This document shows positions 1 through 64,000 of a DNA stretch of 64,000 nucleotides, piece by piece (position 1 is the first letter of the stretch; every line of letters begins with the position of its first letter). Source of the stretch: Gammaproteobacteria bacterium (lineage in GTDB: Bacteria; Cyanobacteriota; Vampirovibrionia; Vampirovibrionales; JAJTHC01). The notes under the pieces are model-generated. The model worked only from the letters and a program-made list of their open reading frames with translations, made no database searches and was not told where the DNA came from. The stretch covers positions 2,115-66,114 of the forward strand of contig JBEISK010000004.1 of assembly GCA_040375445.1 (NCBI GenBank), in the 5' to 3' direction. The position numbers were made by a program, and so were the translations under genes.

Positions 1-108
1 ACGCCCCACCCTGCGACGTCTTCTTCCACCTGCTTGGCGTATGCAGTGGCAGAAACCGCAAGGTTTGTTGCTAAGCCGAGTAAAAGAGCATAATGAAAAA
101 ACAAGCGG

Positions 109-135
109 TTGACACCTCCTTTTGTTCATTATACT
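109..135 (+). promoter_or_regulatory. putative sigma70-type promoter of the stand-alone tRNA-Ile
   Basis: TTGACA at 109-114 and TATACT at 130-135. The 15-nt spacer is shorter than optimal. The site lies about 38 nt upstream of the tRNA 5' end. Confidence 0.35.
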
Positions 136-172
136 GTATGGGGAGTGGTTGGGGCATCGTCCCCGCAGGTGA

Positions 173-242
<70 letters not shown>

Positions 243-246
<4 letters not shown>

Positions 247-290
247 TTTTTAGACCCACCAGCGTTTTTAGAACCATAGAGGTTTACATT
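243..290 (+). repeat. direct repeat DR-A copy 1 (att-like; overlaps the last 4 nt of tRNA-Ile)
   Basis: CCCATTTTTAGACCCAC...TTTTTAGAACC...TTACA recurs at 11793-11840. The core is a 17-bp perfect match, and the rest is imperfect. Confidence 0.8.
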
Positions 291-293
291 TAT

Positions 294-992
294 TTGTTTT
301 CAAAAGAACTAATAATAAAGTCGAGTTTTTTCAATCAGCAAGACTTACAACAAGTTTTTCTTGATCTTCAGACTATTGGGGAGAAAGTTAGTTTTGAGTT
401 AAAGTGCAACGATACTGTTGTGACTCTTTTTAGTGCTGAAGAAATTGAAGAAAGATTAAGTCGGCTAGACTTTCCTGTGAGTTCTATAGAAATCGTGGTG
501 GGTGAGGGCTACTCGGATCGCATTGTTTTTTTGTTAGAGTGTAATTATGTTGGAAACCTTTTTTATAACCGTGATAGTAGAGTTAGCATAAAATCTAAAG
601 ATGAATCATTTGTAAAAAAAAATGAGATTTTTTTAAATGGTATGCTTCGTAAGTACGAAACAGGTTTTCCGTATACGATTCTTTACAATCCAAAACTATT
701 CTCAGTTAAATGGTTTATAGTTGTGTTTTGTGTTCTTTACATGTTCAAATCTTCCACACTAGATATTATTTCTATTCTCTTTAGTGCTCTTGGTTTTAGT
801 TGGTGGATTATTATTATATTGGAAGTGGCATTGAAACTCTTCTTCCCTTATTTAGCCATTGAGACAGAAAGGGTTCGCCCCAAGTCAGTAAAGATAAAAG
901 AATTTTTCCAAACTAGATTTTTAGACATGCTTTTATCTGGTGTAATTGGCGTGATTCTTGGTGTGTTTGCACAACGCTATTTTGGTTGCTGA
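294..992 (+). CDS. orphan membrane protein (cassette ORF X1): about 130-aa soluble N-domain plus about 3 TM helices
   Basis: ORF track entry with a TTG start at 294 and no in-frame ATG near the 5' end. Visibly AT-rich. Hydrophobic stretches include FIVVFCVLYMF, ILFSALGFSWWIIIILEVAL and LLSGVIGVILGVF. It ends exactly where recombinase homology stops. Confidence 0.5.
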   Translation: MFSKELIIKSSFFNQQDLQQVFLDLQTIGEKVSFELKCNDTVVTLFSAEEIEERLSRLDFPVSSIEIVVGEGYSDRIVFLLECNYVGNLFYNRDSRVSIKSKDESFVKKNEIFLNGMLRKYETGFPYTILYNPKLFSVKWFIVVFCVLYMFKSSTLDIISILFSALGFSWWIIIILEVALKLFFPYLAIETERVRPKSVKIKEFFQTRFLDMLLSGVIGVILGVFAQRYFGC

Positions 993-1110
993 TCTCAAGT
1001 CCGTTGCGTTTGGCATATTCTTCCAAAAGCCTGATTTGGGCTGGAATGGAGTAGCCTTCTTTTTCTTGTTCTCTTGAGGAGACTCGGGCGTATAAGACGG
1101 CTGGCTTCAT
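993..1110 (-). pseudogene. large serine recombinase, N-terminal fragment (about 39 codons)
   Basis: MKPAVLYARVSSREQEKEGYSIPAQIRLLEEYAKRNGLEI matches the catalytic-Ser N-terminus of resolvase/invertase-type recombinases. Homology breaks at about 992, and the rest of track ORF 913..1110 is read-through. Confidence 0.75.
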
Positions 1111-1120
1111 GGGTTTTTCC

Positions 1121-1170
1121 TTTCATGTGTACTTATGATATTATATCCCAATATGCCTATTTTTTAAATC
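1121..1170. repeat. direct repeat DR-B copy 1 (recombinase promoter/5'UTR block)
   Basis: TTTCATGTGTACTTATGATATTATATCCCAATATGCCTATTTTTTAAATC recurs at 12498-12553. On the minus strand it carries TATAAT, and an AAGGA SD follows just outside the block, ahead of the recombinase ATG at 1110. Confidence 0.8.
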
Positions 1171-1187
1171 ACATGAAAGTTTAAATA

Positions 1188-4100
1188 ATGACCACAAGCA
1201 CGCCCACCAAAACCTTGCATGATGTACTTGAACAATTCAGAGCCATGAGTACCAGTGAACGACAAAAAGGCGACAAGTTTGAACGCCTGATGTGTGCTTT
1301 TTTCAATACCGACCCCACCTATAAAGATTTGTTTAGCAACGTGTGGATGCTCAATGAATGGGAGGGGCGAAAAAATCACGGCAATTCAGGAAACGATGTT
1401 GGGATTGACCTTGTCGCAGAAGAACGCAACACAGGCGATTTATGGGCGATTCAATGTAAGTTTTATGACCCTCATCATACGCTTCAAAAAACAGATATTG
1501 ATTCCTTTTTTACGGCTTCAGGGAAAGAACCGTTTCGCAAGCGAATGATCGTCACCACGACAAACCGATGGGGCAAGCACGCTTTAGAAGCTTGCGAAAA
1601 TCAACAGATCCCCACGATTCGCTTGGGTATAGAAGAATTGGCTGAAAGCAAAATCGATTGGAGCCAATTTAATCTAAATCGCTTGGACAAGCTAGATTTA
1701 ACGCCTGCTAAAAAGTTACGTGATCACCAAATAGAAGCCCTAGAAGCCGTTCAAAAAGGCTTTGAAACGGCGGATCGTGGCAAGCTGATTATGGCGTGTG
1801 GAACAGGAAAAACCTTTACCTCCTTGAAGATAGCCGAAACCGTGGCTCCTCAAAAAGGGACGGTGCTGTTTTTAGTGCCTTCGATTTCCCTGCTTTCACA
1901 AAGCTTGCGAGAATGGACGAATGAACGAGAACACCCCTTCCACGCTTTTGCCGTGTGTTCTGATACCAAAGTGGGCAAGCCTAGCAAAGGCAAAGATGAA
2001 AATGAAGACATTAGCATCACCGATTTATGCTTCCCTGCCACAACAGATGCTAAATCCTTGATGAAACAGTTTAATCTTGCAAATAAACTAGATTCTCGCT
2101 GGAATGTGGTGTTTTCAACGTATCAATCGATTGAAGCGGTGTCGAATGCCCAAAAAGCTGGCTTGCCCGAATTTGACATGATTATTTGTGATGAAGCCCA
2201 CCGAACCACAGGAGCCACCCTTTCAGGAGCGGATGAATCGCATTTTGTGAAAGTGCATGACAACGCCTTCATTAAAGCGAAAAAACGCTTGTACATGACC
2301 GCCACGCCTAAGCTGTTTAAAGATGAAGTCAAAGCCAAAGCCCTTGAGAACGATGCCCTGCTTTGTTCCATGGATGACGAAAGCCTTTACGGCGTTGAAC
2401 TTTACAGGCTAGGATTCGGTAAAGCCGTTGAAAAAGGTTTATTAAGCGATTACAAAGTGCTGATTTTAGCCGTGGATGAAGGCTATATTCCCAAAACCAT
2501 GCAAGCCATTTTAACCGATGAAGACAATCAACTTAAATTGGAAGATGTGGCTAAAATTACAGGCTGTTGGAATGGGCTTGCCAAGCGGAATGTACACACG
2601 GAAGACGGCATGGATATTGGCAAAAACCCCATGCGTCGAGCGGTGGCGTTTTCTCGTTCGATTGCCGATTCTAAGAAACTTACGAACTTTTTTGTGCAAG
2701 TCGTCAATGAACACATTAAGCATATCCCCAGTGAAACGGAACCCTTGCGTTGTGAGCTGGATCACGTCGACGGGGGGATGAACTCGCTGATTCGTAACGA
2801 AAAACTATCGTGGTTGAAAGAAGAGACGCATGGCAATGTATGCCGTATTTTAAGCAATGCCCGATGCCTTAGTGAAGGCGTGGATGTCCCTTCGCTTGAT
2901 GCCGTGCTGTTTTTGAACCCTCGTAATTCTATGGTGGATGTGGTGCAATCCGTAGGGCGAGTCATGCGAAAATCTGAAGGCAAGGATTATGGCTACATTA
3001 TTTTGCCGATCGGGATTCCTGCTGGTGTTCCCCCTGAAGAAGCCCTCAAAGACAATCAAAAATATAAAGTCGTGTGGGATGTTCTGCAAGCCTTGAGGGC
3101 TCACGACGATCGCTTTAATGCCACGATTAACAAAATCGAACTCAATCAAAAAAAGCCTGACAATGTGCAAGTCATCGGCGTGGGGAGTCCTGAACAAGAA
3201 TCCGATACGTCTAAAGAAAAAAAGGCGAAAGATGCACAACAACTTAATTTAGCCTTAGGCAATTTAGAAGAATGGCGAGATGCTATTTATGCCAAAATCG
3301 TAACCAAATGCGGAGAACGCAAGTATTGGGAAACATGGGCGAAAGATGTGGCACAAATTGCCGAACGCCACGTTCTACGATTGACCCAGTTAATGAATGA
3401 ACCCAACGCCCCCTATAAAGACGTGTTTGAACGCTTTGTGCAAGGCTTACGCTTGAATTTGAACCCGAGCATAAGTGAAGCCGATGCCATTGAAATGTTG
3501 GCTCAACATTTGATTACTAAGCCTGTGTTTGATGCCCTGTTTGAAAATTATGCGTTTACCGAAGCCAACCCTGTTTCGCAAGCCATGCAACATATGTTGG
3601 ATATTTTAGACGGGCAAGGCATGGAAAAAGAACATCAATCCCTTGAAAAGTTTTACGAAAGTATTAAAAGCAAAGTCAGTGGGGTAGACAACGCCCAAGG
3701 TAAGCAGAAAATCATTTTGGAATTGTACGACAAGTTTTTTAAAACGGCGTTTCCTAAAGTGGTTGAAAAGCTTGGCATTGTATACACCCCCGTGGAAGTG
3801 GTGGATTTTATTATTCATAGTGCCAATGATGCCCTACAAAAAGAGTTTGGCAAAAGTTTTGGCGATGCTGGTGTGCATGTGCTAGACCCCTTTACAGGCA
3901 CTGGCACGTTTATGGTAAGGCTTTTGCAAAGTGGATTGATACCCCAAGCGGATTTGGCGAGAAAGTACCAAGAAGAATTGCACGCCAATGAACTGGTTTT
4001 GCTGGCGTATTACATTGCGGCGATTAACATTGAAGAAACTTACCACGGCTTAATGGCAGAAGACCGCTACACCCCCTTTGAAGGCATGGTGTTGACCGAT

Positions 4101-6155
4101 ACCTTTCAATTGACGGAAGGCGACGGCAAAATTGAAGGCGTGTTTCCTGACAACAGCACCCGAGCCAACAAGCAACGCCACAACGATATTCGAGTGATTA
4201 TCGGCAATCCGCCTTATGCTAATGCCCAAGAGAACCCCAGTGGAGGAAATAAGCAAGTTGAATACAGAAATTTGGATGCTCGTTTAAAAGAAACCTACAT
4301 TTTTAATTCTAAAAAATCAGACGGAAAAAGTAAAGCTTACGATTCTTATATTCGAGCGATACGGTGGGCAAGCGACCGCTTGAAAGAAAAGGGCGTGATT
4401 TGTTTTGTGACCAATGGCAGTTTTTTAGACGGCAATGCCATGGACGGCTTGCGTAAATGCTTGGCGGATGAGTTCACCAGCGTGCATGTCTTCAACCTAC
4501 GAGGCAATACTCGCACCAGTGGAGAAACCGCTCGCCAAGAAGGGGGACAAATTTTTTCTTCGGGTAGCCGAGCGACCATTGCCATTACCTTACTCGTCAA
4601 AAACCCCGACCGTGCCTTAGAACCCTCTCCCTTAGGGAGAGGGCAGGGTGAGGGAAACCACCAGCTCCAGTCAAACAGGGAATCCCTCCTCCCAACCTCC
4701 TCCCTAAGGGAGGAGGGGCAAGAAAGGGAGGGAGCGAAACCCACCGCCGAAATCTACTATCACGACATTGGCGATTACTTGGATCGCAAAGAAAAGCTAC
4801 AAATCATTGCGGATTTTAAAAGTATGGCACAGCTCCCCATGAAACGCCTAAAACCCAATAGTAGTCATGACTGGATTAACCAACGAGACCCTGCCTTTGA
4901 TAGTTTTTTACCGCTAGGAATAAAACGGAATAGTGCCAAAGAAATCACTATATTTGATACGTTTTCAATGGGTGTAAAAAGTAACAGGGATGATTGGGTA
5001 TACAATTTTTCTGAAAAAATTCTAGAATGTAATGTGAAGACAATGGTTGATTATTATAATGAGCAAGTAGTAGCATTTGATTATAAAACAATGGGTATCA
5101 TAAAGTTTTTAGAAAAAACACCTTCTACAAAAATAAAATGGACTGAGGATCTCATTAAAGGAGTCGAAAAAGGAAAAAAACTAGCTATTGACCAAAACTC
5201 AAGAATCAAGAGCTTGTATAGACCTTTCACAAAAGTATTCCATCAATATGACAAAAGCATAAATTGGACATTACATCTAATGCCTCAATTTTTCCCGACG
5301 GCGGAACATGAGAATTTGCTCATTTGTACAAATGGTGTTGGAATGCCAAAAGATTTCCAGCCACTTATCTCAAATGTTGTGACAGATGTTCAACTACAGC
5401 CAAATGGTCAATGTTTCCCACTCTACACCTATGAAAAGGTGGCTGAACACACAGGGGTCAACACCCAAACGTCTTTACTGGCATCCGAAACAGGCACGCT
5501 CATCAACGGCTATCGCCGTAAAGACAACATCCCCGACACGCAACTTTCCCACTTTCAAAGCCTCTATGCCGACCCCAGCATCACGAAAGAAGACATCTTC
5601 TATTATGTCTATGGCGTCTTGCATTCGCCTGAATACAAGGAACGTTTTGAAGCGGATTTAAAGAAAATGTTGCCTCGCTTGCCTTTGACGAAAATCACGG
5701 CGGATTTTTGGCAATTTAGTAAAATTGGTCGTGAATTGGCGTATTGGCATTTGAATTATGAAAGCATCGAACCGTATGATTTAGAAGAAGTCAAACAGGG
5801 CTTGGTGCTAGACGAATACGACTTTTACCGAATCGACAAAATGAGCTTCCCCAAGGGTCAAAAATATGGCGACAAACCCGACACGATTATCTATAATAAT
5901 CGCTTAAGTTTACAGGGCATTCCTCCCCAAGCGTGGGATTATGTGGTCAATGGTAAGCCTGCCCTAAGCTGGATTATGGAACGTTATAAAGTTGATGTGC
6001 ATAAGGAAAGTCAGATTAAGAACGATCCGAACTTGTGGTGTGTGGAACAGGAAAACCCAAGGTACATCGTGGATTTGGTGAAGCGTGTGACTCGTGTGGC
6101 GGTGGAAAGCGTCCGTTTGGTTGCCATGCTCCCTGCCTTGAATGAACAAGTCTAG
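1188..6155 (+). CDS. Type ISP restriction-modification enzyme (Mrr-like nuclease + SF2 helicase-like ATPase + N6-adenine methyltransferase + TRD), LlaGI-like
   Basis: The N-terminal Mrr-type nuclease has GIDLVAEE...AIQCK. Helicase motifs are ACGTGKT, ICDEAH, TATP and QSVGRVMR. Methylase motifs are LDPFTGTGTF and IGNPPY. All lie in a single 1655-aa ORF. Confidence 0.88.
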   Translation: MTTSTPTKTLHDVLEQFRAMSTSERQKGDKFERLMCAFFNTDPTYKDLFSNVWMLNEWEGRKNHGNSGNDVGIDLVAEERNTGDLWAIQCKFYDPHHTLQKTDIDSFFTASGKEPFRKRMIVTTTNRWGKHALEACENQQIPTIRLGIEELAESKIDWSQFNLNRLDKLDLTPAKKLRDHQIEALEAVQKGFETADRGKLIMACGTGKTFTSLKIAETVAPQKGTVLFLVPSISLLSQSLREWTNEREHPFHAFAVCSDTKVGKPSKGKDENEDISITDLCFPATTDAKSLMKQFNLANKLDSRWNVVFSTYQSIEAVSNAQKAGLPEFDMIICDEAHRTTGATLSGADESHFVKVHDNAFIKAKKRLYMTATPKLFKDEVKAKALENDALLCSMDDESLYGVELYRLGFGKAVEKGLLSDYKVLILAVDEGYIPKTMQAILTDEDNQLKLEDVAKITGCWNGLAKRNVHTEDGMDIGKNPMRRAVAFSRSIADSKKLTNFFVQVVNEHIKHIPSETEPLRCELDHVDGGMNSLIRNEKLSWLKEETHGNVCRILSNARCLSEGVDVPSLDAVLFLNPRNSMVDVVQSVGRVMRKSEGKDYGYIILPIGIPAGVPPEEALKDNQKYKVVWDVLQALRAHDDRFNATINKIELNQKKPDNVQVIGVGSPEQESDTSKEKKAKDAQQLNLALGNLEEWRDAIYAKIVTKCGERKYWETWAKDVAQIAERHVLRLTQLMNEPNAPYKDVFERFVQGLRLNLNPSISEADAIEMLAQHLITKPVFDALFENYAFTEANPVSQAMQHMLDILDGQGMEKEHQSLEKFYESIKSKVSGVDNAQGKQKIILELYDKFFKTAFPKVVEKLGIVYTPVEVVDFIIHSANDALQKEFGKSFGDAGVHVLDPFTGTGTFMVRLLQSGLIPQADLARKYQEELHANELVLLAYYIAAINIEETYHGLMAEDRYTPFEGMVLTDTFQLTEGDGKIEGVFPDNSTRANKQRHNDIRVIIGNPPYANAQENPSGGNKQVEYRNLDARLKETYIFNSKKSDGKSKAYDSYIRAIRWASDRLKEKGVICFVTNGSFLDGNAMDGLRKCLADEFTSVHVFNLRGNTRTSGETARQEGGQIFSSGSRATIAITLLVKNPDRALEPSPLGRGQGEGNHQLQSNRESLLPTSSLREEGQEREGAKPTAEIYYHDIGDYLDRKEKLQIIADFKSMAQLPMKRLKPNSSHDWINQRDPAFDSFLPLGIKRNSAKEITIFDTFSMGVKSNRDDWVYNFSEKILECNVKTMVDYYNEQVVAFDYKTMGIIKFLEKTPSTKIKWTEDLIKGVEKGKKLAIDQNSRIKSLYRPFTKVFHQYDKSINWTLHLMPQFFPTAEHENLLICTNGVGMPKDFQPLISNVVTDVQLQPNGQCFPLYTYEKVAEHTGVNTQTSLLASETGTLINGYRRKDNIPDTQLSHFQSLYADPSITKEDIFYYVYGVLHSPEYKERFEADLKKMLPRLPLTKITADFWQFSKIGRELAYWHLNYESIEPYDLEEVKQGLVLDEYDFYRIDKMSFPKGQKYGDKPDTIIYNNRLSLQGIPPQAWDYVVNGKPALSWIMERYKVDVHKESQIKNDPNLWCVEQENPRYIVDLVKRVTRVAVESVRLVAMLPALNEQV
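4616..4742. repeat. MITE-like palindromic repeat inserted in frame inside the Type ISP gene
   Basis: CCCTCTCCCTTAGGGAGAGGGCAGGGTGAGGGAAACCACCAGCT...CCTCCTCCCTAAGGGAGGAGG. It has the same architecture as the intergenic copies at 50601 and 54576. It is translated as ...PSPLGRGQGEGNHQLQ...SSLREEGQ... Confidence 0.7.
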
Positions 6156-6161
6156 GGGGGA

Positions 6162-6668
6162 ATGATGAGATTTGATTTTTCTAAGTTTTGGAATAATCCG
6201 AATCTTTGGGTTCATGGGGTTCTATTATTAGTTTTGGGTATTTTTCTTAATTCGCATGTTGAATCTTGCAATGAAAAAGCTAAAGAGGAAATCTCGCCTG
6301 CCACGCTTCAAATCTTGCCCTATTTGCATCAAAAACAAGACTCTACCCTAGCAAAGAATATTTATGACGCATTAACAACAACAGAATTAGAAAAAATACA
6401 TATCGAATGGGAAAACACACCTGTTGTTCATGTATCCCCTCCCGAAATTGATAGTATTTACTGTACTCCTTCTAGTGCCAAACACGTTAGGAGTATTGTT
6501 GAGTTATTGCACAAGAAGAATATTATGAGAGTCGACGCGATTTTTCCTGCCCCAAAGCAACAATCAAGGCTTTTACTTTTTGGTCATAATAAAAATTATT
6601 CTGACAATACAAAAATTACGCCTCAAGAAATAGATAATGCACAAGCCCTTTGCACTAGAAAAAAATAA
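6162..6668 (+). CDS. orphan small membrane/secreted protein (AT-rich cassette ORF)
   Basis: The track ORF starts 6 nt after the R-M stop. N-terminal hydrophobic segment WVHGVLLLVLGIFL. No recognisable motifs. Confidence 0.45.
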   Translation: MMRFDFSKFWNNPNLWVHGVLLLVLGIFLNSHVESCNEKAKEEISPATLQILPYLHQKQDSTLAKNIYDALTTTELEKIHIEWENTPVVHVSPPEIDSIYCTPSSAKHVRSIVELLHKKNIMRVDAIFPAPKQQSRLLLFGHNKNYSDNTKITPQEIDNAQALCTRKK

Positions 6669-6680
6669 TGGCAATGCCCC

Positions 6681-7478
6681 TTGTGTGGCTATCCTGATAC
6701 GTTTGATCTTAAGGCGGAAGCTGGCAAGGTCTTACTTTATTGCCATGCCTGCCAAGCTCCCTTTGAAGCCTTCCTTCAGTATTTTCAATCGCTGGATTTA
6801 GGGCAAGCATCTAAGCCCTATAAAGCCATGCCACAAGCAAGCCTTGCGAAGGTCTCGCACACTAGCAAGCAAGAAACCTTGTCGTATGCCCAAGGCATAT
6901 GGGAGGCATCTAAAGCACTAGAAGGCACGCTTGCCGAACGCTATTTAGTATCAAGAGGCATCACGCTTAAAAACTTGGATGCCTTACGCTTTCATCCGTC
7001 TTTAAAGCATAGCGGAAGCCGTTTGTATCACCCTGCTTTAGTGGCGAAAATCACCACAGAAGACGGCGTGTTGACAGGCATCCACCGCACCTATCTCGCA
7101 TCAAACGGTAAAGGCAAGGCATCGGTTTTAGACCCCAAAATGATGCTAGGCAACACAAGGGGAGCAAACATCCATTTAAGCCCCCTCACAGGCGACACAC
7201 TCGCCGTATGTGAAGGGATTGAAACAGGGTTAAGCATCCTACAAATGACAGGCATCCCGACGTGGGCGTGTCTTTCCATTGCTGGCATGGCAAACCTTGT
7301 GATTCCTAAAAGCATTCGCACCTTGCTAATTTGTGGGGACAATGACCCATCAGGTATAACCGCCTCGCTTGCCTTAAAAGCCCGAGCGATTCAAGAAGGC
7401 TATGCCGTGAAACACATCACCCCCCAAGAAGCAGGCTTTGATTTTAACGATGTTTTACAAAAGGAGGCAACCCAATGA
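6681..7478 (+). CDS. Toprim-domain DNA primase with P4-type zinc ribbon (5' end probably truncated)
   Basis: The C4 ribbon is (C)PLCG...x17...CHAC. The Toprim region is LAVCEGIETGLS...LLICGDNDPSG. The only in-frame start is TTG 6681, which lies after the first Cys codon at 6675. Confidence 0.75.
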   Translation: MCGYPDTFDLKAEAGKVLLYCHACQAPFEAFLQYFQSLDLGQASKPYKAMPQASLAKVSHTSKQETLSYAQGIWEASKALEGTLAERYLVSRGITLKNLDALRFHPSLKHSGSRLYHPALVAKITTEDGVLTGIHRTYLASNGKGKASVLDPKMMLGNTRGANIHLSPLTGDTLAVCEGIETGLSILQMTGIPTWACLSIAGMANLVIPKSIRTLLICGDNDPSGITASLALKARAIQEGYAVKHITPQEAGFDFNDVLQKEATQ

Positions 7479-9031
7479 CCGATATTCAAGCACTGATTAA
7501 CCAGTCCCCACTAGAAACCGCTGAAACGGTTGAAGCATCCAAATGGGGAACACCAAGACCGATTCAAAGCGTTTTGCTCCCCGTGGATGACCTTGATTTA
7601 AGCCTCGTGCCTCATGAGGCACGGGCATGGCTTGAAGATGAAGCCGAACGACTACAAGTCAAACCTGACTTTATAGCGGTGTCCTTAATGGTCGTTTTAA
7701 GTAGCGTTATAGGCAGGCAAGTGGCGATTCGCCCCAAAGCAAAGGACGATTGGATCGTGGTGCCTAACTTATGGGGCATGATTATTGGCAGACCGTCCAG
7801 CTTTAAAAGCCCTAGCGTGGCAGGTGTTTTAAAACCTTTGAATCGCTTACAAGCTTTATCGATTCAAGAAAATGAACACGCTTTAAATGAGTTTCAAGCC
7901 CTTGAAAAACGAAAAGACTTGGAACGAAAAGTGTTGACGGACAAACTAAAACGAACCATGAAGGCAAACCCCGATACGGTGGATATAGAAGCCGAAACCC
8001 TCGTCATTGAAGAAAAATGCAAGCTCCCCCCTAAGCCTGCTTGCAAGCGTTATATCGCCAATGATATTACCGTTCAAAAGCTAGGGGAACTCTTGAGAGA
8101 CAATCCCAATGGCGTGCTGGTGTTTCGAGACGAACTTTCCGCCTTTTTACACAAGCTAGACAAAGAAGGACACGACCAAGACCGTAGCTTCTTCTTAGAA
8201 GCGTGGAACGGCACCAACAGCTATTCAGACGACACCATAAGCCGTGGCACGGTTTATATCGAATCGTGTTGTGTGTCTGTTTTTGGAGGCATACAACCCA
8301 CCGTGCTTGGCAAGTGGCTCGCCGATGCCATTCACCACACAGGCAAAGATGACGGCTTTATGCAACGCTTTCAGCTCATGGTCTACCCCGACCCCTTGCG
8401 AGAGATTCAAGGCGTGGATCGTTACCCGAATAAGCAAGCCCAAAAGACTTACTTTGAATTGGTGAAGCGTTTAAGCACGCTTTCCCCTGAACTTATTGGT
8501 TGCATTCAAGAAGAAGAGGAATTGCCTTATTTGAGATTCGCCCCTGAAGCCCAAGTGATTTTCGATGATTGGTATTTAGACTTAAGGCAAAGGCTTTCAA
8601 GCCCTGAAGGTGACAGCACCTTAGAAGCTCATTTTATGAAGTATTCGTCTTTAGTGCCGTCTTTGGCGTTGATTTGTCATTTGGCGAATGGACATCAAGG
8701 ACAGGTGTCGAAAGAAGCCTTGTTACAAGCCCTTGCATGGAGTGAATACCTTGCAAGCCATGCCAAGCGGATTTATGCACTAGGGCAGAATCATCATTTG
8801 ACGGTGGCTCATGCTTTGTTGAAACGTCTTAAGGCAAAAGAACTTCTGAATCCTTTTACCTTGCGAGAAATTAAGCGTAAGCACTGGCAAGGCATGAGCG
8901 AACCCAAAACGCTTGAAGAGGCGTTGGACACCTTAGAAGAGCATGGCTACTTGCGAAAAGAAGAGAATCGCCCTTTAATAGGTCGTCCGAGTGTTCAGTA
9001 TTACATCAATCCTATAGTGTTCGATAGATGA
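7475..9031 (+). CDS. DUF3987-type primase-associated helicase-like protein
   Basis: ATGA overlap with the primase gene. It is roughly 70 percent identical by eye to the C-terminal two thirds of 43849..46125, for example PRPIQSVLLPVDD, VVPNLWGM and CHLANG. Confidence 0.75.
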   Translation: MTDIQALINQSPLETAETVEASKWGTPRPIQSVLLPVDDLDLSLVPHEARAWLEDEAERLQVKPDFIAVSLMVVLSSVIGRQVAIRPKAKDDWIVVPNLWGMIIGRPSSFKSPSVAGVLKPLNRLQALSIQENEHALNEFQALEKRKDLERKVLTDKLKRTMKANPDTVDIEAETLVIEEKCKLPPKPACKRYIANDITVQKLGELLRDNPNGVLVFRDELSAFLHKLDKEGHDQDRSFFLEAWNGTNSYSDDTISRGTVYIESCCVSVFGGIQPTVLGKWLADAIHHTGKDDGFMQRFQLMVYPDPLREIQGVDRYPNKQAQKTYFELVKRLSTLSPELIGCIQEEEELPYLRFAPEAQVIFDDWYLDLRQRLSSPEGDSTLEAHFMKYSSLVPSLALICHLANGHQGQVSKEALLQALAWSEYLASHAKRIYALGQNHHLTVAHALLKRLKAKELLNPFTLREIKRKHWQGMSEPKTLEEALDTLEEHGYLRKEENRPLIGRPSVQYYINPIVFDR

Positions 9032-9185
9032 AACAGGCTATGAGGCTATTCTAGGAGCCTAGATTTTTTTGTGCGGGCGTGTAGTTGAGACCTACATAAC
9101 CAAACAAAAAAATCGTAGCGACAACGAAGAGACCATAGACGGTTTTATATAGCGGATACTATTAGTTTGTTGGGGGAAGAAGATC

Positions 9186-9593
9186 ATGGGTAAGTGGTTG
9201 CAAGCCTTGAAAGAAGAGCGTGCCAATTCGTATGTTTTAGAGGTGGAAACAAACGAAAAAAATAAAAACACACCCATGCACCCAGTGCCAAAAGTGTCAA
9301 AACCCCCTTTTGGCACTTTTGACACTTCCCCCCATAGTCCTTTTGAAAAAAATACACCTATTTCACCAACGGATGTTCACACGTTGATCCGCTATTTGAA
9401 GCCTAAAGGGTTTGTGTCCATGTACACGGTGGCGATAGGCTTAAACTGGCAGGTGGCTCGTGTGCAAGCGGTGGCTTTGCACCTGAAGCACCAGCTATGG
9501 CTCTTAGACGACAAGTCCTCCATTGCCCTCACTAGCTTGGCACGGCGTGATTGGGTGAAATCGAGATCTAAACTTTCGCAGGTTTCGCCATAG
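9186..9593 (+). CDS. conserved island protein, possible wHTH DNA-binding protein
   Basis: The residues from HPVPKV to TSLARR are nearly identical to 43503..43847. The C-terminal tail runs into the iteron-like repeat and may be spurious. Confidence 0.6.
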   Translation: MGKWLQALKEERANSYVLEVETNEKNKNTPMHPVPKVSKPPFGTFDTSPHSPFEKNTPISPTDVHTLIRYLKPKGFVSMYTVAIGLNWQVARVQAVALHLKHQLWLLDDKSSIALTSLARRDWVKSRSKLSQVSP

Positions 9594-9695
9594 GGGGGGG
9601 AGGGGCGAGGTAAAAACAATTTGAAAATATAGTGAAAACCGTATGTTGGGAACATTCACGCATCCGTGCTTGGGAAGTTTTGGGTAAAACCTAAT
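9570..9695. repeat. conserved noncoding module (iteron-like GCGAAACCTGCGAAAGT + G-rich/AT-rich block), copy in island 1
   Basis: The reverse complement of 9570-9590 matches the GCGAAACCTGCGAAAGTT repeats of island 2. Positions 9593-9690 align to the reverse complement of about 41480-41585. Confidence 0.7.
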
Positions 9696-9705
9696 TACTG
9701 CAAAA

Positions 9706-9790
9706 GTCAACCTATAAGTTGACAAAGTATTGTATTTTGTCAACTTATAGGTTACTATTAAATGATAAAAAAGAAACTTAAAGGTTGACA
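9706..9790 (+). promoter_or_regulatory. palindromic operator-like sites upstream of the HTH gene
   Basis: GTCAAC-CTATAA-GTTGAC at 9706-9723, GTCAAC-TTATAG-GTTAC at 9739-9755, a GGTTGAC half site at 9783-9789, and TTGACAAA...TTTGTCAA at 9719-9743. Confidence 0.5.
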
Positions 9791-9792
9791 AA

Positions 9793-10260
9793 ATGAAGTC
9801 TCGTTCCATTGAAGCCTGTCGACAACTCGACAAACGCTTCCAATCCATTAACGCAAGCACCCTATTTGAACGCCCTGTAAAGGGCTGGATTAAAGCCATT
9901 CGTGAAGCCTTAGGCATGACGCTCGAACAGCTTGGCAATCGCATGAAGGTGTCAAGGCAACAAGTCGGCTACTTAGAGCAAGACGAACTCAAAGGCAGTG
10001 TCACCCTTGCCACCATGGAACGCATCGCTAATGCCTTGGGGTGTCGATTCGTTTATGCGTTGATTCCTGAAACCAGCTTGCAAGACAAAGTCCATGCACA
10101 AGCACGACAAAAATCCCTTGCTTTGCTTGCACAAACCAGTCATAGCATGAATCTTGAAGCACAAGGCGTATTGCCTGAAGAACAAGAAGAACAGCTTCAA
10201 AGCCTGATCGATGACTTCCTAACAGGCAAGCCCTCTCGCTTGTGGGAGGATACAGAATGA
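9793..10260 (+). CDS. mobile mystery protein A (XRE-type HTH)
   Basis: HTH segment IREALGMTLEQLGNRMKVSRQQVGYLE. ATGA-coupled to a Fic gene, which is the arrangement of the TIGR02612/TIGR02613 pair. Confidence 0.75.
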   Translation: MKSRSIEACRQLDKRFQSINASTLFERPVKGWIKAIREALGMTLEQLGNRMKVSRQQVGYLEQDELKGSVTLATMERIANALGCRFVYALIPETSLQDKVHAQARQKSLALLAQTSHSMNLEAQGVLPEEQEEQLQSLIDDFLTGKPSRLWEDTE

Positions 10261-10844
10261 GCGATTTATTCCAAACCGATGATGCATCCACCCCTCTCAC
10301 TGAAGAAGAAAAAAGCGATTTAATTCCTTCTTACATCACGTTTAGAGATGAACTCAACGCCGTTGAGCAAAGCAACATTCTTGAAGCTGAACGTGCTTAT
10401 TTCATTCGCAAGCCTAAAACGATTTTAGAGATACACTTTCTTAAAAAGCTTCATAAACAGATGTTTGGTAACGTGTGGAAGTGGGCAGGCAATTTTCGTA
10501 AAACCGCTCGTAATATCGGGGTGGAAGCGTTTCGTATTCAAACGGAGCTAAAAAAGCTCGTGGATGATGTTCATTTTTGGATCGAGCAAGGCACTTACCC
10601 CCCTGATGAAATAGCGACTCGTTTTCATCATCGTTTGGTGTGGGTTCATCCGTTTCCTAATGGCAATGGTCGTCATGCTCGCTTGGCAACCGATTTGTTA
10701 TTGCGTCAACTCGGGCAGGCAAGATTCACGTGGGGAAGTGTCACCTTAACGTCTATGAATGACACTCGCACGACTTATGTACAAGCCCTTCAAAAGGCTG
10801 ACAAGGGAGATATTTCCGCCTTACTTGCTTTTGTGCGTTCTTAA
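10257..10844 (+). CDS. mobile mystery protein B (Fic-domain protein)
   Basis: Fic motif HPFPNGNGRHARL. The ATG at 10257 overlaps the TGA of the upstream gene. The track ORF begins 15 nt earlier. Confidence 0.8.
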   Translation: MSDLFQTDDASTPLTEEEKSDLIPSYITFRDELNAVEQSNILEAERAYFIRKPKTILEIHFLKKLHKQMFGNVWKWAGNFRKTARNIGVEAFRIQTELKKLVDDVHFWIEQGTYPPDEIATRFHHRLVWVHPFPNGNGRHARLATDLLLRQLGQARFTWGSVTLTSMNDTRTTYVQALQKADKGDISALLAFVRS

Positions 10845-11119
10845 GACCGTGAATCGTGGATGCCTTGCATCAAGAGCGTGGCTCGCAGGCGTTCTATTTG
10901 AGCTTCAATCGAATAGTAGCCATGCGTTAAATTGCCTTGCCTTTGGGCTTGCTTGCCTTCCACCGTTTTCGCCCCTGTGGATTTACCCCCGTGAAAACGA
11001 CACCGACCGTTCTTCATCGCAGGTTGAACACAAGGCAAACCGCTTCTTTTACTGGTGGCTCCGCATTGCTTAAAGGAGTGAAGTGTTTGGACAAGGGGTA
11101 GATCCTCATGTTTTCGCAT
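10841..11119 (-). CDS. HGGxSTG-motif protein
   Basis: CGATSKRSGLPCVQPAMKNGRCRFHGGKSTGAKT. Paralog of 41682..41963. The start was chosen at the Met that aligns with the paralog. Confidence 0.7.
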   Translation of the reverse strand: MRKHEDLPLVQTLHSFKQCGATSKRSGLPCVQPAMKNGRCRFHGGKSTGAKTVEGKQAQRQGNLTHGYYSIEAQIERLRATLLMQGIHDSRS

Positions 11120-11696
11120 GGACTCCCCCTCCCCCGATGTTGCCAATCATCGCTTGCCCGTGATTTTCAACGTTGAAATGTTGAACTTGAATCACTTGCT
11201 TGCCGTGGTTACGATACTTCACCAAGCTTTCGTTTAAGGTGGTAAAGGTCTTCAATAGCTTGGTGCTACGGTTGATTAAGGATTCCACATGACCAGCAGG
11301 TAATTGATCATTCAGACTACGACGCATCATCACCAAAGCAAGATGATTCACACTCACCATTTGAGAAGCCAACATCGTTTCGGTACTGTCATTGGCGGCA
11401 ATACCTCTCAATAGGGCAAGCCCTGCATTCATGTTATCTTCCCCCATAATCGCCACCAGTTGAGTAAGCACATAGTGATGCACATCATCATCCGCCACGC
11501 CAATGGTTTCAAGTAGTTGGGTGTAATGATCCACAATGTTGGCTTTTGGATTCTTCAGCTCGATCCCTCCTCCTTCCCCGACCTTTAGCTTGACGGGTTC
11601 CAAGTGGTTTCGTTCGAGGCGTTTAAACTTGGCTTTCCCTGCTTCGTCAAGAGAAGCGAGATCGGCTTTAGCTTTTTCAAGGGCATCTTTTTGCAT
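11106..11696 (-). CDS. conserved island protein, partner of the HGGxSTG protein
   Basis: Lies upstream of and overlaps the HGGxSTG gene. The C-terminal ...VQHFNVENHGQAMIGN resembles ...QQVNVNDGGQAVVTQ of 41967..42443. Confidence 0.6.
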   Translation of the reverse strand: MQKDALEKAKADLASLDEAGKAKFKRLERNHLEPVKLKVGEGGGIELKNPKANIVDHYTQLLETIGVADDDVHHYVLTQLVAIMGEDNMNAGLALLRGIAANDSTETMLASQMVSVNHLALVMMRRSLNDQLPAGHVESLINRSTKLLKTFTTLNESLVKYRNHGKQVIQVQHFNVENHGQAMIGNIGGGGVHAKT

Positions 11697-11738
11697 GGTA
11701 AGGACTCCTGTTTCTTTAGGCGACTTGCTTTAAAAGGA

Positions 11739-11768
11739 TTGACAACCACTCGCCGTTTTCTCTACAAT
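11739..11768 (+). promoter_or_regulatory. near-consensus sigma70 promoter reading out of island 1 into ORF X2
   Basis: TTGACA at 11739-11744, an 18-nt spacer, then TACAAT at 11763-11768. Confidence 0.55.
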
Positions 11769-11792
11769 ATGTTCGGAACTTGTCTACAATGT

Positions 11793-11840
11793 CCCATTTT
11801 TAGACCCACTCACCATTTTTTAGAACCTTGGGGATCTTAC
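11793..11840 (+). repeat. direct repeat DR-A copy 2
   Basis: CCCATTTTTAGACCCAC...TTTTTAGAACC...TTACA, matching 243-290. Confidence 0.8.
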
Positions 11841-11841
11841 A

Positions 11842-12489
11842 ATGCATGAGTCTGGTTACTATAAGATAAAATTAGATTCTTTAGCAAAAGAAATACTTGA
11901 AAAATCCACCCAACCACAACATAATTATGAGTCTTCTTATCTTGACTTGGAGTTTGATGTTTTTCTTGTCGCACATATCATAAATAAACTTTTAAATTGG
12001 GAAACAAAGCTTTCGGATGAGTTTGAAAAAGAACAATTTTCCTTAGAAAAGTTACCTCGTAAATCCTTAGAAGAATCAGGCAAGATAGATATTATGAATA
12101 ATAATCGATGGGATGAGTTTTACAATGCAGACAAAACACATAAAGAACAACGAAAGGCTTCTTTTATTTGTGACCAGTTAAGACATTCATTCATTTTTTA
12201 TATAACCTCAGAGCCAGTTATGACGGATAATCCTCTTAGTGAAAGCCATGTCTTTAAAGGTTTTGGGTTTAATTCAGACAAAACAAAAAACGAAGGTTTG
12301 TTTTACATCGAAATGAACGAATTTTTGAAAATGATAAATCTCGCTGTTTCTGATGCTATAATAAGTTCGGAATACCGTAGGAATCCTGAAACAGGTACAA
12401 TGCAGATTAAACAGACTCGTTTAAGTTTAAATCCTCGTGAAGTTGAAGAATGGATTAGAACAGGCGAAGAAAGGTTCTATGGACCATAA
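11842..12489 (+). CDS. orphan soluble protein (cassette ORF X2)
   Basis: ATG immediately after DR-A copy 2, with a GGGGA SD-like element inside the repeat. Visibly AT-rich. No recognisable motif. Confidence 0.55.
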   Translation: MHESGYYKIKLDSLAKEILEKSTQPQHNYESSYLDLEFDVFLVAHIINKLLNWETKLSDEFEKEQFSLEKLPRKSLEESGKIDIMNNNRWDEFYNADKTHKEQRKASFICDQLRHSFIFYITSEPVMTDNPLSESHVFKGFGFNSDKTKNEGLFYIEMNEFLKMINLAVSDAIISSEYRRNPETGTMQIKQTRLSLNPREVEEWIRTGEERFYGP

Positions 12490-12497
12490 ACAGCTGA

Positions 12498-12553
12498 TTT
12501 CATGTGTACTTATGATATTATACTCCAATATGCCTGTTTTTTTAGTTTAAATC
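12498..12553. repeat. direct repeat DR-B copy 2 (orphan recombinase promoter block)
   Basis: Matches 1121-1170 with a few substitutions and a 6-bp insertion. No recombinase codons follow it. Confidence 0.8.
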
Positions 12554-12612
12554 AAACATAAAAACAAGAGATGCCCCCGTAGAAGCATCCCTTGATCAAT
12601 TTAAGTCGGCGG

Positions 12613-12840
12613 CTATTCAGGATTAGAGCCGTTCGAACCCGAAGGGGTTTCGGGGTTTAAAAGACCCGAAAGAATTAAAAACGTCGGGGCCCAAAGTCCT
12701 ACAAAAATACCGAAACGCTCCGCATGGGCTTGAATTTCGGGTTGTTCGCCACCCGTGGTATACCAAATAACGATCGATCCTATAATAGAAGCGAATCCCA
12801 AAACGAAGCAGATTTTACTCAACATAGCAGATTTCATCAT
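12613..12840 (-). CDS. small two-TM membrane protein
   Basis: MMKSAMLSKICFVLGFASIIGSIVIWY...FGIFVGLWAPTFLILSGLL. The start was chosen at the internal MM of the track ORF. Confidence 0.45.
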   Translation of the reverse strand: MMKSAMLSKICFVLGFASIIGSIVIWYTTGGEQPEIQAHAERFGIFVGLWAPTFLILSGLLNPETPSGSNGSNPE

Positions 12841-12925
12841 ACAACATTCCTTTATTACATCTTCATACAACACAACATTGTACTTTGTTTATTATAGCAT
12901 ATGTAATAATATAAGGAACTAATGA

Positions 12926-13117
12926 TTATTTACTAGACCCAATGTAATTGTTGGAACCCTTGCTGATGATACGATTAAAGGTCTTGGTGGCAACGACATC
13001 CTCAATGGTGGAGCTGGTGATTCCGCGACGTTAAAATCAGGTTCTTTACAAGCGGCAACATTTGTCGCTCCTGTGGATGCAACCGTCTTGGTTTTGAACA
13101 CCTTGACACTTGTCTAG
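12926..13117 (+). pseudogene. start-less fragment with an RTX-type calcium-binding nonapeptide
   Basis: The frame is open from 12926 to the TAG at 13115 and reads ...TLADDTIKGLGGNDILNGGAGDS... It has no ATG/GTG/TTG start, and the track shows only an antisense ORF here. Confidence 0.3.
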
Positions 13118-13495
13118 TTTTCTAATTAAAACGATGAAAACAGGACTTATTTTTACGAGAAAGCCCTGTTTCTTTGTAACAATTGTGTAAATTAATATCA
13201 ACAATAAATGACGTTAAATTCGGCACTGCTTTCTCAGTACTAATGAAATAAGCTTAGAAAGAGTCTACTGGGATATTTTTTACAAGGGTGCTTTACAAAA
13301 TAAACCTTTACTTTTTTATTTTTTCTACTACACTCAGAATATGTTGTGCTTTCATAAATAATTGAAACCTCCCAATCTCAAAAGGGAGTCATCTATATTT
13401 TTTACTTTAGGCTCATATAAGGAGTTTTCACCATTTCTTTTAAAGATCTTCCCACTCTATACTCAGAAACGCGACCATGGGGTACTTTTTTTGTA

Positions 13496-13798
13496 TTGCA
13501 AGATGAAGCGCATTTCAAACTTAAAAGAATTGTGGTAGAGCCACAACAACGTTTAAGCTTACAAAAGCATCATAAGCGTGAAGAGCATTGGCTGGTGACT
13601 CGAGGCGAAGCTATTGTGACGGTTGGTGAGCAAGATCACCCCGTAAAGCCAGGAACCTACATTCATATTCCAAAAGGGGCAGTGCATCGCATTAGCAACC
13701 CTTTTGAAACCTCTGTCGAGTTTATAGAAGTACAGTTAGGCGAGTACTTTGGTGAAGACGATATTATTCGCCTGCAAGACGACTACAACAGAGCATAA
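13496..13798 (+). CDS. cupin-domain protein (mannose-6-phosphate isomerase type II C-terminal-like)
   Basis: Similar to the C-terminus of the manC product (RPWG..., QKHHKREEHW, IPKGAVHRISNP, EDDIIRLQDDY). The frame is open back to 13421 with AAGGAG at 13419-13424, so the true start is probably upstream. Confidence 0.7.
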   Translation: MQDEAHFKLKRIVVEPQQRLSLQKHHKREEHWLVTRGEAIVTVGEQDHPVKPGTYIHIPKGAVHRISNPFETSVEFIEVQLGEYFGEDDIIRLQDDYNRA

Positions 13799-13874
13799 AA
13801 CCATGATAGGGACATCCATCTCATCTCTACAATTGAATAGGGTCTGTTAAACTTTAGACTAGCTTCTTGCTTTT

Positions 13875-14729
13875 TTACGACGTGTGTTTGTTCTTGACCC
13901 CTAGGGCGTGACAAATCCCGTACACCAAATCACTACGATTGAGCGTATAAAAATGGAAATGTTCAACGCTTTCTTTTTGCAAGGCTTCGCACAATTTAAT
14001 GGCTTCGCTACTGGCAATTAAGCGTCGGGTGTCGGGGTCTTCATCCAAGCCGTCAAACAAATCCACCAAGCGTTGAGGCAATTGGGCACCGCACATCTTC
14101 GCAAACTTTAGGGTCTGTTTTACATTACTTATGGGTAAAATACCTGGTAAAATAGGGACCGTAATGCCTTTGCCGTGACACAGATCCCGAAAACGTAAGA
14201 ATGTTTCGGCTTCAAAGAAAAATTGCGTCATAATGGAAGCTACGCCTAAGTCCACCTTGGCTTTGAGAAAGTCAATATCAACATTCAAATCCACCGCTTC
14301 AGGATGCCCTTCAGGATAGCCCGCCACAGAAACCTCAAAGCCACCTATGGCATGAATGTCCTGAATCAAATCGCTCGCGTGTTGATAGTCCTTCAGAGCG
14401 TCTTCGGGGGATTGATCCTTGGGAATGTCGCCTCTTAACGCGACGATGTGTGAAACGCCTAATGCTTTATAGCGCGCTAAAATAGCGTAAATATCCGCCT
14501 TGCTAGAACCCACACAGGTCAGATGAGCCGCTGGTTTAAGGGCTGTTTCTTGTAATATTTTAGCCACCGTGTCGTGTGTACGTTCACGAGTGGAACCGCC
14601 CGCTCCGTAAGTAACACTCACAAAATCGGGGTTGAGGGGGGCTAGTTTTTGGATGCTTTCCCATAATTTTTCATTCGCTTCAGGCGTATTGGGAGGAAAA
14701 AACTCAAAACTCACATGGGGTTTGGGCAT
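13875..14729 (-). CDS. metF: 5,10-methylenetetrahydrofolate reductase
   Basis: FEFFPP...VSVTYGAGGSTRERT... with overall MetF-like layout and length. Confidence 0.85.
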   Translation of the reverse strand: MPKPHVSFEFFPPNTPEANEKLWESIQKLAPLNPDFVSVTYGAGGSTRERTHDTVAKILQETALKPAAHLTCVGSSKADIYAILARYKALGVSHIVALRGDIPKDQSPEDALKDYQHASDLIQDIHAIGGFEVSVAGYPEGHPEAVDLNVDIDFLKAKVDLGVASIMTQFFFEAETFLRFRDLCHGKGITVPILPGILPISNVKQTLKFAKMCGAQLPQRLVDLFDGLDEDPDTRRLIASSEAIKLCEALQKESVEHFHFYTLNRSDLVYGICHALGVKNKHTS

Positions 14730-14844
14730 AATTAAAGGATTCTTTCTATTTTTTGCATCAGCTTATTCATTTTAGCATCCGCAAAATAGGATTCAATTAG
14801 TTTTGTTTTTGATATAATAGCGAAAATCGTTTAAGCTTGAGGAT

Positions 14845-16272
14845 ATGTTCATGTTGATTCCCGTAATTCTTTCTGGCGGAAGCGGTACACGCTTGTGGCC
14901 CTTATCTCGCGAAGGGATGCCGAAGCAATTTTTATCCTTGCTTGAAGAGCATAGCCTTTTTCAAGAAACCCTGTTACGATTGCCGTTGGAAGGGCTTGAA
15001 ACACCTATTGTTATTGCTAATCAAGATCATCGCTTTCGTGTGGCGGAACAAATTCACGCCATGAATTTACCGCAAAGTAAAATTATTTTAGAACCTTGTG
15101 GTCGAAATACCGCCCCAGCCATCGTGGTTGCGGCGTTGATTGCTTGCTCTAATCCACAGACGAAAGAAGCCAGCCTCCTTATCTTGCCGTCTGATCATCA
15201 TATTCAAGACACCCAAGCCCTCCGTCATGCTATGGCGCACGCTGCTCGTCACGCTGAAGAAGGCAAAGTCGTTACGTTTGGGATTGTACCGACGCACCCT
15301 GCCACAGGCTACGGCTACATTCAAGCAGGCGAATCCCTTTCAGATGACCCTGAAAAAGGTTTGAAAGTCCAAGGGTTTAAAGAAAAGCCCGATGAAGCCA
15401 CTGCTCAACAATTTATTGAAGCAGGGAATTATTTCTGGAATTCGGGTATGTTTCTTGTTAAAGCCACGACGCTTTTAGAAGAAGCCGAACGCTACTGCCC
15501 TGAAGTCCTAAAATACGCTCGACAAGCCCTCGTTCAAGGATTTAAGGATTTAGACTTTATTCGTTTAGATGCTGAAAGTTTCGCTAAATGTCCCAGCATT
15601 TCCATTGATTATGCGATTATGGAAAAAACGCATAAGGCCGTGGTCGTCCCTCTTGATGCAGGTTGGAGCGATGTCGGCAATTGGGGAGCCTTGTGGGAAC
15701 TTTCCCCTCAAGACGAGCAGGGCAACGCCACCAAGGGTGATGTGATTTTACACAATGTTAAGGATGCCATGGTGCTTAGTCAAACAGCGTTGGTGACGCT
15801 ATGTGACGTGGAACATATCCTCGTTGTGCAAACGAAGGATGCGGTCTTGGTCGCGGATCGTCGTAAGGCGGAATCGGTGAAGCATGTGGTGGATGCCTTG
15901 AAAGCCCAGCATCGTAATGAGCGGTTGGAACATGTGCAAGTGTTTCGTCCGTGGGGGAGCTATGAAAACATTGTGGAAGCTCACGGTTTTAAGGCCAAAC
16001 GCATTATCGTCAACCCTCAGCAGAAGTTGTCGCTTCAAATGCACCATCACCGTGCCGAGCATTGGGTCGTCGTTAAAGGGACGGCGTTGGTCACCAATGG
16101 AGATAAGAGCTTCTTGTTGAGTCAGGACGAATCCACGTATATTCCCATTGGCACGAAGCATCGTTTAGAAAATCCGGGAAAGATACCCCTTGAAATTATC
16201 GAAGTGCAGTCGGGGTCTTATTTGGAAGAAGACGACATTGTACGTTTTGAAGATATGTACCAACGGCCATAA
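14845..16272 (+). CDS. manC: mannose-1-phosphate guanylyltransferase / mannose-6-phosphate isomerase
   Basis: The N-terminus LSGGSGTRLWPLSR indicates a nucleotidyltransferase. The C-terminus is a cupin with QMHHHRAEHW. 475 aa. Confidence 0.88.
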   Translation: MFMLIPVILSGGSGTRLWPLSREGMPKQFLSLLEEHSLFQETLLRLPLEGLETPIVIANQDHRFRVAEQIHAMNLPQSKIILEPCGRNTAPAIVVAALIACSNPQTKEASLLILPSDHHIQDTQALRHAMAHAARHAEEGKVVTFGIVPTHPATGYGYIQAGESLSDDPEKGLKVQGFKEKPDEATAQQFIEAGNYFWNSGMFLVKATTLLEEAERYCPEVLKYARQALVQGFKDLDFIRLDAESFAKCPSISIDYAIMEKTHKAVVVPLDAGWSDVGNWGALWELSPQDEQGNATKGDVILHNVKDAMVLSQTALVTLCDVEHILVVQTKDAVLVADRRKAESVKHVVDALKAQHRNERLEHVQVFRPWGSYENIVEAHGFKAKRIIVNPQQKLSLQMHHHRAEHWVVVKGTALVTNGDKSFLLSQDESTYIPIGTKHRLENPGKIPLEIIEVQSGSYLEEDDIVRFEDMYQRP

Positions 16273-16431
16273 ACGTCTTTGCTATTAGGGCTGTTCATCA
16301 GATTACAGAAGGATGAGACCATCGTCTTTTTTGACGTATATATATGTAAGTCTTATAAAACAGATCTCTGCTTTAGAAGTCAGCAGTTATTTTATGTTTT
16401 TGATAAACTAAAGCAAGATTACTCTGAAAAA

Positions 16432-18342
16432 ATGGAAACACTTATGGCACTCCACACAGAAAAAGCCGATGTCTTGGTCATCGGAGCAGGGCATGCAGGC
16501 ATTGAAGCCGCCGTTTCAGCCGCTCGCTTGGGCTGTAAAACCATTTTACTCAGCATGAACCTCGACACCATTGGACAAATGAGCTGTAACCCTTCCATTG
16601 GAGGACCTGCCAAAAGCCAGCTCGTCAAAGAAATCGATGCACTCGGTGGGGTCATGGGCTTGTGTGCCGATGCCACTTACATCCAACTGCGGATGCTCAA
16701 CATGTCCAAAGGCCCTGCGGTGAGAGCCTTACGCTCTCAAAGCGACAAAGCCAAGTATCGGGATTATGCCCGTGCGTTGGTCGAAGCCGAACCTAACTTG
16801 AAATTACGCCAAAGCACCGTGCAACGTGTGGTGGTGGATGCTCATCAAAAGGTGCTAGGCGTTGAAGACAATCTCGGTATTTTTTATGAAGCCCCTTCGG
16901 TGGTCGTGACGACAGGCACATTCTTAAACGGTAAAATCTGGATCGGTGAAAATTCTTACGGTGGCGGACGACCTGGTGATCCTGCGGCGAAAGGTTTAAC
17001 GGCATCCCTGTTAGAACTTGGGCTTGAAACAGGACGCTTGAAAACAGGCACGCCCCCTCGCTTAGACGCACGTACCATCGACTATTCCAATCTTGAAGAA
17101 CAGCACGGAGACACGCCTCATGGCTTTTTTAGCTTCATGCCGAACCGCCCCCAACTGGAACAAATCCCTTGCCACATCACACGCACCACCACAAAAACGC
17201 ACGAGATTATAAAAGCCAACATCCACCGTAGCCCCATGATGCAAGGGTTGATGGAAGCCGATTGTGGGCCACGCTACTGCCCTAGCATTGAAGACAAAGT
17301 CATGCGGTTTGCGGACAAAGACACGCATCACCTGTTTATTGAACCTGAAGGTCGTGATACCTATGAGATTTACCTGCAAGGCTTTTCGTCTTGTTTACCG
17401 CTTGATGTGCAAGTGGCGATGCTCCAAACCTTACCTGGGTTAGAGCGTGCGGAGATGTTGCGTCCTGCTTGTGCGGTAGAGTATGACTACTTTCCTGCTT
17501 ATCAATTAACGCCTGCGTTAATGGTCAAAAATGCCCAAGGCTTGTTTTTCGCAGGGCAAATCAACGGCACCAGCGGATACGAAGAAGCGGCGGCTCAAGG
17601 CTTAATCGCAGGCATTAACGCCAGTCGCTACGCAGGCGGGCAGGATCCCTTTATTTTGCCACGATCCTCATCATATATCGGCACCTTGATTGACGATTTG
17701 GTCACCAAAGAAATTAAAGAGCCGTACCGCATGCTCACCAGTCGTAGCGAATATCGCTTGTTATTGCGTCAAGACAATGCGGATTTACGCTTAACAGGCT
17801 TGGGTCGTGAAATAGGGCTTGTTCAAGCAGATCGGTGGGCGGTGTTCCAAGCTCGTCAAGTGGCGATTGCCCAAGAGCAAACCCGTTTAGCGACCACCAA
17901 AATCAAAGCCAATGACGAAAATAACCAGATTTTAAGCGACTCTTGTGGAGAACGCATCCAAGAAGGCAGTAGCTTGGAACAATTGTTGAAGCGTCCTGCC
18001 ATTACGTATGAGACGCTGATTAAGCTCAATCCAGCGTCGAAAGACGTATTGCCTGATGTGCAAGAAACGCTGGAAACAGATATTAAGTTTGCAGGCTATA
18101 TCGGCAGGCAAAGTCGAGAAAATCAACGTGTGCAGAATGCGGAGAAGGTTAAACTGCCTTTGACTGTGGATTATAATGCCATTCACCAATTGAGCTTAGA
18201 AGCTCGTGAAAAGTTAAGCAAGTTTCGCCCTGTGGATTTGGCACAAGCCAAGCGTATTTCAGGCGTTAACCCCAGCGATGTGCAGATTGTGCAAGTGTTG
18301 TTAAGTGCCGGTCGCTTGCCGATGCAACACGTATCGACGTAA
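16432..18342 (+). CDS. mnmG: tRNA uridine 5-carboxymethylaminomethyl modification enzyme MnmG (GidA)
   Basis: [18 protein letters not shown] motif and the typical GidA sequence throughout. The start was placed at ATG 16432, because the track's 16279 start adds a non-homologous leader. Confidence 0.9.
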
Positions 18343-18685
18343 GCTTTCCCATTAAGGCAACCGTTTTATGCGTCTAAGCATCTATAGTATTTCAAATAAT
18401 TAACCATACTGCGTGCTTAATTATTTTAAACACTATAACAGAACTCAAGGGCTTTCTTCAATCCTTTGAGGCAAACAGTAGAACCTGATTTTTAATTTAT
18501 ATAGAAAACATTAAAATTTAGAAATCGTGGATTCTTTTAAGTCTCAAAATACTAAAAAAAGAGCATCAAAAAAACTTGAGATGCCTTAATGTCATTAACA
18601 CTTCATATTATTTGATGTAAACTGTCACTGTGAAGCTCTTTTTTCACAATTAGGCCCTTTCCTAAGCGTTAATGGTTTTTTCTTT

Positions 18686-20953
18686 ATGACTACTGGTGTC
18701 GTTTCGACTCTGAAACTCAATCTGTCTCAACATCCAGAAATAAAAGCTTTCAACGAAGAAGGCCCTAATTCTGCTAAGAAAAACCGTCGAAAACGTCATC
18801 ACGTCACTGATACCAAACAACTTGAAAGAGGGGTGATAGGTGTTGGAAGCGTGACGTTAATCGGGTTACTTGCTTTGTGGAAGCTCTGCCAAATGAGTCC
18901 AGAAAAAGGTTTATTACGTAGTATTAATGCCCAAAGTATCCCCATACTTTCAAACTTACGCCTGCCCAAAAGTAGTATGAGTTTGGTGGATATTACTTCA
19001 ACATTAATGACGTCTATTAATTCAGGGGCAAGCATCTTTTTTGCGGCGTTGACGCATCAGCATGTATTTGAAAGGATCGGGACAGAAGCTCTAACACGTC
19101 TAAGTACGCTAAGTCTTATTAAAGCCGTCAAAGGGGGTAAAAATAAGCAGGGGGTAGAATCCATTTTCAGTATTAACCGCTGGTTGTTGAATTACATGAT
19201 GGAACCCAAAAATCTGACTCGAAAAATTGACACACCTCTCAAAGAATCCGCATGGGTACAGTTTACTTCCAATTGGCGAAATACGGTGGGTTTGGCGATT
19301 CAAGAAATGTGTGGCTTAAATACGCCCTTTGAGGTGATGTTTCCCCATATTAAAGAAGCCCCCACAAAAGCGGGAACGCTTGTAGACAAAGAAATCGATG
19401 CATTTCGTCAGCGCTTGACGCTTGAAACGACGGAATTGGAGATTCATAAGGCCCTAGAAAAAGGGATTACAATAAAAAAAGACTACACAAAAGCCAAACA
19501 AGCGTTTGATGAGGCTTTAGCCCAACCTCATCAAGCGTCTACACTAACCACGCTCTACGAAGCCTTAGCGGATGCTCAATATCGCTACAACCACCATTTT
19601 AAAGATCTTCGCTATGAACACGGTGTGAATGACCCTTGGGTGGGTCGTGAAAGTCGTCATGCTTATGAAGAAGCCATCAAAGCCCTCACTGGCCATAACC
19701 CAGAACGCAACGCATTGTCTGAACAAACACGACAGTTCTGGCAAGAGTTGGATGCACCTAATGAAAAAAAGAATAAATTGACACTTATTCCACTTCCTTC
19801 CGATAAGATTGATTGGCAAAAAGCACTCACGGAACTTGGGCAGGGCGAAGCAAAAAAGAGCTTACAAGTCCTAAGAGACGACTTGAAATTAGGCAATCTG
19901 TATCCTTTACTTACAGAGCAGTTAGAGAAGGTCTTAATGTTAGAGGATGAAACGAAAGGCATCCCCAAAGATGCCAAAAGGCGTTTGGAAGATATTTTCA
20001 TGCCTTATTTAGTAAAAGAAGCCACGAAATACGCTGTCTACGATCCTGCTCATCTCGATCAGGTGAAAGCTTTGAAGAAAAAACAACCAAACATTCCAAT
20101 GCCAATCAACCTTGATGATTTAAGTGATAAAGGTACTCTTGAGCTCTTTAATGGGCTGTTGGAAGACTTCGATAGCCTCAATCCAGAACCTGAATTAGTC
20201 CGTCCACGAGAAATGGCCATGAAGGCCTATGGCATTTCAGCCCAAACACCAACAGAAGCTCAAAAATTGGAGCGTTTTAGAAAGAGGGCTCATAAACGCT
20301 TAAAAGATTATGTCGATTTAAAAGAAAAGCAAAACCTTACCCTTAATCAATTTTCTTCAGAAGCGACGCAAGCCTATAATGAGCTGATTAAAGCCGCTAT
20401 TGACGACTATATGGAAGCCCAAGCCAAAAGTTCAGACGATCTGAAGCTTGATTACTACTTAAGTCTACGCTTTGGTGAAGCTCGTTCGTTGAATACGGAA
20501 AAAGCGGGTCAAAACAAAGGGGCTCCGCCTCGTTTACTAACGGGTAAAGTCTTTAATATTTTAGACGCAGGTTTTAAGCTCAATGAACGCATTAATGATA
20601 TAGATCAATATAAAAACAATAACCTCATTAAATCCATCCTACAAGTCGGATTCCAAACAGTGGTTACGGCCTTTATATTAAGCAACGTGCTGTTCTTTAT
20701 CGTTTACAACTCCTTCTCTCGTTTGGATGCCGATTACAAAGGGCATGGTAAAATCCCTCTCAGTGATTGGATAACTTCGATTAAGGGCTTCTTAGGTCAA
20801 AAAGAAGAAACGGAAAAAGACAAAACCCCTCTAGAAGGTGATGTAAATATTTCCCTGAATTTAAACGAAAATGTAATCAAGCAAGGCAACCATACAAAGT
20901 TTCGTCGTAAGCACAAATCCCTACCCCACACGAAGGGAGAATCTACCCTATGA
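18686..20953 (+). CDS. large orphan membrane-anchored helical protein
   Basis: 755-aa ORF after a 340-bp AT-rich gap. Hydrophobic segments near both ends are VIGVGSVTLIGLLALW and VVTAFILSNVLFFIVY. No recognisable motifs. Confidence 0.6.
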   Translation: MTTGVVSTLKLNLSQHPEIKAFNEEGPNSAKKNRRKRHHVTDTKQLERGVIGVGSVTLIGLLALWKLCQMSPEKGLLRSINAQSIPILSNLRLPKSSMSLVDITSTLMTSINSGASIFFAALTHQHVFERIGTEALTRLSTLSLIKAVKGGKNKQGVESIFSINRWLLNYMMEPKNLTRKIDTPLKESAWVQFTSNWRNTVGLAIQEMCGLNTPFEVMFPHIKEAPTKAGTLVDKEIDAFRQRLTLETTELEIHKALEKGITIKKDYTKAKQAFDEALAQPHQASTLTTLYEALADAQYRYNHHFKDLRYEHGVNDPWVGRESRHAYEEAIKALTGHNPERNALSEQTRQFWQELDAPNEKKNKLTLIPLPSDKIDWQKALTELGQGEAKKSLQVLRDDLKLGNLYPLLTEQLEKVLMLEDETKGIPKDAKRRLEDIFMPYLVKEATKYAVYDPAHLDQVKALKKKQPNIPMPINLDDLSDKGTLELFNGLLEDFDSLNPEPELVRPREMAMKAYGISAQTPTEAQKLERFRKRAHKRLKDYVDLKEKQNLTLNQFSSEATQAYNELIKAAIDDYMEAQAKSSDDLKLDYYLSLRFGEARSLNTEKAGQNKGAPPRLLTGKVFNILDAGFKLNERINDIDQYKNNNLIKSILQVGFQTVVTAFILSNVLFFIVYNSFSRLDADYKGHGKIPLSDWITSIKGFLGQKEETEKDKTPLEGDVNISLNLNENVIKQGNHTKFRRKHKSLPHTKGESTL

Positions 20954-23142
20954 TGATGAGCATGCCTCAGTCTGGAACGAGTACCGTGAATGCAAATACG
21001 CAGGATCAAAAGTCGCCAGAGTATAGAGACAAAATGATGTTTCGCCTTTCTCAAGCCCTTGTGGTGGCTATTCCGCTCAGCTCTGTGCTGGCAGGTTGGA
21101 TTGAGCATCTTAAACAACCTAAGAATACGCCCACGACCTACAATGCCAACATTCACGGCATTAACCCCATGGCTCAAGAAGGGGGAAAAGGACTTCAAAA
21201 TAAGGCGAGCTTCTTAAACCAGTATTCTACCGATTTTTCTAAATCCGTACAAAGTGCGTGGCGAATCACCACTGTCTTACCGACGGATATCCTGCGTTAT
21301 GGATTTAGAGGCTTTTCACTGCTCTATATACAACCCTTACTAGAAATTGTGCGTCGTATAAGCCGTAGCTTAAGTTCCCCTATGATTCGTGAAGCCATTT
21401 TACCGACGGTAAATGGTCGTAACTTAGAAGGGGCAAGGGAGTTTTATCCTCATTTAACAAATTATGAATTTTCTGAACTTAAGAAAGAGCTAGGCGATTC
21501 ACAACTAGACCAGCTCGAAGGCTTACAAGATGCCTTAACCCAAGATTCCATGGCAAAAAATGGGGGCGATTATAAGTACCTTTCCCATGCCATGAGCGTC
21601 TTAAAGTTTCATCGAGTAAATCCTGAAACGGGCAAATACGAAACGATGCCCTTGTCTCGCTTGCCTGTATTGACAAGACATATTCGGATCATGACACAAC
21701 CCGATTCCCTGGCAGCGACCAATGCCACTTTATCGAAATATGGACTTCGAGAAATCCACAATTATAGCACCACGCAATTGGTTGACGGTCAACCCGTCCA
21801 ACTTGGTAAGGCGGCTATTCAACATGACTTATTTTCAGGACCCGTCGGGGCATATGAACATGTGGTGCATACCTTGAAATTAGGCGACTTTATGCCTGAA
21901 TATCAACAGTTTTTACAGCTAGCGAGCCAAGGACGTTTTGCCACCAATGGAACTTTTCATCGTGATGTGGCTAAGCGTTTGTTTGATATGCACACCAGTG
22001 AACCCGTGGAACGTGATTCTAGGGTCAATCATGCATTTTTAGAATACTTGTTTAAGTTTGCTAAACTTGAAGGTAAGGGCGAAGGCCAAATTCCCTTTGG
22101 TAGAGATACCTTGGGGTATATTAAACATAGCTTATTAAAAGAATTTTCCCAACCTCTTGACCCTTCTAAAATCAAAAATCCACAAGATAAAAGAACGCTA
22201 GAAAATGAACGACTGTTGAGTGTTCTAAGGAAAGTTGTAGGCAATGAATCCCTTGTTTTGGATGACAATACGACCCGAAAAATCGGGATGCATTTTGATG
22301 GAGAGGGAGCGTTGAACATCGAAAGTATGGGGATCTCTAATTTTGCGAAAGAAGTGGGTCCTCATTTAGAACGCTTGCGTACAAATGTGGAAGCGGTTGA
22401 GGCTTTATTAAACGATCCACACATAATCCCTGAACGATTCCAAGCCGAAAGTAAAAAGCTTTTAGCTGAATTTGAACTAGAACGATTACGTTTGGCAACC
22501 GTTTTCCCAAGCAGTCACCCCAAAGGCGTGGCAGCCTTGAATAAAGTCTTACAAGAAGGACTGGTTGAAAACAGTATGAAAAATGCGTATACTTTTGTCA
22601 CACAAGGGATTCGTCATTATATTGCGATTCATCATACTATTCCTTCCGCCAAGAAACGTATGATTGTACCTGAAGTGTTGTTGAATTCTATACTGGGCTT
22701 TAGTTTCTTAGGATTTTTATGGAATGCGTTGGATGTTCATCGGATTCAACCTTATGAAGCTAAAATTAGCGATACAAAAGGGGATGTAAAGGGTTCAGGC
22801 CTCATGTTGGGACTCGCTATAGTACCAGGGGCGACAATTTTTACAAGTTTGCTTGCTAGCGGAGCCTTACGCAAGTGGACACAGGATTCACCCACCCTAC
22901 GATTTGCTATATCGTCTATAGCGGGACTAGCGATCTCCTCTTTTTGTGCGTATCACTTGGTGCGTGGGAAATTAGAATCCAAGCCTGATGTAGCACAAAA
23001 AAAAGGTTTTTCATTAAAGTCTCGTGTAGAAATTTACCACACGCAGCACTCAGAAATTATTAAACAGGTAAAGAATCATCAGCGTGTGCATCGTACGAAT
23101 GAAATACGGCCTTACGCCAAGACCTTTCCTTCATTACACTAA
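20950..23142 (+). CDS. large orphan membrane protein, translationally coupled to the preceding gene
   Basis: ATGA overlap with 18686..20953. 730 aa with C-terminal hydrophobic segments LLNSILGFSFLGFLW, LMLGLAIVPGATIFTSLLA and ISSIAGLAISSFCAY. Confidence 0.6.
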   Translation: MMMSMPQSGTSTVNANTQDQKSPEYRDKMMFRLSQALVVAIPLSSVLAGWIEHLKQPKNTPTTYNANIHGINPMAQEGGKGLQNKASFLNQYSTDFSKSVQSAWRITTVLPTDILRYGFRGFSLLYIQPLLEIVRRISRSLSSPMIREAILPTVNGRNLEGAREFYPHLTNYEFSELKKELGDSQLDQLEGLQDALTQDSMAKNGGDYKYLSHAMSVLKFHRVNPETGKYETMPLSRLPVLTRHIRIMTQPDSLAATNATLSKYGLREIHNYSTTQLVDGQPVQLGKAAIQHDLFSGPVGAYEHVVHTLKLGDFMPEYQQFLQLASQGRFATNGTFHRDVAKRLFDMHTSEPVERDSRVNHAFLEYLFKFAKLEGKGEGQIPFGRDTLGYIKHSLLKEFSQPLDPSKIKNPQDKRTLENERLLSVLRKVVGNESLVLDDNTTRKIGMHFDGEGALNIESMGISNFAKEVGPHLERLRTNVEAVEALLNDPHIIPERFQAESKKLLAEFELERLRLATVFPSSHPKGVAALNKVLQEGLVENSMKNAYTFVTQGIRHYIAIHHTIPSAKKRMIVPEVLLNSILGFSFLGFLWNALDVHRIQPYEAKISDTKGDVKGSGLMLGLAIVPGATIFTSLLASGALRKWTQDSPTLRFAISSIAGLAISSFCAYHLVRGKLESKPDVAQKKGFSLKSRVEIYHTQHSEIIKQVKNHQRVHRTNEIRPYAKTFPSLH

Positions 23143-23196
23143 GCTAAAACTTAACTGAACCCCATTCAGCGTCCAGAGGCATGATTGCTTCGATTT

Positions 23197-23685
23197 TCAA
23201 ATCGATAAAAACTTCTGCGAAAGTGCTTTAAAAAGAGTTGTAACTGTCTGCTTTAAAATAGGATGCTCCCACGCGGGGGCAAGTTCAAGCATCGGCTCCA
23301 AGACAAAGGCACGATCTTGCAAACGAGGGTGCGGAATCACCAAGTCCGCCGTCTGCAAAATCAAATCCCCATAAAACAGAATATCCACATCCAAGGGGCG
23401 AGGGGCATTTAAGAGCCGAGTACCTAATGGGGGTCGTCCTGCTTGAGCTTCAAGGCACTGACAAAACGCCTGTAACGCCTTAGGAGACAAAGTGGTTTCA
23501 AGCATCACCACGCCATTAAGGAAATCGGGCGAGCCTTCGGGGCAGTGCATCGGCGAGCTAGCGTGCCACGAACTCCGCTTGAGATGCTCAATCTGCGGAT
23601 GCTTACTTAACCCTTCAACCGCTTGATTTAATTGAGTTTCAGGGTTGTTGAGATTAGAGCCAAGCCCTAAGAAAACAGTCGGCAT
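23197..23685 (-). CDS. folK: 2-amino-4-hydroxy-6-hydroxymethyldihydropteridine pyrophosphokinase
   Basis: VFLGLGSNL...RPLDVDILFY...IPHPRLQDRAFVLEPM, the typical HPPK pattern. Confidence 0.85.
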   Translation of the reverse strand: MPTVFLGLGSNLNNPETQLNQAVEGLSKHPQIEHLKRSSWHASSPMHCPEGSPDFLNGVVMLETTLSPKALQAFCQCLEAQAGRPPLGTRLLNAPRPLDVDILFYGDLILQTADLVIPHPRLQDRAFVLEPMLELAPAWEHPILKQTVTTLFKALSQKFLSI

Positions 23686-23752
23686 TTTTCGTTTGATAAT
23701 CTCTTTTGTTTATCGTAAACTACAGGTGTATTCTTGATTATAGCACGTATAA

Positions 23753-24856
23753 ATGGACACGGGGAACTCAAACATGGTGGCCTTATTTGATCGCTTAAAT
23801 GCCTTAGGACACGAAGCTGTTTTTGTTGTACAAGACGAAGAAACAGGATTAAAAGGCTTTATTGCTCTACATAATACAAGTTTAGGACCAGGCTTAGGTG
23901 GCTGTCGCATCATGAACTACCTCAGCGAAGAAGCCGCCTTTGAAGACGTCTTAAAACTTTCTGAAGCCATGACCTATAAAAATGCCTTGGCAGGTCTTCA
24001 GTACGGCGGAGGCAAAGCCGTTATTTGGCTACAACCAGGGCAACATAAAACCCCTGAACTCGTGCGAACCATGGGCAAACGTATCGGCGTCTTACGTGGA
24101 TCTTACTATACCGCCACCGATATTGGTTCAACCAGTGCGGATATGGAAATTATGAAAGAAGTGACCCCTTACGTTTCAGCATTGCCTCCTGAAAAGGGTG
24201 GTTTAGGCGATTCAGCCATTTTAACAGGCTTGGGCGTCTTTCAAGGGATTAAATCGACGGTGGCTTACCAGCACGGTCAAGACAGTTTAGAAGGCTTAAC
24301 TATTGCGATTCAAGGGGCGGGCAAGGTGGCTTACCACATGTTGACGCATTTAAAAAAAGAATATGAGCAGGCTTATTTTAATGTTATTTTGGCAGACACC
24401 TATGCCCCTGCGGTGGATCGTTGTGTCGAACTATTCCCCAGCATAAAAGTCGTTGAACCTGACGAGATTTGGCAGCTTAAGGCAGATATTCTTTCACCAA
24501 ATGCGATTGGAGGCACTTTGACCAGCGAAGTGATTGCAAATACACATGCATCCGTTATTGCAGGAGGAGCAAATAATCCCTTGGCAAATAAATCCGTGGC
24601 GGATGAAATGCGTCAAAAAGGGATTTTATTTGCCCCTGATTTTGCGATTAACTCAGGGGGTGTAATCGTGCTTTCAACAGAACTCGCAAAAGGTACACTT
24701 GAAGAAGCCACAGAAAAAACCAACGGCATTTATGAAACAGCTCAACGCATTTTTCGCGTGGCGGAAGAGCGTCAAATCAATACGCTAGATGCCGCCATTA
24801 TGCTGGCTAAAGAACGTATTAAAGAAGCGAGTGAGCGTCCCACGACGTTGGCTTAA
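23753..24856 (+). CDS. Leu/Phe/Val-type amino acid dehydrogenase
   Basis: GPGLGGCRIM...KNALAGLQYGGGKAVI and the GAGKVA Rossmann motif. An alternative start is the ATG at 23774. Confidence 0.8.
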   Translation: MDTGNSNMVALFDRLNALGHEAVFVVQDEETGLKGFIALHNTSLGPGLGGCRIMNYLSEEAAFEDVLKLSEAMTYKNALAGLQYGGGKAVIWLQPGQHKTPELVRTMGKRIGVLRGSYYTATDIGSTSADMEIMKEVTPYVSALPPEKGGLGDSAILTGLGVFQGIKSTVAYQHGQDSLEGLTIAIQGAGKVAYHMLTHLKKEYEQAYFNVILADTYAPAVDRCVELFPSIKVVEPDEIWQLKADILSPNAIGGTLTSEVIANTHASVIAGGANNPLANKSVADEMRQKGILFAPDFAINSGGVIVLSTELAKGTLEEATEKTNGIYETAQRIFRVAEERQINTLDAAIMLAKERIKEASERPTTLA

Positions 24857-24957
24857 AGAACTTTCTCTAAGTTCTAAGCGTTGGTTTTGTCTTTTTGTTT
24901 GGTGTATGTTAGACTGATACCCAGACTTTATGATTGTCTTTCCCGTGAGGCACTGAT

Positions 24958-26136
24958 TTGCATCTTTTAAACACCACTTTAAATAAACGTTCGCCCGTTT
25001 TACAAGCAGGTCTATCTCACCTTGTGCCGATATTGATGGTAGTTTTACTTGTCTTACCTGGCGTATCGCCCTTCTTGCCTGAAGCCCATGCGGTGAATAA
25101 GGTCTTACTCAAGGAAAAGAAAAAAGACCTTGATGAAAAACGCATGACTTTTCAACAAAAACGAGCTGAAAAGTTGCGTTATGTACGTTATCATCAAGAC
25201 AGGCTTATCACCAAGCAAATAGAACTTTCTCGCACACAACGAGCGCTCGAACATCAAGAAACTCAACTCCATTACACCACCTCCTCGATTGAGTACCTGC
25301 AACATGATTTAGATAGCACCATTGGTAAAGCCACTCGCTTGGGTAAGCTCATGGGTGTGCGGATTCGTCATTGGTTTAAAGGTGCTCGGGTGAGCATGGT
25401 GCAACAGGTCTTGTTGTCTGAAAGTGTTTCCGACATGGTGGATACCCTCTATTTTCAGGAACGTATTTTAAGTCAAGATGCCCGTATTTTCAACGCCCTG
25501 AAGCGAGAAACCAACGCCTTAAAAGCCAAGCAACAATCCTTATTGAGCGAACGACATAAAAAGGCAGAGTCTGTAGGCAAAATTCGTCAATTAAAAGTGA
25601 ACTTATATGCTCAAAAGGTCGAAGAAGAACGCATGAAGCAACGCTATGCCAGCGATGCCAAGTATTATGAGAAAAAAGAGCGTGAATTGTTAGCCGAATC
25701 TGAGAAAATTGAAGAACTCTTAAGAGGTTACGTTCGAGGGGTTAAAGGGTCTACAGGGCGCTTTATTTGGCCTGTTCTAGGCCGTATTACGTCAGGTTTT
25801 GGCTTCCGAATTCACCCCATTCACCGCACACGTTTGAATCACACGGGCTTGGATATTTCTCGTCCCAACGGCACGCCTGTTAAAGCATCGGATGGCGGGC
25901 GTGTGGTTATGGCAGGCTGGTACGGTGGCTACGGCAAGTGTATCATCATCAACCACGGTAAAGGACATGCGACCTTGTACGGACATTTGTCTCGTTTAGG
26001 CGTGTCTCGTGGGACGAACGTTGGCAAGGGTCAAACGATTGGAGCTGTCGGATCCACAGGCTATTCGACAGGGGCTCACTTGCACTTTGAAGTACGACTC
26101 AACGGGCGACCCGTCAATCCTAGACGTTATTTATAG
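24958..26136 (+). CDS. M23 family metallopeptidase with N-terminal coiled coil (EnvC/NlpD-like)
   Basis: HTGLDIS...GYGKCIIINHG...TLYGHLS...GSTGYSTGAHLHFEV. TTG start. Confidence 0.85.
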   Translation: MHLLNTTLNKRSPVLQAGLSHLVPILMVVLLVLPGVSPFLPEAHAVNKVLLKEKKKDLDEKRMTFQQKRAEKLRYVRYHQDRLITKQIELSRTQRALEHQETQLHYTTSSIEYLQHDLDSTIGKATRLGKLMGVRIRHWFKGARVSMVQQVLLSESVSDMVDTLYFQERILSQDARIFNALKRETNALKAKQQSLLSERHKKAESVGKIRQLKVNLYAQKVEEERMKQRYASDAKYYEKKERELLAESEKIEELLRGYVRGVKGSTGRFIWPVLGRITSGFGFRIHPIHRTRLNHTGLDISRPNGTPVKASDGGRVVMAGWYGGYGKCIIINHGKGHATLYGHLSRLGVSRGTNVGKGQTIGAVGSTGYSTGAHLHFEVRLNGRPVNPRRYL

Positions 26137-26157
26137 GCGTATAGATGACTCTATCGT

Positions 26158-26246
26158 CTTGTCATTCTGCGCGTAGTCGCAGAATCTCTACCAGCTCCCC
26201 CCATAATCTTTTAGGGAGATTCTGCAACGATGTGCAGAATGACAAG
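26158..26246. repeat. nested palindromic repeat between convergent genes
   Basis: CTTGTCATTCTGC-GCGTAGTC-GCAGAATCTC ... GAGATTCTGC-AACGATGT-GCAGAATGACAAG. The two arms are inverted copies, and each arm is itself a hairpin. Confidence 0.7.
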
Positions 26247-26257
26247 GAACTGTTCAT

Positions 26258-28204
26258 CTAGCTCAAGGCTTCGAACTCTTCACTAAGCAATTCCCAATGC
26301 GATTCTTCGCCCGACAACTTCAAATTAATCGCTTCAAGCTCCTGCCCCATACGATCCAACGCCAAATAGTCCTTCGCCACACGAGGGTGTGCCATCTCTT
26401 CCATCAACGCATCCCGTTCTTTGGTGAGGGTTTCCACTGCTTTTTCCACCGCTTTAAGCTGCTTTTGCAGTGCTTTCAGCTGACGCCGATGCGCTTTGGA
26501 ATCGCCACCGCCGTCGCTACTTGAACTTGAAGTCGTATTCGCCGAAGGTTTAATGCCTGCCTGCTTACGAGACTGCATCAATAATAGGTTTCGCTTTTCA
26601 AGATATTGATTGTAAGGCCCTTCAAAGGTAATCAATCTACCGTTGTCAAACTCCCAAATCTGCGTGGCGAGACTTTGAATAAAGTAGCGATCGTGCGAAA
26701 TACACAAGACCGTCCCTTGATACGCCCGAATGGCTGATTCCACCGCTTCTTGGGCGGGGGTGTCGAGGTGGTTGGTCGGCTCATCTAAAAGCAGCGTGTT
26801 GGGACCACCGACCATGAGCTTTGCCATGGCGAGCCGTCCTTTTTCGCCTCCGCTAATGACGTCGACTTTCTTGAAGACTTGATCGGCGGTGAACAAGAAG
26901 CGTCCCAAAACGCCCCGAATTTCTGATTGATGCGTGGGGGGCATAGCCTCTTCGAGCGTTTCAAACACGGTTTTTTGCGGATCCAAAATCTGCAATTGAT
27001 GCTGGGCATAGTAGCCCAATTCCACACGATTGGCAAAGGTAATCGTGCCTGTATCAGGCGTTTCAAGTCCCATCAACAATTTAAACAACGTGGTTTTGCC
27101 GCATCCGTTTGCCCCCAAAATAAAGACACGTTGTGGGGCATCTTTCGTCCATTCGAGCTTAGCCGAAACATCCGAAAACAACTGATGCTCTTTATTTTCA
27201 CCAAAGGCTTTGGCAATTTTGTTAATCTCTAAAACTTCCCGACCACTCGGATTCGTCAACGGAAATTGAAAATGCAGACGCTTGAGTTCCGCTTGCGGGG
27301 CTTCAATCCGTTCGATTTTCGCCAACTGCTTTTCACGACTTTTGGCTTGCGTGCTTTTGGTCGCACTAGCTCTAAATCTTTCCACAAAGGCCATTTGAGC
27401 CTTCAAGTTCTTTTCTTGCCTGTCGGCGGCGGCTTGTTGCAATTCACGATTGCGTTCACGCTCTTCCACATAATAGCTGTAATTACCGCCATAAAGCGTT
27501 AAATGCCCACGCTCTAGTTCAGCAATTTCAGTGACGACTTCATCCAAAAAGCGACGATCGTGCGATACCACCAGCAAACCACCGGGGTATTCACGTAAGA
27601 AGCCTTCAAGCCATTCGCAGGCTTCCATGTCCAAGTGGTTGGTCGGTTCATCCATTAAAATAATGTCTGCCCCTTGCAACAACACTTTCGCTAGGTTGAT
27701 CCGCATTTGCCAGCCACCGCTGAACTTATGCACAGGTCGATCCAACTCATGCAAGCCAAAACCCAAACCTGTCACCATGCGACTAATTTTGGCGTCGAGT
27801 TCTTTGGCACCCAAGCGATCCAGCGTTTCTTGCAAAGTGGCAATGCGGTTTAACGCCTCATCATAGGCTTTGCCGTCTAGGTGTTCCAGCTTGCCTAAAA
27901 GTGCCGCTTCTTCGGATTTGGCTTCGTTCACTTCGGTAAACACGCTATACAATTCTTCTTGCAAGGTAAAGGAAGGGTTAAGTTCAGGGTTCTGCGTCAA
28001 GCAACGGATCCGCACATTGGGCAGGCGGTTGATTTCACCTTCACTCGGCGTTAGTTCGCCCATGAGGCATTTTAGCAGGGTGGATTTGCCTCCGCCGTTG
28101 GCACCGACAAGCCCTAATCGGCTATGAGCCGTGATTTTAAGGGAGACATCGTGAAGGACTTGGTGAGATCCAAAAAAGACAGACACATTTTGAGCTTGAA
28201 GCAT
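26258..28204 (-). CDS. ABC-F family ATPase (Uup-like, with C-terminal coiled-coil tail)
   Basis: Two ABC cassettes (GANGGGKST and GANGCGKTT, with LSGG-type signatures), no TM domain, and a charged helical C-terminus. Confidence 0.88.
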   Translation of the reverse strand: MLQAQNVSVFFGSHQVLHDVSLKITAHSRLGLVGANGGGKSTLLKCLMGELTPSEGEINRLPNVRIRCLTQNPELNPSFTLQEELYSVFTEVNEAKSEEAALLGKLEHLDGKAYDEALNRIATLQETLDRLGAKELDAKISRMVTGLGFGLHELDRPVHKFSGGWQMRINLAKVLLQGADIILMDEPTNHLDMEACEWLEGFLREYPGGLLVVSHDRRFLDEVVTEIAELERGHLTLYGGNYSYYVEERERNRELQQAAADRQEKNLKAQMAFVERFRASATKSTQAKSREKQLAKIERIEAPQAELKRLHFQFPLTNPSGREVLEINKIAKAFGENKEHQLFSDVSAKLEWTKDAPQRVFILGANGCGKTTLFKLLMGLETPDTGTITFANRVELGYYAQHQLQILDPQKTVFETLEEAMPPTHQSEIRGVLGRFLFTADQVFKKVDVISGGEKGRLAMAKLMVGGPNTLLLDEPTNHLDTPAQEAVESAIRAYQGTVLCISHDRYFIQSLATQIWEFDNGRLITFEGPYNQYLEKRNLLLMQSRKQAGIKPSANTTSSSSSDGGGDSKAHRRQLKALQKQLKAVEKAVETLTKERDALMEEMAHPRVAKDYLALDRMGQELEAINLKLSGEESHWELLSEEFEALS

Positions 28205-28358
28205 GGGGGATTAGATTCTTTCGGTATTTTCAACACAAGGAAGTAGCAAAATAATTCTAACTCTAAAATACCACAAACAAAAAGACGTTTTTCAATTGTC
28301 AGTTTTTGTTTTCGCTTTATACTGAAGGGATGTTATTTTCTTTTAGAAGGTTTGAGTT

Positions 28359-29507
28359 GTGGTGAAAAAGAAGCTTGCCCTCGTCATTCATTCCCTCGAT
28401 GCCTTGTTATTGGAAGAGGGCATTAAAGGTGGGGCAAACCGCCTAAACTTTGAGTTATTGAACCAACTGCTACTTCGTGACGACATTGAACTCACCCTGA
28501 TTACCCAAAACGGCTGCCACACAGACTATAAAGGCTGTACGATTTTCTTTTTTGAAGGGTCGATTTATACGGATCGCGAGCATGTTTTGGCACAAATTAA
28601 CGCCTACGCCCAAGCTCACCCTGATGTGACCCTGCTTTTTTCAGATATTTCGGCTCCTTTTGGCAACCTATTATTGCAGTCGCATTCTTTGCCCCATCGC
28701 CGTGCAGGCGATTGGTGGGGCATTCGTGGTATAAGCCAACTTCTCTACCAAACCAAAATTAAAAATCAAGCCGAAAATTTTCATCCTTTAGACGATCAAG
28801 GGCAAGAACGACGCTTTTTAACTGTGTCTCAAGCCGTGAAGGACGATTACGTCCGCCTTTTTAAGTTGCCTGCTCATCAAGTAAACGTCGTGTACCCCGG
28901 TGTTTCTAAAGCACGTATCGAAAATGTGTTGCCTAGTTCTAAGCCGTTGGTTATGGGTATGGTCAACAGTCGTTCTCTCAACAAAGGCGGGCTTTTATTT
29001 CTTATGGTGATGGGCGTGTTAAAGCTGTGGGGATCCTCGTTTCGTGTGCGGATGATTCATCCACAGTATCAAAAAGACCTGCTGGCTCAAGGTCTTATCC
29101 GTCTTTTTCAATTGAAAAATTTTGTGGAAATACTCCCCTTTCAAGCGGACATGACCTCATTTTACGATCAAATCGATGTCTTGGTATTACCGTCTTTGAA
29201 TGAGGCGTTTGGCTTGGTCGTACTAGAAGGTATGGCTCATGGGGTAGTGCCCATCGTTTCGTCTACTGCAGGGGTGGCGGAATTAATTCGTCACGGTGAA
29301 AACGGGCTTTGTTTTGACAGAACACAATCGCCCTTTTGGAGCCTACTTCAAACGATAAAACACTTTATAAGCTTCCATGAAAACGAGGTACATCGCTTAA
29401 AAACCGAATCCTTAGAAAACAGTTACCAATACACATGGCAAGGCTTTACAGAAAAAGTTATTCAAGCCTTATTGATTCCAAGCGAAGTATCAAGCACCAG
29501 CAAATAA
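28359..29507 (+). CDS. glycosyltransferase family 4/GT-B
   Basis: C-terminal LVLPSLNEAFGLVVLEGMAHGVVPIVSS (EX7E-type motif). GTG start. Confidence 0.75.
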   Translation: MVKKKLALVIHSLDALLLEEGIKGGANRLNFELLNQLLLRDDIELTLITQNGCHTDYKGCTIFFFEGSIYTDREHVLAQINAYAQAHPDVTLLFSDISAPFGNLLLQSHSLPHRRAGDWWGIRGISQLLYQTKIKNQAENFHPLDDQGQERRFLTVSQAVKDDYVRLFKLPAHQVNVVYPGVSKARIENVLPSSKPLVMGMVNSRSLNKGGLLFLMVMGVLKLWGSSFRVRMIHPQYQKDLLAQGLIRLFQLKNFVEILPFQADMTSFYDQIDVLVLPSLNEAFGLVVLEGMAHGVVPIVSSTAGVAELIRHGENGLCFDRTQSPFWSLLQTIKHFISFHENEVHRLKTESLENSYQYTWQGFTEKVIQALLIPSEVSSTSK

Positions 29508-29585
29508 TTTTAAGAAACGACTTTGTTTAAATACGGTGTTTGAGCTAAAATACAGAAATCAAAGCAACGAAGAAAGTGTAGATGT

Positions 29586-30491
29586 ATGACGGTTGAAACA
29601 CGGATTGAAAATGCTATGCAAGCCAAGCTCGATGCCCTTGAAGCGAAGCTTTCGCTTGAAATGCAAGGCGTGCAACACGCCCTTGCCGTGGTGAAACAGC
29701 TCCGCAATCCTGATGGCGGATGCCCGTGGGATCTGGAGCAGACGCATCAAAGTTTGACGCCGTTTATGCTCGAAGAAGCCTACGAAGCGGTTGAAGCGAT
29801 GCAAGCTAGCTCGCTCAATACCCCTGAATCCACGACCGCCTTAAAAGACGAATTGGGGGATGTCTTATTGCAAGTCTTGCTCAATAGCCAAATCGCTGAA
29901 GATGAAGGTCGTTTCACCTTTCAAGACGTCTGTTCGCACTTGGCGGAAAAGCTGATTGTACGACATCCGCATGTGTTTAAGCCTGAAACTCACATGACCG
30001 TTATTGATTCTCCCGAAGCAGTGACTGCTCAATGGCAAGCCATTAAAGCCAGCCAGTCTTCCAAAAAAGTAGGCTCTGTTTTAGATGGCGTGCCTAAGGG
30101 GCAGGCGGCGTTGGCTCGAGCAGGAAAAATTAGTAAAAAAGCCGTCAAAGCAGGCTTTACTTGGCCTGATGACGCCACCTTGTGGGCCTGTGTGATGAGC
30201 GAATTCGACGAAATCAAGACTGAAATGGAAGCGACGCCTCGCAACCCTGATCGTTTGCAAGACGAAATGGGTGACGTCTTTTTTGCCTGTGCGAGTTTAG
30301 CCAAACAAATTGGGGTAGAACCCGAAACTGCCTTAGTACAAGCCACGGCTAAGTTTGAACAACGCTTTCGCTACATGGAAGCCTTGATTTTAGCAGACGG
30401 TCATGCGTTGGCGGATCTTGATTTTCAAACGTGGGACGACTACTGGAATCGTGCCAAAGCCGACTTGCGTGCAACAGGACTTTGTTCTTAA
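29586..30491 (+). CDS. mazG: nucleoside triphosphate pyrophosphohydrolase MazG
   Basis: CPWDLEQTHQSL..EEAYE..ELGDVLLQV in the first MazG module, and a second module with EMGDVFFAC. Confidence 0.85.
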   Translation: MTVETRIENAMQAKLDALEAKLSLEMQGVQHALAVVKQLRNPDGGCPWDLEQTHQSLTPFMLEEAYEAVEAMQASSLNTPESTTALKDELGDVLLQVLLNSQIAEDEGRFTFQDVCSHLAEKLIVRHPHVFKPETHMTVIDSPEAVTAQWQAIKASQSSKKVGSVLDGVPKGQAALARAGKISKKAVKAGFTWPDDATLWACVMSEFDEIKTEMEATPRNPDRLQDEMGDVFFACASLAKQIGVEPETALVQATAKFEQRFRYMEALILADGHALADLDFQTWDDYWNRAKADLRATGLCS

Positions 30492-30562
30492 TTTTTGTTC
30501 CTTTACAATTTGGATTTCTAGTTCCATTTATAGTTGGTGTTTGGATTTCTAGCTCCGTCTTG

Positions 30563-31027
30563 AGCTGGTGCTGTCAGAGACCTTTGGACGCACAAAGGTT
30601 CTCCGACACCTCTAAATGCGTTTAAGGAGGGGGGAAGAGAAGGAAGTTGTTGCGGCTCTCCTTCTCTTCCCCCCTCCTTAAAAATCCACCCCCCATCTCA
30701 TCCTCTTCGCTTGCATAACTTTCTACTCGTGGGACGTCCGCAAAATCGCTCGGGGATTCGCAGTACGCTCACCCGCTCGGATTTAGTGCTTGGACGTCGG
30801 CTCGTGCAACGAGTCAAAAATCAACACGCAATGACGGACAAAAGGCTTGCCGACAACGCACTAAATGCGAGGCTTCCGAGACATTTTGCGGACGGCAGGA
30901 ACGGAGGGAAAGCGAGAGGGGTGGGATTCTTAAGGGAGGGGGGCGACCAAGACCCTCCCTCCCTTAAGCCGCCTTTAGAGGTGTTGGAGACCTTTGGCGG
31001 AGCAAAGGTCTCTGACAACGACCAGCT
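30563..31027. repeat. about 465-bp nested giant palindrome (two inverted copies of an about 230-bp repeat unit)
   Basis: The left end AGCTGGTGCTGTCAGAGACCTTTGG...ACACCTCTAAATGCG is the inverted complement of the right end ...CCTTTAGAGGTGT...CAAAGGTCTCTGACAACGACCAGCT. Internal arm pairs are also inverted (GGACGTCCGCAAAAT/ATTTTGCGGACGGC and CGGATTTAGTGC/GCACTAAATGCG), with the centre near 30800. Confidence 0.75.
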
Positions 31028-31079
31028 AAAAACGGAGGGAAATACCCAAAAAATCCAAAAAAACTAAAAGAGATCCACA

Positions 31080-34000
31080 ATGCCTAGCCAAACGACAGTA
31101 AAACCGATGCATCATGCCTATTTAGGGGGCACACCCCAAGAACGAGCCAAATACGTGCTTGAACAATTAACCAGATGGCAAAGTGAACACGCCGTGTTGT
31201 CTGAAACCTGCTACATCCTTGTTCAGCATCGTCGTCAAACTGAGGCATGGCGAGCCTTGCATGAAGAACAGTTCCCTGAAAACGTACGTTTTCAAGGTAT
31301 CAAAGTCATGAGCTGGTTTCAGTGGTCGTTGAACTGGCTGAATCAAAGCATCGGGCTAGCACCACAAGTCGTGACTCACTTTATTCAAGGCTTGGGCTTA
31401 AGCCCTTCATCAAGCCCTTTGCCTTTTCAACAAGAAACATGGCAATTGCTTTCTTCGGCGGATGTCTTGCTTTTGCTTGAAGGCTATTGGAAGAATACAA
31501 GTTATGAAGTAGCAAGATCAACGCCTGAAAAAGCCGATTCGCTGGACAAAACAAGTCTGGTGATGCATTTATTAGCATCGACGAATGCTCTCGATTGGGC
31601 AGAACTCTGTGCCACGCATTTTGCGGATGCCACGGAAGACTTTGCTTTACGAGGCCTATTCGATTGGTTTGTGCAACACACGGTAGTGCAAGGGCTTCTA
31701 CCTATTGCGTGGGTGCATCCCTTGGCGTGGAAGGCAGTGGACTTTTTACAAACGCATGATGCGGACGCCTTGCATCACTTGTGTCAAGGCATCCGCTTTT
31801 TAATGGTGGACAATACGTCCAGCTTGCCTGAAACGGCCTTGGCATGGATGCGTCTTTTAGAGCGTGAAGGCACCACCATCTGGAGCCTTGGCGACGACTT
31901 TAGCTTCCACGAACGCCTTGTAGAAAACGCTTTGCTCGACAAGGGGGATGAATCCGCGTGGCGTGCGATATCTCGGCCGCCGTTTTGGGATGCCTTGAAA
32001 GAAACAATCAGCCGTCCCGTCGCCCTAACCTTTCTACCTGATGAATCCATTTGCTCAACAGAAACCTGCGGTTTTAAAGCGCACATTCACGCCCTGTGGC
32101 AAAGCTCGAAGGATGTGCCTGCTTCTAGCGGTCGTCGTAAAGAAAATGCTCAGCACAAACGGATTCATGCTCAACTTGTGCAAAGCCTTGATTCAATCGA
32201 TGATGCCCATCGTGTGGCTGTAGCAGAACAGGTGCTGGCGTGTGTGGAAGCGTCCTTGTCGTCTGAAAAACCTTTCCCTATTACGATTTTGGTGCCGTCT
32301 TCAAGTGAAAAAAAACAGTGGAAGACCTTTGTTTCGCAATGCTTAGGTCAAAGCGATGCATTAGAAGACACCGTTCTTTGGGCGTGGCTTGATCTTGGGT
32401 ATGCCTATTTAAGCCTTTGTGCGGAGTTCCCCAATACTTCGCTTCAAGCGGATACGTTGTTCTTCAATAAGCGACATGAACCAGCGTGGCAGGTGAACCC
32501 CCGAGTATGGGTGGCTTCGCCTGACTGGGCAGAAGCCTTGCAAAGCTTCGTTAATCAAGCGTGGAATCTCTTTCAATCGCATTTGGACGATACCCCCGAA
32601 GATTTTCAGACCTTTTTAGAAGGTCAAGCCGATGCCCTGTTCCCTCTCCTTGAGGAGAGGGCTAGGGAGAGGGGGGGATTTCAAGAACCCAGCATTACAT
32701 CTACTCCCCACCCCAACCCTCCCCTTAAAGGGGAGGGGGAAAGACATTTTCAAGCTTGTATAACCCAATGGATGTGGGCATGGCTCGCTCCTCTGGGAAA
32801 GGGGATTGATCAAGAAAAAAGCCCACTTGAAGCTTTTTATAAGCGTGTGGAAATCATCGAAGCCCGTTTGCAATCGACACAAGGCATCGGGCAAGTCCCC
32901 CTGAGCGCTTGGGCAAGCTGGATGCAATCCAACCTAGAAGAACTCAGGCATAGCGAAACACCTTCCGTAACGACTCCTCTTGTGGATGTCTATACGGTGG
33001 AAGAAGCCCCTGCCCACACCTTGCATACGGTGATTGTGCCAAACGTTTTTAAAACATCGTATGACGATAAGGGCCTAAGATCCCTCATAAGCGATGATGG
33101 AAATCCGCCTGATACTGTCTTAACGCCCTTGACCCAAATGCTCAACGCCTTGAATGAGTTGGAAACGTGGGTGCATCAACTGGCTGGGGTGCAAGAGCTT
33201 TATTTGATTAGTCACCCTGAAAAAATACAAGGCTATAACGAAGCACAACGACAGGTCTATCATCACTTTTTTGACGACTTTTTTACGCAAAACGACACAC
33301 TCAAAAACCCCGACGCCATAGAAAGTGGCGAGTTCAACACACCTTTACTAAGCCCCGCCCTGCTCGATGCGTTGGCTGCTCTGCGAGAGGTTTTTCCGCA
33401 AGATGCCCTTATTTACGCATCCTACGGGCAATCGAATCAAACCAGTTTAAGCCCTACGGACTTAGAAACATACGTTAAATGCCCTCGTCAATTGTATTAC
33501 AAACGCTTTAAGTTTAACACGCCATTTAATGCCAAGGCATCCAAGGGAACGCTGGTTCATAAGGTTTTTGAGTTATACCACAAGGCGTGCAATGTAGGAA
33601 GCATCGCGTTTGGCTATGAGAGTTTGAATCATTTTATGCGTCAGTGTTTGGATGTAGACGACAGCGCCTTTTGGCATCCGCCACAAGGATTGCTGGAAGA
33701 GCCTGCGTTCAATGTGTATGTCCAACAGCCCATTGTGATACGTCAAAGCTGGTTTCGGCGTATTATAGAATCACTACAGTCCTTGCAAGAAACAGGCTTT
33801 TTTGACAAAATACCGACTCATGTCGAAACCGAATTTTGGATCAACGAAGCGTATCTATCAGAACTCTCAGGTTTTCATTGGAAGATGTTTGTCGATGCCA
33901 TTTACCACTATGAAGACGGTAGCATACGCATTGTGGATTATAAAACGTCGAAAGGCAAATTCGAGCAGATAAAACCAGAAAGTCGTCAAGCCAAAATCAA

Positions 34001-34376
34001 CCGTATTTTAGAAGAATTGCCCCCACGAGAAGCTGGAAAATATGGCTATGATGCGAGTGTGACGGATTACTTGTATTGGCAGCTGCCGATTTACATTGTT
34101 GGCTATGAGTTTGTCAAATCGAAGATTGTGACGGAAGCGGGCCTACAGATGTTTCGTTCCACCCAAGAAAATGAGACAGGTTCGGTTTTTGTACCGTTGG
34201 ATGTCCCCCGTTTTAAGGAAGAAAAAGCGCGTTGGTTGCAAAATGTACAAGATGAAGTATTAAGCCCGTTATGGCAAGAACGTCTGTTTAGGGCGAATCC
34301 TCAAGCGAGTTATTGCGAGTGGTGTGACTATACGTCGATATGTGAGGCATCCACCACGGATGAGGATGAACTGTAG
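31080..34376 (+). CDS. AddB-like PD-(D/E)XK nuclease/inactivated helicase subunit
   Basis: The C-terminal RecB-family nuclease has PTDLETYVKCPRQLYY and VDAIY...IVDYKTSK, plus the terminal Cys cluster CEWCDYTSIC. The N-terminus lacks a clear Walker A motif. Confidence 0.65.
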   Translation: MPSQTTVKPMHHAYLGGTPQERAKYVLEQLTRWQSEHAVLSETCYILVQHRRQTEAWRALHEEQFPENVRFQGIKVMSWFQWSLNWLNQSIGLAPQVVTHFIQGLGLSPSSSPLPFQQETWQLLSSADVLLLLEGYWKNTSYEVARSTPEKADSLDKTSLVMHLLASTNALDWAELCATHFADATEDFALRGLFDWFVQHTVVQGLLPIAWVHPLAWKAVDFLQTHDADALHHLCQGIRFLMVDNTSSLPETALAWMRLLEREGTTIWSLGDDFSFHERLVENALLDKGDESAWRAISRPPFWDALKETISRPVALTFLPDESICSTETCGFKAHIHALWQSSKDVPASSGRRKENAQHKRIHAQLVQSLDSIDDAHRVAVAEQVLACVEASLSSEKPFPITILVPSSSEKKQWKTFVSQCLGQSDALEDTVLWAWLDLGYAYLSLCAEFPNTSLQADTLFFNKRHEPAWQVNPRVWVASPDWAEALQSFVNQAWNLFQSHLDDTPEDFQTFLEGQADALFPLLEERARERGGFQEPSITSTPHPNPPLKGEGERHFQACITQWMWAWLAPLGKGIDQEKSPLEAFYKRVEIIEARLQSTQGIGQVPLSAWASWMQSNLEELRHSETPSVTTPLVDVYTVEEAPAHTLHTVIVPNVFKTSYDDKGLRSLISDDGNPPDTVLTPLTQMLNALNELETWVHQLAGVQELYLISHPEKIQGYNEAQRQVYHHFFDDFFTQNDTLKNPDAIESGEFNTPLLSPALLDALAALREVFPQDALIYASYGQSNQTSLSPTDLETYVKCPRQLYYKRFKFNTPFNAKASKGTLVHKVFELYHKACNVGSIAFGYESLNHFMRQCLDVDDSAFWHPPQGLLEEPAFNVYVQQPIVIRQSWFRRIIESLQSLQETGFFDKIPTHVETEFWINEAYLSELSGFHWKMFVDAIYHYEDGSIRIVDYKTSKGKFEQIKPESRQAKINRILEELPPREAGKYGYDASVTDYLYWQLPIYIVGYEFVKSKIVTEAGLQMFRSTQENETGSVFVPLDVPRFKEEKARWLQNVQDEVLSPLWQERLFRANPQASYCEWCDYTSICEASTTDEDEL
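32641..32742. repeat. MITE-like palindromic repeat in frame inside the AddB-like gene
   Basis: TCCCTCTCCTTGAGGAGAGGGCTAGGGAGAGGG...CCCCACCCCAACCCTCCCCTTAAAGGGGAGGGGGA, translated as ...FPLLEERARERGG...PNPPLKGEGE... Confidence 0.65.
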
Positions 34377-34414
34377 TATTTCTCTGTGCCTTCTTTCAAA
34401 CACGCTATATAAGC

Positions 34415-35419
34415 CTACAAGCCTTGAGCGAGCAAATCATGCAAGTGCAAGACGCCCACAATATCTGCTGTCTCATCTTCCACCACAATGGCGGTAATTT
34501 TTCGCTCTTCCATGTGACGCAACGCATCGACGGCTAAAGCGTGCTTTGAGATTCGTTGAGGGGAAGGACTCATCACGGTTTCTACAACGACGTGGCTGAT
34601 GCCTTTTCCGTGCTTCATCAAGGCTCGACGGACATCGCCATCCGTCAATACGCCGCACAGGTCTCCTACATTTGTTCGAACCAAGGTCATCCCCATTTTC
34701 TTTTGGCTCATTTCAACCAAGGCGTGCAACAACAAATCATCAGACTTGACATAAGGTAAGGCATCGCCTGTGTGCATCAAATCCGCCACCTTGAGCAATA
34801 GTCGTTTACCCAACATACCTGCTGGGTGAAACAAGGCAAAATCACTGGAAGCAAAGCCTTTATTTTCTTGAAGCACCACAGCCAAAGCATCGCCTAAGGC
34901 AAGCGTTGCCGTCGTTGACGCCGTGGGAGCCAATCCCAAGGGGCAGGCTTCTTCAGGCACGGCGACATTTAAAATCGCCACGGCTTGCTTTGCTAGCGTC
35001 GATTGAGCTTTTGCCGTCATGGCGATAATAGGTATTTCAAGGGTGTGCAAACTAGGCAATAAACCTAAGAGTTCTTCGGTTTCTCCGCTATTGGAAATGG
35101 CAATGACGACATCGTGCGATGTGACCATGCCGAGATCTCCGTGACGTCCTTCCGCAGGGTGCATAAAATACGCAGGCGTGCCTGTTGAACTTAGGGTGGC
35201 AGCGATTTTACGACCCACATGCCCTGATTTACCCATGCCCGTAATCATCACCCGACCGCCCTGAGCTTGCCGAGCTTCAATCAACGCCACAGACGCCAAA
35301 AAGCCGTCATCAATGGACGCTTTCATGGCTTGCACCGCCAAACTTTCCACATCCAATACGTGCAAGGCGGTTTGCTTGATTTGTTCATTCACTTGTAAAG
35401 GGGTTTTGAGCGTCATCAT
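34415..35419 (-). CDS. kpsF: arabinose-5-phosphate isomerase (KpsF/GutQ; SIS + CBS pair)
   Basis: GMGKSGHVGRKIAATLSSTGTPAYFMHPAEGRHGDLG SIS motif, with a C-terminal tandem CBS region. Confidence 0.85.
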   Translation of the reverse strand: MMTLKTPLQVNEQIKQTALHVLDVESLAVQAMKASIDDGFLASVALIEARQAQGGRVMITGMGKSGHVGRKIAATLSSTGTPAYFMHPAEGRHGDLGMVTSHDVVIAISNSGETEELLGLLPSLHTLEIPIIAMTAKAQSTLAKQAVAILNVAVPEEACPLGLAPTASTTATLALGDALAVVLQENKGFASSDFALFHPAGMLGKRLLLKVADLMHTGDALPYVKSDDLLLHALVEMSQKKMGMTLVRTNVGDLCGVLTDGDVRRALMKHGKGISHVVVETVMSPSPQRISKHALAVDALRHMEERKITAIVVEDETADIVGVLHLHDLLAQGL

Positions 35420-35484
35420 GCCTCTATTTTAAGGCAATCAAGATGAAAAAGAAAGCCTTTTATAGTTTGGCATAGAGAAACTAT

Positions 35485-35612
35485 TGTCCCCTCTCCTAAT
35501 TTTAGGAGAGGGAAGAGAACGTCGTAAGACGTTCGAGGGTGAGGTTAAACCACAAACGGAATCTAGGGTTTAACCGCCCCCTAACCCCCTCCTAAAATTA
35601 GGAGGGGGGACA
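35485..35612. repeat. MITE-like palindromic repeat (intergenic)
   Basis: The termini TGTCCCCTCTCC and GGAGGGGGGACA are inverted. Internal hairpins are CTCTCCTAATTTTAGGAGAG and CCTCCTAAAATTAGGAGG. Confidence 0.7.
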
Positions 35613-35637
35613 AGGCAAAATAGACTTTTGCAGAATT

Positions 35638-35934
35638 CTATAGTTTTTCTTCCACACTACTGACCTTGTCTCGCATCGATTGCATACGATCGGTACGGGT
35701 GCCAAGCTTAATCGTACTCGTGATTCGAGGCGCCCCTTGAGCATGAACCGCTTCGTGGCAGGCTTTTACGCACGCCATCACCTCATCCCACTCGCCTTCA
35801 ATGTTCGTGCCGTACGCGTGCAAGTGATGCGACAAGCCTCGTTCTTGAATGATGCGTTCACAAGTCGCCACATACGCCGAAACACTCACACCGACGCCTA
35901 AAGGCACAATACAGAGATCTAAAATAACATGCAT
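35638..35934 (-). CDS. MTH1187/YkoF-family (DUF77) thiamine-binding-like protein
   Basis: The 98-aa sequence VPLGVGVSVSAYVA...YGTNIEGEWDEV...IKLGTRTDR follows the family pattern. Confidence 0.7.
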   Translation of the reverse strand: MHVILDLCIVPLGVGVSVSAYVATCERIIQERGLSHHLHAYGTNIEGEWDEVMACVKACHEAVHAQGAPRITSTIKLGTRTDRMQSMRDKVSSVEEKL

Positions 35935-35946
35935 AAAACAAGCTCC

Positions 35947-36738
35947 TTAATACAAGTCACTAAATGCGGAGGGATTCACAGGCATCTCAAGAGCTGCTTG
36001 AGCAATCGCCACACAGGCGGAAGAGCCGATGCGAGTGGCGCCTGCGGCTTGAACGGCAAGGGCGTCTTCTAGGGTACGGATGCCTCCACTGGCTTTGATG
36101 CCTACATGAAAGGCTCCCAAGTCATCGAGCGTTTTGCGAATGAATGCAATGCGTTCAGGCGTGGCTCCGATGCCTCCTTTTAAATAGCCTGTGGATGTTT
36201 TAATGGTGTCAATGTCCGCTTCAACCGCTTGAGCAATGGCAAAACGCAGTTCGTCTTCAGTGAGCAAATCGACTTCTAAAATGAGCTTAATCGGCATGTC
36301 ATCCGCCACCATACGCAGACCTTGCAGTTCTTTGAGCGTGAACTCGCCACCGATTTCATGGTCTTTTTTAAGAAAGGCGACGTTCATTACCACGTCAAAC
36401 TCTTCAGCACCAGAACCTTGTGAAGTCGTGATTTCTTGCAGTTTGGTGCTGGAATAACAAGCCCCAATCACGGGGCATTCTTCGTGATCTTGACGACTTA
36501 CGGGGCGTTCGGGAAAGCCTGCTACCGCTGCAAGAACCACAGTGGTTTTATGCCCCAAGGCTTCACGTGCCGTCAACACGTGTTCAGGACGCACGCAGAC
36601 CGTTGCCATGCCATACTGCTTGGCTTCTTCGCAAAGTTGGCGAACGCTTGCGTGGGCATCTTCGCCGTATTCAAAGCTTAGTTTGGTGTGTTCTAATTTA
36701 CTAATGAGTTGTTCAGCGGGGGAGGGAGCAGTCGTCAT
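35947..36738 (-). CDS. deoC: deoxyribose-phosphate aldolase
   Basis: ...IKTSTGY... and ...GIKASGGIRT... class I aldolase motifs. Likely co-transcribed with 35638..35934. Confidence 0.8.
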   Translation of the reverse strand: MTTAPSPAEQLISKLEHTKLSFEYGEDAHASVRQLCEEAKQYGMATVCVRPEHVLTAREALGHKTTVVLAAVAGFPERPVSRQDHEECPVIGACYSSTKLQEITTSQGSGAEEFDVVMNVAFLKKDHEIGGEFTLKELQGLRMVADDMPIKLILEVDLLTEDELRFAIAQAVEADIDTIKTSTGYLKGGIGATPERIAFIRKTLDDLGAFHVGIKASGGIRTLEDALAVQAAGATRIGSSACVAIAQAALEMPVNPSAFSDLY

Positions 36739-36908
36739 AGAGAAGTAATCCTTTTTCAGTTTGTTAAGTATTTATCATAGCTCTAAACTTTTATTTCATC
36801 AATAGATATATCTGCCAACATTAAGCTTCTTTTTATAGTAGCATTCGTTTTTTTAAGATAGAATAGTAGCATTGCATAGATTATCAAGATTTAAAAGGAC
36901 GCTTTATT

Positions 36909-37850
36909 ATGACAACTCATCACCCCCTTATTATTGTTGGTTCTGGGCCTGCAGGCTTTACGGCAGGTATTTACGCCGCTCGTGCGGATTTAGCCCCTCT
37001 TATTTTTGAAGGCATCCAACCGGGTGGACAGCTGACCATCACCACTGATGTTGAAAACTTCCCTGGCTTTCCCGACGGCATTATGGGGCCAGACCTCATG
37101 GATGCTATGCGGAAACAAGCCCAACGCTTCGGCGCCACCACGGCTTACGAAATGGTGACACACATCGATTTTAGCAAGCGTCCCTTTGCTGTGACCACTG
37201 ACAGTAAAAGCTATACCACCGATGCTTTAATCCTTTGTACAGGAGCTTCCGCCATTACGGGGGGCTTGCCGAATGAAGCGGAACTCATGGGGCATGGACT
37301 TTCCGCCTGTGCAACCTGCGATGCCTTTTTCTTCAGAGGCAAAGAAGTCGTCGTTGTGGGTGGAGGCGATTCGGCTATGGAAGAAGCACATTTCTTGACG
37401 AAATTCGCCTCAAAAGTAACGATTGTGCATCGTCGTGATGCCTTTAGAGCGTCCAAAGCCATGCAAAGCCGTGTGCTTGAAAATCCGAAAATCAACGTGA
37501 GTTGGAACAGTGAAGTCGTGGAACTCATTGGCAACAAAGAAACAGGCTTAACCGCCGTGATGCTTCAAGACAAAGAGGGCACACGTACGAAATTTCCGAC
37601 CGACGGCTTATTTTACGCCATTGGTCATAAACCCAATACCGACTTATTCAAAGGCGTGTTAGATATGAATGACGTGGGCTATTTAAAAGTTGCTTCGCCT
37701 TCGAGTAAAACGAATGTGGAAGGCGTATTTGCCGCTGGCGATGTGTGCGATCCGCATTATCGTCAAGCCATTAGTTCCGCTGGGGCAGGCTGTGTCGCCG
37801 CCATGGATGCGGAGCATTACTTATCTACTCAAGTGACGAGCCTGGTTTAG
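36909..37850 (+). CDS. trxB: thioredoxin-disulfide reductase
   Basis: GSGPAG FAD motif, CATC redox centre, GGGDSAMEEA NADPH motif and GVFAAGD. Confidence 0.9.
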   Translation: MTTHHPLIIVGSGPAGFTAGIYAARADLAPLIFEGIQPGGQLTITTDVENFPGFPDGIMGPDLMDAMRKQAQRFGATTAYEMVTHIDFSKRPFAVTTDSKSYTTDALILCTGASAITGGLPNEAELMGHGLSACATCDAFFFRGKEVVVVGGGDSAMEEAHFLTKFASKVTIVHRRDAFRASKAMQSRVLENPKINVSWNSEVVELIGNKETGLTAVMLQDKEGTRTKFPTDGLFYAIGHKPNTDLFKGVLDMNDVGYLKVASPSSKTNVEGVFAAGDVCDPHYRQAISSAGAGCVAAMDAEHYLSTQVTSLV

Positions 37851-37853
37851 CCC

Positions 37854-38585
37854 ATGCAAGAAGCATCCAACTTAAAAGACAAGGTTATTCTAATTACAGG
37901 TGCCAGTAGTGGCATCGGTAAAGCCATCGCTGAAACGCTCGATGCTTATTCGCCTCGCTTGGTTTTGGTCGCTCGACGTGGGGATCCCCTGCGTGCCTTG
38001 GCGGATACCTTGCAAAGCGAAAGCCTCGTGATTGCGAGCGACTTGCTTGAAACCACGACGCTTGAAAGCCTTGTGGCTCAAGCTGTTGATCGATTTGGAC
38101 GGTTGGATGTCCTCATCAATAATGCGGGTATCGGCGGAAAAGTGGGGCTTTTGCCTGAACTGCCTGATGCTCAAATTAACCAGATGATTAACTTGAATCT
38201 CACCGTGCCGATTTTACTTTCTAAATATGCGGTGGCTCAATTTACGCAACAGGGCGAAGGCGGAACCGTACTCAACATCAATTCCATTGCAGGCAAGTGG
38301 GCGTTTCCCTATTGGAGCGTGTATGATGCCAGCAAAGCGGGCTTGAAAGCCTTTTCTGAAGCGATGAGCGAAGAACAACGTATTAACAACACACGGTTCA
38401 TCAGTATTTACCCTGGGGCTTGTGCAACAGACATTTGGGATAGCGTCGATCTCGCCCAAGCCCCTGATGCGTCGGGGATGCTGGCCCCTCAGCAGGTGGC
38501 GGATGCTGTGGTCTATGCCTTGAATCAACCGCAAGCTCTGCTTATTTCGGATATTACGCTTGTGCCGACCCAAGCCTTATTGTAG
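37854..38585 (+). CDS. short-chain dehydrogenase/reductase
   Basis: TGASSGIGKA, NNAG and YDASK (YxxxK) motifs. Confidence 0.85.
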   Translation: MQEASNLKDKVILITGASSGIGKAIAETLDAYSPRLVLVARRGDPLRALADTLQSESLVIASDLLETTTLESLVAQAVDRFGRLDVLINNAGIGGKVGLLPELPDAQINQMINLNLTVPILLSKYAVAQFTQQGEGGTVLNINSIAGKWAFPYWSVYDASKAGLKAFSEAMSEEQRINNTRFISIYPGACATDIWDSVDLAQAPDASGMLAPQQVADAVVYALNQPQALLISDITLVPTQALL

Positions 38586-38806
38586 AACCGCAAACTTTCC
38601 GACACAATCGGTTGCATCATTAGGTGCAAGTCAAGTCGTTTGCCAGCAATAATGCTATTCCCTCCCCCTGCACGGATACGCTGATAGGCGTCGCCATCCC
38701 AGCACTTGCTTAAGCCTGTGATCGTGCCTGTTTGGTTGTCGTCTTTCATGGAGTGCCCGCCAGCCATAGTAGATCAACACATTAAAGGCGATTGCGAGTT
38801 TGACTT

Positions 38807-39622
38807 TTATCTCTCTCCTGCAAGATCTGCAATACTTGCATTTAAAACAGCCATGGCTATTTTACAAGTATGCTCATCAGGATTAAAGGATGCTGCTATT
38901 TGAGCACGAGGATGCACATAGTTTCTAAAGTCTCGAAGATGCTCACTAAATTTATGAATATCAGCTTTAAGGCTTCCTACTTCTACTGCGGTCTGTATCA
39001 AGTTATTTAGAGTCCAAAAAGCAATACGAAGTGGCTTATCATCTTTGTCTTTTGGAGAAGCCTTTGTTTGATTGTAGATTGTGAAGTTTTTGGAAGCCGT
39101 TTCGAGAAGAAGTGCTTCAAGTATACTGCCACACAAAATCATTGCCGATAAGTAACACTCTGAATTCATGCAACGTTCAAATTCCATAATTCTATCGATT
39201 AGGAGTCTTTGGTAATCAAGAGACAAATCAATTTTTTGTAAATGCTCTAAACTAAACGTTGAAAATTTATCTGTAAGTGTTTCTGTTGAATCTATTGGTT
39301 TTTTAGATGAGTTAGCATTTAACTCACTCAAAACATCTTTTGCTTTTACTATTTTGTTTTGAGGAAATTTTAAATCTTCAGAAATTCTAATTAGTTCTTT
39401 TAAGACCTTAATAATCAACAAACGGTCTTCTTTTTCCAAAAAAATTCTTAATCTTTTTGCTTTACCCTTACCGTTAGTTTTATACTTAGGGTCATCAATA
39501 TTTATACCAAAATCTCGGAAAAATTCAGTAAAGGTTCTATCCGAAAAATTAAGAACATAGCCATCAGACATTTCAAATAAATCTTCAAAAACTACTTTCT
39601 GATGATAACTCAAAACATGCAT
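38807..39622 (-). CDS. AbiJ-like abortive-infection protein candidate (N-terminal AbiJ_NTD-like domain + C-terminal HEPN-like domain)
   Basis: The start is ATG 39622 with GGGAGG 7 nt upstream. The N-terminus is GYVLNFSDRTFTEFFRDFGINIDDPKY...KAKRLRIF. The C-terminus LRDFRNYVHP fits an Rx4-6H HEPN motif. Visibly AT-rich. Confidence 0.55.
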   Translation of the reverse strand: MHVLSYHQKVVFEDLFEMSDGYVLNFSDRTFTEFFRDFGINIDDPKYKTNGKGKAKRLRIFLEKEDRLLIIKVLKELIRISEDLKFPQNKIVKAKDVLSELNANSSKKPIDSTETLTDKFSTFSLEHLQKIDLSLDYQRLLIDRIMEFERCMNSECYLSAMILCGSILEALLLETASKNFTIYNQTKASPKDKDDKPLRIAFWTLNNLIQTAVEVGSLKADIHKFSEHLRDFRNYVHPRAQIAASFNPDEHTCKIAMAVLNASIADLAGER

Positions 39623-39638
39623 ACATAAGCCTCCCAAT

Positions 39639-39670
39639 AACAAAGAAAAATACTCCCAAGGGGATTCGAA
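39639..39670. repeat. 32-bp direct repeat containing a partial tRNA-Glu 3' end (distal att site)
   Basis: AACAAAGAAAAATACTCCCAAGGGGATTCGAA is identical to 48495-48526. The last 20 nt correspond to the 3' end of the tRNA-Glu at 48507-48579. Confidence 0.85.
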
Positions 39671-39797
39671 TGGTGGCATCTAGTGTTTGCAACAATTCTA
39701 TATTCTTTGATATAAATTATTTTTATTCTATTACACTACATTTTACAGCGAAAATAGATTGATGCAATTCTCTTGAAATTGATGGTTTTTGACGAAA

Positions 39798-39830
39798 AAT
39801 TACACAGGAATTACACACGAATTACACCAA
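39798..39830 (+). promoter_or_regulatory. three tandem 11-bp AATTACAC repeats (iteron-like)
   Basis: AATTACACAGG AATTACACACG AATTACACCAA, with a one-helical-turn period, in a 630-bp noncoding stretch. Confidence 0.5.
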
Positions 39831-39959
39831 GTCAAAATCCCTTTTGACGTTGCCTCTTTTTTTCGGGCTTGGCTGGTTGTCATGTAAAGTAAATCCTGAT
39901 TTTTTTACATGATGTGCATTATGTGTAAAAGAAAAGGCGTTTCGTTTACACCTATTTTT

Positions 39960-40005
39960 AAAATCGTCCCCATTGCGATTGCGAAACCTGCGAAAGTTGC
40001 GAAAG
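39960..40005 (+). promoter_or_regulatory. GCGA-type iteron-like repeat, copy 1 of island 2
   Basis: AAAATCGTCCCCATTGCGATTGCGAAACCTGCGAAAGTTGCGAAAGC. Confidence 0.5.
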
Positions 40006-40172
40006 CTCTTGCCTATACCTTGCGGAGATTAACCCTTGTTTACTCCGCAAAAAATGCGGAGATTTATCCGTAAGACGATTATATTCTTGTTATCCTGTCA
40101 TATTGACGCTTTAAACCTATCACGTATGAGAGGATAATCTAATAAAAATGATAGGATAAAATAGCAAGATCT

Positions 40173-40220
40173 AAAATCGCCCCCATTGCGATTGCGGATT
40201 TGCGAAACCTGCGAAAGTGG
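40173..40220 (+). promoter_or_regulatory. GCGA-type iteron-like repeat, copy 2 of island 2
   Basis: AAAATCGCCCCCATTGCGATTGCGGATTTGCGAAACCTGCGAAAGTGG. Confidence 0.5.
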
Positions 40221-40309
40221 AATCTGCCTTATCGTTTAATCAGATACTTTATTATTAAACTTTAATGTGTTATCATTTAACAACTAAAACACTTATTAAA
40301 GGATAATTT

Positions 40310-41476
40310 ATGCCCCCTTCAAATCCTTCACAATATGGCACATACATTCAAAGCACCGCTTCAGGAGAACTCGTCAATGCCTTCATGCCTGCGGACTTGC
40401 CCTTAAACCCTCCCCTCGATCTAAGTTCGCTGGAACCACTGCTTGAAAAAGCCTCCCGCAAGCTTGGAGAGCTGAACGGCATGGCATCCCTATTGCCGAA
40501 TGTGAACCTGTTTTTGTACCATTACATAAGGCAAGAAGCCTTGTTGTCGTCTCAAATTGAGGGAACGCAATCGTCTTACCACGACCTCATGCTCCACGAA
40601 GCTCTAGAAGCCCCGAGCGTGCCACTCGAAGACATCGAAGAGGTGTCGACCTATATCAACGCCATTCATCATGGCATCGCACGCCTGCAAAAAGACGACT
40701 TCCCGCTTTCCCTAAGATTGATCCGTGAAGTGCATGAAAAACTTCTCCACAACACCCGAGGCATGCACAAGCAAGCAGGTCACTTTCGCCAATCTCAAAA
40801 CTGGATAGGCGGTAGTCGCCCGAGTAACGCCCTTTTCGTCCCGCCCCCTCCTGAAAAGCTGGCGGATTTATTGAAAAACCTCGAAGCCTTCATCCATGAA
40901 GAGCAAAGTAACTTGCCCCACTTGGTAAAAGTCGCCATGCTACACTTGCAATTTGAAACCATTCACCCCTTTTTAGATGGCAACGGTCGGGCAGGACGTT
41001 TACTCATCACGCTTTATTTAATTGATAAAGGCATGTTAGATGCCCCTATTTTGTATTTAAGCCTTTACCTTAAAACGCATCGACACACCTATTACCGCTT
41101 GCTTCAAGACGTTCGTCTTGCGGATGGCTGGCTTGAATGGATACGCTTTTTTCTGCAAGGTGTCATAGACACTTGCGATTCGGCTATGGCTCAAACCAAA
41201 GCCCTAAATACCTTAATTGGTACAGATGAAGCAAAGCTTGCCAGTCAAGGCAGACAAAAAGAAACCTTGTTGAGCGTGTTCCAATTTCTCTTGAATAAGC
41301 CTGTCTTGTCGATTCCTTATGCGTCGGAACAACTTGGGCTTTCACAACCGACGGTAACGAAAGCATTTCAAACCCTTGAAGCGTTAGGCATTGTGCAAGA
41401 AGAAAGTGGTAAACAACGAGGCAAGCTTTATGCGTATTCGGCTTATCTTGACGTGTTGAGTAAGCATCAAATCTAA
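40310..41476 (+). CDS. Fic-family protein, class II (N-terminal inhibitory helix, C-terminal wHTH-like domain)
   Basis: Fic motif HPFLDGNGRAGRLL and inhibitory-type motif SSQIEG ([S/T]xxxE[G/N]). AAAGGA SD 6 nt upstream. Confidence 0.8.
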   Translation: MPPSNPSQYGTYIQSTASGELVNAFMPADLPLNPPLDLSSLEPLLEKASRKLGELNGMASLLPNVNLFLYHYIRQEALLSSQIEGTQSSYHDLMLHEALEAPSVPLEDIEEVSTYINAIHHGIARLQKDDFPLSLRLIREVHEKLLHNTRGMHKQAGHFRQSQNWIGGSRPSNALFVPPPPEKLADLLKNLEAFIHEEQSNLPHLVKVAMLHLQFETIHPFLDGNGRAGRLLITLYLIDKGMLDAPILYLSLYLKTHRHTYYRLLQDVRLADGWLEWIRFFLQGVIDTCDSAMAQTKALNTLIGTDEAKLASQGRQKETLLSVFQFLLNKPVLSIPYASEQLGLSQPTVTKAFQTLEALGIVQEESGKQRGKLYAYSAYLDVLSKHQI

Positions 41477-41682
41477 AACGTTTCAGTTTTACCCAAAACT
41501 TCCCAAACACACATGCGTGCGTGTTGCCAACATGCGGTTTTCAATATATTTTCAAATACTTTTTACCCCGCCCCTCCCCCCTTTGCCGAAAATAAGAAAA
41601 GGGGATAGGTGCGACTATTAACTAAACGGTTTTTCAATTCGCCCCGCCTGCGATTGCGAAACCAGCGAAAGTTGCGAAAGTT
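41475..41682. repeat. conserved noncoding module, island 2 copy (inverted relative to 9570-9695)
   Basis: The reverse complement of about 41480-41585 aligns with 9593-9690. A GCGATTGCGAAACCAGCGAAAGTTGCGAAAGT repeat lies at 41650-41682. Confidence 0.7.
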
Positions 41683-41963
41683 TAGACCTCGATTTCATCG
41701 AGTAACGCCTTGCACTGATTCAAAAGCTCCCGCACTTGTTGGCGTTCGGCAATCGCTTCTTTTGTATACAAGCCCGCCTTAAGATTCGCCTGTCGTTGAG
41801 CCTGCTTGCCTTCGAGCGTTTTCGCCCCTGTCGACTTGCCCCCATGAAAGCGACACCGACCGTTCTTCATTGCTGGTTGCGAGCATGGCAAGCCTGAACG
41901 CTTACTGGTGGCTCCACAAGGCTTGAAAAAGTGAAGTTTTGGGACATGGGGTAGGACTTCCAT
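41682..41963 (-). CDS. HGGxSTG-motif protein
   Basis: CGATSKRSGLPCSQPAMKNGRCRFHGGKSTGAKT. Paralog of 10841..11119. Confidence 0.7.
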   Translation of the reverse strand: MEVLPHVPKLHFFKPCGATSKRSGLPCSQPAMKNGRCRFHGGKSTGAKTLEGKQAQRQANLKAGLYTKEAIAERQQVRELLNQCKALLDEIEV

Positions 41964-41966
41964 TTT

Positions 41967-42443
41967 TTACGTCCCTTGTGTCACGACCGCTTGCCCGCCG
42001 TCATTCACATTGACTTGTTGTAAGAAGGTATTGCCCGACTTGCCCCGTAGTTTGGCGAGTGCTTCGGCTTGTTTGGCAAAGGCACCGCTTAACTTTAAAA
42101 TACAATTGGTGAATACTTTTAAACCGCTATGATAGGTTTGATCTTTCAAACGACCACTCATCATAAAAGTTTGTTCTTGAAGCATGAGCATATTTAAGGC
42201 AAGCAAGGCTTCGGTGCTGGATTGTGCCTGTATATCGTGGAGGTATTGCACCACCATGTTCGGATCCATTTCGATTGAGGCACTAGGAAACGTGTTCATA
42301 TATTGGTGAAGCCAGTGCATGGCAAGGGTGGGGCTGGTTGTTCCAAACATAGTGGCTAGCTCGTGAATGTTTTCGTCGTTGCTAAGCGTCCACTGATTTT
42401 CTTCGTTGCGTTCGAATATGGGATACGTTGCCAGTGCGTTCAT
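41967..42443 (-). CDS. conserved island protein, partner of the HGGxSTG protein
   Basis: Ends 3 nt before the HGGxSTG start. The C-terminal region is similar to that of 11106..11696. Confidence 0.6.
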   Translation of the reverse strand: MNALATYPIFERNEENQWTLSNDENIHELATMFGTTSPTLAMHWLHQYMNTFPSASIEMDPNMVVQYLHDIQAQSSTEALLALNMLMLQEQTFMMSGRLKDQTYHSGLKVFTNCILKLSGAFAKQAEALAKLRGKSGNTFLQQVNVNDGGQAVVTQGT

Positions 42444-42537
42444 GCCATGCCCTCCGTGTTGGTTAGGGGTATTATAGCACGTTGTGGGGTTGATTAAAAG
42501 CTAGTGAATACGCTTGATTTACAAGAGAGTGTTAAGA

Positions 42538-42711
42538 ATGGATAGACGGGAGAAAAAGGGGGTACCCCTTCTAGTTTATGCTTTGCTTAAAAAAATCGGC
42601 ACCAAAAAAACAGGAGGCTTGACGTCTTTTATTGAATTTGATAGGATTCTGAAGTTATCCACCTTTTCAAAATCTATAATTAGGGAACTAAAAAATGGGA
42701 AGCGAACCTGA
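42538..42711 (+). CDS. small basic protein, possible DNA-binding regulator
   Basis: MDRREKKGVPLLVYALLKKIGTKKTGGLTSFIEFDRIL.... The internal ATG of track ORF 42514..42711 was used. Weak call. Confidence 0.3.
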   Translation: MDRREKKGVPLLVYALLKKIGTKKTGGLTSFIEFDRILKLSTFSKSIIRELKNGKRT

Positions 42712-43453
42712 TAATTTACAAAGAAAGTTTACAAGACCCCTTGAGCTTGAATGTCACGATTTCCCTAATTTTCCTGATGGACGTAAAACAGAAGCGATGT
42801 GTTTAAAGCAGGTTAAAAAAAATGGGGTCAATTTGCTTTATGTCCCCGACCGTTTAAAAACTTATGAAATGTGTAAAATCGCAGTAACCGACGATTTTTG
42901 TGCGTTTCAATGTGTGCCTGTTAAATTATTAACCCCTGAATTATTTTACATTGCTCAAAAACAAGCAAGTGAAAGAAATCAATTAAAGTTTTTTAAATCA
43001 CTCGATATTTATAAAACCGCCTTGAATGCTCTCTCACTAGATCCTTCTAAAGGTCTTCATGTAGAAAAAAAGCTTGTAAGCCCTAAGCCTAAAAGTGCTA
43101 AAACTTCTAACATTCCTAGTGGGGGAAAAATAAATTGGCTTGAAAGAATAGATAAAGACTGGCGAGAGATTTATCACGTTCCTAAAAATAAAAGAACATT
43201 AGAAATGTATAATCTTGCTTATCGTAAAGATAAAAAAGCACTGAATGATATGCCTAAAAATATAAGAATACAAGTTCAAATAAACAATATCAATGTAGAA
43301 AATTTGATTACTAAAGTTCGGAATAAATGTCGAATTCGGGAACAAATAGAATCAGAGGTTGTTCCATCTACAGATGAACATAAAGGCTCCTTTAGTACTA
43401 ACAGACTGAACAATAAAAATAGAGGGAAAGTGAGAGTTGGTCTTAAAAAATAA
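42695..43453 (+). CDS. DUF4116-like repeat protein
   Basis: MCLKQVKKNGVNLLYVPDRLKTYEMCKIAVTDDFCAFQCVPVKLLTPE resembles the AV.qnG.aLqyvp..l.t.E.c repeat. AT-rich. Confidence 0.45.
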   Translation: MGSEPDNLQRKFTRPLELECHDFPNFPDGRKTEAMCLKQVKKNGVNLLYVPDRLKTYEMCKIAVTDDFCAFQCVPVKLLTPELFYIAQKQASERNQLKFFKSLDIYKTALNALSLDPSKGLHVEKKLVSPKPKSAKTSNIPSGGKINWLERIDKDWREIYHVPKNKRTLEMYNLAYRKDKKALNDMPKNIRIQVQINNINVENLITKVRNKCRIREQIESEVVPSTDEHKGSFSTNRLNNKNRGKVRVGLKK

Positions 43454-43502
43454 AGTCTACGATGTCAACTCTTTTTTCATCAATAAAAACCTTTAAGCCT
43501 TA

Positions 43503-43847
43503 CTAATAGTCCTTAAATAAACGCCTTGCCAAGCTGGTGAGGGCAATGGAGGACTTGTCGTCTAAAAGCCATAGCTGGTGCTTCAGGTGCAACGCCACCG
43601 CTTCCACACGAGCCACCTGCCAGTTTAAGCCTATCGCCACCGTGTACATCGACACAAAGCCCTTTGGCATCAAATAGCGGATCAACGTGTGAACATCTGC
43701 TGGTGAAACTGGTGCATTTTTTTCAAAAGGGCTATGGGGGGAAGTGTCAAAAGTGCCAAAAGGGGGTTTTGTCACTTTTGGCACTGGGTGTATGGTCTGT
43801 TTTTCATTTTTCAATTCCGCTTTCAATACTGCCAGCCAAGTACCCAT
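43503..43847 (-). CDS. conserved island protein, possible wHTH DNA-binding protein
   Basis: Near-identical to 9186..9593 from HPVPKV to TSLARR. Confidence 0.65.
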   Translation of the reverse strand: MGTWLAVLKAELKNEKQTIHPVPKVTKPPFGTFDTSPHSPFEKNAPVSPADVHTLIRYLMPKGFVSMYTVAIGLNWQVARVEAVALHLKHQLWLLDDKSSIALTSLARRLFKDY

Positions 43848-43848
43848 G

Positions 43849-46125
43849 TTATGCTTCCCCCTGCCATAAAGGGTTCATGTGATAGTGAACGGTGGGTCTG
43901 CCTTCTGTGCGTCGTTCTTCTCGTAGGATGTAACCGTGTTCTTCTAAGGTATCCAAGGCTTCTTCTATCACTTTTGGGGTATCAAAGCCATGCCAATGCT
44001 TACGTTTTAATTCACGCAAGGTAAAAGGGTTATTTAACTTTTCGGCTTTCAGCTTTTTCAATAGTACATGAGCCAACGTTAAATGATGACTACCCCCCAT
44101 GGCGTAAATTCGGTGTGCATGGCTAGCTAAGTAATCGCTCCACGCTAGGGCTTGAATTAACGCTCGTTTACTTACGTTTCCCGTATCGCCATTGGCAAGA
44201 TGACAAATTAACGCTAAAGAAGGCACTAAAGACGCATACTTAGTAAAATGAGCTTCTAAGGTCGGGTTTTCATTGCCGTTTAGGTGGGCTTTTCGCCATG
44301 ATAAATGCCAATCATCAAATAAGGGTTGAGCCTCTTCGGTAAAGCGTAAAAATGGGATGCTATCACCTGCCACGGTATAACACCCAAGACTTTGTGGGAT
44401 TATAATGGCTAGTTCCTGAATTAGAGAGTAATAATTCTGTTTAGCGACTAGGTTGGGGGGTGTGTCTACATGTATAATGGCTTGTAAAGTATCAGGATAC
44501 ACCATTAACTGAAAACGTTGAATTAAACCGTCATCTTTCCCCGTTTGAGTTAAGGCATCTGACAACCATTTGCTAATGACGCTTGGCTGAATCCCTCCAA
44601 ACACGGAAAGGCAATGCCCTTCGATGTAGACAGTCCCTCGTGTGATGCGGTCAAAGGTATAACTGCCTGTACCATTCCAACTTTCAAGATAAAAAGCTCT
44701 ATCGCTTTCGTAACCTTCTTTGTCTAGCTTTTTTAAGAACCCTGCCAACTCATCTCTAAATAAGAGTAGCCCATTAGAGTTTTGTGAAAGCAATTCACCA
44801 ACTTTTTCAACCGTTGGGTCATTACTCATATAGCGTTTGCAAACGGGTGGAGGGGGTAGTGTGGTTTCTTCTTCCCATTCTTTGGCTTGTTGTTCTATAT
44901 TGATTACCTTATTCTTAACTGTGAAGCTTTTTTTTAATGTTTGCTCTAAGGCTTTTTGCTTAATTTCCATCACCCTTTTTAGGTTTTCATACTCTTTCAT
45001 TACATGGGTATGTTTACTAAAGGCGTCTTGTTCCAATTGTGTAACCGCTTTTAAAACACTTTGGATGCTAGGCGTTTTCATTGTGGAAGGCTTGCCAATA
45101 ACCATTCCCCATAAATTAGGAACAACAAGCCAATTATCTTGGGCTTTAGGACGAATACCCACTTGCCGACCTATTAAACTACCTAATGTTACCATTAACG
45201 TAACCGCCATAAAATCAATACTAACTTGCATGCGGTTTGATTCATCTATTAGCCATGCCTTCGCTCGTAATGGTAATAAATCGGTATCAAAGTCATCCAC
45301 GGGGAGTAAAACGCTTTGAATCGGTCTTGGCTTATCCCATTGACAGACTTGAACCGTTTCATCTTTTCCGTGAAGAAAAGGTGTTGCTTGGCTTTGAAAC
45401 GACCTTAAGCCTTGTTCTTGAAATGAGGACTCACCTCCTCGATACCCTCCACTAAAAGACGCCAATACGTTGGAGATTGTTCGGTCTCGATAGTCTTTTC
45501 GTTCTTGCCATTTCGGACGTTGCCCCAATGCGGATTGATTGAACAAGTTTTCCATTTGAGAGGCATTGCCATTCGTCCACCATGACAAATGGCTTAATAA
45601 CGCCATATCGGCTCGGCTGTCATCGTTTCCATATTTTGCGGTGTTGCCATGCCACAAGGCTTGAATCTCTGAACCGTTTTCGCTATTGAACATCTTTTCT
45701 AGTAAGCTGTCATTACGAAGCCCCATGAAGCAAGGTTCTTTTTCTTGTGTGTCAAATAAAGTAGGATTTTTTACTGATGATTTTGGTAAAAAATCACGAT
45801 ACAAACATTCTAATGCCTCTTCCCCATCGGCTAAAATAAGCGGGGATGCTTCGTAACGATTGGCGGTGAAGGCAATAAAGCGATCGGTTTCATAGATTTC
45901 AATATGATGCCCTGAAGGCAAGTTCCAGCGGTTTCTTCTTTCGCCAATAGATGCCTTTAAAAACAAGTGTAAGCCCTTTCCTGATTGACTCACTTCTATA
46001 AAGGTTTGAGGCATGATTTCTAAAATAGGCATAACCCATTCTAGTGGTTTTTGATTTTCATCAAGTGCATTGTCTAAATCAATGACCACAATGCCTGCCT
46101 TTAAACTAAAGCCCAAGCCATGCAA
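43849..46125 (-). CDS. Prim-Pol primase / PriCT-like / DUF3987 helicase-like fusion protein (5' end probably truncated)
   Basis: The N-terminus GIVVIDLDNA...SGKGLHLFL is a Prim-Pol catalytic core. The middle ALWHGN...DDSRADMALLSHLSWWTNG is PriCT-like. The C-terminal 500 aa are paralogous to 7475..9031. The frame stays open upstream of the ATG with plausible extra homology. Confidence 0.75.
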   Translation of the reverse strand: MHGLGFSLKAGIVVIDLDNALDENQKPLEWVMPILEIMPQTFIEVSQSGKGLHLFLKASIGERRNRWNLPSGHHIEIYETDRFIAFTANRYEASPLILADGEEALECLYRDFLPKSSVKNPTLFDTQEKEPCFMGLRNDSLLEKMFNSENGSEIQALWHGNTAKYGNDDSRADMALLSHLSWWTNGNASQMENLFNQSALGQRPKWQERKDYRDRTISNVLASFSGGYRGGESSFQEQGLRSFQSQATPFLHGKDETVQVCQWDKPRPIQSVLLPVDDFDTDLLPLRAKAWLIDESNRMQVSIDFMAVTLMVTLGSLIGRQVGIRPKAQDNWLVVPNLWGMVIGKPSTMKTPSIQSVLKAVTQLEQDAFSKHTHVMKEYENLKRVMEIKQKALEQTLKKSFTVKNKVINIEQQAKEWEEETTLPPPPVCKRYMSNDPTVEKVGELLSQNSNGLLLFRDELAGFLKKLDKEGYESDRAFYLESWNGTGSYTFDRITRGTVYIEGHCLSVFGGIQPSVISKWLSDALTQTGKDDGLIQRFQLMVYPDTLQAIIHVDTPPNLVAKQNYYSLIQELAIIIPQSLGCYTVAGDSIPFLRFTEEAQPLFDDWHLSWRKAHLNGNENPTLEAHFTKYASLVPSLALICHLANGDTGNVSKRALIQALAWSDYLASHAHRIYAMGGSHHLTLAHVLLKKLKAEKLNNPFTLRELKRKHWHGFDTPKVIEEALDTLEEHGYILREERRTEGRPTVHYHMNPLWQGEA

Positions 46126-46214
46126 GTTTTGTGAATAAGGGTAATCTTGAGTTACTTGTTAGGGCTTTCATTTTGTGTTATTTTAATTGAAAATAAAAGG
46201 AGTTTCCCAAGCCA

Positions 46215-47018
46215 ATGAGTCAAGATAATTTTGAGATATTAGCCAACCTTCGACAAACAAACAATTCCCCTGAAGAAGTGGGAACACATAAAAAATGCCC
46301 TTTTTGTTTTGAAGAAATTTTAGCAGATGCCATTAAATGCAAACATTGCGGTGAATTTTTAGACACCACCTTCAAAAGAGAACTCAAAAACAAAAAGACT
46401 CAATACTCAAGAGTCTTTCCCCTTTGGAAGTTTTTCTTATTTGAGTTGATTACTTTGGGCTGGTTTAAGATTTATTGGTCTTACATTCAGTGGACTAACT
46501 TTAAGAAGCTTATCGATGCCGAAAAGAAAACGGAAGGACACACGGAAGAGTTTCAATCTGAAAAATATGAAATCAAACCGTTACTCGAAACATTTTTAAT
46601 GTCTGTTCCCATTGTTTATTGGTGGAAAGTGGTTAAGCTTTATGATATTTTTAAGTTGTTTTCTAAACTTTATAACGTTCCGATGGTAAAAAATACAGGA
46701 TTTAAGCTTTTTCTTCTTTTGTCTTTGGAGGGGCTGGGATCAACTCTTTCATGGCAGAGTTGGAGAAATGAAAACCATATACTAAACCAACTTTTTACAG
46801 AGGTGCATAAAGCACAATTACTTGAGATCTTGTGGATTCTATTAATCTTTACTCTGTTCCCTATTCAAAAAAGCCTTAACACCCTTTGGCAGAAAGTGGA
46901 TAGCGATTTACCTGTACGTAACACACTTTCTGTCAAAGAGATTATTTTTGTGAGTATTTTTGGATTGTTCTATCTTGTTGAACTTATATATACGTTTTAT
47001 CCAAATGTAAATAATTGA
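46215..47018 (+). CDS. zinc-ribbon plus multi-TM membrane protein (DUF4234-like), orphan cassette gene
   Basis: The N-terminus is CPFCFEEILADAIKCKHCGEF. It is followed by hydrophobic/aromatic TM-like segments such as LWKFFLFELITLGWFKIYW. AAAGGAG SD upstream. AT-rich. Confidence 0.55.
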   Translation: MSQDNFEILANLRQTNNSPEEVGTHKKCPFCFEEILADAIKCKHCGEFLDTTFKRELKNKKTQYSRVFPLWKFFLFELITLGWFKIYWSYIQWTNFKKLIDAEKKTEGHTEEFQSEKYEIKPLLETFLMSVPIVYWWKVVKLYDIFKLFSKLYNVPMVKNTGFKLFLLLSLEGLGSTLSWQSWRNENHILNQLFTEVHKAQLLEILWILLIFTLFPIQKSLNTLWQKVDSDLPVRNTLSVKEIIFVSIFGLFYLVELIYTFYPNVNN

Positions 47019-47056
47019 AAACTTATATGCCCCTAAAAACAAAGGAAACAGTAGAT

Positions 47057-47485
47057 ATGAATATTTGGATCAAGCTTATGGTATTTGCTTGTATTCTTTT
47101 TGGGGTGGCTTTCTTAGGTATTTGCATTTCTATTCTTCAATCAGGAAGCTCACCTACCGTTTTATGGGGAGATGTTCCTAGTTGGTTAGGCTTTATTGCA
47201 ACAGCTTTTACGGCTTATATAGGAAATAAAATTCGTGAAGAATTCAAATTCCAAGAGAAAACAAAAATATTTTACCAAAGAGCAGATAAATTCTATGATA
47301 CTTGGGTAAATCTTATAACAGATTATAGAATACAGAGAAGAGGGTTGATAGCATTAAATGATTGGATTTACGATTTAAAAGAAAAATCGAATCCAGAAAT
47401 TATATCAATGATTAAGAGAAACGAGTGTCATTGTAATTGTCTTGAATCCAAAGAATCCAGAAAGCGTTTAGATGAATACTTATAA
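47057..47485 (+). CDS. two-TM membrane protein, orphan cassette gene
   Basis: MNIWIKLMVFACILFGVAFLGICISIL...WLGFIATAFTAYIG. The track ORF starts at TTG 47015, overlapping the previous gene. ATG 47057 has AGGAA upstream. Confidence 0.5.
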   Translation: MNIWIKLMVFACILFGVAFLGICISILQSGSSPTVLWGDVPSWLGFIATAFTAYIGNKIREEFKFQEKTKIFYQRADKFYDTWVNLITDYRIQRRGLIALNDWIYDLKEKSNPEIISMIKRNECHCNCLESKESRKRLDEYL

Positions 47486-47656
47486 AAACCTGAGTCAGAA
47501 ACACTCTCAGCTTTATATTTAGACCAGTTTTTAGATGAACTCCTAACTAACGAAGTAACAAAACCGCTCTTTCGACTAACTGTTGCCGTTTGGAGAGATT
47601 TCAATGATACACTAGAAAGAGAGCCTTTATTTTCTCAAAATCAGCAATTAAAAAGT

Positions 47657-47860
47657 ATGACAAAAAATCTAGAATATTTAACATTGATTCATAAACTAAA
47701 ACATGTTTCTTGGAAAGACAAGAGTAAAGCAATAAAGCGTCTACAGGAGTCGGAGGAGGAAATAAACCAAGCTATTAGTTCTTTACTAAAAGATGCTTTT
47801 CGAATCTTATTTGAAGAAGCAGATCAAAAAGTTCACAAAATGAGAACGAATTCTAAATGA
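47657..47860 (+). CDS. small helical protein, or the C-terminal part of the preceding gene
   Basis: Same frame as 47015..47485. The frame is open all the way from the TAA at 47483-47485 to 47860. Confidence 0.35.
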   Translation: MTKNLEYLTLIHKLKHVSWKDKSKAIKRLQESEEEINQAISSLLKDAFRILFEEADQKVHKMRTNSK

Positions 47861-47861
47861 T

Positions 47862-48506
47862 AGTTCTGTTATGCTGTCGCCTTTTGCGGGACTCATTAAA
47901 TGCGGACATTGCGGAGGATCTGTCACAGGAGACATCAAGAAAAAGAAGTATGTGTACTATCGATGCGGGCATCACAAGCAAAAATGCCCTGACAAGTACA
48001 TCCGTGAAGAAGCCCTTGCCGAACAATTTGAACGCCATGTGGCATGCCTTCGCATGACCCCTGAACAAAGTGCATGGATCCGCCAAGCTTTGAAGGAAGT
48101 CAATCAAACCAAAGAGATTGAAATAAACGAACGCCGTCATACCATTCAACGTGAGTTAAAACGCTTAGAACACAAGCTCAATCAAGCCTATGAAGACAAG
48201 TTAGATGGTGTAATTACCGATGCTTTTTACTTAATGAAGTCGACGCAATACAATGCCGAAATAGCAGAGCTGAACGGCACATGGGAAAAACTTTCCCTCG
48301 TGAATGAAGATCAGATTCGTTTGGGGTTGATGATTGTGGATTTTGCGTCGAACACGGTACACGCCTTTAAACACATGACAATGTTCGAAAAGGCTGATTT
48401 ACTGCGGATACTCGTTTCGAACTTTTCCTTAGAGGGCGGAGAAGTGCAAGTTCACTGGAAAAAACCCTTCGATGTATTGGCTCAAAAAGACAAAAACAAA
48501 GAAAAA
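47862..48506 (+). pseudogene. large serine recombinase, C-terminal fragment (zinc ribbon + coiled coil)
   Basis: FAGLIKCGHCGGSVTGD...YVYYRCGHHKQKCPDKYIREE is the zinc-beta-ribbon domain of large serine recombinases. The catalytic and recombinase domains are absent. The track ORF (47871..48560) reads on into the tRNA. Confidence 0.75.
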
Positions 48507-48526
48507 TACTCCCAAGGGGATTCGAA
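48495..48526. repeat. 32-bp direct repeat (tRNA-proximal att site)
   Basis: Identical to 39639-39670. Confidence 0.85.
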
Positions 48527-48579
48527 CCCCTGCCGCATCCGTGAAAGGGATGTGTCCTAGGCCTCTAGACGATGGGAGC
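48507..48579 (-). tRNA. tRNA-Glu (anticodon UUC)
   Basis: The reverse complement is GCTCCCATCGTCTAGAGGCCTAGGACACATCCCTTTCACGGATGCGGCAGGGGTTCGAATCCCCTTGGGAGTA. It closely resembles bacterial tRNA-Glu. The anticodon loop is CTTTCAC. Positions 1:72 form a G-U pair. Confidence 0.9.
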
Positions 48580-48689
48580 ATTTGTTGTCTTTCGTCAAAG
48601 CTCAATCGAACTTCAACCTGTTCATCATCATATAAACAAAACATGCCGTCAACCCCCTTTTTTGACCCCTTCACGCACAAAAAAATCGT

Positions 48690-48718
48690 TTGGCGGTTTT
48701 ATTCCAAAGTGTTATAAT
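48690..48718 (+). promoter_or_regulatory. putative extended -10 promoter for 48747..49187
   Basis: TTGGCG at 48690-48695, a 17-nt spacer, then TGtTATAAT with TATAAT at 48713-48718. Confidence 0.4.
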
Positions 48719-48746
48719 CTCAAAACGAAGATGATAAAGGTGCTGT

Positions 48747-49187
48747 ATGACTCAAACAACTCTCAATCTCTCCCCATTAAACACCCCCGCCGTTGCCCCA
48801 AGATCCGCCATGAACGCCAGCTACTCTGAAGCCACGGGGTATGCCATGGGATATCAACTGGAACGAGATACCTTCAATCCTATGGCAAACGACAAAGCAC
48901 AACACCGTGATCGCTACCTGCAAGCACGAGCCCACCAACAAGAGCGTCCAATGTGGCAACGCATTCTCACAGGAGCCGCTATTTTAACAGGGGCTATTCT
49001 AGGTGGAAGTTTTCTGATCCAAAAAATCAACACACTGCCTATTATTCAAGATGCTCTAAACAGTCACAACACATGGGTACGTCGCCCTGCAAAAATTATG
49101 AGTTTCTTTGGAGAAATGGCTCTGTTTGAAACCTTAATGGAGTTCGGCACGATTGGTTTAGAAGCTTTAATGGCGTTTTTTCTTTAA
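48747..49187 (+). CDS. hypothetical membrane protein
   Basis: Track ORF with the hydrophobic segment ILTGAAILTGAILGGSFLI and a hydrophobic C-terminus. Confidence 0.5.
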   Translation: MTQTTLNLSPLNTPAVAPRSAMNASYSEATGYAMGYQLERDTFNPMANDKAQHRDRYLQARAHQQERPMWQRILTGAAILTGAILGGSFLIQKINTLPIIQDALNSHNTWVRRPAKIMSFFGEMALFETLMEFGTIGLEALMAFFL

Positions 49188-49190
49188 AGC

Positions 49191-50498
49191 CTAAACTGTA
49201 AAGCGAATGAACTTCCGCTTCCCCACCTGCAAAACAATGGATTCGCCTGCGTTTAGTGTGAGCGTGGCATCGACGTCGCTGAGCTTGTCGGTGCCGTTAA
49301 GCTTGACGCCTCCGCCTTGCACGAGCCGTTTGGCTTCGCTTTTGGATGCCGCCAGCTCATGTTGAGCGATTAAATCTACGACGCTGTAAACTTGCCCTGC
49401 TTCCAAGCTGGCTTCAGGCATTTCGGTCGGCAGTTCCTTATTGCGAAAACGATTCACAAAGGCTTGTTCAGAGGCTTCTGCGGCTTGGGCGTCGTGGTAT
49501 TGGGCGACGATGTATTTGGCCATCCCTGCCTTGATGTCTCGCGGGTTGACGCCGTGCTTGGCAGGATCCGCCAAAAGCGTGGCGTGTTGCTGGAGCTGAT
49601 CAGGCGCTAAAATGCTTAAGAGCGTTTCATAACGTAAGATCATGTCATCGGGAATGGACATGAGCTTGCCGAACATGTCTTCGGCGGTGTCGGTGAAATT
49701 GATGCAATGTTCTGGGTAGGATTTCGACATCTTCACTTTGCCGTCGGTGCCTTCTAAAAGGGGTAAGAGCAAGACCATTTGTGGGTTGATTTTGCTGACA
49801 TCTTCACCATGAAGCTTAGCGTAAGCGACTTGCATTTCACGCCCTAGTAGGTTGTTGAAGCGTTGATCTGTTCCGCCAAGTTCTAAATCGGCTTTGACCA
49901 TTACGGAATCATAGGCTTGCATGAGCGGATACAAAAACTCGTGCAAGGCGATCGGTGTATTTTCCGTGTAACGCTTATTGAAGTCTTCACGGGTTAAAAT
50001 CTGAGCAACCGTCACTTGAGCCATCAATTGTAAGAGGTTGTTTAAGCCCATGGCATTGAAAAAGGTACTGTTTCGCACGATTTCAACGGTATCCAACTTA
50101 ATGACTTTGCCCGCTTGTTCGAGGTAGGTTTTGGCGTTAATTTGCACTTCTTCTTCGGTTAAGGGTGGACGCGTCTTGTTTCGTCCTGAGGGATCGCCTA
50201 CCATGGCGGTGGCATCGCCGATAATCATGACGGCTTGATGCCCGAGATCTTGGAACATCCGCAGTTTTTTAAGCACCACGGCATGCCCTAAGTGTAAGTC
50301 AGGGCGTGTGGGATCTAGTCCCAACTTGATGCGTAAAGGGATTTGCGTTTCAATCGCCGTTTGCAAACGCAAGGCAAGCTGTTCCACGCTGGCAGGCAGG
50401 AGTTCCGCCCCTTGCACTAAGAACTTAGCTTGGGCGAGAAATTCAGGGTGTATCGTTTTTGCTGGCGTGGCTTGAGTGGTCATGGACGTTTCCTTCAC
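49191..50498 (-). CDS. tyrS: tyrosine--tRNA ligase
   Basis: HLGH (HIGH-type) and KMSKS motifs, with a C-terminal S4-like domain. An alternative start is the Met 5 codons downstream. Confidence 0.9.
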   Translation of the reverse strand: MKETSMTTQATPAKTIHPEFLAQAKFLVQGAELLPASVEQLALRLQTAIETQIPLRIKLGLDPTRPDLHLGHAVVLKKLRMFQDLGHQAVMIIGDATAMVGDPSGRNKTRPPLTEEEVQINAKTYLEQAGKVIKLDTVEIVRNSTFFNAMGLNNLLQLMAQVTVAQILTREDFNKRYTENTPIALHEFLYPLMQAYDSVMVKADLELGGTDQRFNNLLGREMQVAYAKLHGEDVSKINPQMVLLLPLLEGTDGKVKMSKSYPEHCINFTDTAEDMFGKLMSIPDDMILRYETLLSILAPDQLQQHATLLADPAKHGVNPRDIKAGMAKYIVAQYHDAQAAEASEQAFVNRFRNKELPTEMPEASLEAGQVYSVVDLIAQHELAASKSEAKRLVQGGGVKLNGTDKLSDVDATLTLNAGESIVLQVGKRKFIRFTV

Positions 50499-50600
50499 AA
50501 TGGTTTAAAGTCAATGTTTATTATAACCGAAATATGCGAAGCACGGCGTAAGCGGTTTAGATTTCATGTGTTTATAAGGTTTTGCGAATTTTATTTGTCT

Positions 50601-50702
50601 TGTCCCTTCTCCCTTTGGGAGAAGGCTAGGATGAGGGAAACACCAGCTATAATTGGACATCCCAAAACCCTCACCCCAACCCTCTCCCATAGGGAGAGGG
50701 GG
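50601..50702 (+). repeat. MITE-like palindromic repeat, twin of 54576-54677
   Basis: TGTCCCTTCTCCCTTTGGGAGAAGGCTAGGATGAGGGAAACACCAGCTATAA...CCCTCACCCCAACCCTCTCCCATAGGGAGAGGG. Confidence 0.8.
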
Positions 50703-50771
50703 TAATAGCACAAAATAAAGTTTAGGGTGTTTTATGGAACTATATTCCCCAATACAGGATTTTTTTTGAAG

Positions 50772-52574
50772 ATGAATTCATTACAAGTACCGACGGCTTT
50801 GTATCAAAGTATTCAACAAAAACAAGCGTTGCGTCAAGGCAGCACTCTTCAAATGCAGGATGCTTCTACAACGCCCACGACGCCTCCCTTAAGTGATTCG
50901 CTGGCACAATTGAAGCAAGGATTTCACAGCATGCCGATGCCTCAGACTACCTTGAATGCGTCGATTGCTCAACCGATTCAGGTGGAAATCATGCCGCCTA
51001 AGAAAACAGCGAAAGTCGATTGGAAGTCTTGGGCATTTTTGGGTCTTTTTGTCGGTGCAGTGACGGCTCCTTTGTGGTGGCCAAAGACACAATCAGAGAT
51101 TTTTATTAAGGGACTAGAAGGAGCAGGAATGGAGGCGAAAGCAAAATTTGAACTCATTAAAGAAACAGGCGTGAAGTTTAGCGATGTAATCGGGGCGGAT
51201 GAAGCCAAAAAAAGCATGATGGATATTCTCGACTTCATTAAAAACCCTGAAAAATACAAAGCACAAGGGGCGGTTATGCCCAAAGGTGTTTTGTTGAAGG
51301 GTCCCACCGGTACGGGGAAAACTATGCTTGCCAAAGCCTTAGCAGGTGAAGCAGGCGTTCCCTTTCTTTCGGCGGAAGGGGCAGGTTTTGTTGAAAAGTT
51401 TGTGGGGGTAGGGGCTGCAAGAGTCCGTCAATTATTTGACATGGCTCATGCTTTAGCAAATGAAAACAAAAGTCCTGTGATTGTGTTTATTGATGAAATC
51501 GACACTATTATAAAAAAAGAAGGGCATAATACCAGTGACGAGCATGTGCATACACGAAATCAATTACAAACGTGTATGGATGGCATTCATTCGTCGGAAC
51601 ACCCAATTATCGTCGTTGGTACGACGAATGTCGATCTTGCAAACCTGCATGATGCGATGCTACGACCTGGACGTTTGGAACGTCATATTCAGGTGGATTT
51701 GCCTGATATTAAAGGACGGCAGTCTTTGTTTGATTCTTATGGCAAGAAATACACGTTAAGTGAAGCATCTAAAGCCTACTTAAGTACTTTAGCGAAAGGT
51801 AGCATGGGCTTTTCAGGAGCAGACATTGAAAACATTCTGAATGAAGCCGCTATTTTAGCCGCTCGAGACAATCACGAAAATATCAGCCCTGCTCTACTAG
51901 AAGAAGCTGTTGATCGTATTGTGCTAGGTAACAAGAAAGATAAAAAAATACGTGCTTCCGAAAGACAACGTATTGCTTACCATGAAATGGGTCATGCCAT
52001 TGTAGGACGTTATTTAATGAGGGATCATGAAATTAAAAAAGTGACCCTCGTCCCCCGTGGCAACGCAGGGGGTATGACATGGAGTCAGCCCAACCATGAG
52101 TACGACGACATTTTAGAAACGAAAGAAGATTATATTAATCTGATTGCAAGGGCTTTTGGGGGGCGTATTGCTGAAGAAAGAATGTATGGCCCACAAGGTG
52201 TCAGCATAGGAGCCAGCGGAGATTTAGAAACTATTCGACAACTTGCTGAAATGATGGTGTGGAAGCTCGGTTGGTCGGGCTTTTCTCCACGCAACTTTAG
52301 CAATTCGGAACGCTTGAGCGAAGGCATGAAGCAACGCCTTGAAAAAGCAGTGGATGACATCGTCAAGCTGGGCGAAAACAAAGCTAGAGATGTCGTAACG
52401 CAGCAGCATCGTTTGCTTGAAGCAGGCACGCAGGCTCTACTTACACACGAAACTTTAGACAACAAAGCCTTTGAAGCCTTGGTGAAGGCACATGGTGTCG
52501 AGCTTTCCTTGGTTAATAAGCTCAAAGGGTTGTTGAGACGCCCTAAGCCAGCTAAGGTAAAACAAACCGCCTAA
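50772..52574 (+). CDS. divergent FtsH-like AAA+ zinc metalloprotease
   Basis: GPTGTGKT Walker [10 protein letters not shown] Walker B, and the HEMGH zinc site. There is a single TM ([17 protein letters not shown]) and an atypical Q/T/P-rich N-terminus. The start is uncertain (GTG 50727 or ATG 50772). Confidence 0.8.
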
Positions 52575-52621
52575 GGCTTGCGTAAATTTCTGTTTGCGTC
52601 ATACTATAAAAATAACGATTC

Positions 52622-52705
52622 GGGCAAGTGGCGGAATGGTAGACGCGCTAGTCTTAGGAACTAGTATAGAAATGTGTGGAGGTTCGAGTCCTCTCTTGCC
52701 CACCA
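52622..52705 (+). tRNA. tRNA-Leu (anticodon UAG), CCA encoded
   Basis: GGGCAAGTGGCGGAATGGTAGACGCGCTAGTCTTAGGAACTAG + long variable arm + GGAGGTTCGAGTCCTCTCTTGCCCACCA. Confidence 0.93.
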
Positions 52706-52707
52706 AA

Positions 52708-52735
52708 ACACCTCCTTATGCAGGGGGTGTTTTTG
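52708..52735 (+). terminator. Rho-independent terminator after tRNA-Leu
   Basis: The stem ACACCTCC/GGGGGTGT has a 7-nt loop and is followed by a T run. Confidence 0.7.
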
Positions 52736-52908
52736 ATTAAGCAGCCTAATTTGCACACCTTACTACAGTGTCTGATAATATGTATTATGTTCTTATGTGC
52801 AAAAAGAAGAAACATGTCAAAATATGCCAATTCAGCTAATACAAGGTCTCGATTTTATTTAGAAGTCGTCTTGTATGAATAAGAAGTCAAACCATTATAA
52901 TTAAAACG

Positions 52909-53943
52909 TCATGCCTTGCACCGATGCAACGCCTGTGAAAAAGTCTTAAAAAAGCGATGCACTGCACCTGATGCCAAGGCGTCCTTCACCACCGCCGTCG
53001 CAGATGCCAGCGACTCATGCGGATGCACCAACTGCCATGCCAAGCCCGCATTCAATACCACTTGCCAGTACGCCAAGCTCGACACATCCCGACCCTCAAT
53101 CATCTCAAAAAAGCGATGCACATTTGCTGTTGCCGAAAGATCTAACGCCGATGTGCTGGTGTCGTCTACCACATCAGATGCTCCTAAAAATGGAGACAGT
53201 TCCAGCATCAAGGGACGCTTCTTGCCGATGTATAAGCCCCTGCTCGTCACTTGCGGATGAGCTTCATCCAGCCCGTTTGACGCTCGTAGGACTAGGCTGT
53301 ACACATTGCCTAAATCGGGTGATTCCAATAATTCGCCAAGTGGAAGCATCAACGAAGCGTGGGAGCATCCCAAAAGACGGTGGGTGGGTCGAGTGGGGTT
53401 CAATAAAGGCCCCAAGAAATTAAAAGCGGTGGGGTGCTTGACTTGCTTACGAAAGGGGGCGAGAGTGGCTAAGCTCGGGTAAACTTGGGGTGCCATTAAA
53501 AACGACAAGCCTGTCTCTTCAAGTAGCGGAAAAACGGCGTGATTGGCTAAAGGCGTCGGCACGCCCAAGGCTTCTAAAAAATCAAAGCTCCCCGAAGCGG
53601 ATGTGGCGGCTCGGTTACCGAATTTAAGGACTGGTACACCCAAGCTTGCCAACACAAAGGCAACCGTGGTGGACGTATTAAAACTCGAAATGCCACTACC
53701 GCCTGTACCGCAAGTATCCAACATGATTTCAGGCTTGTGGGGAAAGGTTTGAAAGTCCGTGACTTGACGCTGCCAAATCGCCGTATGCAAAAGACGCAAG
53801 GCCTCTGTGTTGAGACGATCGGGGTGAAGGCTGGTGAGACGATCAAGCATTACGGTATCATTTTCTTGGGCATCTAAAAAGCAATTGAGGGCATCGGGTT
53901 CCTGCAACCATGCTAAGGCTTCAGGCAAATTCAGATCGTTCAT
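52909..53943 (-). CDS. trpD: anthranilate phosphoribosyltransferase
   Basis: CGTGGSGISSFNTSTTVAFVLASLGVPVLKFGNRAATSASGSFDFLEALG. Confidence 0.88.
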   Translation of the reverse strand: MNDLNLPEALAWLQEPDALNCFLDAQENDTVMLDRLTSLHPDRLNTEALRLLHTAIWQRQVTDFQTFPHKPEIMLDTCGTGGSGISSFNTSTTVAFVLASLGVPVLKFGNRAATSASGSFDFLEALGVPTPLANHAVFPLLEETGLSFLMAPQVYPSLATLAPFRKQVKHPTAFNFLGPLLNPTRPTHRLLGCSHASLMLPLGELLESPDLGNVYSLVLRASNGLDEAHPQVTSRGLYIGKKRPLMLELSPFLGASDVVDDTSTSALDLSATANVHRFFEMIEGRDVSSLAYWQVVLNAGLAWQLVHPHESLASATAVVKDALASGAVHRFFKTFSQALHRCKA

Positions 53944-54536
53944 TAGACACGTTCCACAAAGTTTTTAAGCAGGGCTTGACCTTCAGGTGTGCCAATACTT
54001 TCAGGATGAAATTGCACGCCATACAGGGGCAGAGTCTCATGTCGCACGCCCATAATTAAGCCGTGGGTTTTGTCTTTGCACGTGACCTTCAAGACGCCAG
54101 GCAGGCTGGCTTCTTCCACGACTAAAGAATGGTATCGCATGGCTTGAAAGGGGCGAGACAATCCCACAAAAAGCGGGCAATCTTCATCTAATATGTCTAT
54201 TTCGGACGTTTTGCCATGCACAATGGCAGGGGCTTGCACGACGTTGGCGCCATAAACGCTAGAAAGCCCTTGATGCCCCAAGCATACGCCCAAAATCGGG
54301 ATGCCGTGCGTGGGTTGCGTGGCGATGAGGTCTCGGCAGACACCAAAATCACTGGCGAGATCAGGATGCCCTGGTCCAGGGGATAAAATGATTTTTTCAG
54401 GCTTCAACGCAAGAAGTTCTTCGAGGGTTTTTTCGTCGTTGCGAAAGACCAAAACAGGCACAGGGCTGACGGCTTGCACCATTTGAAAGAGGTTGAAGGT
54501 AAACGAATCGTAGTTGTCAATCAGAATAATGGGCAT
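53943..54536 (-). CDS. trpG: anthranilate synthase component II (glutamine amidotransferase)
   Basis: MPIILIDNYDSFTFNL..., the catalytic GVCLGHQ, and ...HPES. The start was set at ATG 54536, because the track's longer ORF runs through the MITE repeat. Confidence 0.88.
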   Translation of the reverse strand: MPIILIDNYDSFTFNLFQMVQAVSPVPVLVFRNDEKTLEELLALKPEKIILSPGPGHPDLASDFGVCRDLIATQPTHGIPILGVCLGHQGLSSVYGANVVQAPAIVHGKTSEIDILDEDCPLFVGLSRPFQAMRYHSLVVEEASLPGVLKVTCKDKTHGLIMGVRHETLPLYGVQFHPESIGTPEGQALLKNFVERV

Positions 54537-54575
54537 GTGCTGGACTCCTTTGGCTTTTTCGAAAATACAATGCCC

Positions 54576-54677
54576 TGTCCCTTCTCCCTTTGGGAGAAGG
54601 TTAGGATGAGGGAAACACCAGCTATAACTGGACATCGTAGAACCCTCACCCCAGCCCTCTCCCAAAGGGAGAGGGTG
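54576..54677 (+). repeat. MITE-like palindromic repeat, twin of 50601-50702
   Basis: Nearly identical sequence in the same orientation, again in a divergent promoter region. Confidence 0.8.
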
Positions 54678-54746
54678 CAAAGCCACTGTTAATTTTTCAA
54701 AATACTATAAATCCACTCTAGCACAAAAAAAGCTTCACTTGGCTTT

Positions 54747-56981
54747 ATGCCAACAAGAAATAAGGATTTTTTTGTGATTTACTCGACGATATACCAAAAA
54801 CCAGCCAGCGAAAATCCTACAGCATCTAAGAAGGTGAATACGCCAAGTGTGTATGTGCCAGAAGGCATGTTTCATCATAATAAAGCCATGCCCTATGTAA
54901 TAGCCACAGGCGTGGGCGTAGGCATAGCGGCCTTAGGCGTGGGGGCGTATACGGTGGCGAATGTATCGCATTCCAGTGGTCGCCTTCAAAAGTGGATTCA
55001 AAACGATCTTAAAACCATCGCAAAGCACATGAAAATGCAAGAACAGGGTAAAGCCTTACAGATTCAGTATCGAGACCTGCCCGATTCGTTTAAATCTTTA
55101 CGTAGCTTAAAACTTAACTTCAATCGTAAGATCTTAGAAGACGTTGAAGTTACCGTGACCATAAAGGGGAAAAAAGTAAAAGTATTAGAAAAACGAGTTA
55201 ATGTAAAGGAATTATTTGGGGCTTTGTCTGAATGGTTGCCGTTTTTAGGAACCTTATTTAACGGATTCCCTCTTCGCAACCGCTTACAAATCATTGGCTA
55301 TGCTCTTTCACCCACCTTTTGGATGAAAGACCTCTTTTCAAAAGACGGTATGTGGCTTAAAAAACTCTTGAGCATTGCGGGAACGCCTGCCAAGAAAATC
55401 ACGCAACAGTTAGCGGAAAAAACCAAAGGTTTACGAGATATGAAACAAGTCGAAAAAGATGTCGAAAATCTCGAAAAAAAATCTACAGAAGCCTTTAAAA
55501 AGGCTTTTGCTTGGAATAAAAAGAATGGACGCATTGATGCGTCTTCAAACGAAGAACCCTCTCGTGTCCTTTTAATTATGGAAGGCATTGCAAGCAAGTT
55601 TCTTTCAAAAATATTGAAACCATTTTATATCGCCATGAATGACTTACAAGACAATGCACCACCTTTGCCCTTGAACGTTATTGTTAAACAAATGACCCCT
55701 TATCTGAAAAAGACCTATCCGAATTTGGATATACGTTTGAATAAGTTTAAAATCATCAATGTGGCTTCGGTGGGGCATATCGTCACGCATCAAGATCTAC
55801 CGAATAGTGCGTTTAAAGTCATTCGTCCGATTGAAGACGACAACTTGCTCGCTACAGGACGTGCCATTTACGGCGTTTTGGTGACCGCAGGTCCAGAACT
55901 TGTCCAGCTTGCTTTAGAAAATATTCCTTTGAAAGAACCTGAACGTCTCAAGCGTTTAGTAGAAACAAAAGAGTTCAGCACTTTATCGTATCAGTTTTGT
56001 TTGCAGTTTTTAAATGGACTCAAAAAGGAAGGCGATATTCCACGTGAAGTTAATGCCAGCAAAGCCTTTAGAACACATTATAATGGGCATCATGGTTTGA
56101 TTGTGCCTAAAATTTACGGGCATTATGCTAAAGGTGGTATTGGCGAAGGTGGTATTATTGAAATGGAATTCATTAAAGATTCCCTGAGTATGACTGATCT
56201 AGAAGCACGAAACAGCCAAGACTTTAATCGGATTAAAGCCCAAGCCTTTTACGCTATGATTCAACGTGGACTTGACTTTTCAGAGTCCCACATCTCTCAT
56301 ACGGATATTCACGGCGGTCAATTTCGCTACCAAGAAGGTAGTAAAAAAATTGCTTTGCTTGATTTTGGTGCCTATTTAAGGTTTTCACCAGACGCTCGTC
56401 AACGTATTGTGGATACCCTTTTGACGGCTCACTTGAACAAGGCGTATTATCTCAAGGGGCAGGAGCCTCCGAAACATCGAAGCGTGATTCAAATGGCATC
56501 GAAGTTGGGGACGGGCTGGACGGATATACAAGATAACCACAGGTTGACGGAAGCCTTTAGTAGACTCGACAATCCCTTGACGTTTTCGGCTGTTGGGCTG
56601 ATAAAAGGGCTTTCAGGCGATGGCGTTAATAATTGGTCGGTGTGGTATGATCTAAAAAAGTTGGATACCTTTGGAACAGGCGTTAAAAAGCTTGACGTGG
56701 CGGCACTGAACGCTTTAAGTCCACAACAACGTCAGGCATTGCAGTTTATGTCGATCCAGACGTTTGAGTCGGATATCGATCGACTAATGGCGTCGATGTT
56801 AAAACAGTCCCACTTGAAATTTAATGCAGACGAGCAAGCCAAAATACGTTATAGCTTACGCAACGAATTTTTAACGATCTTCAAGCCCTACATTCGTGGG
56901 GGCGAGTTCCTTGATGTGGCAACGTTCGAGGTTCATCACATGAGCTTGAGAAAAGCTTGGATGCAGAAGCATTCGTCATAG
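54747..56981 (+). CDS. ABC1/UbiB-family atypical kinase domain protein with a long N-terminal membrane-anchored extension
   Basis: ASVGHIVTHQDL..AFKVIRP, E..VNASKAF, IVPKIY...IEMEFIKD, and HTDIHGGQF...IALLDFG match ABC1 motifs. The TM segment is VIATGVGVGIAALGVGAYTV. Confidence 0.65.
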   Translation: MPTRNKDFFVIYSTIYQKPASENPTASKKVNTPSVYVPEGMFHHNKAMPYVIATGVGVGIAALGVGAYTVANVSHSSGRLQKWIQNDLKTIAKHMKMQEQGKALQIQYRDLPDSFKSLRSLKLNFNRKILEDVEVTVTIKGKKVKVLEKRVNVKELFGALSEWLPFLGTLFNGFPLRNRLQIIGYALSPTFWMKDLFSKDGMWLKKLLSIAGTPAKKITQQLAEKTKGLRDMKQVEKDVENLEKKSTEAFKKAFAWNKKNGRIDASSNEEPSRVLLIMEGIASKFLSKILKPFYIAMNDLQDNAPPLPLNVIVKQMTPYLKKTYPNLDIRLNKFKIINVASVGHIVTHQDLPNSAFKVIRPIEDDNLLATGRAIYGVLVTAGPELVQLALENIPLKEPERLKRLVETKEFSTLSYQFCLQFLNGLKKEGDIPREVNASKAFRTHYNGHHGLIVPKIYGHYAKGGIGEGGIIEMEFIKDSLSMTDLEARNSQDFNRIKAQAFYAMIQRGLDFSESHISHTDIHGGQFRYQEGSKKIALLDFGAYLRFSPDARQRIVDTLLTAHLNKAYYLKGQEPPKHRSVIQMASKLGTGWTDIQDNHRLTEAFSRLDNPLTFSAVGLIKGLSGDGVNNWSVWYDLKKLDTFGTGVKKLDVAALNALSPQQRQALQFMSIQTFESDIDRLMASMLKQSHLKFNADEQAKIRYSLRNEFLTIFKPYIRGGEFLDVATFEVHHMSLRKAWMQKHSS

Positions 56982-57061
56982 AGTAAGGTGGGCTTTGATT
57001 TGTGGTATCGTTTCAAGACTGGGGCAAAACGCCCCCTCGTAAGAAGAAGTAGTTAGGAATT

Positions 57062-57091
57062 AAACAAACCCAGCATATGCTGGGTTTGTTT
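57062..57091. terminator. perfect 30-bp palindrome, likely a bidirectional terminator
   Basis: AAACAAACCCAGCATATGCTGGGTTTGTTT lies between convergent genes. Confidence 0.6.
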
Positions 57092-57114
57092 AAGGATTAT
57101 ATCACGGGTCAAAC

Positions 57115-57816
57115 CTACTTGATGCCCTGCCCTATGATTTTAAAAACTGGGACGAACAACCCTTGTTTCGTTTCAGGGAAAGCTTCATACATCAATGCTA
57201 GGGCTTGTTCTAAAATGCTTCTACACTCTGTAGGGTCATCAGATTTGCCAAAAAGTTTAAAAACATTCGGGAAATATTTGCCAAATACTCTATTAACAAA
57301 GAACTCCGGCGGTTGATCAGGATACAAATCACGTTGAACCTGTACAATAGCAGCAGCCACCAATGGATGTGCTATAAAACAAGTAGTAGAAGATTTAGCT
57401 CTTATTAACCTGTCACGAGTATACGCTTCACGCAGATCAAGGATTGTTGAATCCTTAGGGAAATGGCTTAGGGCAACGTTGAAGAATTCAGACACTTGGG
57501 GATCAGTCAAACCAGAAACATAAGTCTGTACTACAATGTTAGGGTCACCAAAAACAACAACAACATTATCAGAGCCATACATATTGCTTTGTTTTCTGAG
57601 GCAAGGAAGCTGGACTACCCATCGCTCTTTTATCAAAGATGAAGCTTCAGGAGTTTCTAGCAAAGAGCCTGGTGCCGTCAACGCCCTTAATTCTATGGAA
57701 ACCGCCTGGGGACCAAATCGGCCTGTTGGATTAGGATCAGGAGCAAGACGTCTAGGGGTTTTGACTCTAGGGGTTCCAAGATTGAATAGGTTAGATGAAG
57801 TGAAAAAATTAGTCAT
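57115..57816 (-). CDS. hypothetical protein
   Basis: The start was placed at the internal Met (MTNFFTSS...). The track's longer N-terminus overlaps the neighbouring gene's promoter region. Confidence 0.45.
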   Translation of the reverse strand: MTNFFTSSNLFNLGTPRVKTPRRLAPDPNPTGRFGPQAVSIELRALTAPGSLLETPEASSLIKERWVVQLPCLRKQSNMYGSDNVVVVFGDPNIVVQTYVSGLTDPQVSEFFNVALSHFPKDSTILDLREAYTRDRLIRAKSSTTCFIAHPLVAAAIVQVQRDLYPDQPPEFFVNRVFGKYFPNVFKLFGKSDDPTECRSILEQALALMYEAFPETKQGLFVPVFKIIGQGIK

Positions 57817-57972
57817 GATAAAGATTATATTTTTTATAAAACAGCTTAGAACATAATACATAAAAACACCACTACAGGTATTCTTATACAAAGACAAAAC
57901 ACGGTAAAGGATTATTTGTGCGGGGCAAATAAAGTTGTTTCGAAATGTAAACACTTGCACTATAATAAACCC

Positions 57973-59712
57973 ATGTACACTTCTTCCGCACCCCACATCG
58001 TGCTTGATGCCACCGCCCTGCCGTTTGCCCTGCAAACAGGCACGCTAAGCCGTGAAGATTGGCGACTCATGCTCATTTCATTGCACTGGATTCATGAACG
58101 CTATAGCCAGCATCCGGAAAATATGGGCAAGGTCTATTGGAATAGTCGCACCGTGCAAGGCTTTATGACCCTGCTTCAGCTTCACCCCAAGCTCATTCGC
58201 CAATGGAGGCAAGAGGACCCGCGACTGGAAGAGCTTTTAAGGCATTCCCCCGTGGCCAAAGGCATTTGGCAAGCCGCGCACGCCCTTGAAGCGTCGTCGC
58301 ACCGTCAAGTCGACAAGCTCCCCTTCCATTTGCAAGACAAGCTCTACCCCTTGGCGCGATATTTAGAACATCGTTCCACGATTTTTGAACTCAATCGCTA
58401 TGTTGAACAAGACGCGCGTCGCACGATGGTGCATAGCCTTGGCCTGCCTATTTCAGCCGAACACGCCGACACCGTCGATATTGTCACTGTGGCGGATTTA
58501 TCCTTGCTTCACATCGCTGAAAACGGGAGCTCGATTAAAGATTTTTTGAAAAAACAAGCCCTTCTTAAACGTCAGCTAAGCTTTGTCAATGAAGGGCATC
58601 GCTTAGTGACATGGGACGATGAAACCGCCGACACCTTAAGGGAAAGCCTCCTACATATTGAAGACGATCAAGTAACCGTGGCTCCGCCGTGTTGGCTTAT
58701 GGAAATGCCCCCTAGTCTCTCTCAAGGATCAGATGTACCTGAGCGTCTTGAAAAAGCCTTTCAAACGTGGTGTGTTCAGCATCAGTGGGTGGATGAACCT
58801 ACCCCTGACAATGAAGATGACGCATTAGAGCTCGTAGAATCTTCTATAGAATCTGCGTTTGAGTCTATGAACAATAGTTTAGACTTGTCCCCTGACGACA
58901 TTAAGGAGCTTCTTGAACTGGTGGAAGATCCTAATATAGAAGTGGTACTCCACTTTAAAGACGGTGACGATCAGATAGATGAAACCATTGATTATCAAGA
59001 AGAGGGTGTTAATGAGGCTATAGAATCAGCCAATATCAAAACTAAAGAAAATAAAGATTATTTTATTAAGCCTTCTGAATATTTAGTTGTTTCGTTAAGA
59101 GATGAAGAACATGAAGATTTTGAAAGCACATTAAGTTTAGCGTTTATTGCATTGTTAGACGCCTGCCACTACGAACCAGACGAAGCCGACGGCGAAGGTG
59201 AAGGGATTGAACGCTTGGCGTACCACCTCATCAAGCAGAACGGGTCAGCAGTGGCTCAACAAGGCAAACGTCGCTTAATGATTTTTTACACGACAGGCAC
59301 CTATTCGGTCGTTGAAGCGTTGGTGAAGAAACATCCGCTCTATTCTTTTGTGGCGGAACGTGTTTTGTTAATGCCTTCAACCGCCTATAATAAGGCGATG
59401 TTTTACCCCAAGGCCTTAGCGTTTTGCGTTAGTCCTACAGGTAAGGCGTTTTACCCCACCATTTTAGAAGCCATGGCGTATTCCCTTCCCATTGTCGCCC
59501 CAAAACGACTTTCGTTTGAAGTCTTAGCAAAAGAGGGGGGATTCTTTTTCAACCCAGAACGCCCCACGAGATTACCAACAGTGCTGCACAAACTCGCCCA
59601 AGCCGAAACAAAGCGTGCCAAGCGTGCTGGAATGATGGCTCGACGTATGGCAGAAACTCGTAATTGGCAACGCTTTGGTGAACAATTATGGAAAGCATAT
59701 AGCTTTGAATAA
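57973..59712 (+). CDS. hypothetical protein with an acidic central region and a degenerate GT-B glycosyltransferase-like C-terminus
   Basis: The C-terminus is ...FYPTILEAMAYSLPIVAPKRLSFEVLAKEGGFFF... (EX7E-like). The start was placed at ATG 57973. Confidence 0.5.
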   Translation: MYTSSAPHIVLDATALPFALQTGTLSREDWRLMLISLHWIHERYSQHPENMGKVYWNSRTVQGFMTLLQLHPKLIRQWRQEDPRLEELLRHSPVAKGIWQAAHALEASSHRQVDKLPFHLQDKLYPLARYLEHRSTIFELNRYVEQDARRTMVHSLGLPISAEHADTVDIVTVADLSLLHIAENGSSIKDFLKKQALLKRQLSFVNEGHRLVTWDDETADTLRESLLHIEDDQVTVAPPCWLMEMPPSLSQGSDVPERLEKAFQTWCVQHQWVDEPTPDNEDDALELVESSIESAFESMNNSLDLSPDDIKELLELVEDPNIEVVLHFKDGDDQIDETIDYQEEGVNEAIESANIKTKENKDYFIKPSEYLVVSLRDEEHEDFESTLSLAFIALLDACHYEPDEADGEGEGIERLAYHLIKQNGSAVAQQGKRRLMIFYTTGTYSVVEALVKKHPLYSFVAERVLLMPSTAYNKAMFYPKALAFCVSPTGKAFYPTILEAMAYSLPIVAPKRLSFEVLAKEGGFFFNPERPTRLPTVLHKLAQAETKRAKRAGMMARRMAETRNWQRFGEQLWKAYSFE

Positions 59713-59765
59713 ATCGTTTTTATCTTCTCGCTCCCCCCTTCGCAAGAGGGGATAAATCAAAGGAA

Positions 59766-60287
59766 ATGAACATGTTTTTAAAACCCGATTATATCTTTAG
59801 TGACTTAACTCAATTGAAGGCTGAACACCTTGAAATAATAGGCGTGAAGGGGCTTGTTTTTGATTTGGACAACACACTATTGCCGCCTCACACCAAGCAA
59901 TTGCAAGGGTATGTAGCTCAATGGCTTGAAGGACTTTGCCAAGCAGGATTTCCCTTTATTGTTGTAAGCAACAATAAAGATCTGGCTTACCTCAAGCAGG
60001 CAGAACATCTGCTTAATGTCCCTGTTTTAGGGCCTGCCAAAAAGCCCAGTATTCGCATGATTAAGCAAGCCATTGCGTGGCTTAAACTACCCCCTGAAGC
60101 CGTTGCTGTGATTGGAGATAGACCCCTGACCGATTTGTGGTCTGGGCAACGAGCGGGCTGTAAAACCATTTTAGTCGATCCGTTGATGAGGGCAAACGAA
60201 CATGGGATCATCCACCTTTTACGAACATTGGAACGCCTACCTGTTAGCGTCCCTAAGCACACCAAAGAACAGCTACACTCCTTGTAA
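59766..60287 (+). CDS. YqeG-family HAD-IIIA phosphatase
   Basis: LVFDLDNTL, VVSNN, and GDRPLTDLWSGQRAGCKTILVDPL. Confidence 0.8.
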   Translation: MNMFLKPDYIFSDLTQLKAEHLEIIGVKGLVFDLDNTLLPPHTKQLQGYVAQWLEGLCQAGFPFIVVSNNKDLAYLKQAEHLLNVPVLGPAKKPSIRMIKQAIAWLKLPPEAVAVIGDRPLTDLWSGQRAGCKTILVDPLMRANEHGIIHLLRTLERLPVSVPKHTKEQLHSL

Positions 60288-60342
60288 TAAGGGTGTTTCG
60301 ATAGATTTAGAGTCTCCGTTCGCGGGTCGTTTTATCGGCGTG

Positions 60343-61503
60343 ATGAGTGGCACTTCACTCGATGCAATAGATCTTGTTGTCGCAGATTTAAGTCTGTTTA
60401 AGACTAAAGAAACTAAACAAAATAATCCTTTATTTTGTTTAGCTGAAACTAATATTCAACATTACGAACACTTATATCCTAAAGAACTAAAGAAACTTAT
60501 TTTAAGCTTGCAAGCTCATCAATCAATATCTTTAGCTAATTTAGTTTACCTCGAAAAAAAAATGACACTTTTATATGCCGAAGCCGTCAAAAGTGCTCTA
60601 AAGCATTGGAAAGTAGATAAATCTAGTGTTTTAGCCGTGTGCAATCACGGTCAAACCGTTTTTCATCAACGAGATGAAGCGGGTGAAATGGGAACGCTCC
60701 AGCTAGGGGATCCCTCTCGACTGGCTGAAACACTCGGTATGCGTGTCATCGCAGATTTTAGACGTGGCGATATTGGAGTAGGTGGGCAGGGTGCGCCGTT
60801 ACTGCCGTTTTACGATGCCTTACGCTTTAGTGAAGTCGACAAAACAGTGGTGGCTCACAACCTAGGCGGTATTAGCAATGTTAGCGTTTTACCTGCCCAG
60901 TCGTTAGGAGTAGAACCCTTTGCCTTTGACACAGGACTGGCTAATTTATGGATCGACCGTACAGTACTTGAATACTTCGGGCAGGCTTATGACCAAAACG
61001 GTATAATCGCCCAAAGTGCCTTGCCTATAGAGCCTTTTGTCACAGCGATTTTAGAGCATCCTTTTAACCAAGCCCCCCCACCTAAATCAACGGGTCGAGA
61101 CGATTTTAGCGATGACTATTTATTTTCTTTAGTCGCTAAATACACTAAAGATGCCAGTAAAGAAGCCATTGTGGCGAGTGTTACACACGCCACCGCCCTA
61201 AGTATGGTAAGGGCGTACAAGGACTTCATCATCCCCAAGGTTGGGAAAGTAGACACCCTTATTTTTAGTGGTGGGGGCATCTATAACCGTTATTTAATCG
61301 ATTTATTTCTCAGCTACTGGCAAAGTGAAGGATTGGTTGGCTTACCAGAGATTAAGCATCCTGAAGACTTTGGTATTCCCAATAAGGGTAAAGAAGCCTT
61401 GGGTTTTGCGTGGCTAGGTTGGGCAAAGTGGCATGGGTTACCTAACAACTTGCCAAGTTGTACAGGAGCAAATGCTTATGTTATGGGGGGTGTAATTTAT
61501 TAA
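60343..61503 (+). CDS. anmK: anhydro-N-acetylmuramic acid kinase
   Basis: (G)VMSGTSLDAIDLV, DFRRGDIGVGGQGAPL, and FDTGLAN. The start is ATG 60343 or GTG 60340. The track ORF start at 60202 overlaps the previous gene. Confidence 0.85.
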   Translation: MSGTSLDAIDLVVADLSLFKTKETKQNNPLFCLAETNIQHYEHLYPKELKKLILSLQAHQSISLANLVYLEKKMTLLYAEAVKSALKHWKVDKSSVLAVCNHGQTVFHQRDEAGEMGTLQLGDPSRLAETLGMRVIADFRRGDIGVGGQGAPLLPFYDALRFSEVDKTVVAHNLGGISNVSVLPAQSLGVEPFAFDTGLANLWIDRTVLEYFGQAYDQNGIIAQSALPIEPFVTAILEHPFNQAPPPKSTGRDDFSDDYLFSLVAKYTKDASKEAIVASVTHATALSMVRAYKDFIIPKVGKVDTLIFSGGGIYNRYLIDLFLSYWQSEGLVGLPEIKHPEDFGIPNKGKEALGFAWLGWAKWHGLPNNLPSCTGANAYVMGGVIY

Positions 61504-61604
61504 TACCCATTATAGAATCCTCCAATATATACATGGGCTTTAAAGTTTTTCGAAAAAAAGTCGATACCTACAACTAAATACTAAGTTTTTAAGGTGTTTG
61601 TCGA

Positions 61605-62255
61605 ATGTTACGCTTTTTCACCTGTCGATTCAGAAAAACGAATAGAGCTTTTTCCCTCATTGAGATGTTCGTTTCATTAGGCTTACTTGCCATTATTTCG
61701 GTAGCTGTACTTCAGTTACTACGTTCAGCGATTGAACAAACTCAGAATACCCGCATGCGGATTCATCAAGCGACAACTTTAAACAATTTTGTTACCTACT
61801 TTAGAGCCGATGCCGATAATGCTATTCGTATTGCATGGGATCAAGTCGATCACAATTGGATTGCCTTTGAAAATCAACGAACCGTCATTCGCTATAGTTT
61901 TACTCCTATGCCTGGATTTCCCACGCGTAATGTATTTGTTAGAGAAGCCTTAGCAAAAGCTACTGCTTTACCCAATGTCATAACGTCAAGTTCTGCAATG
62001 CCTTTAGGCTTCAACCCGCCTGATGTTACAATTACAAGCTTTATGCCACAGGAATATGCCGATCACATTGACTTTACGTGTGTAGACCCTTGCTTTGATT
62101 TTCAAGCAGGCTTTCGTGTGCAGTGGAATCAATCACGGGTCGAAACCGTGAGTGCTAACCCTTACGATACACTGGTTTCTATCGTGTTTGGGGAAATGGG
62201 TTACCAGCTACCTACTATAATCGTATTAAAAACGCTCACGATTCCAATTATTTAA
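61605..62255 (+). CDS. prepilin-type N-terminal domain protein (pseudopilin-like)
   Basis: NRAFSLIEMFVSLGLLAIISVAVLQLL resembles the class III signal/methylation motif. Confidence 0.5.
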   Translation: MLRFFTCRFRKTNRAFSLIEMFVSLGLLAIISVAVLQLLRSAIEQTQNTRMRIHQATTLNNFVTYFRADADNAIRIAWDQVDHNWIAFENQRTVIRYSFTPMPGFPTRNVFVREALAKATALPNVITSSSAMPLGFNPPDVTITSFMPQEYADHIDFTCVDPCFDFQAGFRVQWNQSRVETVSANPYDTLVSIVFGEMGYQLPTIIVLKTLTIPII

Positions 62256-62353
62256 ATATACATTTGATATTATTTATTTTTTAGTATACAATGAATTTAT
62301 AATCCCTCTCTTTCGTGTTTGGCGAACGCGGTGAACACCCTACATTAGAAGTG

Positions 62354-64000
62354 ATGCTCTCTATGTCTATACCTTTTTCTCTACCTGCTTTGTTTTCAAC
62401 AATACCCAATCTTCCTCTTGAAAAAAAACAAGCCCCGACGCCTGAAGATTCTACTGAAGATCAACTACGGTGGTTTGGTCAATTACAAAATGCCTTTAGC
62501 GAAAATCCACAAGAAAAGAAAACCATACTCCAACTTTGGAACAAAGGCGTCTTGAGTGATAGCAAGGGCGACGATCGACATTCGACGCTTTATTACCTAA
62601 ACAAACGCTTACAAGAACCCTGCTTGCCGGGTTTAGATTCTAGGCAAACCGTAGAAGAAACTGTAAACTTACTCGCCGATTCGTCACGCTTAACGCAAAA
62701 AATAAGTCCACTAAATGTCAACCACCTGCCTTTAATGATGACGAGCTATCTCAACCCAAATGACCCACTCTATCAACAACAAGCTCTGCCTGTCCCTCAA
62801 TCAGCGCAAGAAGTTCAACTTACGGAGCTCAATAGTTGCAGCGTACTCGGTGAAATCGGACGCTTGGTAGATACCCACCCCAAAGAAGTCGCTCGTATGA
62901 TTTATGAAGCGTCGAACCCTACCCAAGACTTTCATGAAATCGTGAATGCTGATAGACTCTTCCCCGATGCCCCCATACTTGCGGAACAAGTCCTCAAGGA
63001 TCTAAATTTGGACTACCACATTTTAGACGAGAAAAATGACCTAAAAGGGAAGGCTCCCACTCGCTTTAAGGTCTCCCTGCCTGTGCCTCATTTAGGCGTG
63101 ATACGTGCCATGAACGCCCAAGAACTAAAGGACCCCAACACGGCGTCTGGGGCAGAATTGTTGTTAGAAGAAGCTTTACTGTACAATTTTACTTCCAAAA
63201 GCTATGACGCAGGTCGTGACACCCGTGATGCCCTAGCCTTAACGTCGTCGCAAGTCAATAATTCAAAAAGCCTAAGCCCTCAAGACAAAGAAGCTTTGAA
63301 TAAACTTATCAACCAAAGTCCACGGCGTCCTGATTTAGCGAAAGCTGCTGTTAAAACGTATTTAAGTACCATTCAAACCAGTCATCCCGAAGAACTCGAT
63401 GCGATTGACGCCAGCTTAGATGCCACGACTTCAGGCTTGAGCCAAGAAGAGCAGTTAATGATGGAACGAATTTTAGAAGACGATCTTTCGCTTGAAAATG
63501 TGACCTATCAACAAGTTGGGGAAATGAGTCAAAACAAGCGAGACAGCTCTTCTAAACCTACGGGCGAAAACACACACGCTTTACTCGGCTATACCAAACC
63601 CTTTACGGCCATTAAACAAGATTTACTTGTGGGATTAGCAAGCCCCCTTGGACAGGTTTTAGCCAATGTCGTCGAACCCGAGGGGGACGGTTCCTTTGAG
63701 AAGGGTCACGTCGTGCGGATTATAGCCGCTCGCCCAAGTCCCTTGAAGATCCCAAAGCTCAACAGCACGGATTTTTTGGTGCAAGACACGTCTCAAGCGT
63801 CTTCTGGGCAGGGCAATCAGACGAATAGTATTCAGTGGTGGCATGAAAGTCAATTAATCCCTCGTATTCACCACATTACGGAAGTTCAAACGGATGCTGA
63901 AAACGCTTGGAAGTCGATGGCTCCTGCCACGCCCGAAAATCCCTATGGTATCTTGAGTGCGGAAAAAGCGAATGATGCCCACTACACGCTAGATTTTGTG
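62354..64000 (+). CDS. large orphan protein, 3'-partial (runs off the window); absent from the ORF track
   Basis: Codons read by hand from ATG 62354 (MLSMSIPFSLPALF...) show no stop through 64000, giving exactly 549 codons. Only short antisense ORFs are listed in this region. Confidence 0.6.
   Translation, partial: MLSMSIPFSLPALFSTIPNLPLEKKQAPTPEDSTEDQLRWFGQLQNAFSENPQEKKTILQLWNKGVLSDSKGDDRHSTLYYLNKRLQEPCLPGLDSRQTVEETVNLLADSSRLTQKISPLNVNHLPLMMTSYLNPNDPLYQQQALPVPQSAQEVQLTELNSCSVLGEIGRLVDTHPKEVARMIYEASNPTQDFHEIVNADRLFPDAPILAEQVLKDLNLDYHILDEKNDLKGKAPTRFKVSLPVPHLGVIRAMNAQELKDPNTASGAELLLEEALLYNFTSKSYDAGRDTRDALALTSSQVNNSKSLSPQDKEALNKLINQSPRRPDLAKAAVKTYLSTIQTSHPEELDAIDASLDATTSGLSQEEQLMMERILEDDLSLENVTYQQVGEMSQNKRDSSSKPTGENTHALLGYTKPFTAIKQDLLVGLASPLGQVLANVVEPEGDGSFEKGHVVRIIAARPSPLKIPKLNSTDFLVQDTSQASSGQGNQTNSIQWWHESQLIPRIHHITEVQTDAENAWKSMAPATPENPYGILSAEKANDAHYTLDFV

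Follow-up and report, generated by a model that had tools for sequence, protein, structure and literature searches.

The window, by which we mean the whole 64-kb stretch of DNA analysed here, contains in its first part a tRNA-Ile gene followed by all of the genes named in a sequence-only reading of positions 243-12,553: a recombinase remnant, a Type ISP restriction-modification (R-M) enzyme, a Toprim primase, a DUF3987 protein, an HTH-Fic pair and an HGGxSTG gene (Table 1). The "HGGxSTG pair" of that reading does consist of two genes, of which only one encodes the HGGxSTG domain.

Table 1. Features of the tRNA-Ile region, in coordinates of the window
Feature	Position	Strand	Description and basis
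tRNA-Ile(GAT)	173-246	+	Integration target; ARAGORN; the same tRNA precedes the JBIKTR sister island
DR-A, left copy	243-290	+	attB-like, not attL: att core (243-259), then native "B-right"-type arm
X1	294-992	+	Orphan ORF, 232 aa, hydrophobic C-terminal part, 33% GC; in place of the recombinase gene body
LSR relic	985-1110	-	5' relic of the island large serine recombinase (LSR) gene, codons 1-42
DR-B	1121-1165	-	LSR promoter and 5'UTR region; left edge of cargo slot 1
Type ISP R-M enzyme	1188-6155	+	1655 aa, cargo slot 1; Pfam domain set, PADLOC
MITE-like palindromic element	4609-4757		In-frame insertion within the Type ISP gene, separating MTase and specificity domains
p168	6162-6668	+	Orphan ORF, 35% GC, slot 1; shares its frame with the Toprim ORF, single TAA between
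Toprim/DUF7146 primase	6681-7478	+	5'-truncated; Pfam; PHROG "DNA primase"
DUF3987 helicase	7475-9031	+	Replication module; PF13148, E=3.5e-82
Dispersed repeat	9013-9171		Inserted between the DUF3987 and p135 genes
p135	9186-9593	+	Conserved backbone ORF
Candidate ori or protein-binding site	9285-9325		Four GTGYCAAAA 9-mers (two direct, two inverted) around CCCCC
Cargo slot 2	9549-10853	+	Operator-like palindromes, HTH and Fic
HTH gene	9793-10260	+	Mobile mystery protein A; TIGR02612, above curated cut-off
Fic gene	10242-10844	+	Mobile mystery protein B; TIGR02613, above curated cut-off
HGGxSTG-domain protein	10841-11146	-	Backbone gene, invariant C-C-C-H; NF041373, 54 bits vs cut-off 29
p196	11106-11696	-	HGGxSTG partner, all-helical, backbone gene
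P-left arm of island	11697-11792	+	Conserved in JBIKTR attR and L182 attP
DR-A, right copy	11793-11840	+	Intact attR: 27-bp identity block (11793-11819), then native B-right arm
X2	11842-12489	+	Orphan ORF, 215 aa, 33% GC; older layer downstream of attR
DR-B'	12498-12542	-	LSR promoter/5'UTR relic without recombinase gene, 93% identical to DR-B; end of composite region

Cargo slots and replication backbone

The Type ISP enzyme of slot 1 carries the Pfam domains Mrr_cat_2, ResIII, ISP_coupler, MTase and Type_ISP_C and matches LlaBIII (4xqk) and LlaGI (5ffj), both with E=0. Like these enzymes, it has the full order of Mrr nuclease, SF2 helicase, coupler, gamma-type MTase and TRD, with DEAH, NPPY and MTase motif I visible in its sequence, but it differs from them in a 40-aa in-frame insert between MTase and TRD, derived from the MITE-like element. 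This element, which is missing from the DET50b Type ISP orthologue and is 76% identical to 54576-54689 (fold z=-2.5), splits the HMM and PDB matches of the enzyme at about aa 1142. No family match was found for p168 in Pfam, PADLOC, PHROG or NCBIfam.

In slot 2, the HTH and Fic genes resemble "mobile mystery proteins A/B" in that they overlap and follow palindromic sites, an arrangement that fits an autoregulated pair; their putative defence role is taken from the PADLOC PDC-S04 candidate-defence models, which the Fic protein matches. The palindromes (9709-9794) lie directly upstream of the HTH gene, as part of the exchangeable cargo segment, and resemble an operator. Beyond the slot, p196 has 3436 homologous clusters and no match in Pfam, PHROG or PDB. 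The HGGxSTG/p196 pair recurs in other islands, and in L188 and L189 the HGG homologues follow short ORFs that occupy the p196-equivalent position.

Homology to the 297-aa primase of MAG JBIKTR begins at 6667, and the window primase lacks about 32 5' codons, including the one for the first Cys of the zinc ribbon; two conserved genes beside the primase are missing as well. The DUF3987 protein is 96% identical to its JBIKTR counterpart, and AgaPH, a protein of this family, has been shown experimentally to be a 5'-3' helicase (PMC11724360). The dispersed repeat behind it is missing in JBIKTR, with copies in L011, L016 and L020 (three copies). p135 is 91% identical in JBIKTR and 77% identical in island 2, an island of the same family that lies at tRNA-Glu in the window, flanked by a 35-nt repeat including 22 nt of the tRNA. 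The motif GTGYCAAAA occurs eight times in the window vs 2.5 expected, seven of these in two clusters, at 9285-9325 and in island 2; the 9-mer block is conserved at the DNA level in JBIKTR, DET50b L022 and 43744-43784, with diverging flanks. An iteron-like ori had been proposed from the sequence without coordinates. We regard the 9-mer cluster as a better candidate for it than the operator-like palindromes.

Recombinase relic, att sites and relatives

The relic at the left end, which reads 1110->985 as MKPAVLYARVSSREQEKEGYSIPAQIRLLEEYAKRNGLEI, shares 88% identity with residues 1-43 of the JBIKTR recombinase, which is intact (507 aa) and has the domains Resolvase, Recombinase and Zn_ribbon_recom. 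The recombinase is an LSR, and its identification as a tyrosine integrase was rejected. Neither an intact recombinase within the 64-kb window nor a recombination directionality factor for the island was identified. A tRNA gene adjoins 105 of 129 LSR homologues, convergent and at the LSR 3' end, and all 122 ORFs examined read into the adjoining tRNA. LSRs with 92% identity were found at tRNA-Ile and tRNA-Ala, the differences clustering in the DNA-binding domains. Across many phyla, this LSR family seems to use tRNA genes as its target.

The sequence-only reading had noted that 243-290 recurs at 11793-11840 with a 17-bp perfect core. This core, CCCATTTTTAGACCCAC, is indeed found exactly twice in the window (243-259 and 11793-11809), and allowing three mismatches adds no further site in the 64 kb (0.18 expected by chance). 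Its left copy overlaps the last 4 nt of tRNA-Ile, and the likeness runs on via a second block, TTTTTAGAACC, to about 290 and about 11840. Four att types could be aligned on one block of about 27 bp: attB (L013, L016), attP (L182), attL (JBIKTR) and attR (window, 11793-11819). The block CCCATTTTTAGACCCACTCACCATTTT is common to attP and attB, and in this alignment attR is made up of P-left, CCCATTTTTAGACCCACTCACCATTTT and TTAGAACC; the P-left arm has an outward-facing promoter (TTGACA-18-TACAAT, 11739-11768). An identity of 27 bp between attP and attB exceeds what a serine recombinase needs. Judged from these alignments, the DR-A core is the att core.

The left DR-A copy matches the attB-type sequences found in L013 and L016; it does not align with the P-right arm CGGCTATCCAATC of JBIKTR attL and L182 attP. 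Because it is attB-like (tRNA plus native downstream arm) rather than attL, the two DR-A copies are not an excisable attL/attR pair, and this assignment was rejected. The sole attP-type junction, in L182, may be a tandem or rearranged relic and not a circle, since it sits in a chromosomal contig with the recombinase gene deleted.

A second pair of direct repeats, DR-B (1121-1165 and 12498-12542, 45 nt, 93% identical), matters as much as the DR-A pair. A minus-strand promoter (TTTAAA-17-TATAAT, 1168->1140) marks DR-B, which is conserved beside the intact LSR gene in JBIKTR and L020.

Five related Vampirovibrionales genomes were compared. In JBIKTR, the same tRNA-Ile is the site of a sister island that has an intact LSR and a common backbone (Toprim primase, DUF3987, p135, HGGxSTG and p196), 93-96% identical to that of the window. 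The cargo is swapped with sharp borders, Type III R-M and AbiD in JBIKTR vs Type ISP R-M and HTH-Fic in the window: slot 1 holds Type III Mod+Res in JBIKTR and also in L020, and slot 2 in JBIKTR holds a 178-aa ORF, an HGG-like ORF and AbiD. Related islands carry PDC-S13, SoFic and Type I R-M with ArdA. The comparison with island-less strains, proposed beforehand as a check, found the island body missing in L013, L016 and L007. In L013, the tRNA is followed by an X1 homologue (52% identical, same position), the recombinase relic and then directly the chromosomal flank, which with its terminator starts at about 12544 in the window and is common to L013 and JBIKTR. X1 had no match in Pfam, PADLOC, PHROG or NCBIfam, and X2 had no family match in searches including PHROG and NCBIfam; an X2 homologue, 83% identical, follows attR in JBIKTR. 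Among Vampirovibrionales, every DR-A core lies at tRNA-Ile, a partial copy of this gene or attR, so that we face neither a dispersed repeat nor a universal gene order lacking an empty site.

Origin of the composite island

In our assessment, the tRNA-Ile 3' end has quite probably served as an integration hot spot whose layers make up 243-12553; the main occupant, about 985-11792, would be a degraded copy from a Vampirovibrionales island family, about 11 kb long, with defence cargo on a self-replication backbone. The JBIKTR sister and the island-less relatives thus bear out the original proposal of a composite, mobile, DR-A-delimited tRNA-Ile island. The second, mostly deleted module proposed at 11793-12553 also holds: this segment, comprising X2 and a recombinase promoter copy without its gene, is an older layer, which makes the island composite and means that insertions accumulated one after another at this tRNA. 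The suggested GC and k-mer check gave no such signal, the backbone being like the chromosome in GC content and 4-mer usage.

Alternatively, the unit gained and lost could be the DR-B-bounded segment (1121-12497), moving by homologous recombination between the 45-bp recombinase-promoter repeats and not by site-specific recombination at DR-A. The two direct repeats are suited to this, and L013 has the appearance that such a deletion would leave. However, DR-B is the LSR promoter/5'UTR, present in JBIKTR as a single copy; the four att types, together with the tRNA association seen across the clade, indicate that insertion takes place at the DR-A core; and deletion accounts for loss, not arrival. 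We therefore consider this reading rather unlikely as a replacement for site-specific integration, with which its mechanism can coexist.

A phage satellite (P4-like, PICI-like or a PICI-like tycheposon) is an improbable reading of the island; it would be excised and replicated when a helper phage infects and packaged in helper capsids, with HGGxSTG/p196 serving in packaging (TerS-like) or helper interference. The island shares several features with P4-like satellites and PICIs: small size (11-14 kb, vs ~10-14 kb), tRNA-adjacent integration, a primase-helicase module with an adjacent (here candidate) ori, and variable anti-phage cargo in fixed slots between conserved genes. The HGGxSTG protein weakly matches phrog_9231, a small terminase subunit by annotation (E=1e-5, in the domain region alone); islands with AlpA/primase or a P4-type integrase likewise carry its gene, each time after a short ORF, and terS is carried by PICI-like tycheposons. 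Yet searches of Pfam, PHROGs and NCBIfam found no capsid, portal, Sid/Psu/Delta, cos or Stl-type module, and the island also differs in having no tyrosine integrase, AlpA or proven packaging gene. The p196 family is essentially without PHROG membership (2/55 members), comparison of folds gave no significant match to TerS or any other structure for either the p196 model (pLDDT 86) or the HGGxSTG protein, and there is no known helper phage.

Highly improbable is an integrative mobilisable element (IME) transferred by conjugation with the help of a co-resident conjugative element. The Toprim/DUF7146 region resembles the C-terminal part of a TraI-type relaxase/helicase, at 83 bits far under the cut-off of 930, and the related island L183 has ArdA, an anti-restriction gene typical of conjugative elements; against this, neither the window island nor JBIKTR has a relaxase, coupling protein, T4SS gene or recognisable oriT. 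The satellite or IME resemblance seen by the sequence-only reading is a functional one; no family-defining gene was found, and membership is unsupported. We give almost no credence to a static chromosomal defence locus or prophage remnant with chance or dispersed repeats, which would suit the chromosome-like composition and the want of an intact recombinase in the window, but not an exact 17-mer present twice vs far fewer than 0.2 expected and found at tRNA and attR in several genomes, the polymorphic presence of the island with an intact sister, or the absence of phage structural genes.

Related elements and proposed life cycle

The layered tRNA-Ile island is an ordinary kind of element. Its closest known analogues are the tycheposons, tRNA-targeting, cargo-carrying integrative elements of Prochlorococcus, of which 27 of 937 have a large serine recombinase and 97% a tyrosine recombinase (Hackl et al., bioRxiv 10.1101/2020.12.28.424599). 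Both lie at tRNA 3' ends with partial tRNA copies flanking or in tandem, stack elements and degraded remnants beside the tRNA with variability highest nearest to it, and combine an integrase and a cargo module with genes for primase/helicase replication; the lineage that hosts the island is the non-photosynthetic sister group of the cyanobacteria. The island differs in its LSR, in its Toprim and DUF3987 replication module, and in its predicted anti-phage cargo, in contrast to the nutrient acquisition genes of tycheposons. SCCmec/SCC elements (CcrAB/CcrC LSRs, 3' end of rlmH) likewise use an LSR to enter a conserved housekeeping gene at its 3' end, have short direct repeats at their junctions, and form composite islands by tandem accretion with recombinase-less remnants. 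They differ in target (rlmH rather than a tRNA) and host phylum, and the island LSR is just a distant relation of theirs, scoring 101 bits with the CcrB model, whose cut-off is 900. The putative replication module of SCC also differs from that of the island.

In the mechanism we propose, the LSR gene would lie at the tRNA-proximal end, its 3' end running into the tRNA, and the LSR would recombine attP with the tRNA 3' terminus and downstream sequence, the sequences suggesting a crossover at or just after the terminal CCA. The excised circle may be replicated by the Toprim primase and the DUF3987 helicase, probably starting from the 9-mer cluster inside p135. Two slots, one bordered by the recombinase promoter (DR-B) and the primase gene, the other by p135 and the HGGxSTG gene, hold interchangeable, predicted anti-phage genes, through which the island would spread defence among strains. 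In the window, the P-right arm and attL have given way to native-type sequence and the orphan ORF X1. Having lost its own integrase, the window island is probably stuck in place, and the missing attL arm would block normal excision even with an intact recombinase elsewhere in the genome. What remains would be a resident defence locus, with a Type ISP R-M enzyme and an HTH-Fic pair predicted to act against phages.

Integration and accretion at the tRNA-Ile gene

The sequence-only reading had reported that the sequence at 243-290 recurs at 11793-11840. This repeat (DR-A) is real: with up to three mismatches allowed, the 64-kb window contains exactly two copies of the 17-mer CCCATTTTTAGACCCAC (243-259 and 11793-11809), against 0.18 matches expected. 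Bases 1-4 of the 17-mer are the final four of tRNA-Ile, the integration target, and the likeness of the two DR-A copies extends past the 17-mer through a further block, TTTTTAGAACC. A scan of species-representative genomes recovered the 17-mer at six loci in four Vampirovibrionales metagenome-assembled genomes (MAGs), together with single chance matches in unrelated taxa. Every copy in the Vampirovibrionales loci lies at tRNA-Ile, at a partial tRNA-Ile copy or at an island end, indicating that DR-A is not a dispersed repeat.

Alignment of the junctions revealed all four att types around one common block, CCCATTTTTAGACCCACTCACCATTTT. The attB site consists of the tRNA 3' end, this block and TTAGAACC... 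(seen in the relatives' loci L013 and L016), and attP of ...CTACGATGT, the block and CGGCTATCCAATC... (seen in L182). In attL, the tRNA is followed by a variant block and CGGCTATCCAATC, continuing into the 3' end of a large serine recombinase (LSR) gene, as seen in JBIKTR, a related MAG with an intact sister island. The attR site reads ...CTACAATGT, the block and TTAGAACC... (window 11784-11830; also JBIKTR). Only attR is intact in the window, with attB, attP and attL coming from relatives; the left junction of the window is attB-like, not attL. This four-att pattern appears to be the signature of site-specific recombination at a tRNA 3' terminus, and the distribution of arm variants among the JBIKTR junctions suggests that the crossover falls at or just 3' of the terminal CCA.

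The attP-type junction of L182 (9780-9915; P-left arm, core and P-right arm) lies within a chromosomal contig, with EF-P, TsaDE and PurL nearby and no tRNA within 10 kb; here the LSR gene is precisely deleted from its 3' end to DR-B. In relatives, 70-bp units stand 3' of tRNA-Ile, one to three in tandem (L011 4282-4396, L013 1482-1650, L016 458-545, L008 776-846 and L006 7212-7290). Each joins 24 nt of downstream flank, whose last bases GTTGACA resemble the -35 region of the promoter of tRNA-Ile itself, to a 46-nt tRNA 3' half with a mutated anticodon loop. Collapsed forms of these units are present at both DR-A copies in the window.

The sequence-only reading did not pick out the DR-B pair, which tells at least as much as DR-A. 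The intact attR is followed by the native arm, the orphan ORF X2 (215 aa, 33% GC), the second repeat copy DR-B' and the chromosomal terminator. In DR-B', the promoter and 5'UTR of the LSR gene are present without a gene attached. By this arrangement, the X2 and DR-B' segment is what is left of an earlier element, which bears out the second, mostly deleted module and the tandem accretion proposed for 11793-12553. L013 shows the left part of the island (attB-like arm, orphan ORF X1 and recombinase relic) in the same arrangement, directly abutting the flank, a state that recombination between DR-B and DR-B' would leave.

Directly 3' of the att core lies a one-gene hypervariable slot, occupied by four unrelated low-GC orphan ORFs (X1-X4) in different genomes. 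X3 is cut by a contig end; the other three were scanned, and X1, X2 and X4 matched no family in any library searched. X1 and X4 each precede an LSR 5' relic whose break point falls in codons ~37-50. Even distant members still have a conserved DNA sequence over the initial ~130 nt of the LSR gene, so these break points may mark the limit of the homology used in inter-element exchange. Debris also lies between the island and metF (12900-13800), including an RTX-repeat fragment (~12940-13110; ...GLGGNDILNGGAGD...) and a separate 100-aa copy of the cupin domain from the ManC C-terminus (13496-13798); in the first 39 kb of the window, no other stretch departs as far from the chromosome in 4-mer usage.

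Features of the two islands and of related att-core slots (window coordinates unless a relative's locus is named)
Feature	Position	Strand	Remarks
tRNA-Ile(GAT)	173-246		integration target
att-core slot ORFs	294-992 (X1); 11842-12489 (X2); L016 ~1-424; L007 623-1735		
Serine recombinase 5' relic	1110->985	minus	42 codons
DR-B	1121-1165; 12498-12542		45 nt, repeat pair 93% identical
Cargo slot 1	~1166-6666		Type ISP and p168 in window; Type III R-M in JBIKTR
Cargo slot 2	9549-10853		HTH-Fic in window; AbiD in JBIKTR
HGGxSTG-domain protein (NF041373) and 196-aa partner p196		minus	
Island 2 SoFic	40310-41476		
Island 2 HGG-like ORF	41721-41966		
Island 2 p135 homologue	43521-43847		92.8% nt identity to 9258-9548
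Island 2 PrimPol(NrS-1 HBD)::DUF3987 fusion	43849-46125	minus	
Island 2 LSR C-terminal relic	47832-48527		

Conserved backbone and exchangeable cargo

The chromosomal flanks of the Vampirovibrionales loci are 92-95% identical to those of the window, and these MAGs are therefore close relatives. The JBIKTR island was read from JBIKTR010000006.1 (L008 and L006, contiguous; also L019 and L099). At the same tRNA-Ile, the order is tRNA-Ile, one 70-bp partial tRNA copy, an intact 507-aa LSR (minus strand) with Resolvase, Recombinase and Zn_ribbon_recom domains, DR-B, Type III Mod and Res, a 392-aa ORF, a 294-aa ORF, a 297-aa Toprim protein, DUF3987, p135, a 178-aa ORF, an HGG-like ORF, AbiD, HGGxSTG, p196, attR, an X2 homologue and the same chromosomal flank. 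Backbone segments of the window and JBIKTR are 93-96% identical, whereas the intervening segments are unrelated and their borders sharp, which defines two cargo slots. Comparison with empty tRNA-Ile sites, as the sequence-only reading had proposed, showed that the L016 site is unoccupied (tRNA, one partial copy, attB and then a different ORF, X3) and that L013 and L007 hold relics only. The island is therefore polymorphic among close relatives, and neither of the two outcomes that would have counted against the sequence-only reading (one gene order in all relatives with no empty site, or DR-A as a common dispersed repeat) was seen.

Cargo differs in further relatives as well. In DET50b, one island (L021) carries a PDC-S13 candidate protein and a Type ISP enzyme, and a second (L022) an unannotated cargo block; L020, at tRNA-Ala, has a Type III R-M system, and L183 a Type I R-M system with ArdA. 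In L183 (1-11656), a p196-HGG-Fic-HTH block sits on another chassis (sigma-70-like protein, helicase, ArdA and Type I R-M), an arrangement that shows modules shuffled between island types.

All genes that had been listed between the DR-A copies of the window are present, namely the recombinase relic, Type ISP, Toprim, DUF3987, HTH-Fic, and HGGxSTG with p196. The Type ISP R-M enzyme (1655 aa) contains all five Pfam domains in order and matches LlaBIII and LlaGI at E=0. An Mrr-like nuclease, an SF2 helicase, a coupler, an N6-adenine MTase and a C-terminal specificity domain, the hallmarks of Type ISP, are thus predicted in one polypeptide, and Walker A, DEAH, NPPY and MTase motif I are intact by inspection. 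A MITE-like element with two terminal hairpins (4609-4757) lies in frame within this gene, lengthening the stretch between the MTase and specificity domains by ~40 aa. The DET50b orthologue lacks the element, of which a second copy, 76% identical, is located at 54576-54689. Downstream, a Toprim/DUF7146 primase is followed by a DUF3987 protein; for one member of the DUF3987 family, 5'-3' helicase activity has been demonstrated (PMC11724360). A dispersed repeat (9013-9171, with a hairpin at 9062-9114) lies between the DUF3987 and p135 genes; it is not found in JBIKTR and has copies in L011, L016 and L020 (three copies). The HTH-Fic pair corresponds to adjacent TIGR02612 and TIGR02613 genes, the "mobile mystery proteins A and B" (166.7 bits against a cut-off of 122.6, and 255.5 against 124.4). 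In PADLOC, the Fic protein additionally hits PDC-S04, a candidate defence family.

An invariant C-C-C-H motif characterises the HGGxSTG protein, whose homologues are all small stand-alone hypothetical proteins. Its model (pLDDT 78) gave no fold match, with only insignificant likeness to the MCM10 zinc finger, and the term "HGGxSTG" did not occur in the literature searched. Its partner p196 had no match in Pfam, PHROG, NCBIfam or PADLOC, and a word-indexed search returned close relatives only. A full HMMER search uncovered a large family of 3436 homologous clusters carrying no annotation; 55 members gave no Pfam or PHROG signal, and no PDB sequence match was found. The AF2 model of p196 is confident and all-helical (pLDDT 86), and Foldseek returned nothing significant for it from PDB or BFVD. 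In Alphaproteobacteria the pair again accompanies LSRs, and HGGxSTG homologues are also found in a tyrosine-integrase/PrimPol-DUF3987 island and in an AlpA/primase island, each preceded by a short ORF matched to p196 by position. Given this recurrence across island types, the pair looks like a generic module of self-replicating islands, which may act in excision control, packaging or some other process.

As for cis elements, four GTGYCAAAA 9-mers within p135 (9285-9325) are conserved at the DNA level in JBIKTR, the distant DET50b island and island 2 while their flanks diverge, and we infer that this cluster is a candidate ori. The sequence-only reading had mentioned an iteron-like ori without giving its position. 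As an ori, the palindromes at 9709-9794 were rejected: they lie directly 5' of the HTH gene in an exchangeable block and are best read as its putative operator. The best sigma-70-like promoter of the region (11739-11768, TTGACA-18-TACAAT) is in the P-left arm and points outward across attR toward X2; in a circular form, it would run antisense into the recombinase gene.

At tRNA-Glu (48506-48580, minus strand), the window contains another member of the family, island 2, which is oriented the other way. Its borders are the two copies of a 35-nt direct repeat (39637-39671 and 48493-48527); 22 nt of this repeat belong to the tRNA-Glu 3' end, against only 4 nt of tRNA-Ile in the repeat of the window island. 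The backbone of the window island is like the chromosome in GC content and 4-mer usage, only X1, X2 and p168 standing out, and the composition check proposed by the sequence-only reading thus did not set it apart; island 2 is more atypical.

Decay of the window copy and comparison with known elements

The window LSR gene ends after codon 42, its remainder replaced by X1, a 232-aa, 33%-GC orphan ORF on the opposite strand. The island is therefore a relic of an LSR integrative element, not a functional member. In addition, the P-right arm and attL are missing, the left DR-A copy has undergone a small deletion by comparison with L013, neither of the 392- and 294-aa genes common to JBIKTR and DET50b is present, and the Toprim ORF lacks ~32 N-terminal codons, including the first Cys of CxxC. 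The p168 and Toprim ORF (6162-6720) share one frame with a single TAA between them (6666-6668), and homology to the JBIKTR primase starts directly after it, at QCPLCGYPD. The window copy is a fossil; in our reading, it would no longer be excisable even with a recombinase supplied in trans, and persists as a predicted defence locus.

Among known systems, the tycheposons of Prochlorococcus are closest. Like them, the family has a site-specific integrase by a tRNA with flanking partial tRNA repeats (70-bp partial tRNA-Ile copies in JBIKTR, L011, L013 and L016), a replication module (Toprim and DUF3987) with cargo (two slots), and tandem arrays and degraded remnants by the tRNA (X2 with DR-B', X1 with the recombinase relic, and the relatives' partial-tRNA arrays). 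In the tycheposon model, debris builds up and variability peaks directly beside the tRNA, and a minority of tycheposons carry an LSR (Hackl et al., bioRxiv 10.1101/2020.12.28.424599). The pattern of the window island matches this model, and by analogy the element would work like a tycheposon, the likeness being one of architecture. A further resemblance is to SCC elements, which likewise accumulate through an LSR at a conserved gene's 3' end.

The sequence-only reading had likened the island to P4 or PICI satellites or mobilisable elements, and membership in these families fails on their defining genes. Of the PICI markers (tyrosine integrase, divergent Stl/Str-type regulators, pri-rep, terS, cpm and ppi), only a primase/helicase is present; the single hint of terS is a weak domain-level PHROG match in the HGGxSTG protein, for which fold searches were negative. 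No relaxase, oriT or T4CP/T4SS of an IME or ICE was detected, and a TraI-model match is limited to the Toprim region and far below the cut-off. The tyrosine-integrase/P4 model was rejected, since the recombinase is of the serine type and no P4-type tyrosine integrase, Psu/Sid/Delta or cos appeared among the Pfam, PHROG and NCBIfam matches. Beyond these family assignments, the original observation is real and its interpretation essentially right.

Serine recombinases at tRNA 3' ends

LSR homologues with 36-92% identity to the 507-aa JBIKTR LSR were gathered from genomes and metagenomes of many phyla. A convergent tRNA gene was found at -120 to +250 nt from the last aligned codon in 105 of the 129 homologues with sufficient downstream sequence, and 105 of the 158 tRNA genes in the collected loci (~2 Mb) are at this one LSR-3' position. 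The targets comprise 18 tRNA species (anticodons), Asn, Gln and Asp being the commonest. In all cases examined (122/122; L019, L020, L022 and 119 other LSR loci), the LSR ORF runs into the antisense of its tRNA, with a median overlap of 41 nt. The C-terminal tail ...DSN... is the antisense translation of the tRNA T-loop GTTCGAATC. Since the tail is encoded by tRNA antisense, integration or excision would alter the C-terminus of the enzyme.

The JBIKTR LSR (tRNA-Ile) and the L020 LSR (tRNA-Ala) are 92% identical, with about half of the differences in residues ~189-300, which fall in the recombinase and zinc-ribbon domains. In large serine recombinases, these domains touch DNA. Such near-identical enzymes at Ile and Ala tRNAs suggest easy retargeting, perhaps via the conserved T-arm/acceptor/CCA end.

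A second tRNA 3'-end copy, sought within 10 kb upstream of the other clade LSRs, was not found, which would fit either islands longer than 10 kb or a very short common core. The metagenome scan with the LSR, used for the clade-level tRNA statistic only, returned no relative above 51% identity and no population variants of the window island. Literature searches on serine recombinases at tRNA genes returned isolated mentions only, namely 27 Prochlorococcus elements (Hackl et al., bioRxiv 10.1101/2020.12.28.424599) and one Paracoccus phage. We tentatively consider it possible that the island LSR belongs to a phylum-spanning clade specialised on tRNA 3' ends that has seemingly not yet been described as such.

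The locus and its relatives offer a worked example of defence-gene exchange in the Vampirovibrionales (Melainabacteria), a group known mostly from metagenomes, whose mobile elements and phage defences are, to our knowledge, essentially undescribed. A conserved integration-replication chassis offers two cargo slots, which hold Type ISP, Type III R-M, AbiD or HTH-Fic in sister islands, and related islands hold PDC-S13, SoFic and Type I R-M. The locus also shows the fate of such elements: with loss of the recombinase, they are fixed in the chromosome as defence loci. The candidate clade of tRNA-directed LSRs is the most interesting by-product: a family linked to the 3' ends of tRNA genes across more than 10 phyla would be the serine counterpart to the classic association of tyrosine integrases with tRNA genes. 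If this is true, the clade would provide many types of island with a general module for tRNA-directed integration, and serine integrases whose conserved "landing pads" occur in every genome could be obtained from it as a natural resource.

Follow-up and report, generated by a model that had tools for sequence, protein, structure and literature searches.

The window, a 64-kb stretch of DNA, contains an 11.5-kb satellite-like island next to a tRNA-Ile gene, flanked by a 17-bp exact direct repeat, and a second, related island at a tRNA-Glu gene. Features are given by position and strand.

173-246, plus strand: tRNA-Ile(GAT), the integration target (ARAGORN; Rfam RF00005, 72.7 bits)
243-293, no strand: DR-A1, attL, with the 17-bp core CCCATTTTTAGACCCAC at 243-259, the core-like TTTTTAGAACC at 265-275 and an X-proximal arm up to the X1 start
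294-992, plus strand: X1, TTG start, 232 aa, 33% GC
994-1110, minus strand: N-terminal stub of a large serine recombinase, about 39 codons, MKPAVLYARVSSREQEKEGYSIPAQIRLLEEYAKRNGLEI (PF00239, E=1.2e-5)
1111-1187, no strand: DR-B1, recombinase leader, promoter block and leader of the first cargo gene (TTTTTTAAATCACATGAAAGTTTAAATA, then ATG)
1188-6155, plus strand: Type ISP restriction-modification enzyme, cargo (Pfam Type_ISP_C 4e-102, ISP_coupler 1e-51, Mrr_cat_2 2e-47; PADLOC)
6681-9031, plus strand: replication module, a DUF7146/Toprim primase (6681-7478) and a DUF3987 protein (7475-9031)
9793-10844, plus strand: variable module, an XRE-type regulator (9793-10260) and a Fic protein (10242-10844)
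10841-11696, minus strand: right-end genes orf101 (HGGxSTG/DUF5763, weak small-terminase PHROG match) and orf196
11697-11792, plus strand: right arm P, with the outward-facing promoter TTGACA-18-TACAAT at 11739-11768 (consensus match)
11793-11841, no strand: DR-A2, attR of the 11.5-kb island; its 17-bp core continues into the attL-type site and arm of an older X2 module
11842-12489, plus strand: X2, 215 aa, 33% GC
12477-12503, minus strand: trace of a second recombinase copy, ATG and about 5-8 degenerate codons (MKSAVYGP, then stop, read from 12503 to 12477; compared with L010)
12498-12553, no strand: DR-B2, the older island's promoter block, which now borders chromosomal DNA at the terminator of the 12613-12873 gene
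39635-48526, no strand: second, related island at tRNA-Glu, with a 36-nt direct repeat (39635-39670 and 48491-48526)
47871-48560, plus strand: large-serine-recombinase C-terminal fragment, 229 aa, with the Zn-ribbon domain (PF13408 4e-14)

The repeats DR-A and DR-B each occur in two collinear copies within the 64-kb window and bracket X1 and X2, with DR-A on one side and DR-B on the other. The core CCCATTTTTAGACCCAC is identical at 243-259 and 11793-11809 and has no third match in the 64 kb even with up to three mismatches. TTTTTAGAACC follows 5-7 nt later, exact in both copies, and the remainder of DR-A is about 70% similar up to the X1 and X2 start codons. The DR-B copies (1121-1187 and 12498-12553) are 93% identical over 45 nt (1121-1165 versus 12498-12542), and the 25-nt core occurs twice. 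Chance repeats were rejected as a source of the pattern, with 0.18 DR-A core matches expected and no DR-B core in 100 shuffles. The original prediction of a DR-A, ORF, DR-B pattern at 243-1170 and again at 11793-12553, with unrelated AT-rich ORFs inside, agrees with both the repeats and the X1/X2 comparison.

DR-A is the attachment site of the island. Its first copy starts inside the 3' end of the tRNA-Ile gene, and the two overlap by 4 nt (the end of the gene and the beginning of DR-A1), which the original prediction does not mention; this tRNA is the sole Rfam match. Two details count against the reading of the locus given below. An att identity of 17 bp exceeds what is typical for serine recombinases. 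DR-A1 also has 18 nt more than the clean attL of the related locus L032, so attP must have acquired tRNA trailer sequence.

DR-B is the promoter/leader block of the serine recombinase (block B, TTTCATGTGTACTTATGATATTATA). It lies directly upstream of the recombinase start, between that start and the first cargo gene, and DR-B1 contains a minus-strand consensus match, TTTAAA-17-TATAAT, at 1168-1140, as expected if DR-B is the promoter and 5'UTR of a minus-strand recombinase gene. In copy 2, a 16-nt leader piece between two TTCAT repeats is absent. In L010, L032 and L036, the cargo gene behind block B is a different one.

Integration at a tRNA 3' end, flanking direct repeats and absence from the same site in relatives all mark the 11.5-kb segment as an island. 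Its Type ISP cargo combines an Mrr nuclease, an SF2 ATPase (helicase), a coupler, a gamma-methyltransferase and a specificity domain in one polypeptide, with all five Pfam domains present. The replication module is 92-95% identical to that of L007 at the nucleotide level, relatives carry Abi_2 at the position of the XRE/Fic module, and the orf101-orf196 region is 91-97% identical across all related islands. Arm P (ATGTTCGGAACTTGTCTAC), whose promoter points across att into X2, is 96-98% identical in all relatives and thus more conserved than the neighbouring coding sequence. A functional integrase is absent: 39 codons are left in copy 1 and about 5-8 in copy 2, and 243-11793 contains no further recombinase.

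X1 and X2 share no similarity, and their 33% GC compares with 44-47% for the backbone. X1 has an N-terminal alpha/beta region and C-terminal hydrophobic helices, and its stop codon adjoins antisense recombinase codon ~40. The native C-terminus of X2 is lost at the junction, where antisense recombinase codons take its place and the 3' end overlaps the copy 2 trace. No inverted repeats occur at the ends of either gene, and the right boundary consists of the antisense recombinase codons. DR-A was proposed to supply a Shine-Dalgarno-like element just before each start codon; this fits X2, with GGGGA 7 nt from the ATG, but less so X1, whose AGAGG lies a rather distant 12 nt from the TTG.

Both X1 and X2 are real genes, since full-length homologues of each exist elsewhere, although very few were recovered among 5.8 billion proteins; one member of the X1 family, P0002, is mosaic. 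Neither gene matches PADLOC, Pfam or PHROG entries. The X1 AlphaFold model (pLDDT 57) is too poor for a fold search, and the X2 model is a confident alpha/beta fold (pLDDT 75, pTM 0.71) with no PDB or BFVD neighbour, leaving a P2/P4-type defence role of X1 and X2 unsupported. An exact look-up of both in assemblies gave no record, tblastn against phage GenBank gave no match, and IMG/VR scans with the P-arm DNA and with DUF3987, X1 and X2 alignments gave nothing. X1 and X2 could be accessory or anti-phage genes. A native chromosomal origin of the two was rejected, as L010, L032 and L036 have them within islands.

Recombinase remnants and the tRNA-Glu island

The copy 1 stub starts at 1110 on the minus strand and has 39-40 recognisable codons, in line with the 39 first counted. 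It covers PF00239 positions 1-35 with the YARVSS motif, and the domain is cut after 40 of ~145 residues. The stub and the N-terminus of P0038, a recombinase of 502 aa, share 75% identity; the stub is just 40 aa long, and clade N-termini are generically similar (68-93% in unrelated contigs). Although tblastn stretches the match to 53 residues, residues 41-53 are only ~20% identical and we therefore keep the junction at codon ~40. Copy 2 had been thought to retain no recombinase codon at all; in fact an ATG and a handful of degenerate codons persist there.

A tblastn search found neither the PF07508 recombinase domain nor the PF13408 zinc ribbon in 243-1187 or 11793-12553; they are present in the fragment at 47871-48560 alone. 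Compared with the P0038/P0098 clade, the copies at tRNA-Ile retain 5-40 codons and lack the catalytic, recombinase and zinc-ribbon domains. A search with the 40-aa stub returned only proteins of 31-70 aa and could not reveal an intact orthologue; many of its matches are fragments at contig edges or come from unrelated phage recombinases with frameshifts (L025-L031).

The wider clade indicates what the slot would have contained. Among 55 clade relatives of full length, a tRNA T-arm encodes the C-terminal tail in 30, compared with 0-3 in control windows, and the tail of P0098 is the antisense of tRNA-Ile(GAT). Judged by these tails, att belongs at the 3' rather than the 5' end of the recombinase gene. 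The tRNA-Glu island of the same window shows the same arrangement. Its recombinase fragment is 46% identical to P0038 residues 277-502 (226 aa), the tRNA-encoded tail included, and continues across att into tRNA-Glu without an intervening gene, while AT-rich ORFs (46215-47485) replace the N-terminal half. Because full-length clade relatives read through att into the tRNA, the recombinase body is expected to fill the interval between att and block B. The suggestion that the two ORFs sit where this body should be is thus supported.

The slot in related islands

Scans with orf196 of genomes and metagenomes yielded 8 and 4 loci, respectively, including 6 true relatives; all relatives are MAG or metagenome contigs, many of which are cut off at this repeat-rich spot. 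Across about ten relatives (Vampirovibrionales MAGs and metagenomes), the slot holds an X1-like gene, an X2-like gene, X3 (AlbA_2) or nearly nothing (L014). The occupants are mutually unrelated and uniformly AT-rich (31-34% GC). Recombinase stubs in relatives range from 0 to ~45 codons. The relatives recovered include none with an intact recombinase from exactly this island family, and the ancestral layout must therefore be drawn from the wider clade and from the second island, which is at another tRNA.

L032 and L036 carry a DR-A1-type junction beside tRNA-Ile, in the order tRNA-Ile, att, X1-like gene, stub of 26-31 codons, block B and PLD/SNF2 cargo. In L003, L007 and L024, an island right end is followed by att, an X1-like, X2-like or AlbA_2 gene, a stub and chromosomal DNA. 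The DR-A2 arrangement has counterparts in L007, L010 and L024, and the junction of block B with the chromosome has an orthologue in L024. L010 has this island type at a non-tRNA site between 14-bp repeats (TCCACCATTTTTTA), with an X2-like gene, a recombinase trace and block B at its left end and P at its right end. In L013 the island right end stops at the A core, beside unrelated DNA. L001 has the X1 module without an island; L001/L002 consist of tRNA-Ile remnants, an X1-like gene, a stub and chromosome, with 10.6 kb of cargo missing. The flanks are thus found together elsewhere with differing contents, as had been anticipated, and the accompanying search for a relative with an intact recombinase in the slot came up empty.

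The junctions on the recombinase side all differ and cut into X coding ends. The X1/recombinase junction is common to the window and L003, and the X2/recombinase junction to the window and L010. Slot and cargo combine as X1 with Type ISP, X1-like with PLD/SNF2 and X2-like with PLD/SNF2.

Probable stacked islands and loss of the recombinase

We consider it probable that the locus contains two stacked satellite-like defence islands at tRNA-Ile and that the recombinase slot of this family has been repeatedly gutted and refilled by AT-rich genes. The resident 11.5-kb island would occupy the tRNA 3' end, and the left end of an older member of the family would persist as a stump just past attR. Copy 1 would then be the left end of the resident island (attL and its own block B), and copy 2 its attR joined to the old attL and the block B of the stump. 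What had been described as a cassette present twice is better read as an att duplication.

The family layout would run from att through a large serine recombinase reading towards att, block B and variable cargo on the left to primase-DUF3987, a variable Fic or Abi_2 module, orf101-orf196, the outward promoter P and att on the right. The ancestral recombinase ORF presumably spanned the att-to-B interval, with its last codons encoded by the tRNA. Its body may have been lost several times independently, with X1, X2, X3 or nothing now in its place, while the att arms and block B, which also contains the leader of the first cargo gene, stayed conserved. The orientation of X1 and X2 would suit reading from P or from the tRNA promoter, and X3 may be read from block B, directly behind the stub. 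Because each junction type is common to distant genomes, the loss events appear to be rare and old. From sequence, the recombinase-side junctions look like illegitimate deletions.

The element had been thought immobilised by loss of its recombinase. This is doubtful, given that L010 has the same X2/recombinase-deletion junction at a non-tRNA site with its own direct repeat. Recombinase-less islands may be moved in trans by an intact sibling recombinase. The shared junction could equally result if islands exchanged the X2 module by homologous recombination. Integration beside a resident stump, followed by excision between A sites or deletion between B blocks, could swap the X left at the locus.

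A stronger version, which we regard as improbable, holds that integrase replacement is selected and recurrent, with low-GC accessory genes, possibly toxic or anti-phage, captured exactly between the att arm and the recombinase promoter, both preserved, in islands that lose their autonomy yet stay mobilisable in trans. Since the conserved outward P reads across att, the state of the element would determine how the att-adjacent gene is expressed. When the island is integrated, P would drive the resident X past attR and the island's own X would be read from the tRNA promoter; in a circular or tandem form, P would drive the island's own X.

The slot varies in relatives, as the original prediction of a hotspot for cargo exchange would have it. 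A dedicated hotspot would use its flanks (att and P on one side, stub and block B on the other) to anchor recurrent recombination that swaps accessory or defence genes, comparable to the psu-int locus of P4. The four slot states over about ten loci, the mosaic X/cargo combinations, the mosaic P0002 and the equally low GC of all occupants are consistent with this, and the P4 hotspot likewise adjoins the integrase (PMC9122126). However, the occupants found belong to just three families, each with very few homologues, and none matches a known defence family. Differing junctions that cut into X are a signature of deletion rather than of exchange at a fixed site, every junction is old and shared, and att duplication alone accounts for the duplication in the window. 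We view a dedicated hotspot with active cassette exchange as possible but doubtful.

If X genes had always lain between att and a convergent full-length recombinase, independent deletions alone, with no replacement, could have produced the present stubs. Consistent with such decay, P0009 and L007 have a native X2 tail and terminator that are missing from the window and L010, where a deletion must have taken both the 3' end of X2 and recombinase codons; the stubs differ in length (0 to 45 codons), and L001 derives from the window-type junction by one more deletion. The wider-clade ORF nonetheless runs into tRNA and att, leaving no room for a gene, and the second island of the same genome has this recombinase-into-tRNA layout. 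The antisense frame of L032 is open across att (..LYGSKKWWACRDSNTG..) in parallel to the P0098 tail (..KEWWAIGDLNTG..), and X-type-specific sequence begins within ~25 nt of the att core. We therefore find it unlikely that X genes were ordinary neighbours.

Integration through block B is very unlikely and was rejected. Here attP would lie in block B, the island would run from cargo through P, A, X and recombinase to B, and the tRNA-proximal A1-X1-recombinase remnant-B1 would be the older stump. The window topology is symmetric, with A and B both duplicated, the short AGTTTAAAT is common to the B1 tail and the B2/chromosome junction, and serine recombinase genes often adjoin attP. Yet L010 has A-type repeats at its non-tRNA site with X, recombinase trace and B at the left end, the L013 right end terminates at the A core, L032 and L036 have the order tRNA, A, X1-like, stub, B and cargo, and the clade tails place att at the recombinase 3' end. 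An assembly artefact or a segmental duplication of one cassette within the genome is conceivable on a metagenome-type contig (75.7 kb), where repeats can mislead assemblers, but is extremely improbable, as the repeats span just 40-45 nt, X1 and X2 are unrelated, and independent assemblies reproduce both the left half (L032/L036) and the right half (L007/L010).

Two stacked, gutted islands would represent a family of small satellite-like defence islands that had not been characterised before. Their hosts, the Vampirovibrionales, are relatives of cyanobacteria that do not photosynthesise. In this family the serine-integrase gene itself would be the site of accessory gene accumulation while att and promoter are retained. 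If this is general, integrase stubs between conserved att and promoter blocks could be used to find accessory or anti-phage genes not yet recognised and to flag islands that depend on a sibling recombinase. The clade of large serine recombinases that end inside tRNA genes should also be useful for predicting att sites.

Comparison with known islands and cassettes

In P4-like satellites, a hotspot for defence genes lies between psu and int (Rousset et al. 2022, PMC9122126). Like these satellites, the tRNA-Ile island is a small integrative element that adjoins a tRNA and combines a primase/helicase domain of the P4 type (DUF3987) with defence genes as cargo (Type ISP restriction-modification, Fic/Abi_2). 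Between its conserved flanks some loci vary, including one at the integrase end, and differing genes between conserved flanks of syntenic elements are what characterises a P2/P4 hotspot. In contrast to P4, the host belongs to the Vampirovibrionales, and psu, delta, sid, cos and a tyrosine integrase are absent, leaving the DUF3987/primase module as the only shared part. The integrase is a large serine recombinase, the variable genes replace it instead of flanking it, and X1 and X2 lack recognised defence domains.

Other parallels involve stacking and loss. Repeated integration of SGI1 at one att is reported to give stacked elements in tandem arrays (PMC2297512), and deletions in grounded (integrase-less) prophages are reported to leave stumps that have lost the recombinase (PMC6379469). 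The present islands resemble both in their stacking, stumps, recombinase loss and secondary att sites (L010, L013), and differ in that the loss is family-wide, the att arms and recombinase promoter are conserved, and new genes lie in the gap.

Integron cassettes provide a further comparison. In both cases, promoter-less genes of varied origin are situated directly behind a recombination site and a resident promoter. Unlike cassettes, the slot occupants lack attC-like sites and an IntI, their boundaries are an island att and a deletion junction, and each slot contains a single gene.

Stacked island ends at a tRNA-Ile gene

The original prediction described a pattern of a direct repeat (DR-A), an ORF and a second direct repeat (DR-B) occurring twice in the window, and repeat searches confirmed that both repeats are real and specific. 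The 17-bp DR-A core (CCCATTTTTAGACCCAC) is exact at 243-259 and 11793-11809, with no other match in the 64-kb window even when up to three mismatches are allowed (0.18 expected). An exact TTTTTAGAACC follows 5-7 nt after the core in both copies, and beyond it a weaker likeness between the copies reaches the start codon of each ORF (X1 and X2). DR-B, or block B, is the promoter/leader block of a large serine recombinase; its two 45-nt copies (1121-1165 and 12498-12542) are 93% identical, and its 25-nt core has two matches in the window versus none in 100 shuffles. A tRNA-Ile(GAT) gene lies at 173-246, and DR-A1 begins within it. Between the repeats, 1188-11696 carries a compact mobile-element gene set.

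Features of the first island and its flanks
294-992: X1, TTG start, 232 aa
1188-6155: Type ISP restriction-modification enzyme
within 1188-11696: DUF7146/Toprim primase and DUF3987 protein
within 1188-11696: XRE/Fic pair
minus strand: orf101, conserved, with an HGGxSTG motif and a weak small-terminase PHROG match
minus strand: orf196, conserved
11739-11768: near-consensus promoter TTGACA-18-TACAAT, directed outwards across DR-A2 into X2
11842-12489: X2, 215 aa

The 17-bp repeat encloses an 11.5-kb island (island 1) at the 3' end of a tRNA gene, which makes DR-A an attachment site. What had been taken for a cassette present twice is a pair of stacked island ends made by att duplication. Copy 1 (243-1187) is the left end of the resident island itself. 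Copy 2 (11793-12553) is attR joined to the left-end stump of an older island whose cargo is gone, and its junction between block B and the chromosome is orthologous to that of a related locus, L024. In copy 1, a minus-strand ORF from 1110 opens with MKPAVLYARVSSREQEKEGYSIPAQIRLLEEYAKRNGLEI and matches resolvase domain positions 1-35. Copy 2, previously said to hold no recombinase codons, retains the ATG and ~5-8 degenerate codons (MKSAVYGP*, 12503->12477), and the X2 3' end overlaps them; 16 nt between two TTCAT repeats are absent from its leader.

Two further elements were observed within island 1. Overlapping near-perfect palindromes at 9709-9794 (21 nt, 95%; 26 nt, 81%), made of TTGACAAAGTA/TATTTTGTCAA, lie directly upstream of the XRE gene at 9793 and are probably the operator/promoter of the XRE-Fic pair. 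A ~115-nt GC-rich element at 4609-4720, in frame within the Type ISP gene and with internal inverted repeats (4627-4648/4691-4712), sits precisely in the gap separating the specificity domain from the methyltransferase match (ending at aa 1142). An inverted copy, 77% identical, lies 50 kb off at 54576-54689, and the element is reminiscent of a MITE or another small dispersed repeat that a linker can tolerate.

Slot occupants at related loci

X1 is unrelated to X2, and both have a GC content of 33% (backbone 44-47%). Full-length homologues in other assemblies mark both as genuine genes. Neither matched Pfam, PADLOC or PHROGs, and no homologues were found in GenBank phages or IMG/VR. The predicted structure of X1 is a poor model with an N-terminal alpha/beta part and long C-terminal helices; that of X2 is a confident alpha/beta model with no neighbour in PDB or BFVD. 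Judged by position, X1 and X2 could plausibly serve in defence or as accessory genes; P4 has a hotspot beside its integrase (PMC9122126).

Comparisons drew entirely on MAG or metagenome assemblies, in which contig breaks are frequent at this locus; relatives with titles are Vampirovibrionales MAGs. The clearest case, L010 (GCA_964506805.1), has the same island type at a non-tRNA site between umuDC and a type I S-subunit gene, flanked by a 14-bp repeat (TCCACCATTTTTTA). From left to right it comprises an X2-like gene, a recombinase-start trace, block B, the conserved leader TTTTTTAAATCACATGAAAGTTTAAGATG, cargo that differs from the window's (a PLD/SNF2 helicase and MmeI-type methyltransferase), Abi_2, orf95 and orf196, and the outward promoter P. 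This gene order establishes X and B as parts of the island left end. L032-34 and L036 run tRNA-Ile, att, X1-like gene, recombinase stub, B and PLD/SNF2 cargo, with stubs of ~31 codons containing an in-frame stop (L032) or ~26 codons (L036).

Elsewhere, the right end of the island (orf101, orf196, P) is followed by att, a slot occupant and, downstream, the chromosomal 74-aa gene also found there in the window. The occupant is X1-like with an 11-codon internal recombinase fragment in L003-6, X2-like with its native tail and terminator in L007-9, and an unrelated third gene in L024: a 332-aa AlbA_2 gene (X3) on the recombinase strand, which begins 7 nt past a 49-aa stub and is followed by an intact B. 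The slot is almost empty in L014. L001/2 retain tRNA-Ile remnants, an X1-like gene and a ~30-codon stub without an island, and in L013 TCCACCATTTTTA joins the island right end to unrelated DNA. The P arm is 96-98% identical across related loci, versus 91-95% for adjoining coding sequence.

In L001 (1-170), L007 (9880-9965) and L036 (2536-2625), the X gene is separated from the real tRNA or island end by tandem units of 70 nt. Each combines a copy of the tRNA-Ile 3' half, altered in the anticodon loop, with 24 nt of trailer (TTTTTAGACCCACCAGCGTTGACA), and they look like scars left by repeated integration of elements with an att that extends to the anticodon loop (cf. the P0098-type recombinase). 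A distant relative, L035 (380-420 and 1110-1140), has an X2-family gene (53% identical) downstream of a Fic gene enclosed by a ~28-nt direct repeat (GGGGCGTGCTAGAATAGGGTTTT), with a TCCACCATTT motif nearby; this context is unlike that of the other islands considered.

The recombinase clade and the missing body

A second related island (island 2, 39635-48526) lies at tRNA-Glu(TTC) between copies of a 36-nt direct repeat that takes in the tRNA 3' end. It encodes Fic, an orf101 homologue (73% aa, 78% nt identity), an NrS-1-type primase-DUF3987 fusion and AT-rich ORFs. At its tRNA end is a 229-aa C-terminal large serine recombinase fragment (Zn-ribbon PF13408, 4e-14), the final codons of which are encoded by att and tRNA with no intervening gene. 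Here the N-terminal half, not the C-terminal part, was lost, replaced by ORFs of 31-34% GC. An AT-rich minus-strand ORF (38807-39679) has its start at the distal att repeat and is directed outwards, as X2 is after DR-A2.

A search of this fragment against 1.8 billion representative proteins gave P0038 (502 aa) as the best full-length relative. The fragment and P0038 share 46% identity across 226 residues, tail included, and the N-terminus of P0038 matches the island-1 stub at 75% identity. Among 55 full-length relatives, 30 carry a T-arm-encoded (D/E)SN motif within the last 32 residues, versus 0-3 in internal control windows. Tails of this kind (..DSNP.., ..ESNP..) occur in more than half of them (P0038, P0043, P0047, P0049, P0098 and P0167 among others), which places the stop codons inside the target tRNA gene. 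The att site of clade recombinases could be predicted from the protein tail only. P0098 ends in ..KEWWAIGDLNTGPHPYQGCALAN, the window tRNA-Ile reads KWACRDSNTGPHPYQGCALTN* in antisense, and L032 has an open antisense frame across att (..LYGSKKWWACRDSNTG..); the att core CCACCATTTTTT would encode KKWW of a P0098-like tail.

The tRNA-encoded tails and island 2 layout indicate that the recombinase fills the entire att-to-B interval in intact clade members. No remnant of the body was found in any island-1-type locus. We infer from the clade that X1, X2 and X3 stand where the recombinase body belongs, the placement in the island-1 lineage being indirect because no intact orthologue was found.

Junctions and exchange between islands

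The X1/recombinase junction (codon ~40) is common to the window and L003, and the L001 junction is a further deletion of it. The X2/recombinase junction is common to window copy 2 and L010, both missing the native X2 tail and terminator present in P0009 and L007. The right boundary of X is a different, apparently illegitimate junction in each lineage, cutting into X coding ends. The left boundary is fixed by the att arm, indispensable for recombination.

The first cargo gene varies between islands, yet its ATG position is constant. An identical leader (AAATCACATGAAAGTTTAA) precedes the ATG of the Type ISP gene in the window (1188) and of PLD/SNF2 genes elsewhere (L010 10744, L032 6803, L036 3512). 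This common ATG/leader marks a second exchange point, with sharp limits, on the far side of block B. Block B is likely kept even without a recombinase because it also holds the leader, and perhaps a promoter, of the first cargo gene.

X and cargo types occur in mixed pairings (X1 with Type ISP, X1-like with PLD/SNF2, X2-like with PLD/SNF2); islands therefore exchange parts with one another. X could be swapped simply, by integration beside a stump and then A x A excision or B x B deletion. That one X2 junction recurs at two distinct chromosomal locations suggests that it was either mobilised in trans or transferred as a module through homologous recombination, and makes it doubtful that the element is immobilised, as had been proposed. 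The proposed hotspot at the recombinase slot is partly supported: the slot and its variability (X1-like, X2-like, AlbA_2, near-empty) held up, and an active exchange mechanism, like a defence function of the occupants, is only a proposal. tRNA-targeting satellite-like defence islands, integrase-adjacent hotspots and grounded elements are already known, and stacked islands with a gutted recombinase slot are a variation on these kinds.

Follow-up and report, generated by a model that had tools for sequence, protein, structure and literature searches.

A candidate phage-exclusion cassette of two membrane-protein genes in the cargo slot of a degraded Vampirovibrionales island

Described systems closest to the locus

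Phage satellites carry variable cassettes between conserved genes, and these cassettes are reservoirs of anti-phage functions, some of them with transmembrane (TM) effectors (Rousset et al. 2022, PMC9122126). At the P4-like psu-int locus and the P2 hotspots, as at the locus described here, conserved backbone genes of a small integrase/primase element bound a variable cassette, a defense reverse transcriptase (RT) is among the alternative alleles, and the cargo is AT-rich and apparently exchanged via flanking homology (Rousset et al. 2022, PMC9122126). Unlike those hotspots, the present locus is hosted by a member of the Vampirovibrionales, and its element carries a large serine recombinase and an AEP-primase/DUF3987-helicase gene. 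Its backbone has also been partly deleted (regulator, integrase catalytic half, and primase 5' end).

RexAB-type systems (lambda Rex) and the TM effectors of CBASS, Pycsar, and retrons are membrane-effector systems of abortive infection. The cassette resembles them in concept only, as mobile-element cargo that encodes a multi-pass membrane protein and a partner of ~280 aa with a cytoplasmic domain. It has no sequence or fold similarity to these systems (no PADLOC or PDB match), it comes without a nucleotide-signaling or enzymatic partner, and both of its proteins are membrane-anchored. Sie2009, P22 SieA, and T4 Imm are examples of superinfection-exclusion membrane proteins, whose genes in temperate phages lie close to the integrase or repressor. 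Here, too, an integration module has beside it small membrane proteins that belong to no conserved family; however, the soluble domains of both cassette proteins are predicted to be cytoplasmic, and the cassette has no homology to the exclusion proteins.

The degraded island and its cargo slot

We analyzed a 64,000-nucleotide stretch of DNA from a Vampirovibrionales genome, hereafter the window, in which an accessory cassette of two genes occupies positions 46179-47876 (Table 1). The island around it is best read as a degraded, non-autonomous integrase/regulator/primase element inserted at tRNA-Glu. The att-like repeats are 35/36 identical and bound an island of ~8.8 kb, and the gene order shared with sister genomes picks up again at ~38761.

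Table 1. Features of the island and of its cassette (window coordinates)
Feature	Position	Strand	Remarks
attL-like direct repeat, tRNA-Glu 3' end + 15 nt	39635..39670	+	partner 48491-48526
SoFic-type Fic protein, single-gene defense system on the same island	40310..41476	+	PADLOC SoFic 3.8e-115; Pfam Fic_N, Fic
AEP primase / DUF3987 helicase gene, 5'-truncated, left border of the cargo slot	43849..46125	-	Pfam DUF3987 4e-81, NrS1-1 HBD
Gene 1 upstream/promoter region	46126..46214	+	GGAG 13 nt before ATG
Gene 1, 267-aa inner-membrane protein	46215..47018	+	N-terminal Zn ribbon and 4-5-helix DUF4234/DUF4328-type domain
Gene 2, 5' part: TM anchor and first ~80 residues of the putative cytoplasmic helical domain	47057..47485	+	ends at premature TAA
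Gene 2, 3' part: rest of the helical domain, including "gene 3" (47657-47860)	47486..47860	+	severed by nonsense codon
Large serine recombinase, C-terminal fragment (Zn-ribbon domain, coiled coil, tail)	47871..48505	+	Pfam Zn_ribbon_recom 4e-14
tRNA-Glu(UUC), island integration target	48506..48580	-	

The backbone genes on either side of the cassette are both incomplete. The primase lacks about 65-80 N-terminal residues relative to intact relatives (808-827 aa) and to PHROG primase profiles, which match it only from position ~66. The recombinase fragment matches positions 371-581 of 651 in the phrog_95 integrase; it retains Zn_ribbon_recom and the C-terminal part only, and the N-terminal resolvase catalytic and recombinase domains are absent from it. 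Intact homologs in L103 and L105, each of 519 aa, have Resolvase, Recombinase, and Zn_ribbon_recom domains. When compared with these intact elements, the cassette has taken the place of ~2.6 kb, comprising the 5' end of the primase gene, the gene for an HTH regulator, one ORF, and the part of the recombinase gene that encodes residues 1-~272. An earlier note on this DNA had the cassette replacing the 5' half of the recombinase gene; the catalytic half is indeed gone, but the loss extends to the other three items. Among four truncated copies, the recombinase fragment has an omega of 0.07-0.09, that is, it is under purifying selection. It belongs to the backbone and not to the cassette, and is possibly the last gene of the cassette transcription unit.

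The plus-strand ORFs of the cassette (46215-47018, 267 aa; 47015/47027/47057-47485; and 47657-47860) are present as the earlier note described them. They run divergently from the truncated primase gene, and the reported AT-richness was confirmed by a GC content of 32.7%, compared with 44.2% across the window and 42-44% in the island backbone. The composition is foreign, and the view of the cassette as AT-rich cargo of outside origin, lying where the N-terminal half of the recombinase once sat, is supported. Its end was misplaced by a few nucleotides: the recombinase fragment was said to follow after 1 nt, but its ATG (47871) is 10 nt past the gene 2 stop codon. Genes 1 and 2 either overlap by 4 nt or are separated by 8 nt, depending on the start codon of gene 2 (TTG 47015 or ATG 47027; a further candidate, ATG 47057, is preceded by AAGGAAAC). 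Upstream of gene 1, a piece of the backbone, left over from the 5' region of the primase, survives at 46143-46178; it is common to the window and L088 and absent from L010. The region between the primase and gene 1 differs from that of L002 at one position and is ~93% identical to that of L003; no consensus sigma-70 site was found in it, and no promoter or terminator signal stands out at the cassette. A 21-nt match was observed between 39352-39372 and 46302-46322, and the only long ORF at 39352-39372 is on the opposite strand.

Two sister islands, L010 and L088, have the same backbone as the island in the window (identity of 91-96% in the recombinase fragment and 89-96% in the 5' part of the primase) and carry an AbiA-like RT in place of genes 1 and 2 (PADLOC 6e-32 and 7e-32, respectively). 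The two cassettes are allelic, with window positions 46143/46179-47876/47892 corresponding to L010 12609-14561 and to the slot of L088, and both are ~33% GC within the 42-44% GC backbone. They share slot and composition, but not sequence or orientation: the AbiA/DRT-type RT is a single cytoplasmic enzyme of 645-654 aa encoded on the opposite strand. Defense genes also adjoin the primase 5' end in other related islands, namely a type IIG restriction-modification (R-M) system in L086, a type I R-M system with Shedu SduA (5e-135) in L091, and an NsnA-like gene in L090. Furthermore, the tRNA-Glu site in sister genomes is occupied by Gabija, type II R-M, or another element. The slot thus behaves as a defense hotspot, and the earlier suggestion that the position of the cassette fits defense holds. 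Because AbiA fills the sister slots, SoFic lies on the same island, and R-M, Shedu, and NsnA-like genes occur in related islands, a defense or exclusion role is favored by context.

Two membrane proteins, one of them interrupted

Gene 1 is a real gene, because it has full-length homologs and a confident AF2 model (pLDDT 84.7, pTM 0.71), and because an ORF of 267 codons would stay open by chance at the composition of the cassette with P ~1e-9. It aligns end to end with its family through the CPFC...CKHCG ribbon, a YWxYxxW hairpin motif, and a C-terminal QxxLNxxW helix (versus P0003: E 9e-21, 89% coverage, about 30% identity). In the ribbon (CPFC...CKHC, residues 28-45), which is predicted to be cytoplasmic, C28, C31, C42, and C45 are kept, and these columns are 95-97% conserved in 81 homologs; the Pfam matches to DZR and Zn_ribbon_3 are weak. 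The match to Pfam DUF4234 (PF14018; E 0.004, 17.7 bits) is below the gathering score of 25.3, and the assignment is made because full-length homology to DUF4234 proteins backs it. Among the aligned family members, 63/82 match DUF4234 at E<=1e-3, and a profile built from the TM domain alone retrieved 112 proteins. Thus, the ribbon residues and the full-length homology uphold the earlier description of gene 1 as a CxxC...CxxC zinc ribbon joined to multi-TM DUF4234-like segments. No structural relatives of the AF2 model were found in PDB or BFVD at E<=1e-3.

The gene 1 family comprises >110 clusters in bacteria and archaea and has no assigned function, and nothing functional was found in the literature on DUF4234 and DUF4328. 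Of six other members that were sampled, five are found in ordinary chromosomal neighborhoods (LPS-core operon, Trp operon, ribosomal genes) without a conserved partner, and a gene-2-like partner is absent throughout. Since the family is widespread and these neighborhoods are ordinary, the combination of a zinc-ribbon sensor and a membrane effector is not specific to defense, contrary to what the earlier note took it to indicate. Unlike the Zn-ribbon/DUF4234/DUF4328 family in its chromosomal housekeeping context, gene 1 is located on a mobile island. It is also the most divergent member, ranking last of 82 aligned sequences: it keeps 33/62 columns of at least 80% conservation (53%), against a median of 92% for the other members, and the family-conserved polar residues R91, N92, W124, R125, Q142, and Q229 are lost. 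The loss of these residues would fit decay as well as neofunctionalization. Scans of metagenome and viral contigs yielded no further copies of gene 1.

A set of three genes had been claimed, the third being a helical tail ORF in the frame of gene 2. The frame was correct, but the tail is the 3' part of gene 2, from which it is divided by a single in-frame TAA (47483-47485). Because relatives (L002, P0072, and P0185) carry one uninterrupted gene 2 of 277-281 aa with CAA (Gln) at the TAA codon, the cassette is a pair rather than a trio. The internal Met at which "gene 3" would start lacks conservation in P0071, and a match of this ORF to Bac_RepA_C (22.8 bits, cut-off 25) is likely spurious. Derivation of the C-terminal domain of gene 2 from the 163- or 220-aa ORF of the intact elements was likewise rejected, there being no similarity. 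The truncation is identical in the independent assembly L001. It cuts the window gene 2 at codon 153 of 277, and therefore the module in the window has probably lost its activity or consists of gene 1 only. The sequence after the stop codon has diverged from P0072 no more than the sequence before it, and therefore the nonsense mutation is recent.

Gene 2 had also been described as a 2-TM protein. One of its hydrophobic segments is strong, and the second is weaker. When compared with L002, the TM part (aa 11-90) has an omega of 0.05 and aa 91-277 an omega of about 0.68, a pattern read here as a conserved TM anchor joined to a fast-evolving, predicted cytoplasmic helical domain. Relaxed constraint would explain the value of 0.68 equally well. 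Three other copies have an intact ORF even though the amino-acid divergence is 16%. Two contigs (IMG 3300059473 / GCA_041445565.1; 3439 and 1769 bp) with an intact gene 2 also encode, upstream of it, a 268-aa protein that was not recovered by the search with gene 1; if this protein proved to be a different membrane domain, gene 1 would itself be an exchangeable module. As a strict ORFan, gene 2 has no relatives among 1.84 billion representative proteins, and nothing was found by word-indexed and exhaustive HMMER profile searches for remote homology, by comparison with Pfam, PHROGs, NCBIfam, and PADLOC, or, beyond the island copies, by tblastn against phages and plasmids and scans of genome, metagenome, and viral contigs. 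Its AF2 model, built from two sequences, is of low confidence (pLDDT 56), and the generic helical matches returned by Foldseek (E>0.4) were disregarded.

Apart from about four near-identical copies on islands, gene 2 has no known occurrence, and the gene 1 family occurs elsewhere without such a partner; the co-occurrence proposed as a check was therefore not found more widely. Because the pair co-occurs only in this handful of near-identical copies, co-conservation is uninformative. The cassette genes are without known function, as the earlier note had stated: gene 1, gene 2, and "gene 3" match no PADLOC-DB v2 family at E<=0.1, and genes 1 and 2 match no NCBIfam family or PHROG with known function. 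Phage and plasmid collections gave no relatives beyond the Zn ribbon, and the literature on Vampirovibrio defense gave nothing functional.

A tract at ~46100-47290 has 7 mismatches relative to L002 between flanks that are 5-14% diverged, which suggests a recent exchange, and gene 1 is nucleotide-identical in the two lineages. In L003, the gene 1 copy is rearranged and frame-broken, and gene 2 is missing. The junctions suggest that AbiA may have replaced a gene-1/2-type state in other lineages. The copy in the window is probably crippled.

Possible roles of the cassette

The explanation we favor, if tentatively and at somewhat less than an even chance, is that the cassette is a phage or mobile-element exclusion/defense module acting at the inner membrane. 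The Zn ribbon and DUF4234-type helical bundle of gene 1 would sit together with the TM anchor of gene 2 in the cytoplasmic membrane, with the soluble domains of both proteins facing the cytoplasm. Specificity would come from gene 2, whose fast-evolving helical domain would recognize a component of the invader, and the membrane part might then block DNA entry or replication, or collapse membrane integrity, in the manner of a Rex-like abortive infection or a Sie-like block. The data show the gene structure, the nonsense mutation, the replaced backbone genes, the allelism with AbiA, the foreign composition, and the evolutionary rates; any physical interaction of the two proteins, the trigger, and any anti-phage effect are inferred. 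A bolder version, somewhat unlikely in our estimate, is that the intact cassette is a new and purely membrane-based anti-phage or anti-element system, formed by gene 1 and a membrane-anchored ORFan whose cytoplasmic domain diversifies rapidly. This system might work with the integrase C-terminal fragment, which has stayed under strong purifying selection since its catalytic half was lost. The fragment could, for instance, exert a dominant-negative block on incoming elements with the same integrase and att site.

The cassette could instead be non-defense cargo, in which gene 1 performs a general membrane function of the DUF4234 family, gene 2 is a lineage-specific accessory subunit, and both have hitch-hiked into a recombination-prone slot. 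The occurrence of the gene 1 family in bacteria and archaea, mostly among housekeeping genes, speaks for this, as does the lack of a match to any defense model, and the genes of hotspots are not all defense genes. We nevertheless regard it as unlikely: gene 1 stands furthest from the rest of its family and no longer has certain conserved polar residues, the composition of the cassette is foreign, and all other characterized occupants of the slot or of the primase-adjacent position are defense systems. Another view, which we hold to be distinctly unlikely, is that genes 1 and 2 are inert, decaying DNA, left from an older cargo on its way to being lost and without function any more in the window lineage. 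The nonsense mutation shared by the window and L001, the broken gene 1 in L003, the junctions pointing to replacement by AbiA, and the high omega in the cytoplasmic domain of gene 2 would all be expected of such a remnant. Gene 1, however, is intact and identical in two lineages despite flanks that differ by 5-14%, and therefore it has recently spread rather than been neglected. The three intact copies of gene 2, the omega of 0.05 in its TM part, and the recency of the nonsense mutation likewise argue against inert DNA.

It is very unlikely that the pair serves the maintenance or life cycle of the element rather than host defense proper, be it as an addiction pair of the membrane toxin/antitoxin type, through holin-like lysis, or by interference with a helper phage. 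Such a module would be consistent with tightly linked genes for small membrane proteins that are carried by a satellite-like element and immediately precede a recombinase fragment under purifying selection. Yet genes 1 and 2 are dispensable for the element, because the intact L103 and L105 are without them and AbiA takes their place in the sister islands. Moreover, gene 2, with 277 aa and a large cytoplasmic domain, is unlike holins, and the cassette proteins match no toxin/antitoxin or lysis family in Pfam or PHROGs.

Exclusion or defense at the membrane thus remains our preferred reading, and the gene 1/2 pair, judged by the sequence evidence above, is a reasonable candidate for a new phage-exclusion module. 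The locus is in any case a clean natural case of cassette exchange in a decayed satellite-like island, with the same deletion scar whether AbiA or the pair fills it, and it shows a truncated serine integrase kept as a gene. If the pair is inactive, it would be one more hypothetical cargo pair in a defense island. If it is active, it would add a membrane-only module to the defense repertoire and give the large Zn-ribbon/DUF4234 family its first functional handle, and it would do so from the non-photosynthetic Cyanobacteria (Vampirovibrionia), in which mobile elements and immunity have hardly been explored.

Gene content of the cassette and of its island

The anatomy and history of the locus provide good support for an AT-rich two-gene cargo cassette occupying the variable slot, between a truncated primase and a recombinase fragment, of a decayed and non-autonomous island (see table). 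The base composition bears out the AT-richness described in the earlier note, with 32.7% GC in the cassette against 44.2% in the window, 41.6% in the primase flank and 43.6% in the recombinase-fragment flank. The three genes listed in that note are two. When 47015-47870 was translated in a single frame, one stop codon (TAA, 47483-47485) was found to separate "gene 2" from "gene 3"; contig L002, which is from another sample and 95.5% identical, has CAA at this codon and one gene 2 of 277 aa, and the gene is also uninterrupted in the related proteins P0072 (281 aa) and P0185 (277 aa). With a lone in-frame TAA and an open reading frame in relatives, the trio is therefore a pair. The gene 2 of the window is nonsense-truncated at codon 153 of 277. 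The identical TAA is also present in L001, in which this strain was assembled independently and which differs by one mismatch in 4785 nt. Compared with P0072, divergence after the stop is no higher than before it, and the nonsense mutation is therefore recent.

Features of the cassette, the tRNA-Glu island and a second island in the window
Feature	Position	Strand	Remarks
Gene 1	46215-47018	+	267 aa, between primase gene and tRNA-Glu
Gene 2 as first called	47015-47485	+	alternative ATGs 47027, 47057
"Gene 3"	47657-47860	+	same frame as gene 2
Large serine recombinase C-terminal fragment	47871-48505	+	Zn-ribbon domain, coiled coil, tail; matches Zn_ribbon_recom, phrog_95 positions 371-581 of 651
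tRNA-Glu(UUC)	48506-48580	-	
36-nt direct repeat	39635-39670 / 48491-48526		35/36 identical
Island: SoFic-type Fic			PADLOC 3.8e-115
Island: several small ORFs, DUF4116 protein			
Island: AEP-primase/DUF3987 helicase			
Island: two-gene cassette			
290-aa ORF	38807-39679	-	33% GC
tRNA-Ile	173-246		
Second island	~1188-12489		
Second island: 1655-aa gene			type IIG R-M-like
Second island: 265-aa gene			TOPRIM-like
Second island: DUF3987 helicase			58% identical to C-terminal part of tRNA-Glu island primase
Second island: homologues of 114-aa and 93-aa ORFs of tRNA-Glu island			
Second island: HTH + Fic/Doc pair	9793-10844		

The TyrRS adjoining the locus shows 93-95% identity to Vampirovibrionales MAGs, the 36-nt direct repeat bounds an island of ~8.8 kb, and synteny with sister genomes restarts at ~38761. 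Intact relatives of the island, L103 (likewise at tRNA-Glu) and L105, display the ancestral layout: a primase (827 or 808 aa) and, divergently, an HTH_3 regulator, an ORF of 163 or 220 aa and a large serine recombinase. That recombinase, 519 aa long in L105, combines the domains Resolvase, Recombinase and Zn_ribbon_recom. Relative to L103, the 1.7-kb cassette took the place of ~2.6 kb that extended from the 5' end of the primase as far as recombinase residue ~272. The view that the cassette replaces the 5' half of the recombinase was thus correct but incomplete.

Turnover at the slot and its neighborhood

The slot is exchangeable and defence-associated. Sister islands L010 and L088 have a backbone in common with the window (recombinase fragments 91-96% identical, primase 5' parts 89-96%) and carry, between the same two truncated genes and on the opposite strand, a 645-654-aa reverse transcriptase resembling AbiA (PADLOC AbiA, 6e-32 and 7e-32; Pfam RVT_1) in a cassette of ~34% GC, like that of genes 1 and 2. 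The junctions are nested: on the right, more backbone ("FAGLIK" of the recombinase) survives in the window and in L002, and on the left 46143-46178 is present in L088 and absent from L010. This nesting weakly suggests that AbiA replaced a gene-1/2-type state and not the reverse. In other relatives, a type IIG R-M enzyme adjoins the primase 5' end (L086), and the equivalent position holds type I R-M plus Shedu SduA (5e-135; L091) or an NsnA-like protein plus a Fic protein (L090). The tRNA-Glu site of the sister genomes (L007, L008, L009, L016) contains different DNA in every one: Gabija (GajA 6e-119, GajB 8e-28), a type II R-M system (REase 1e-133 and two C5-methyltransferases) or a further integrase/TOPRIM/DUF3987 element that carries a CapP-like gene. 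This tRNA is a hotspot for defence islands. A published account of defence hotspots in satellites and prophages describes the same pattern (PMC9122126).

Gene 1 is identical to its L002 copy over 804 nt, and a tract of ~1.2 kb (~46100-47290; gene 1 with its upstream region, plus the gene-2 TM part) has 7 mismatches to L002 within flanks that are 5-14% diverged, which indicates a very recent recombinational exchange between lineages. At an unrelated chromosomal site, the Vampirovibrionales MAG contig JBILSS010000024.1 (L003, 7299-8300) contains a chimeric derivative of gene 1 and no gene 2. It keeps the gene-1 upstream region and Zn ribbon (93% nucleotide identity) and the last ~130 nt, its middle is swapped for a different multi-TM domain in an intact 237-aa ORF, and the old gene-1 3' end has been thrown out of its original frame by a 4-nt deletion. 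Thus, the Zn-ribbon module recombines with alternative membrane domains, consistent with the many architectures among ribbon-only matches of gene 1. A 3439-bp contig (IMG 3300059473 / GCA_041445565.1) has an intact gene 2 (281 aa) preceded, in the gene-1 position, by a 268-aa gene that is missing from the gene-1 homologues recovered in a search of 5.8 billion proteins and that may therefore represent yet another membrane module of this kind.

The recombinase fragment and other repeated DNA in the window

The recombinase fragment is subject to strong purifying selection. For each of the six pairs formed from four 5'-truncated copies (window, L002, L010, L088), omega lies within 0.066-0.094 and departs from neutrality (binomial P < 1e-8), with out-of-frame controls at omega >= 1. 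L010 and L088 have the same AbiA junction and yet differ at dS 0.41 with omega 0.078; constraint therefore postdates truncation. At these rates the fragment is not decaying, and it resembles a gene that has been kept, not a pseudogene. Its ATG in the window lies 10 nt past the gene-2 stop, and L010 and L088 have no canonical start ahead of the conserved CGHCGG region. That it blocks related integrases is speculation.

A family of ~51-nt direct repeats (…TGCGATTGCGAAACCTGCGAAAGTTGCGAAAG) was observed at 39955-40005, 40168-40218 and 41630-41680, on both sides of the SoFic gene; they might be iterons or else mark the edges of a second cargo slot. Situated between chromosomal flank and attL-like repeat, the AT-rich 290-aa ORF has its opening codons inside the att repeat. 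It has a weak DUF4145 match only (E 0.004) and no PADLOC match, and may be left over from an earlier insertion at tRNA-Glu. The second island, adjoining tRNA-Ile, has related gene content, and ~70 nt (43742-43811) from the 5' end of the tRNA-Glu island's 114-aa ORF match the homologue there (9258-9327, opposite strand) at 93%, reflecting paralogy between the two islands. The intergenic segment 30563-31026 matches short stretches of other Vampirovibrionales contigs in both orientations at unrelated positions (68-98% identity; L003 69-273 and L008 5781-5991), has no Rfam match at the gathering threshold, and is a dispersed repeat or small element.

Families of the two genes and candidate functions

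In gene 1, a zinc ribbon of the form CPFC...CKHCG at residues 28-45 precedes a helical membrane domain. Beyond the ribbon, a whole-protein search returned only itself, the chimeric P0002 (L003) and the full-length homologue P0003 (30% identity, E 9e-21). With a profile of just the membrane domain, 112 proteins were recovered, ~200-240 aa in length and spread over many phyla of bacteria and archaea, and the family alignment is matched by DUF4234 (63/82), DUF4328 (32/82) and Zn_ribbon_3 (32/82). With that alignment as input, a confident AF2 model (pLDDT 84.7, pTM 0.71) contains the ribbon and five to six helices, two segments being strongly hydrophobic (200-218 and 243-261); no structural relatives were found in PDB or BFVD. 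Gene 1 is the most divergent member aligned, keeping 33 of 62 conserved columns (53%; median 92%) and having lost R91, N92, W124, R125, Q142 and Q229. Six other members on long contigs were sampled for their neighborhoods: the surroundings are ordinary genes in five cases, among them an LPS-core operon, the Trp operon and ribosomal protein genes, and include AbiEii and a transposase in the sixth, and none has a gene-2-like neighbor. An unrelated accessory membrane function of the cassette is rather unlikely. The earlier note would have given up its proposal if the genes were homologous to characterised transport or housekeeping proteins; the family is indeed broad with a housekeeping-like distribution, but it is still uncharacterised, and a literature search on its function found nothing.

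Gene 2 begins with a TM anchor (one strong and one weaker hydrophobic segment, with positive charges after the second), and the remainder is a ~200-residue all-helical domain predicted to be cytoplasmic. When 1.84 billion representative proteins were searched with a profile, only gene 2 itself came back, the family libraries and contig collections searched held no relatives, and gene 2 is a strict ORFan. The co-conservation expected of the cassette genes does not extend beyond near-identical copies, which, together with the broad family of gene 1, counts in part against the earlier note's proposal on its own terms. Against L002, omega is 0.05 over aa 11-90 (TM part) and 0.68 over aa 91-277 (helical domain, with 45 nonsynonymous against 16 synonymous differences), and the ORF is open in three other copies despite 84% identity. 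These values are compatible with a specificity domain under diversifying selection, or with relaxed constraint. That the cassette is inert, decaying DNA is unlikely, and a role in element maintenance is very unlikely.

The context of the slot is strongly defence-like, and we infer the function of the cassette from position alone. Our tentative preference is an exclusion module that acts at the membrane against phages or mobile elements and that the nonsense codon has probably crippled here. In such an exclusion module, gene 1 and gene 2 would form a membrane complex, the cytoplasmic domain of gene 2 would be the specificity determinant, and the outcome would be Rex-like or Sie-like.
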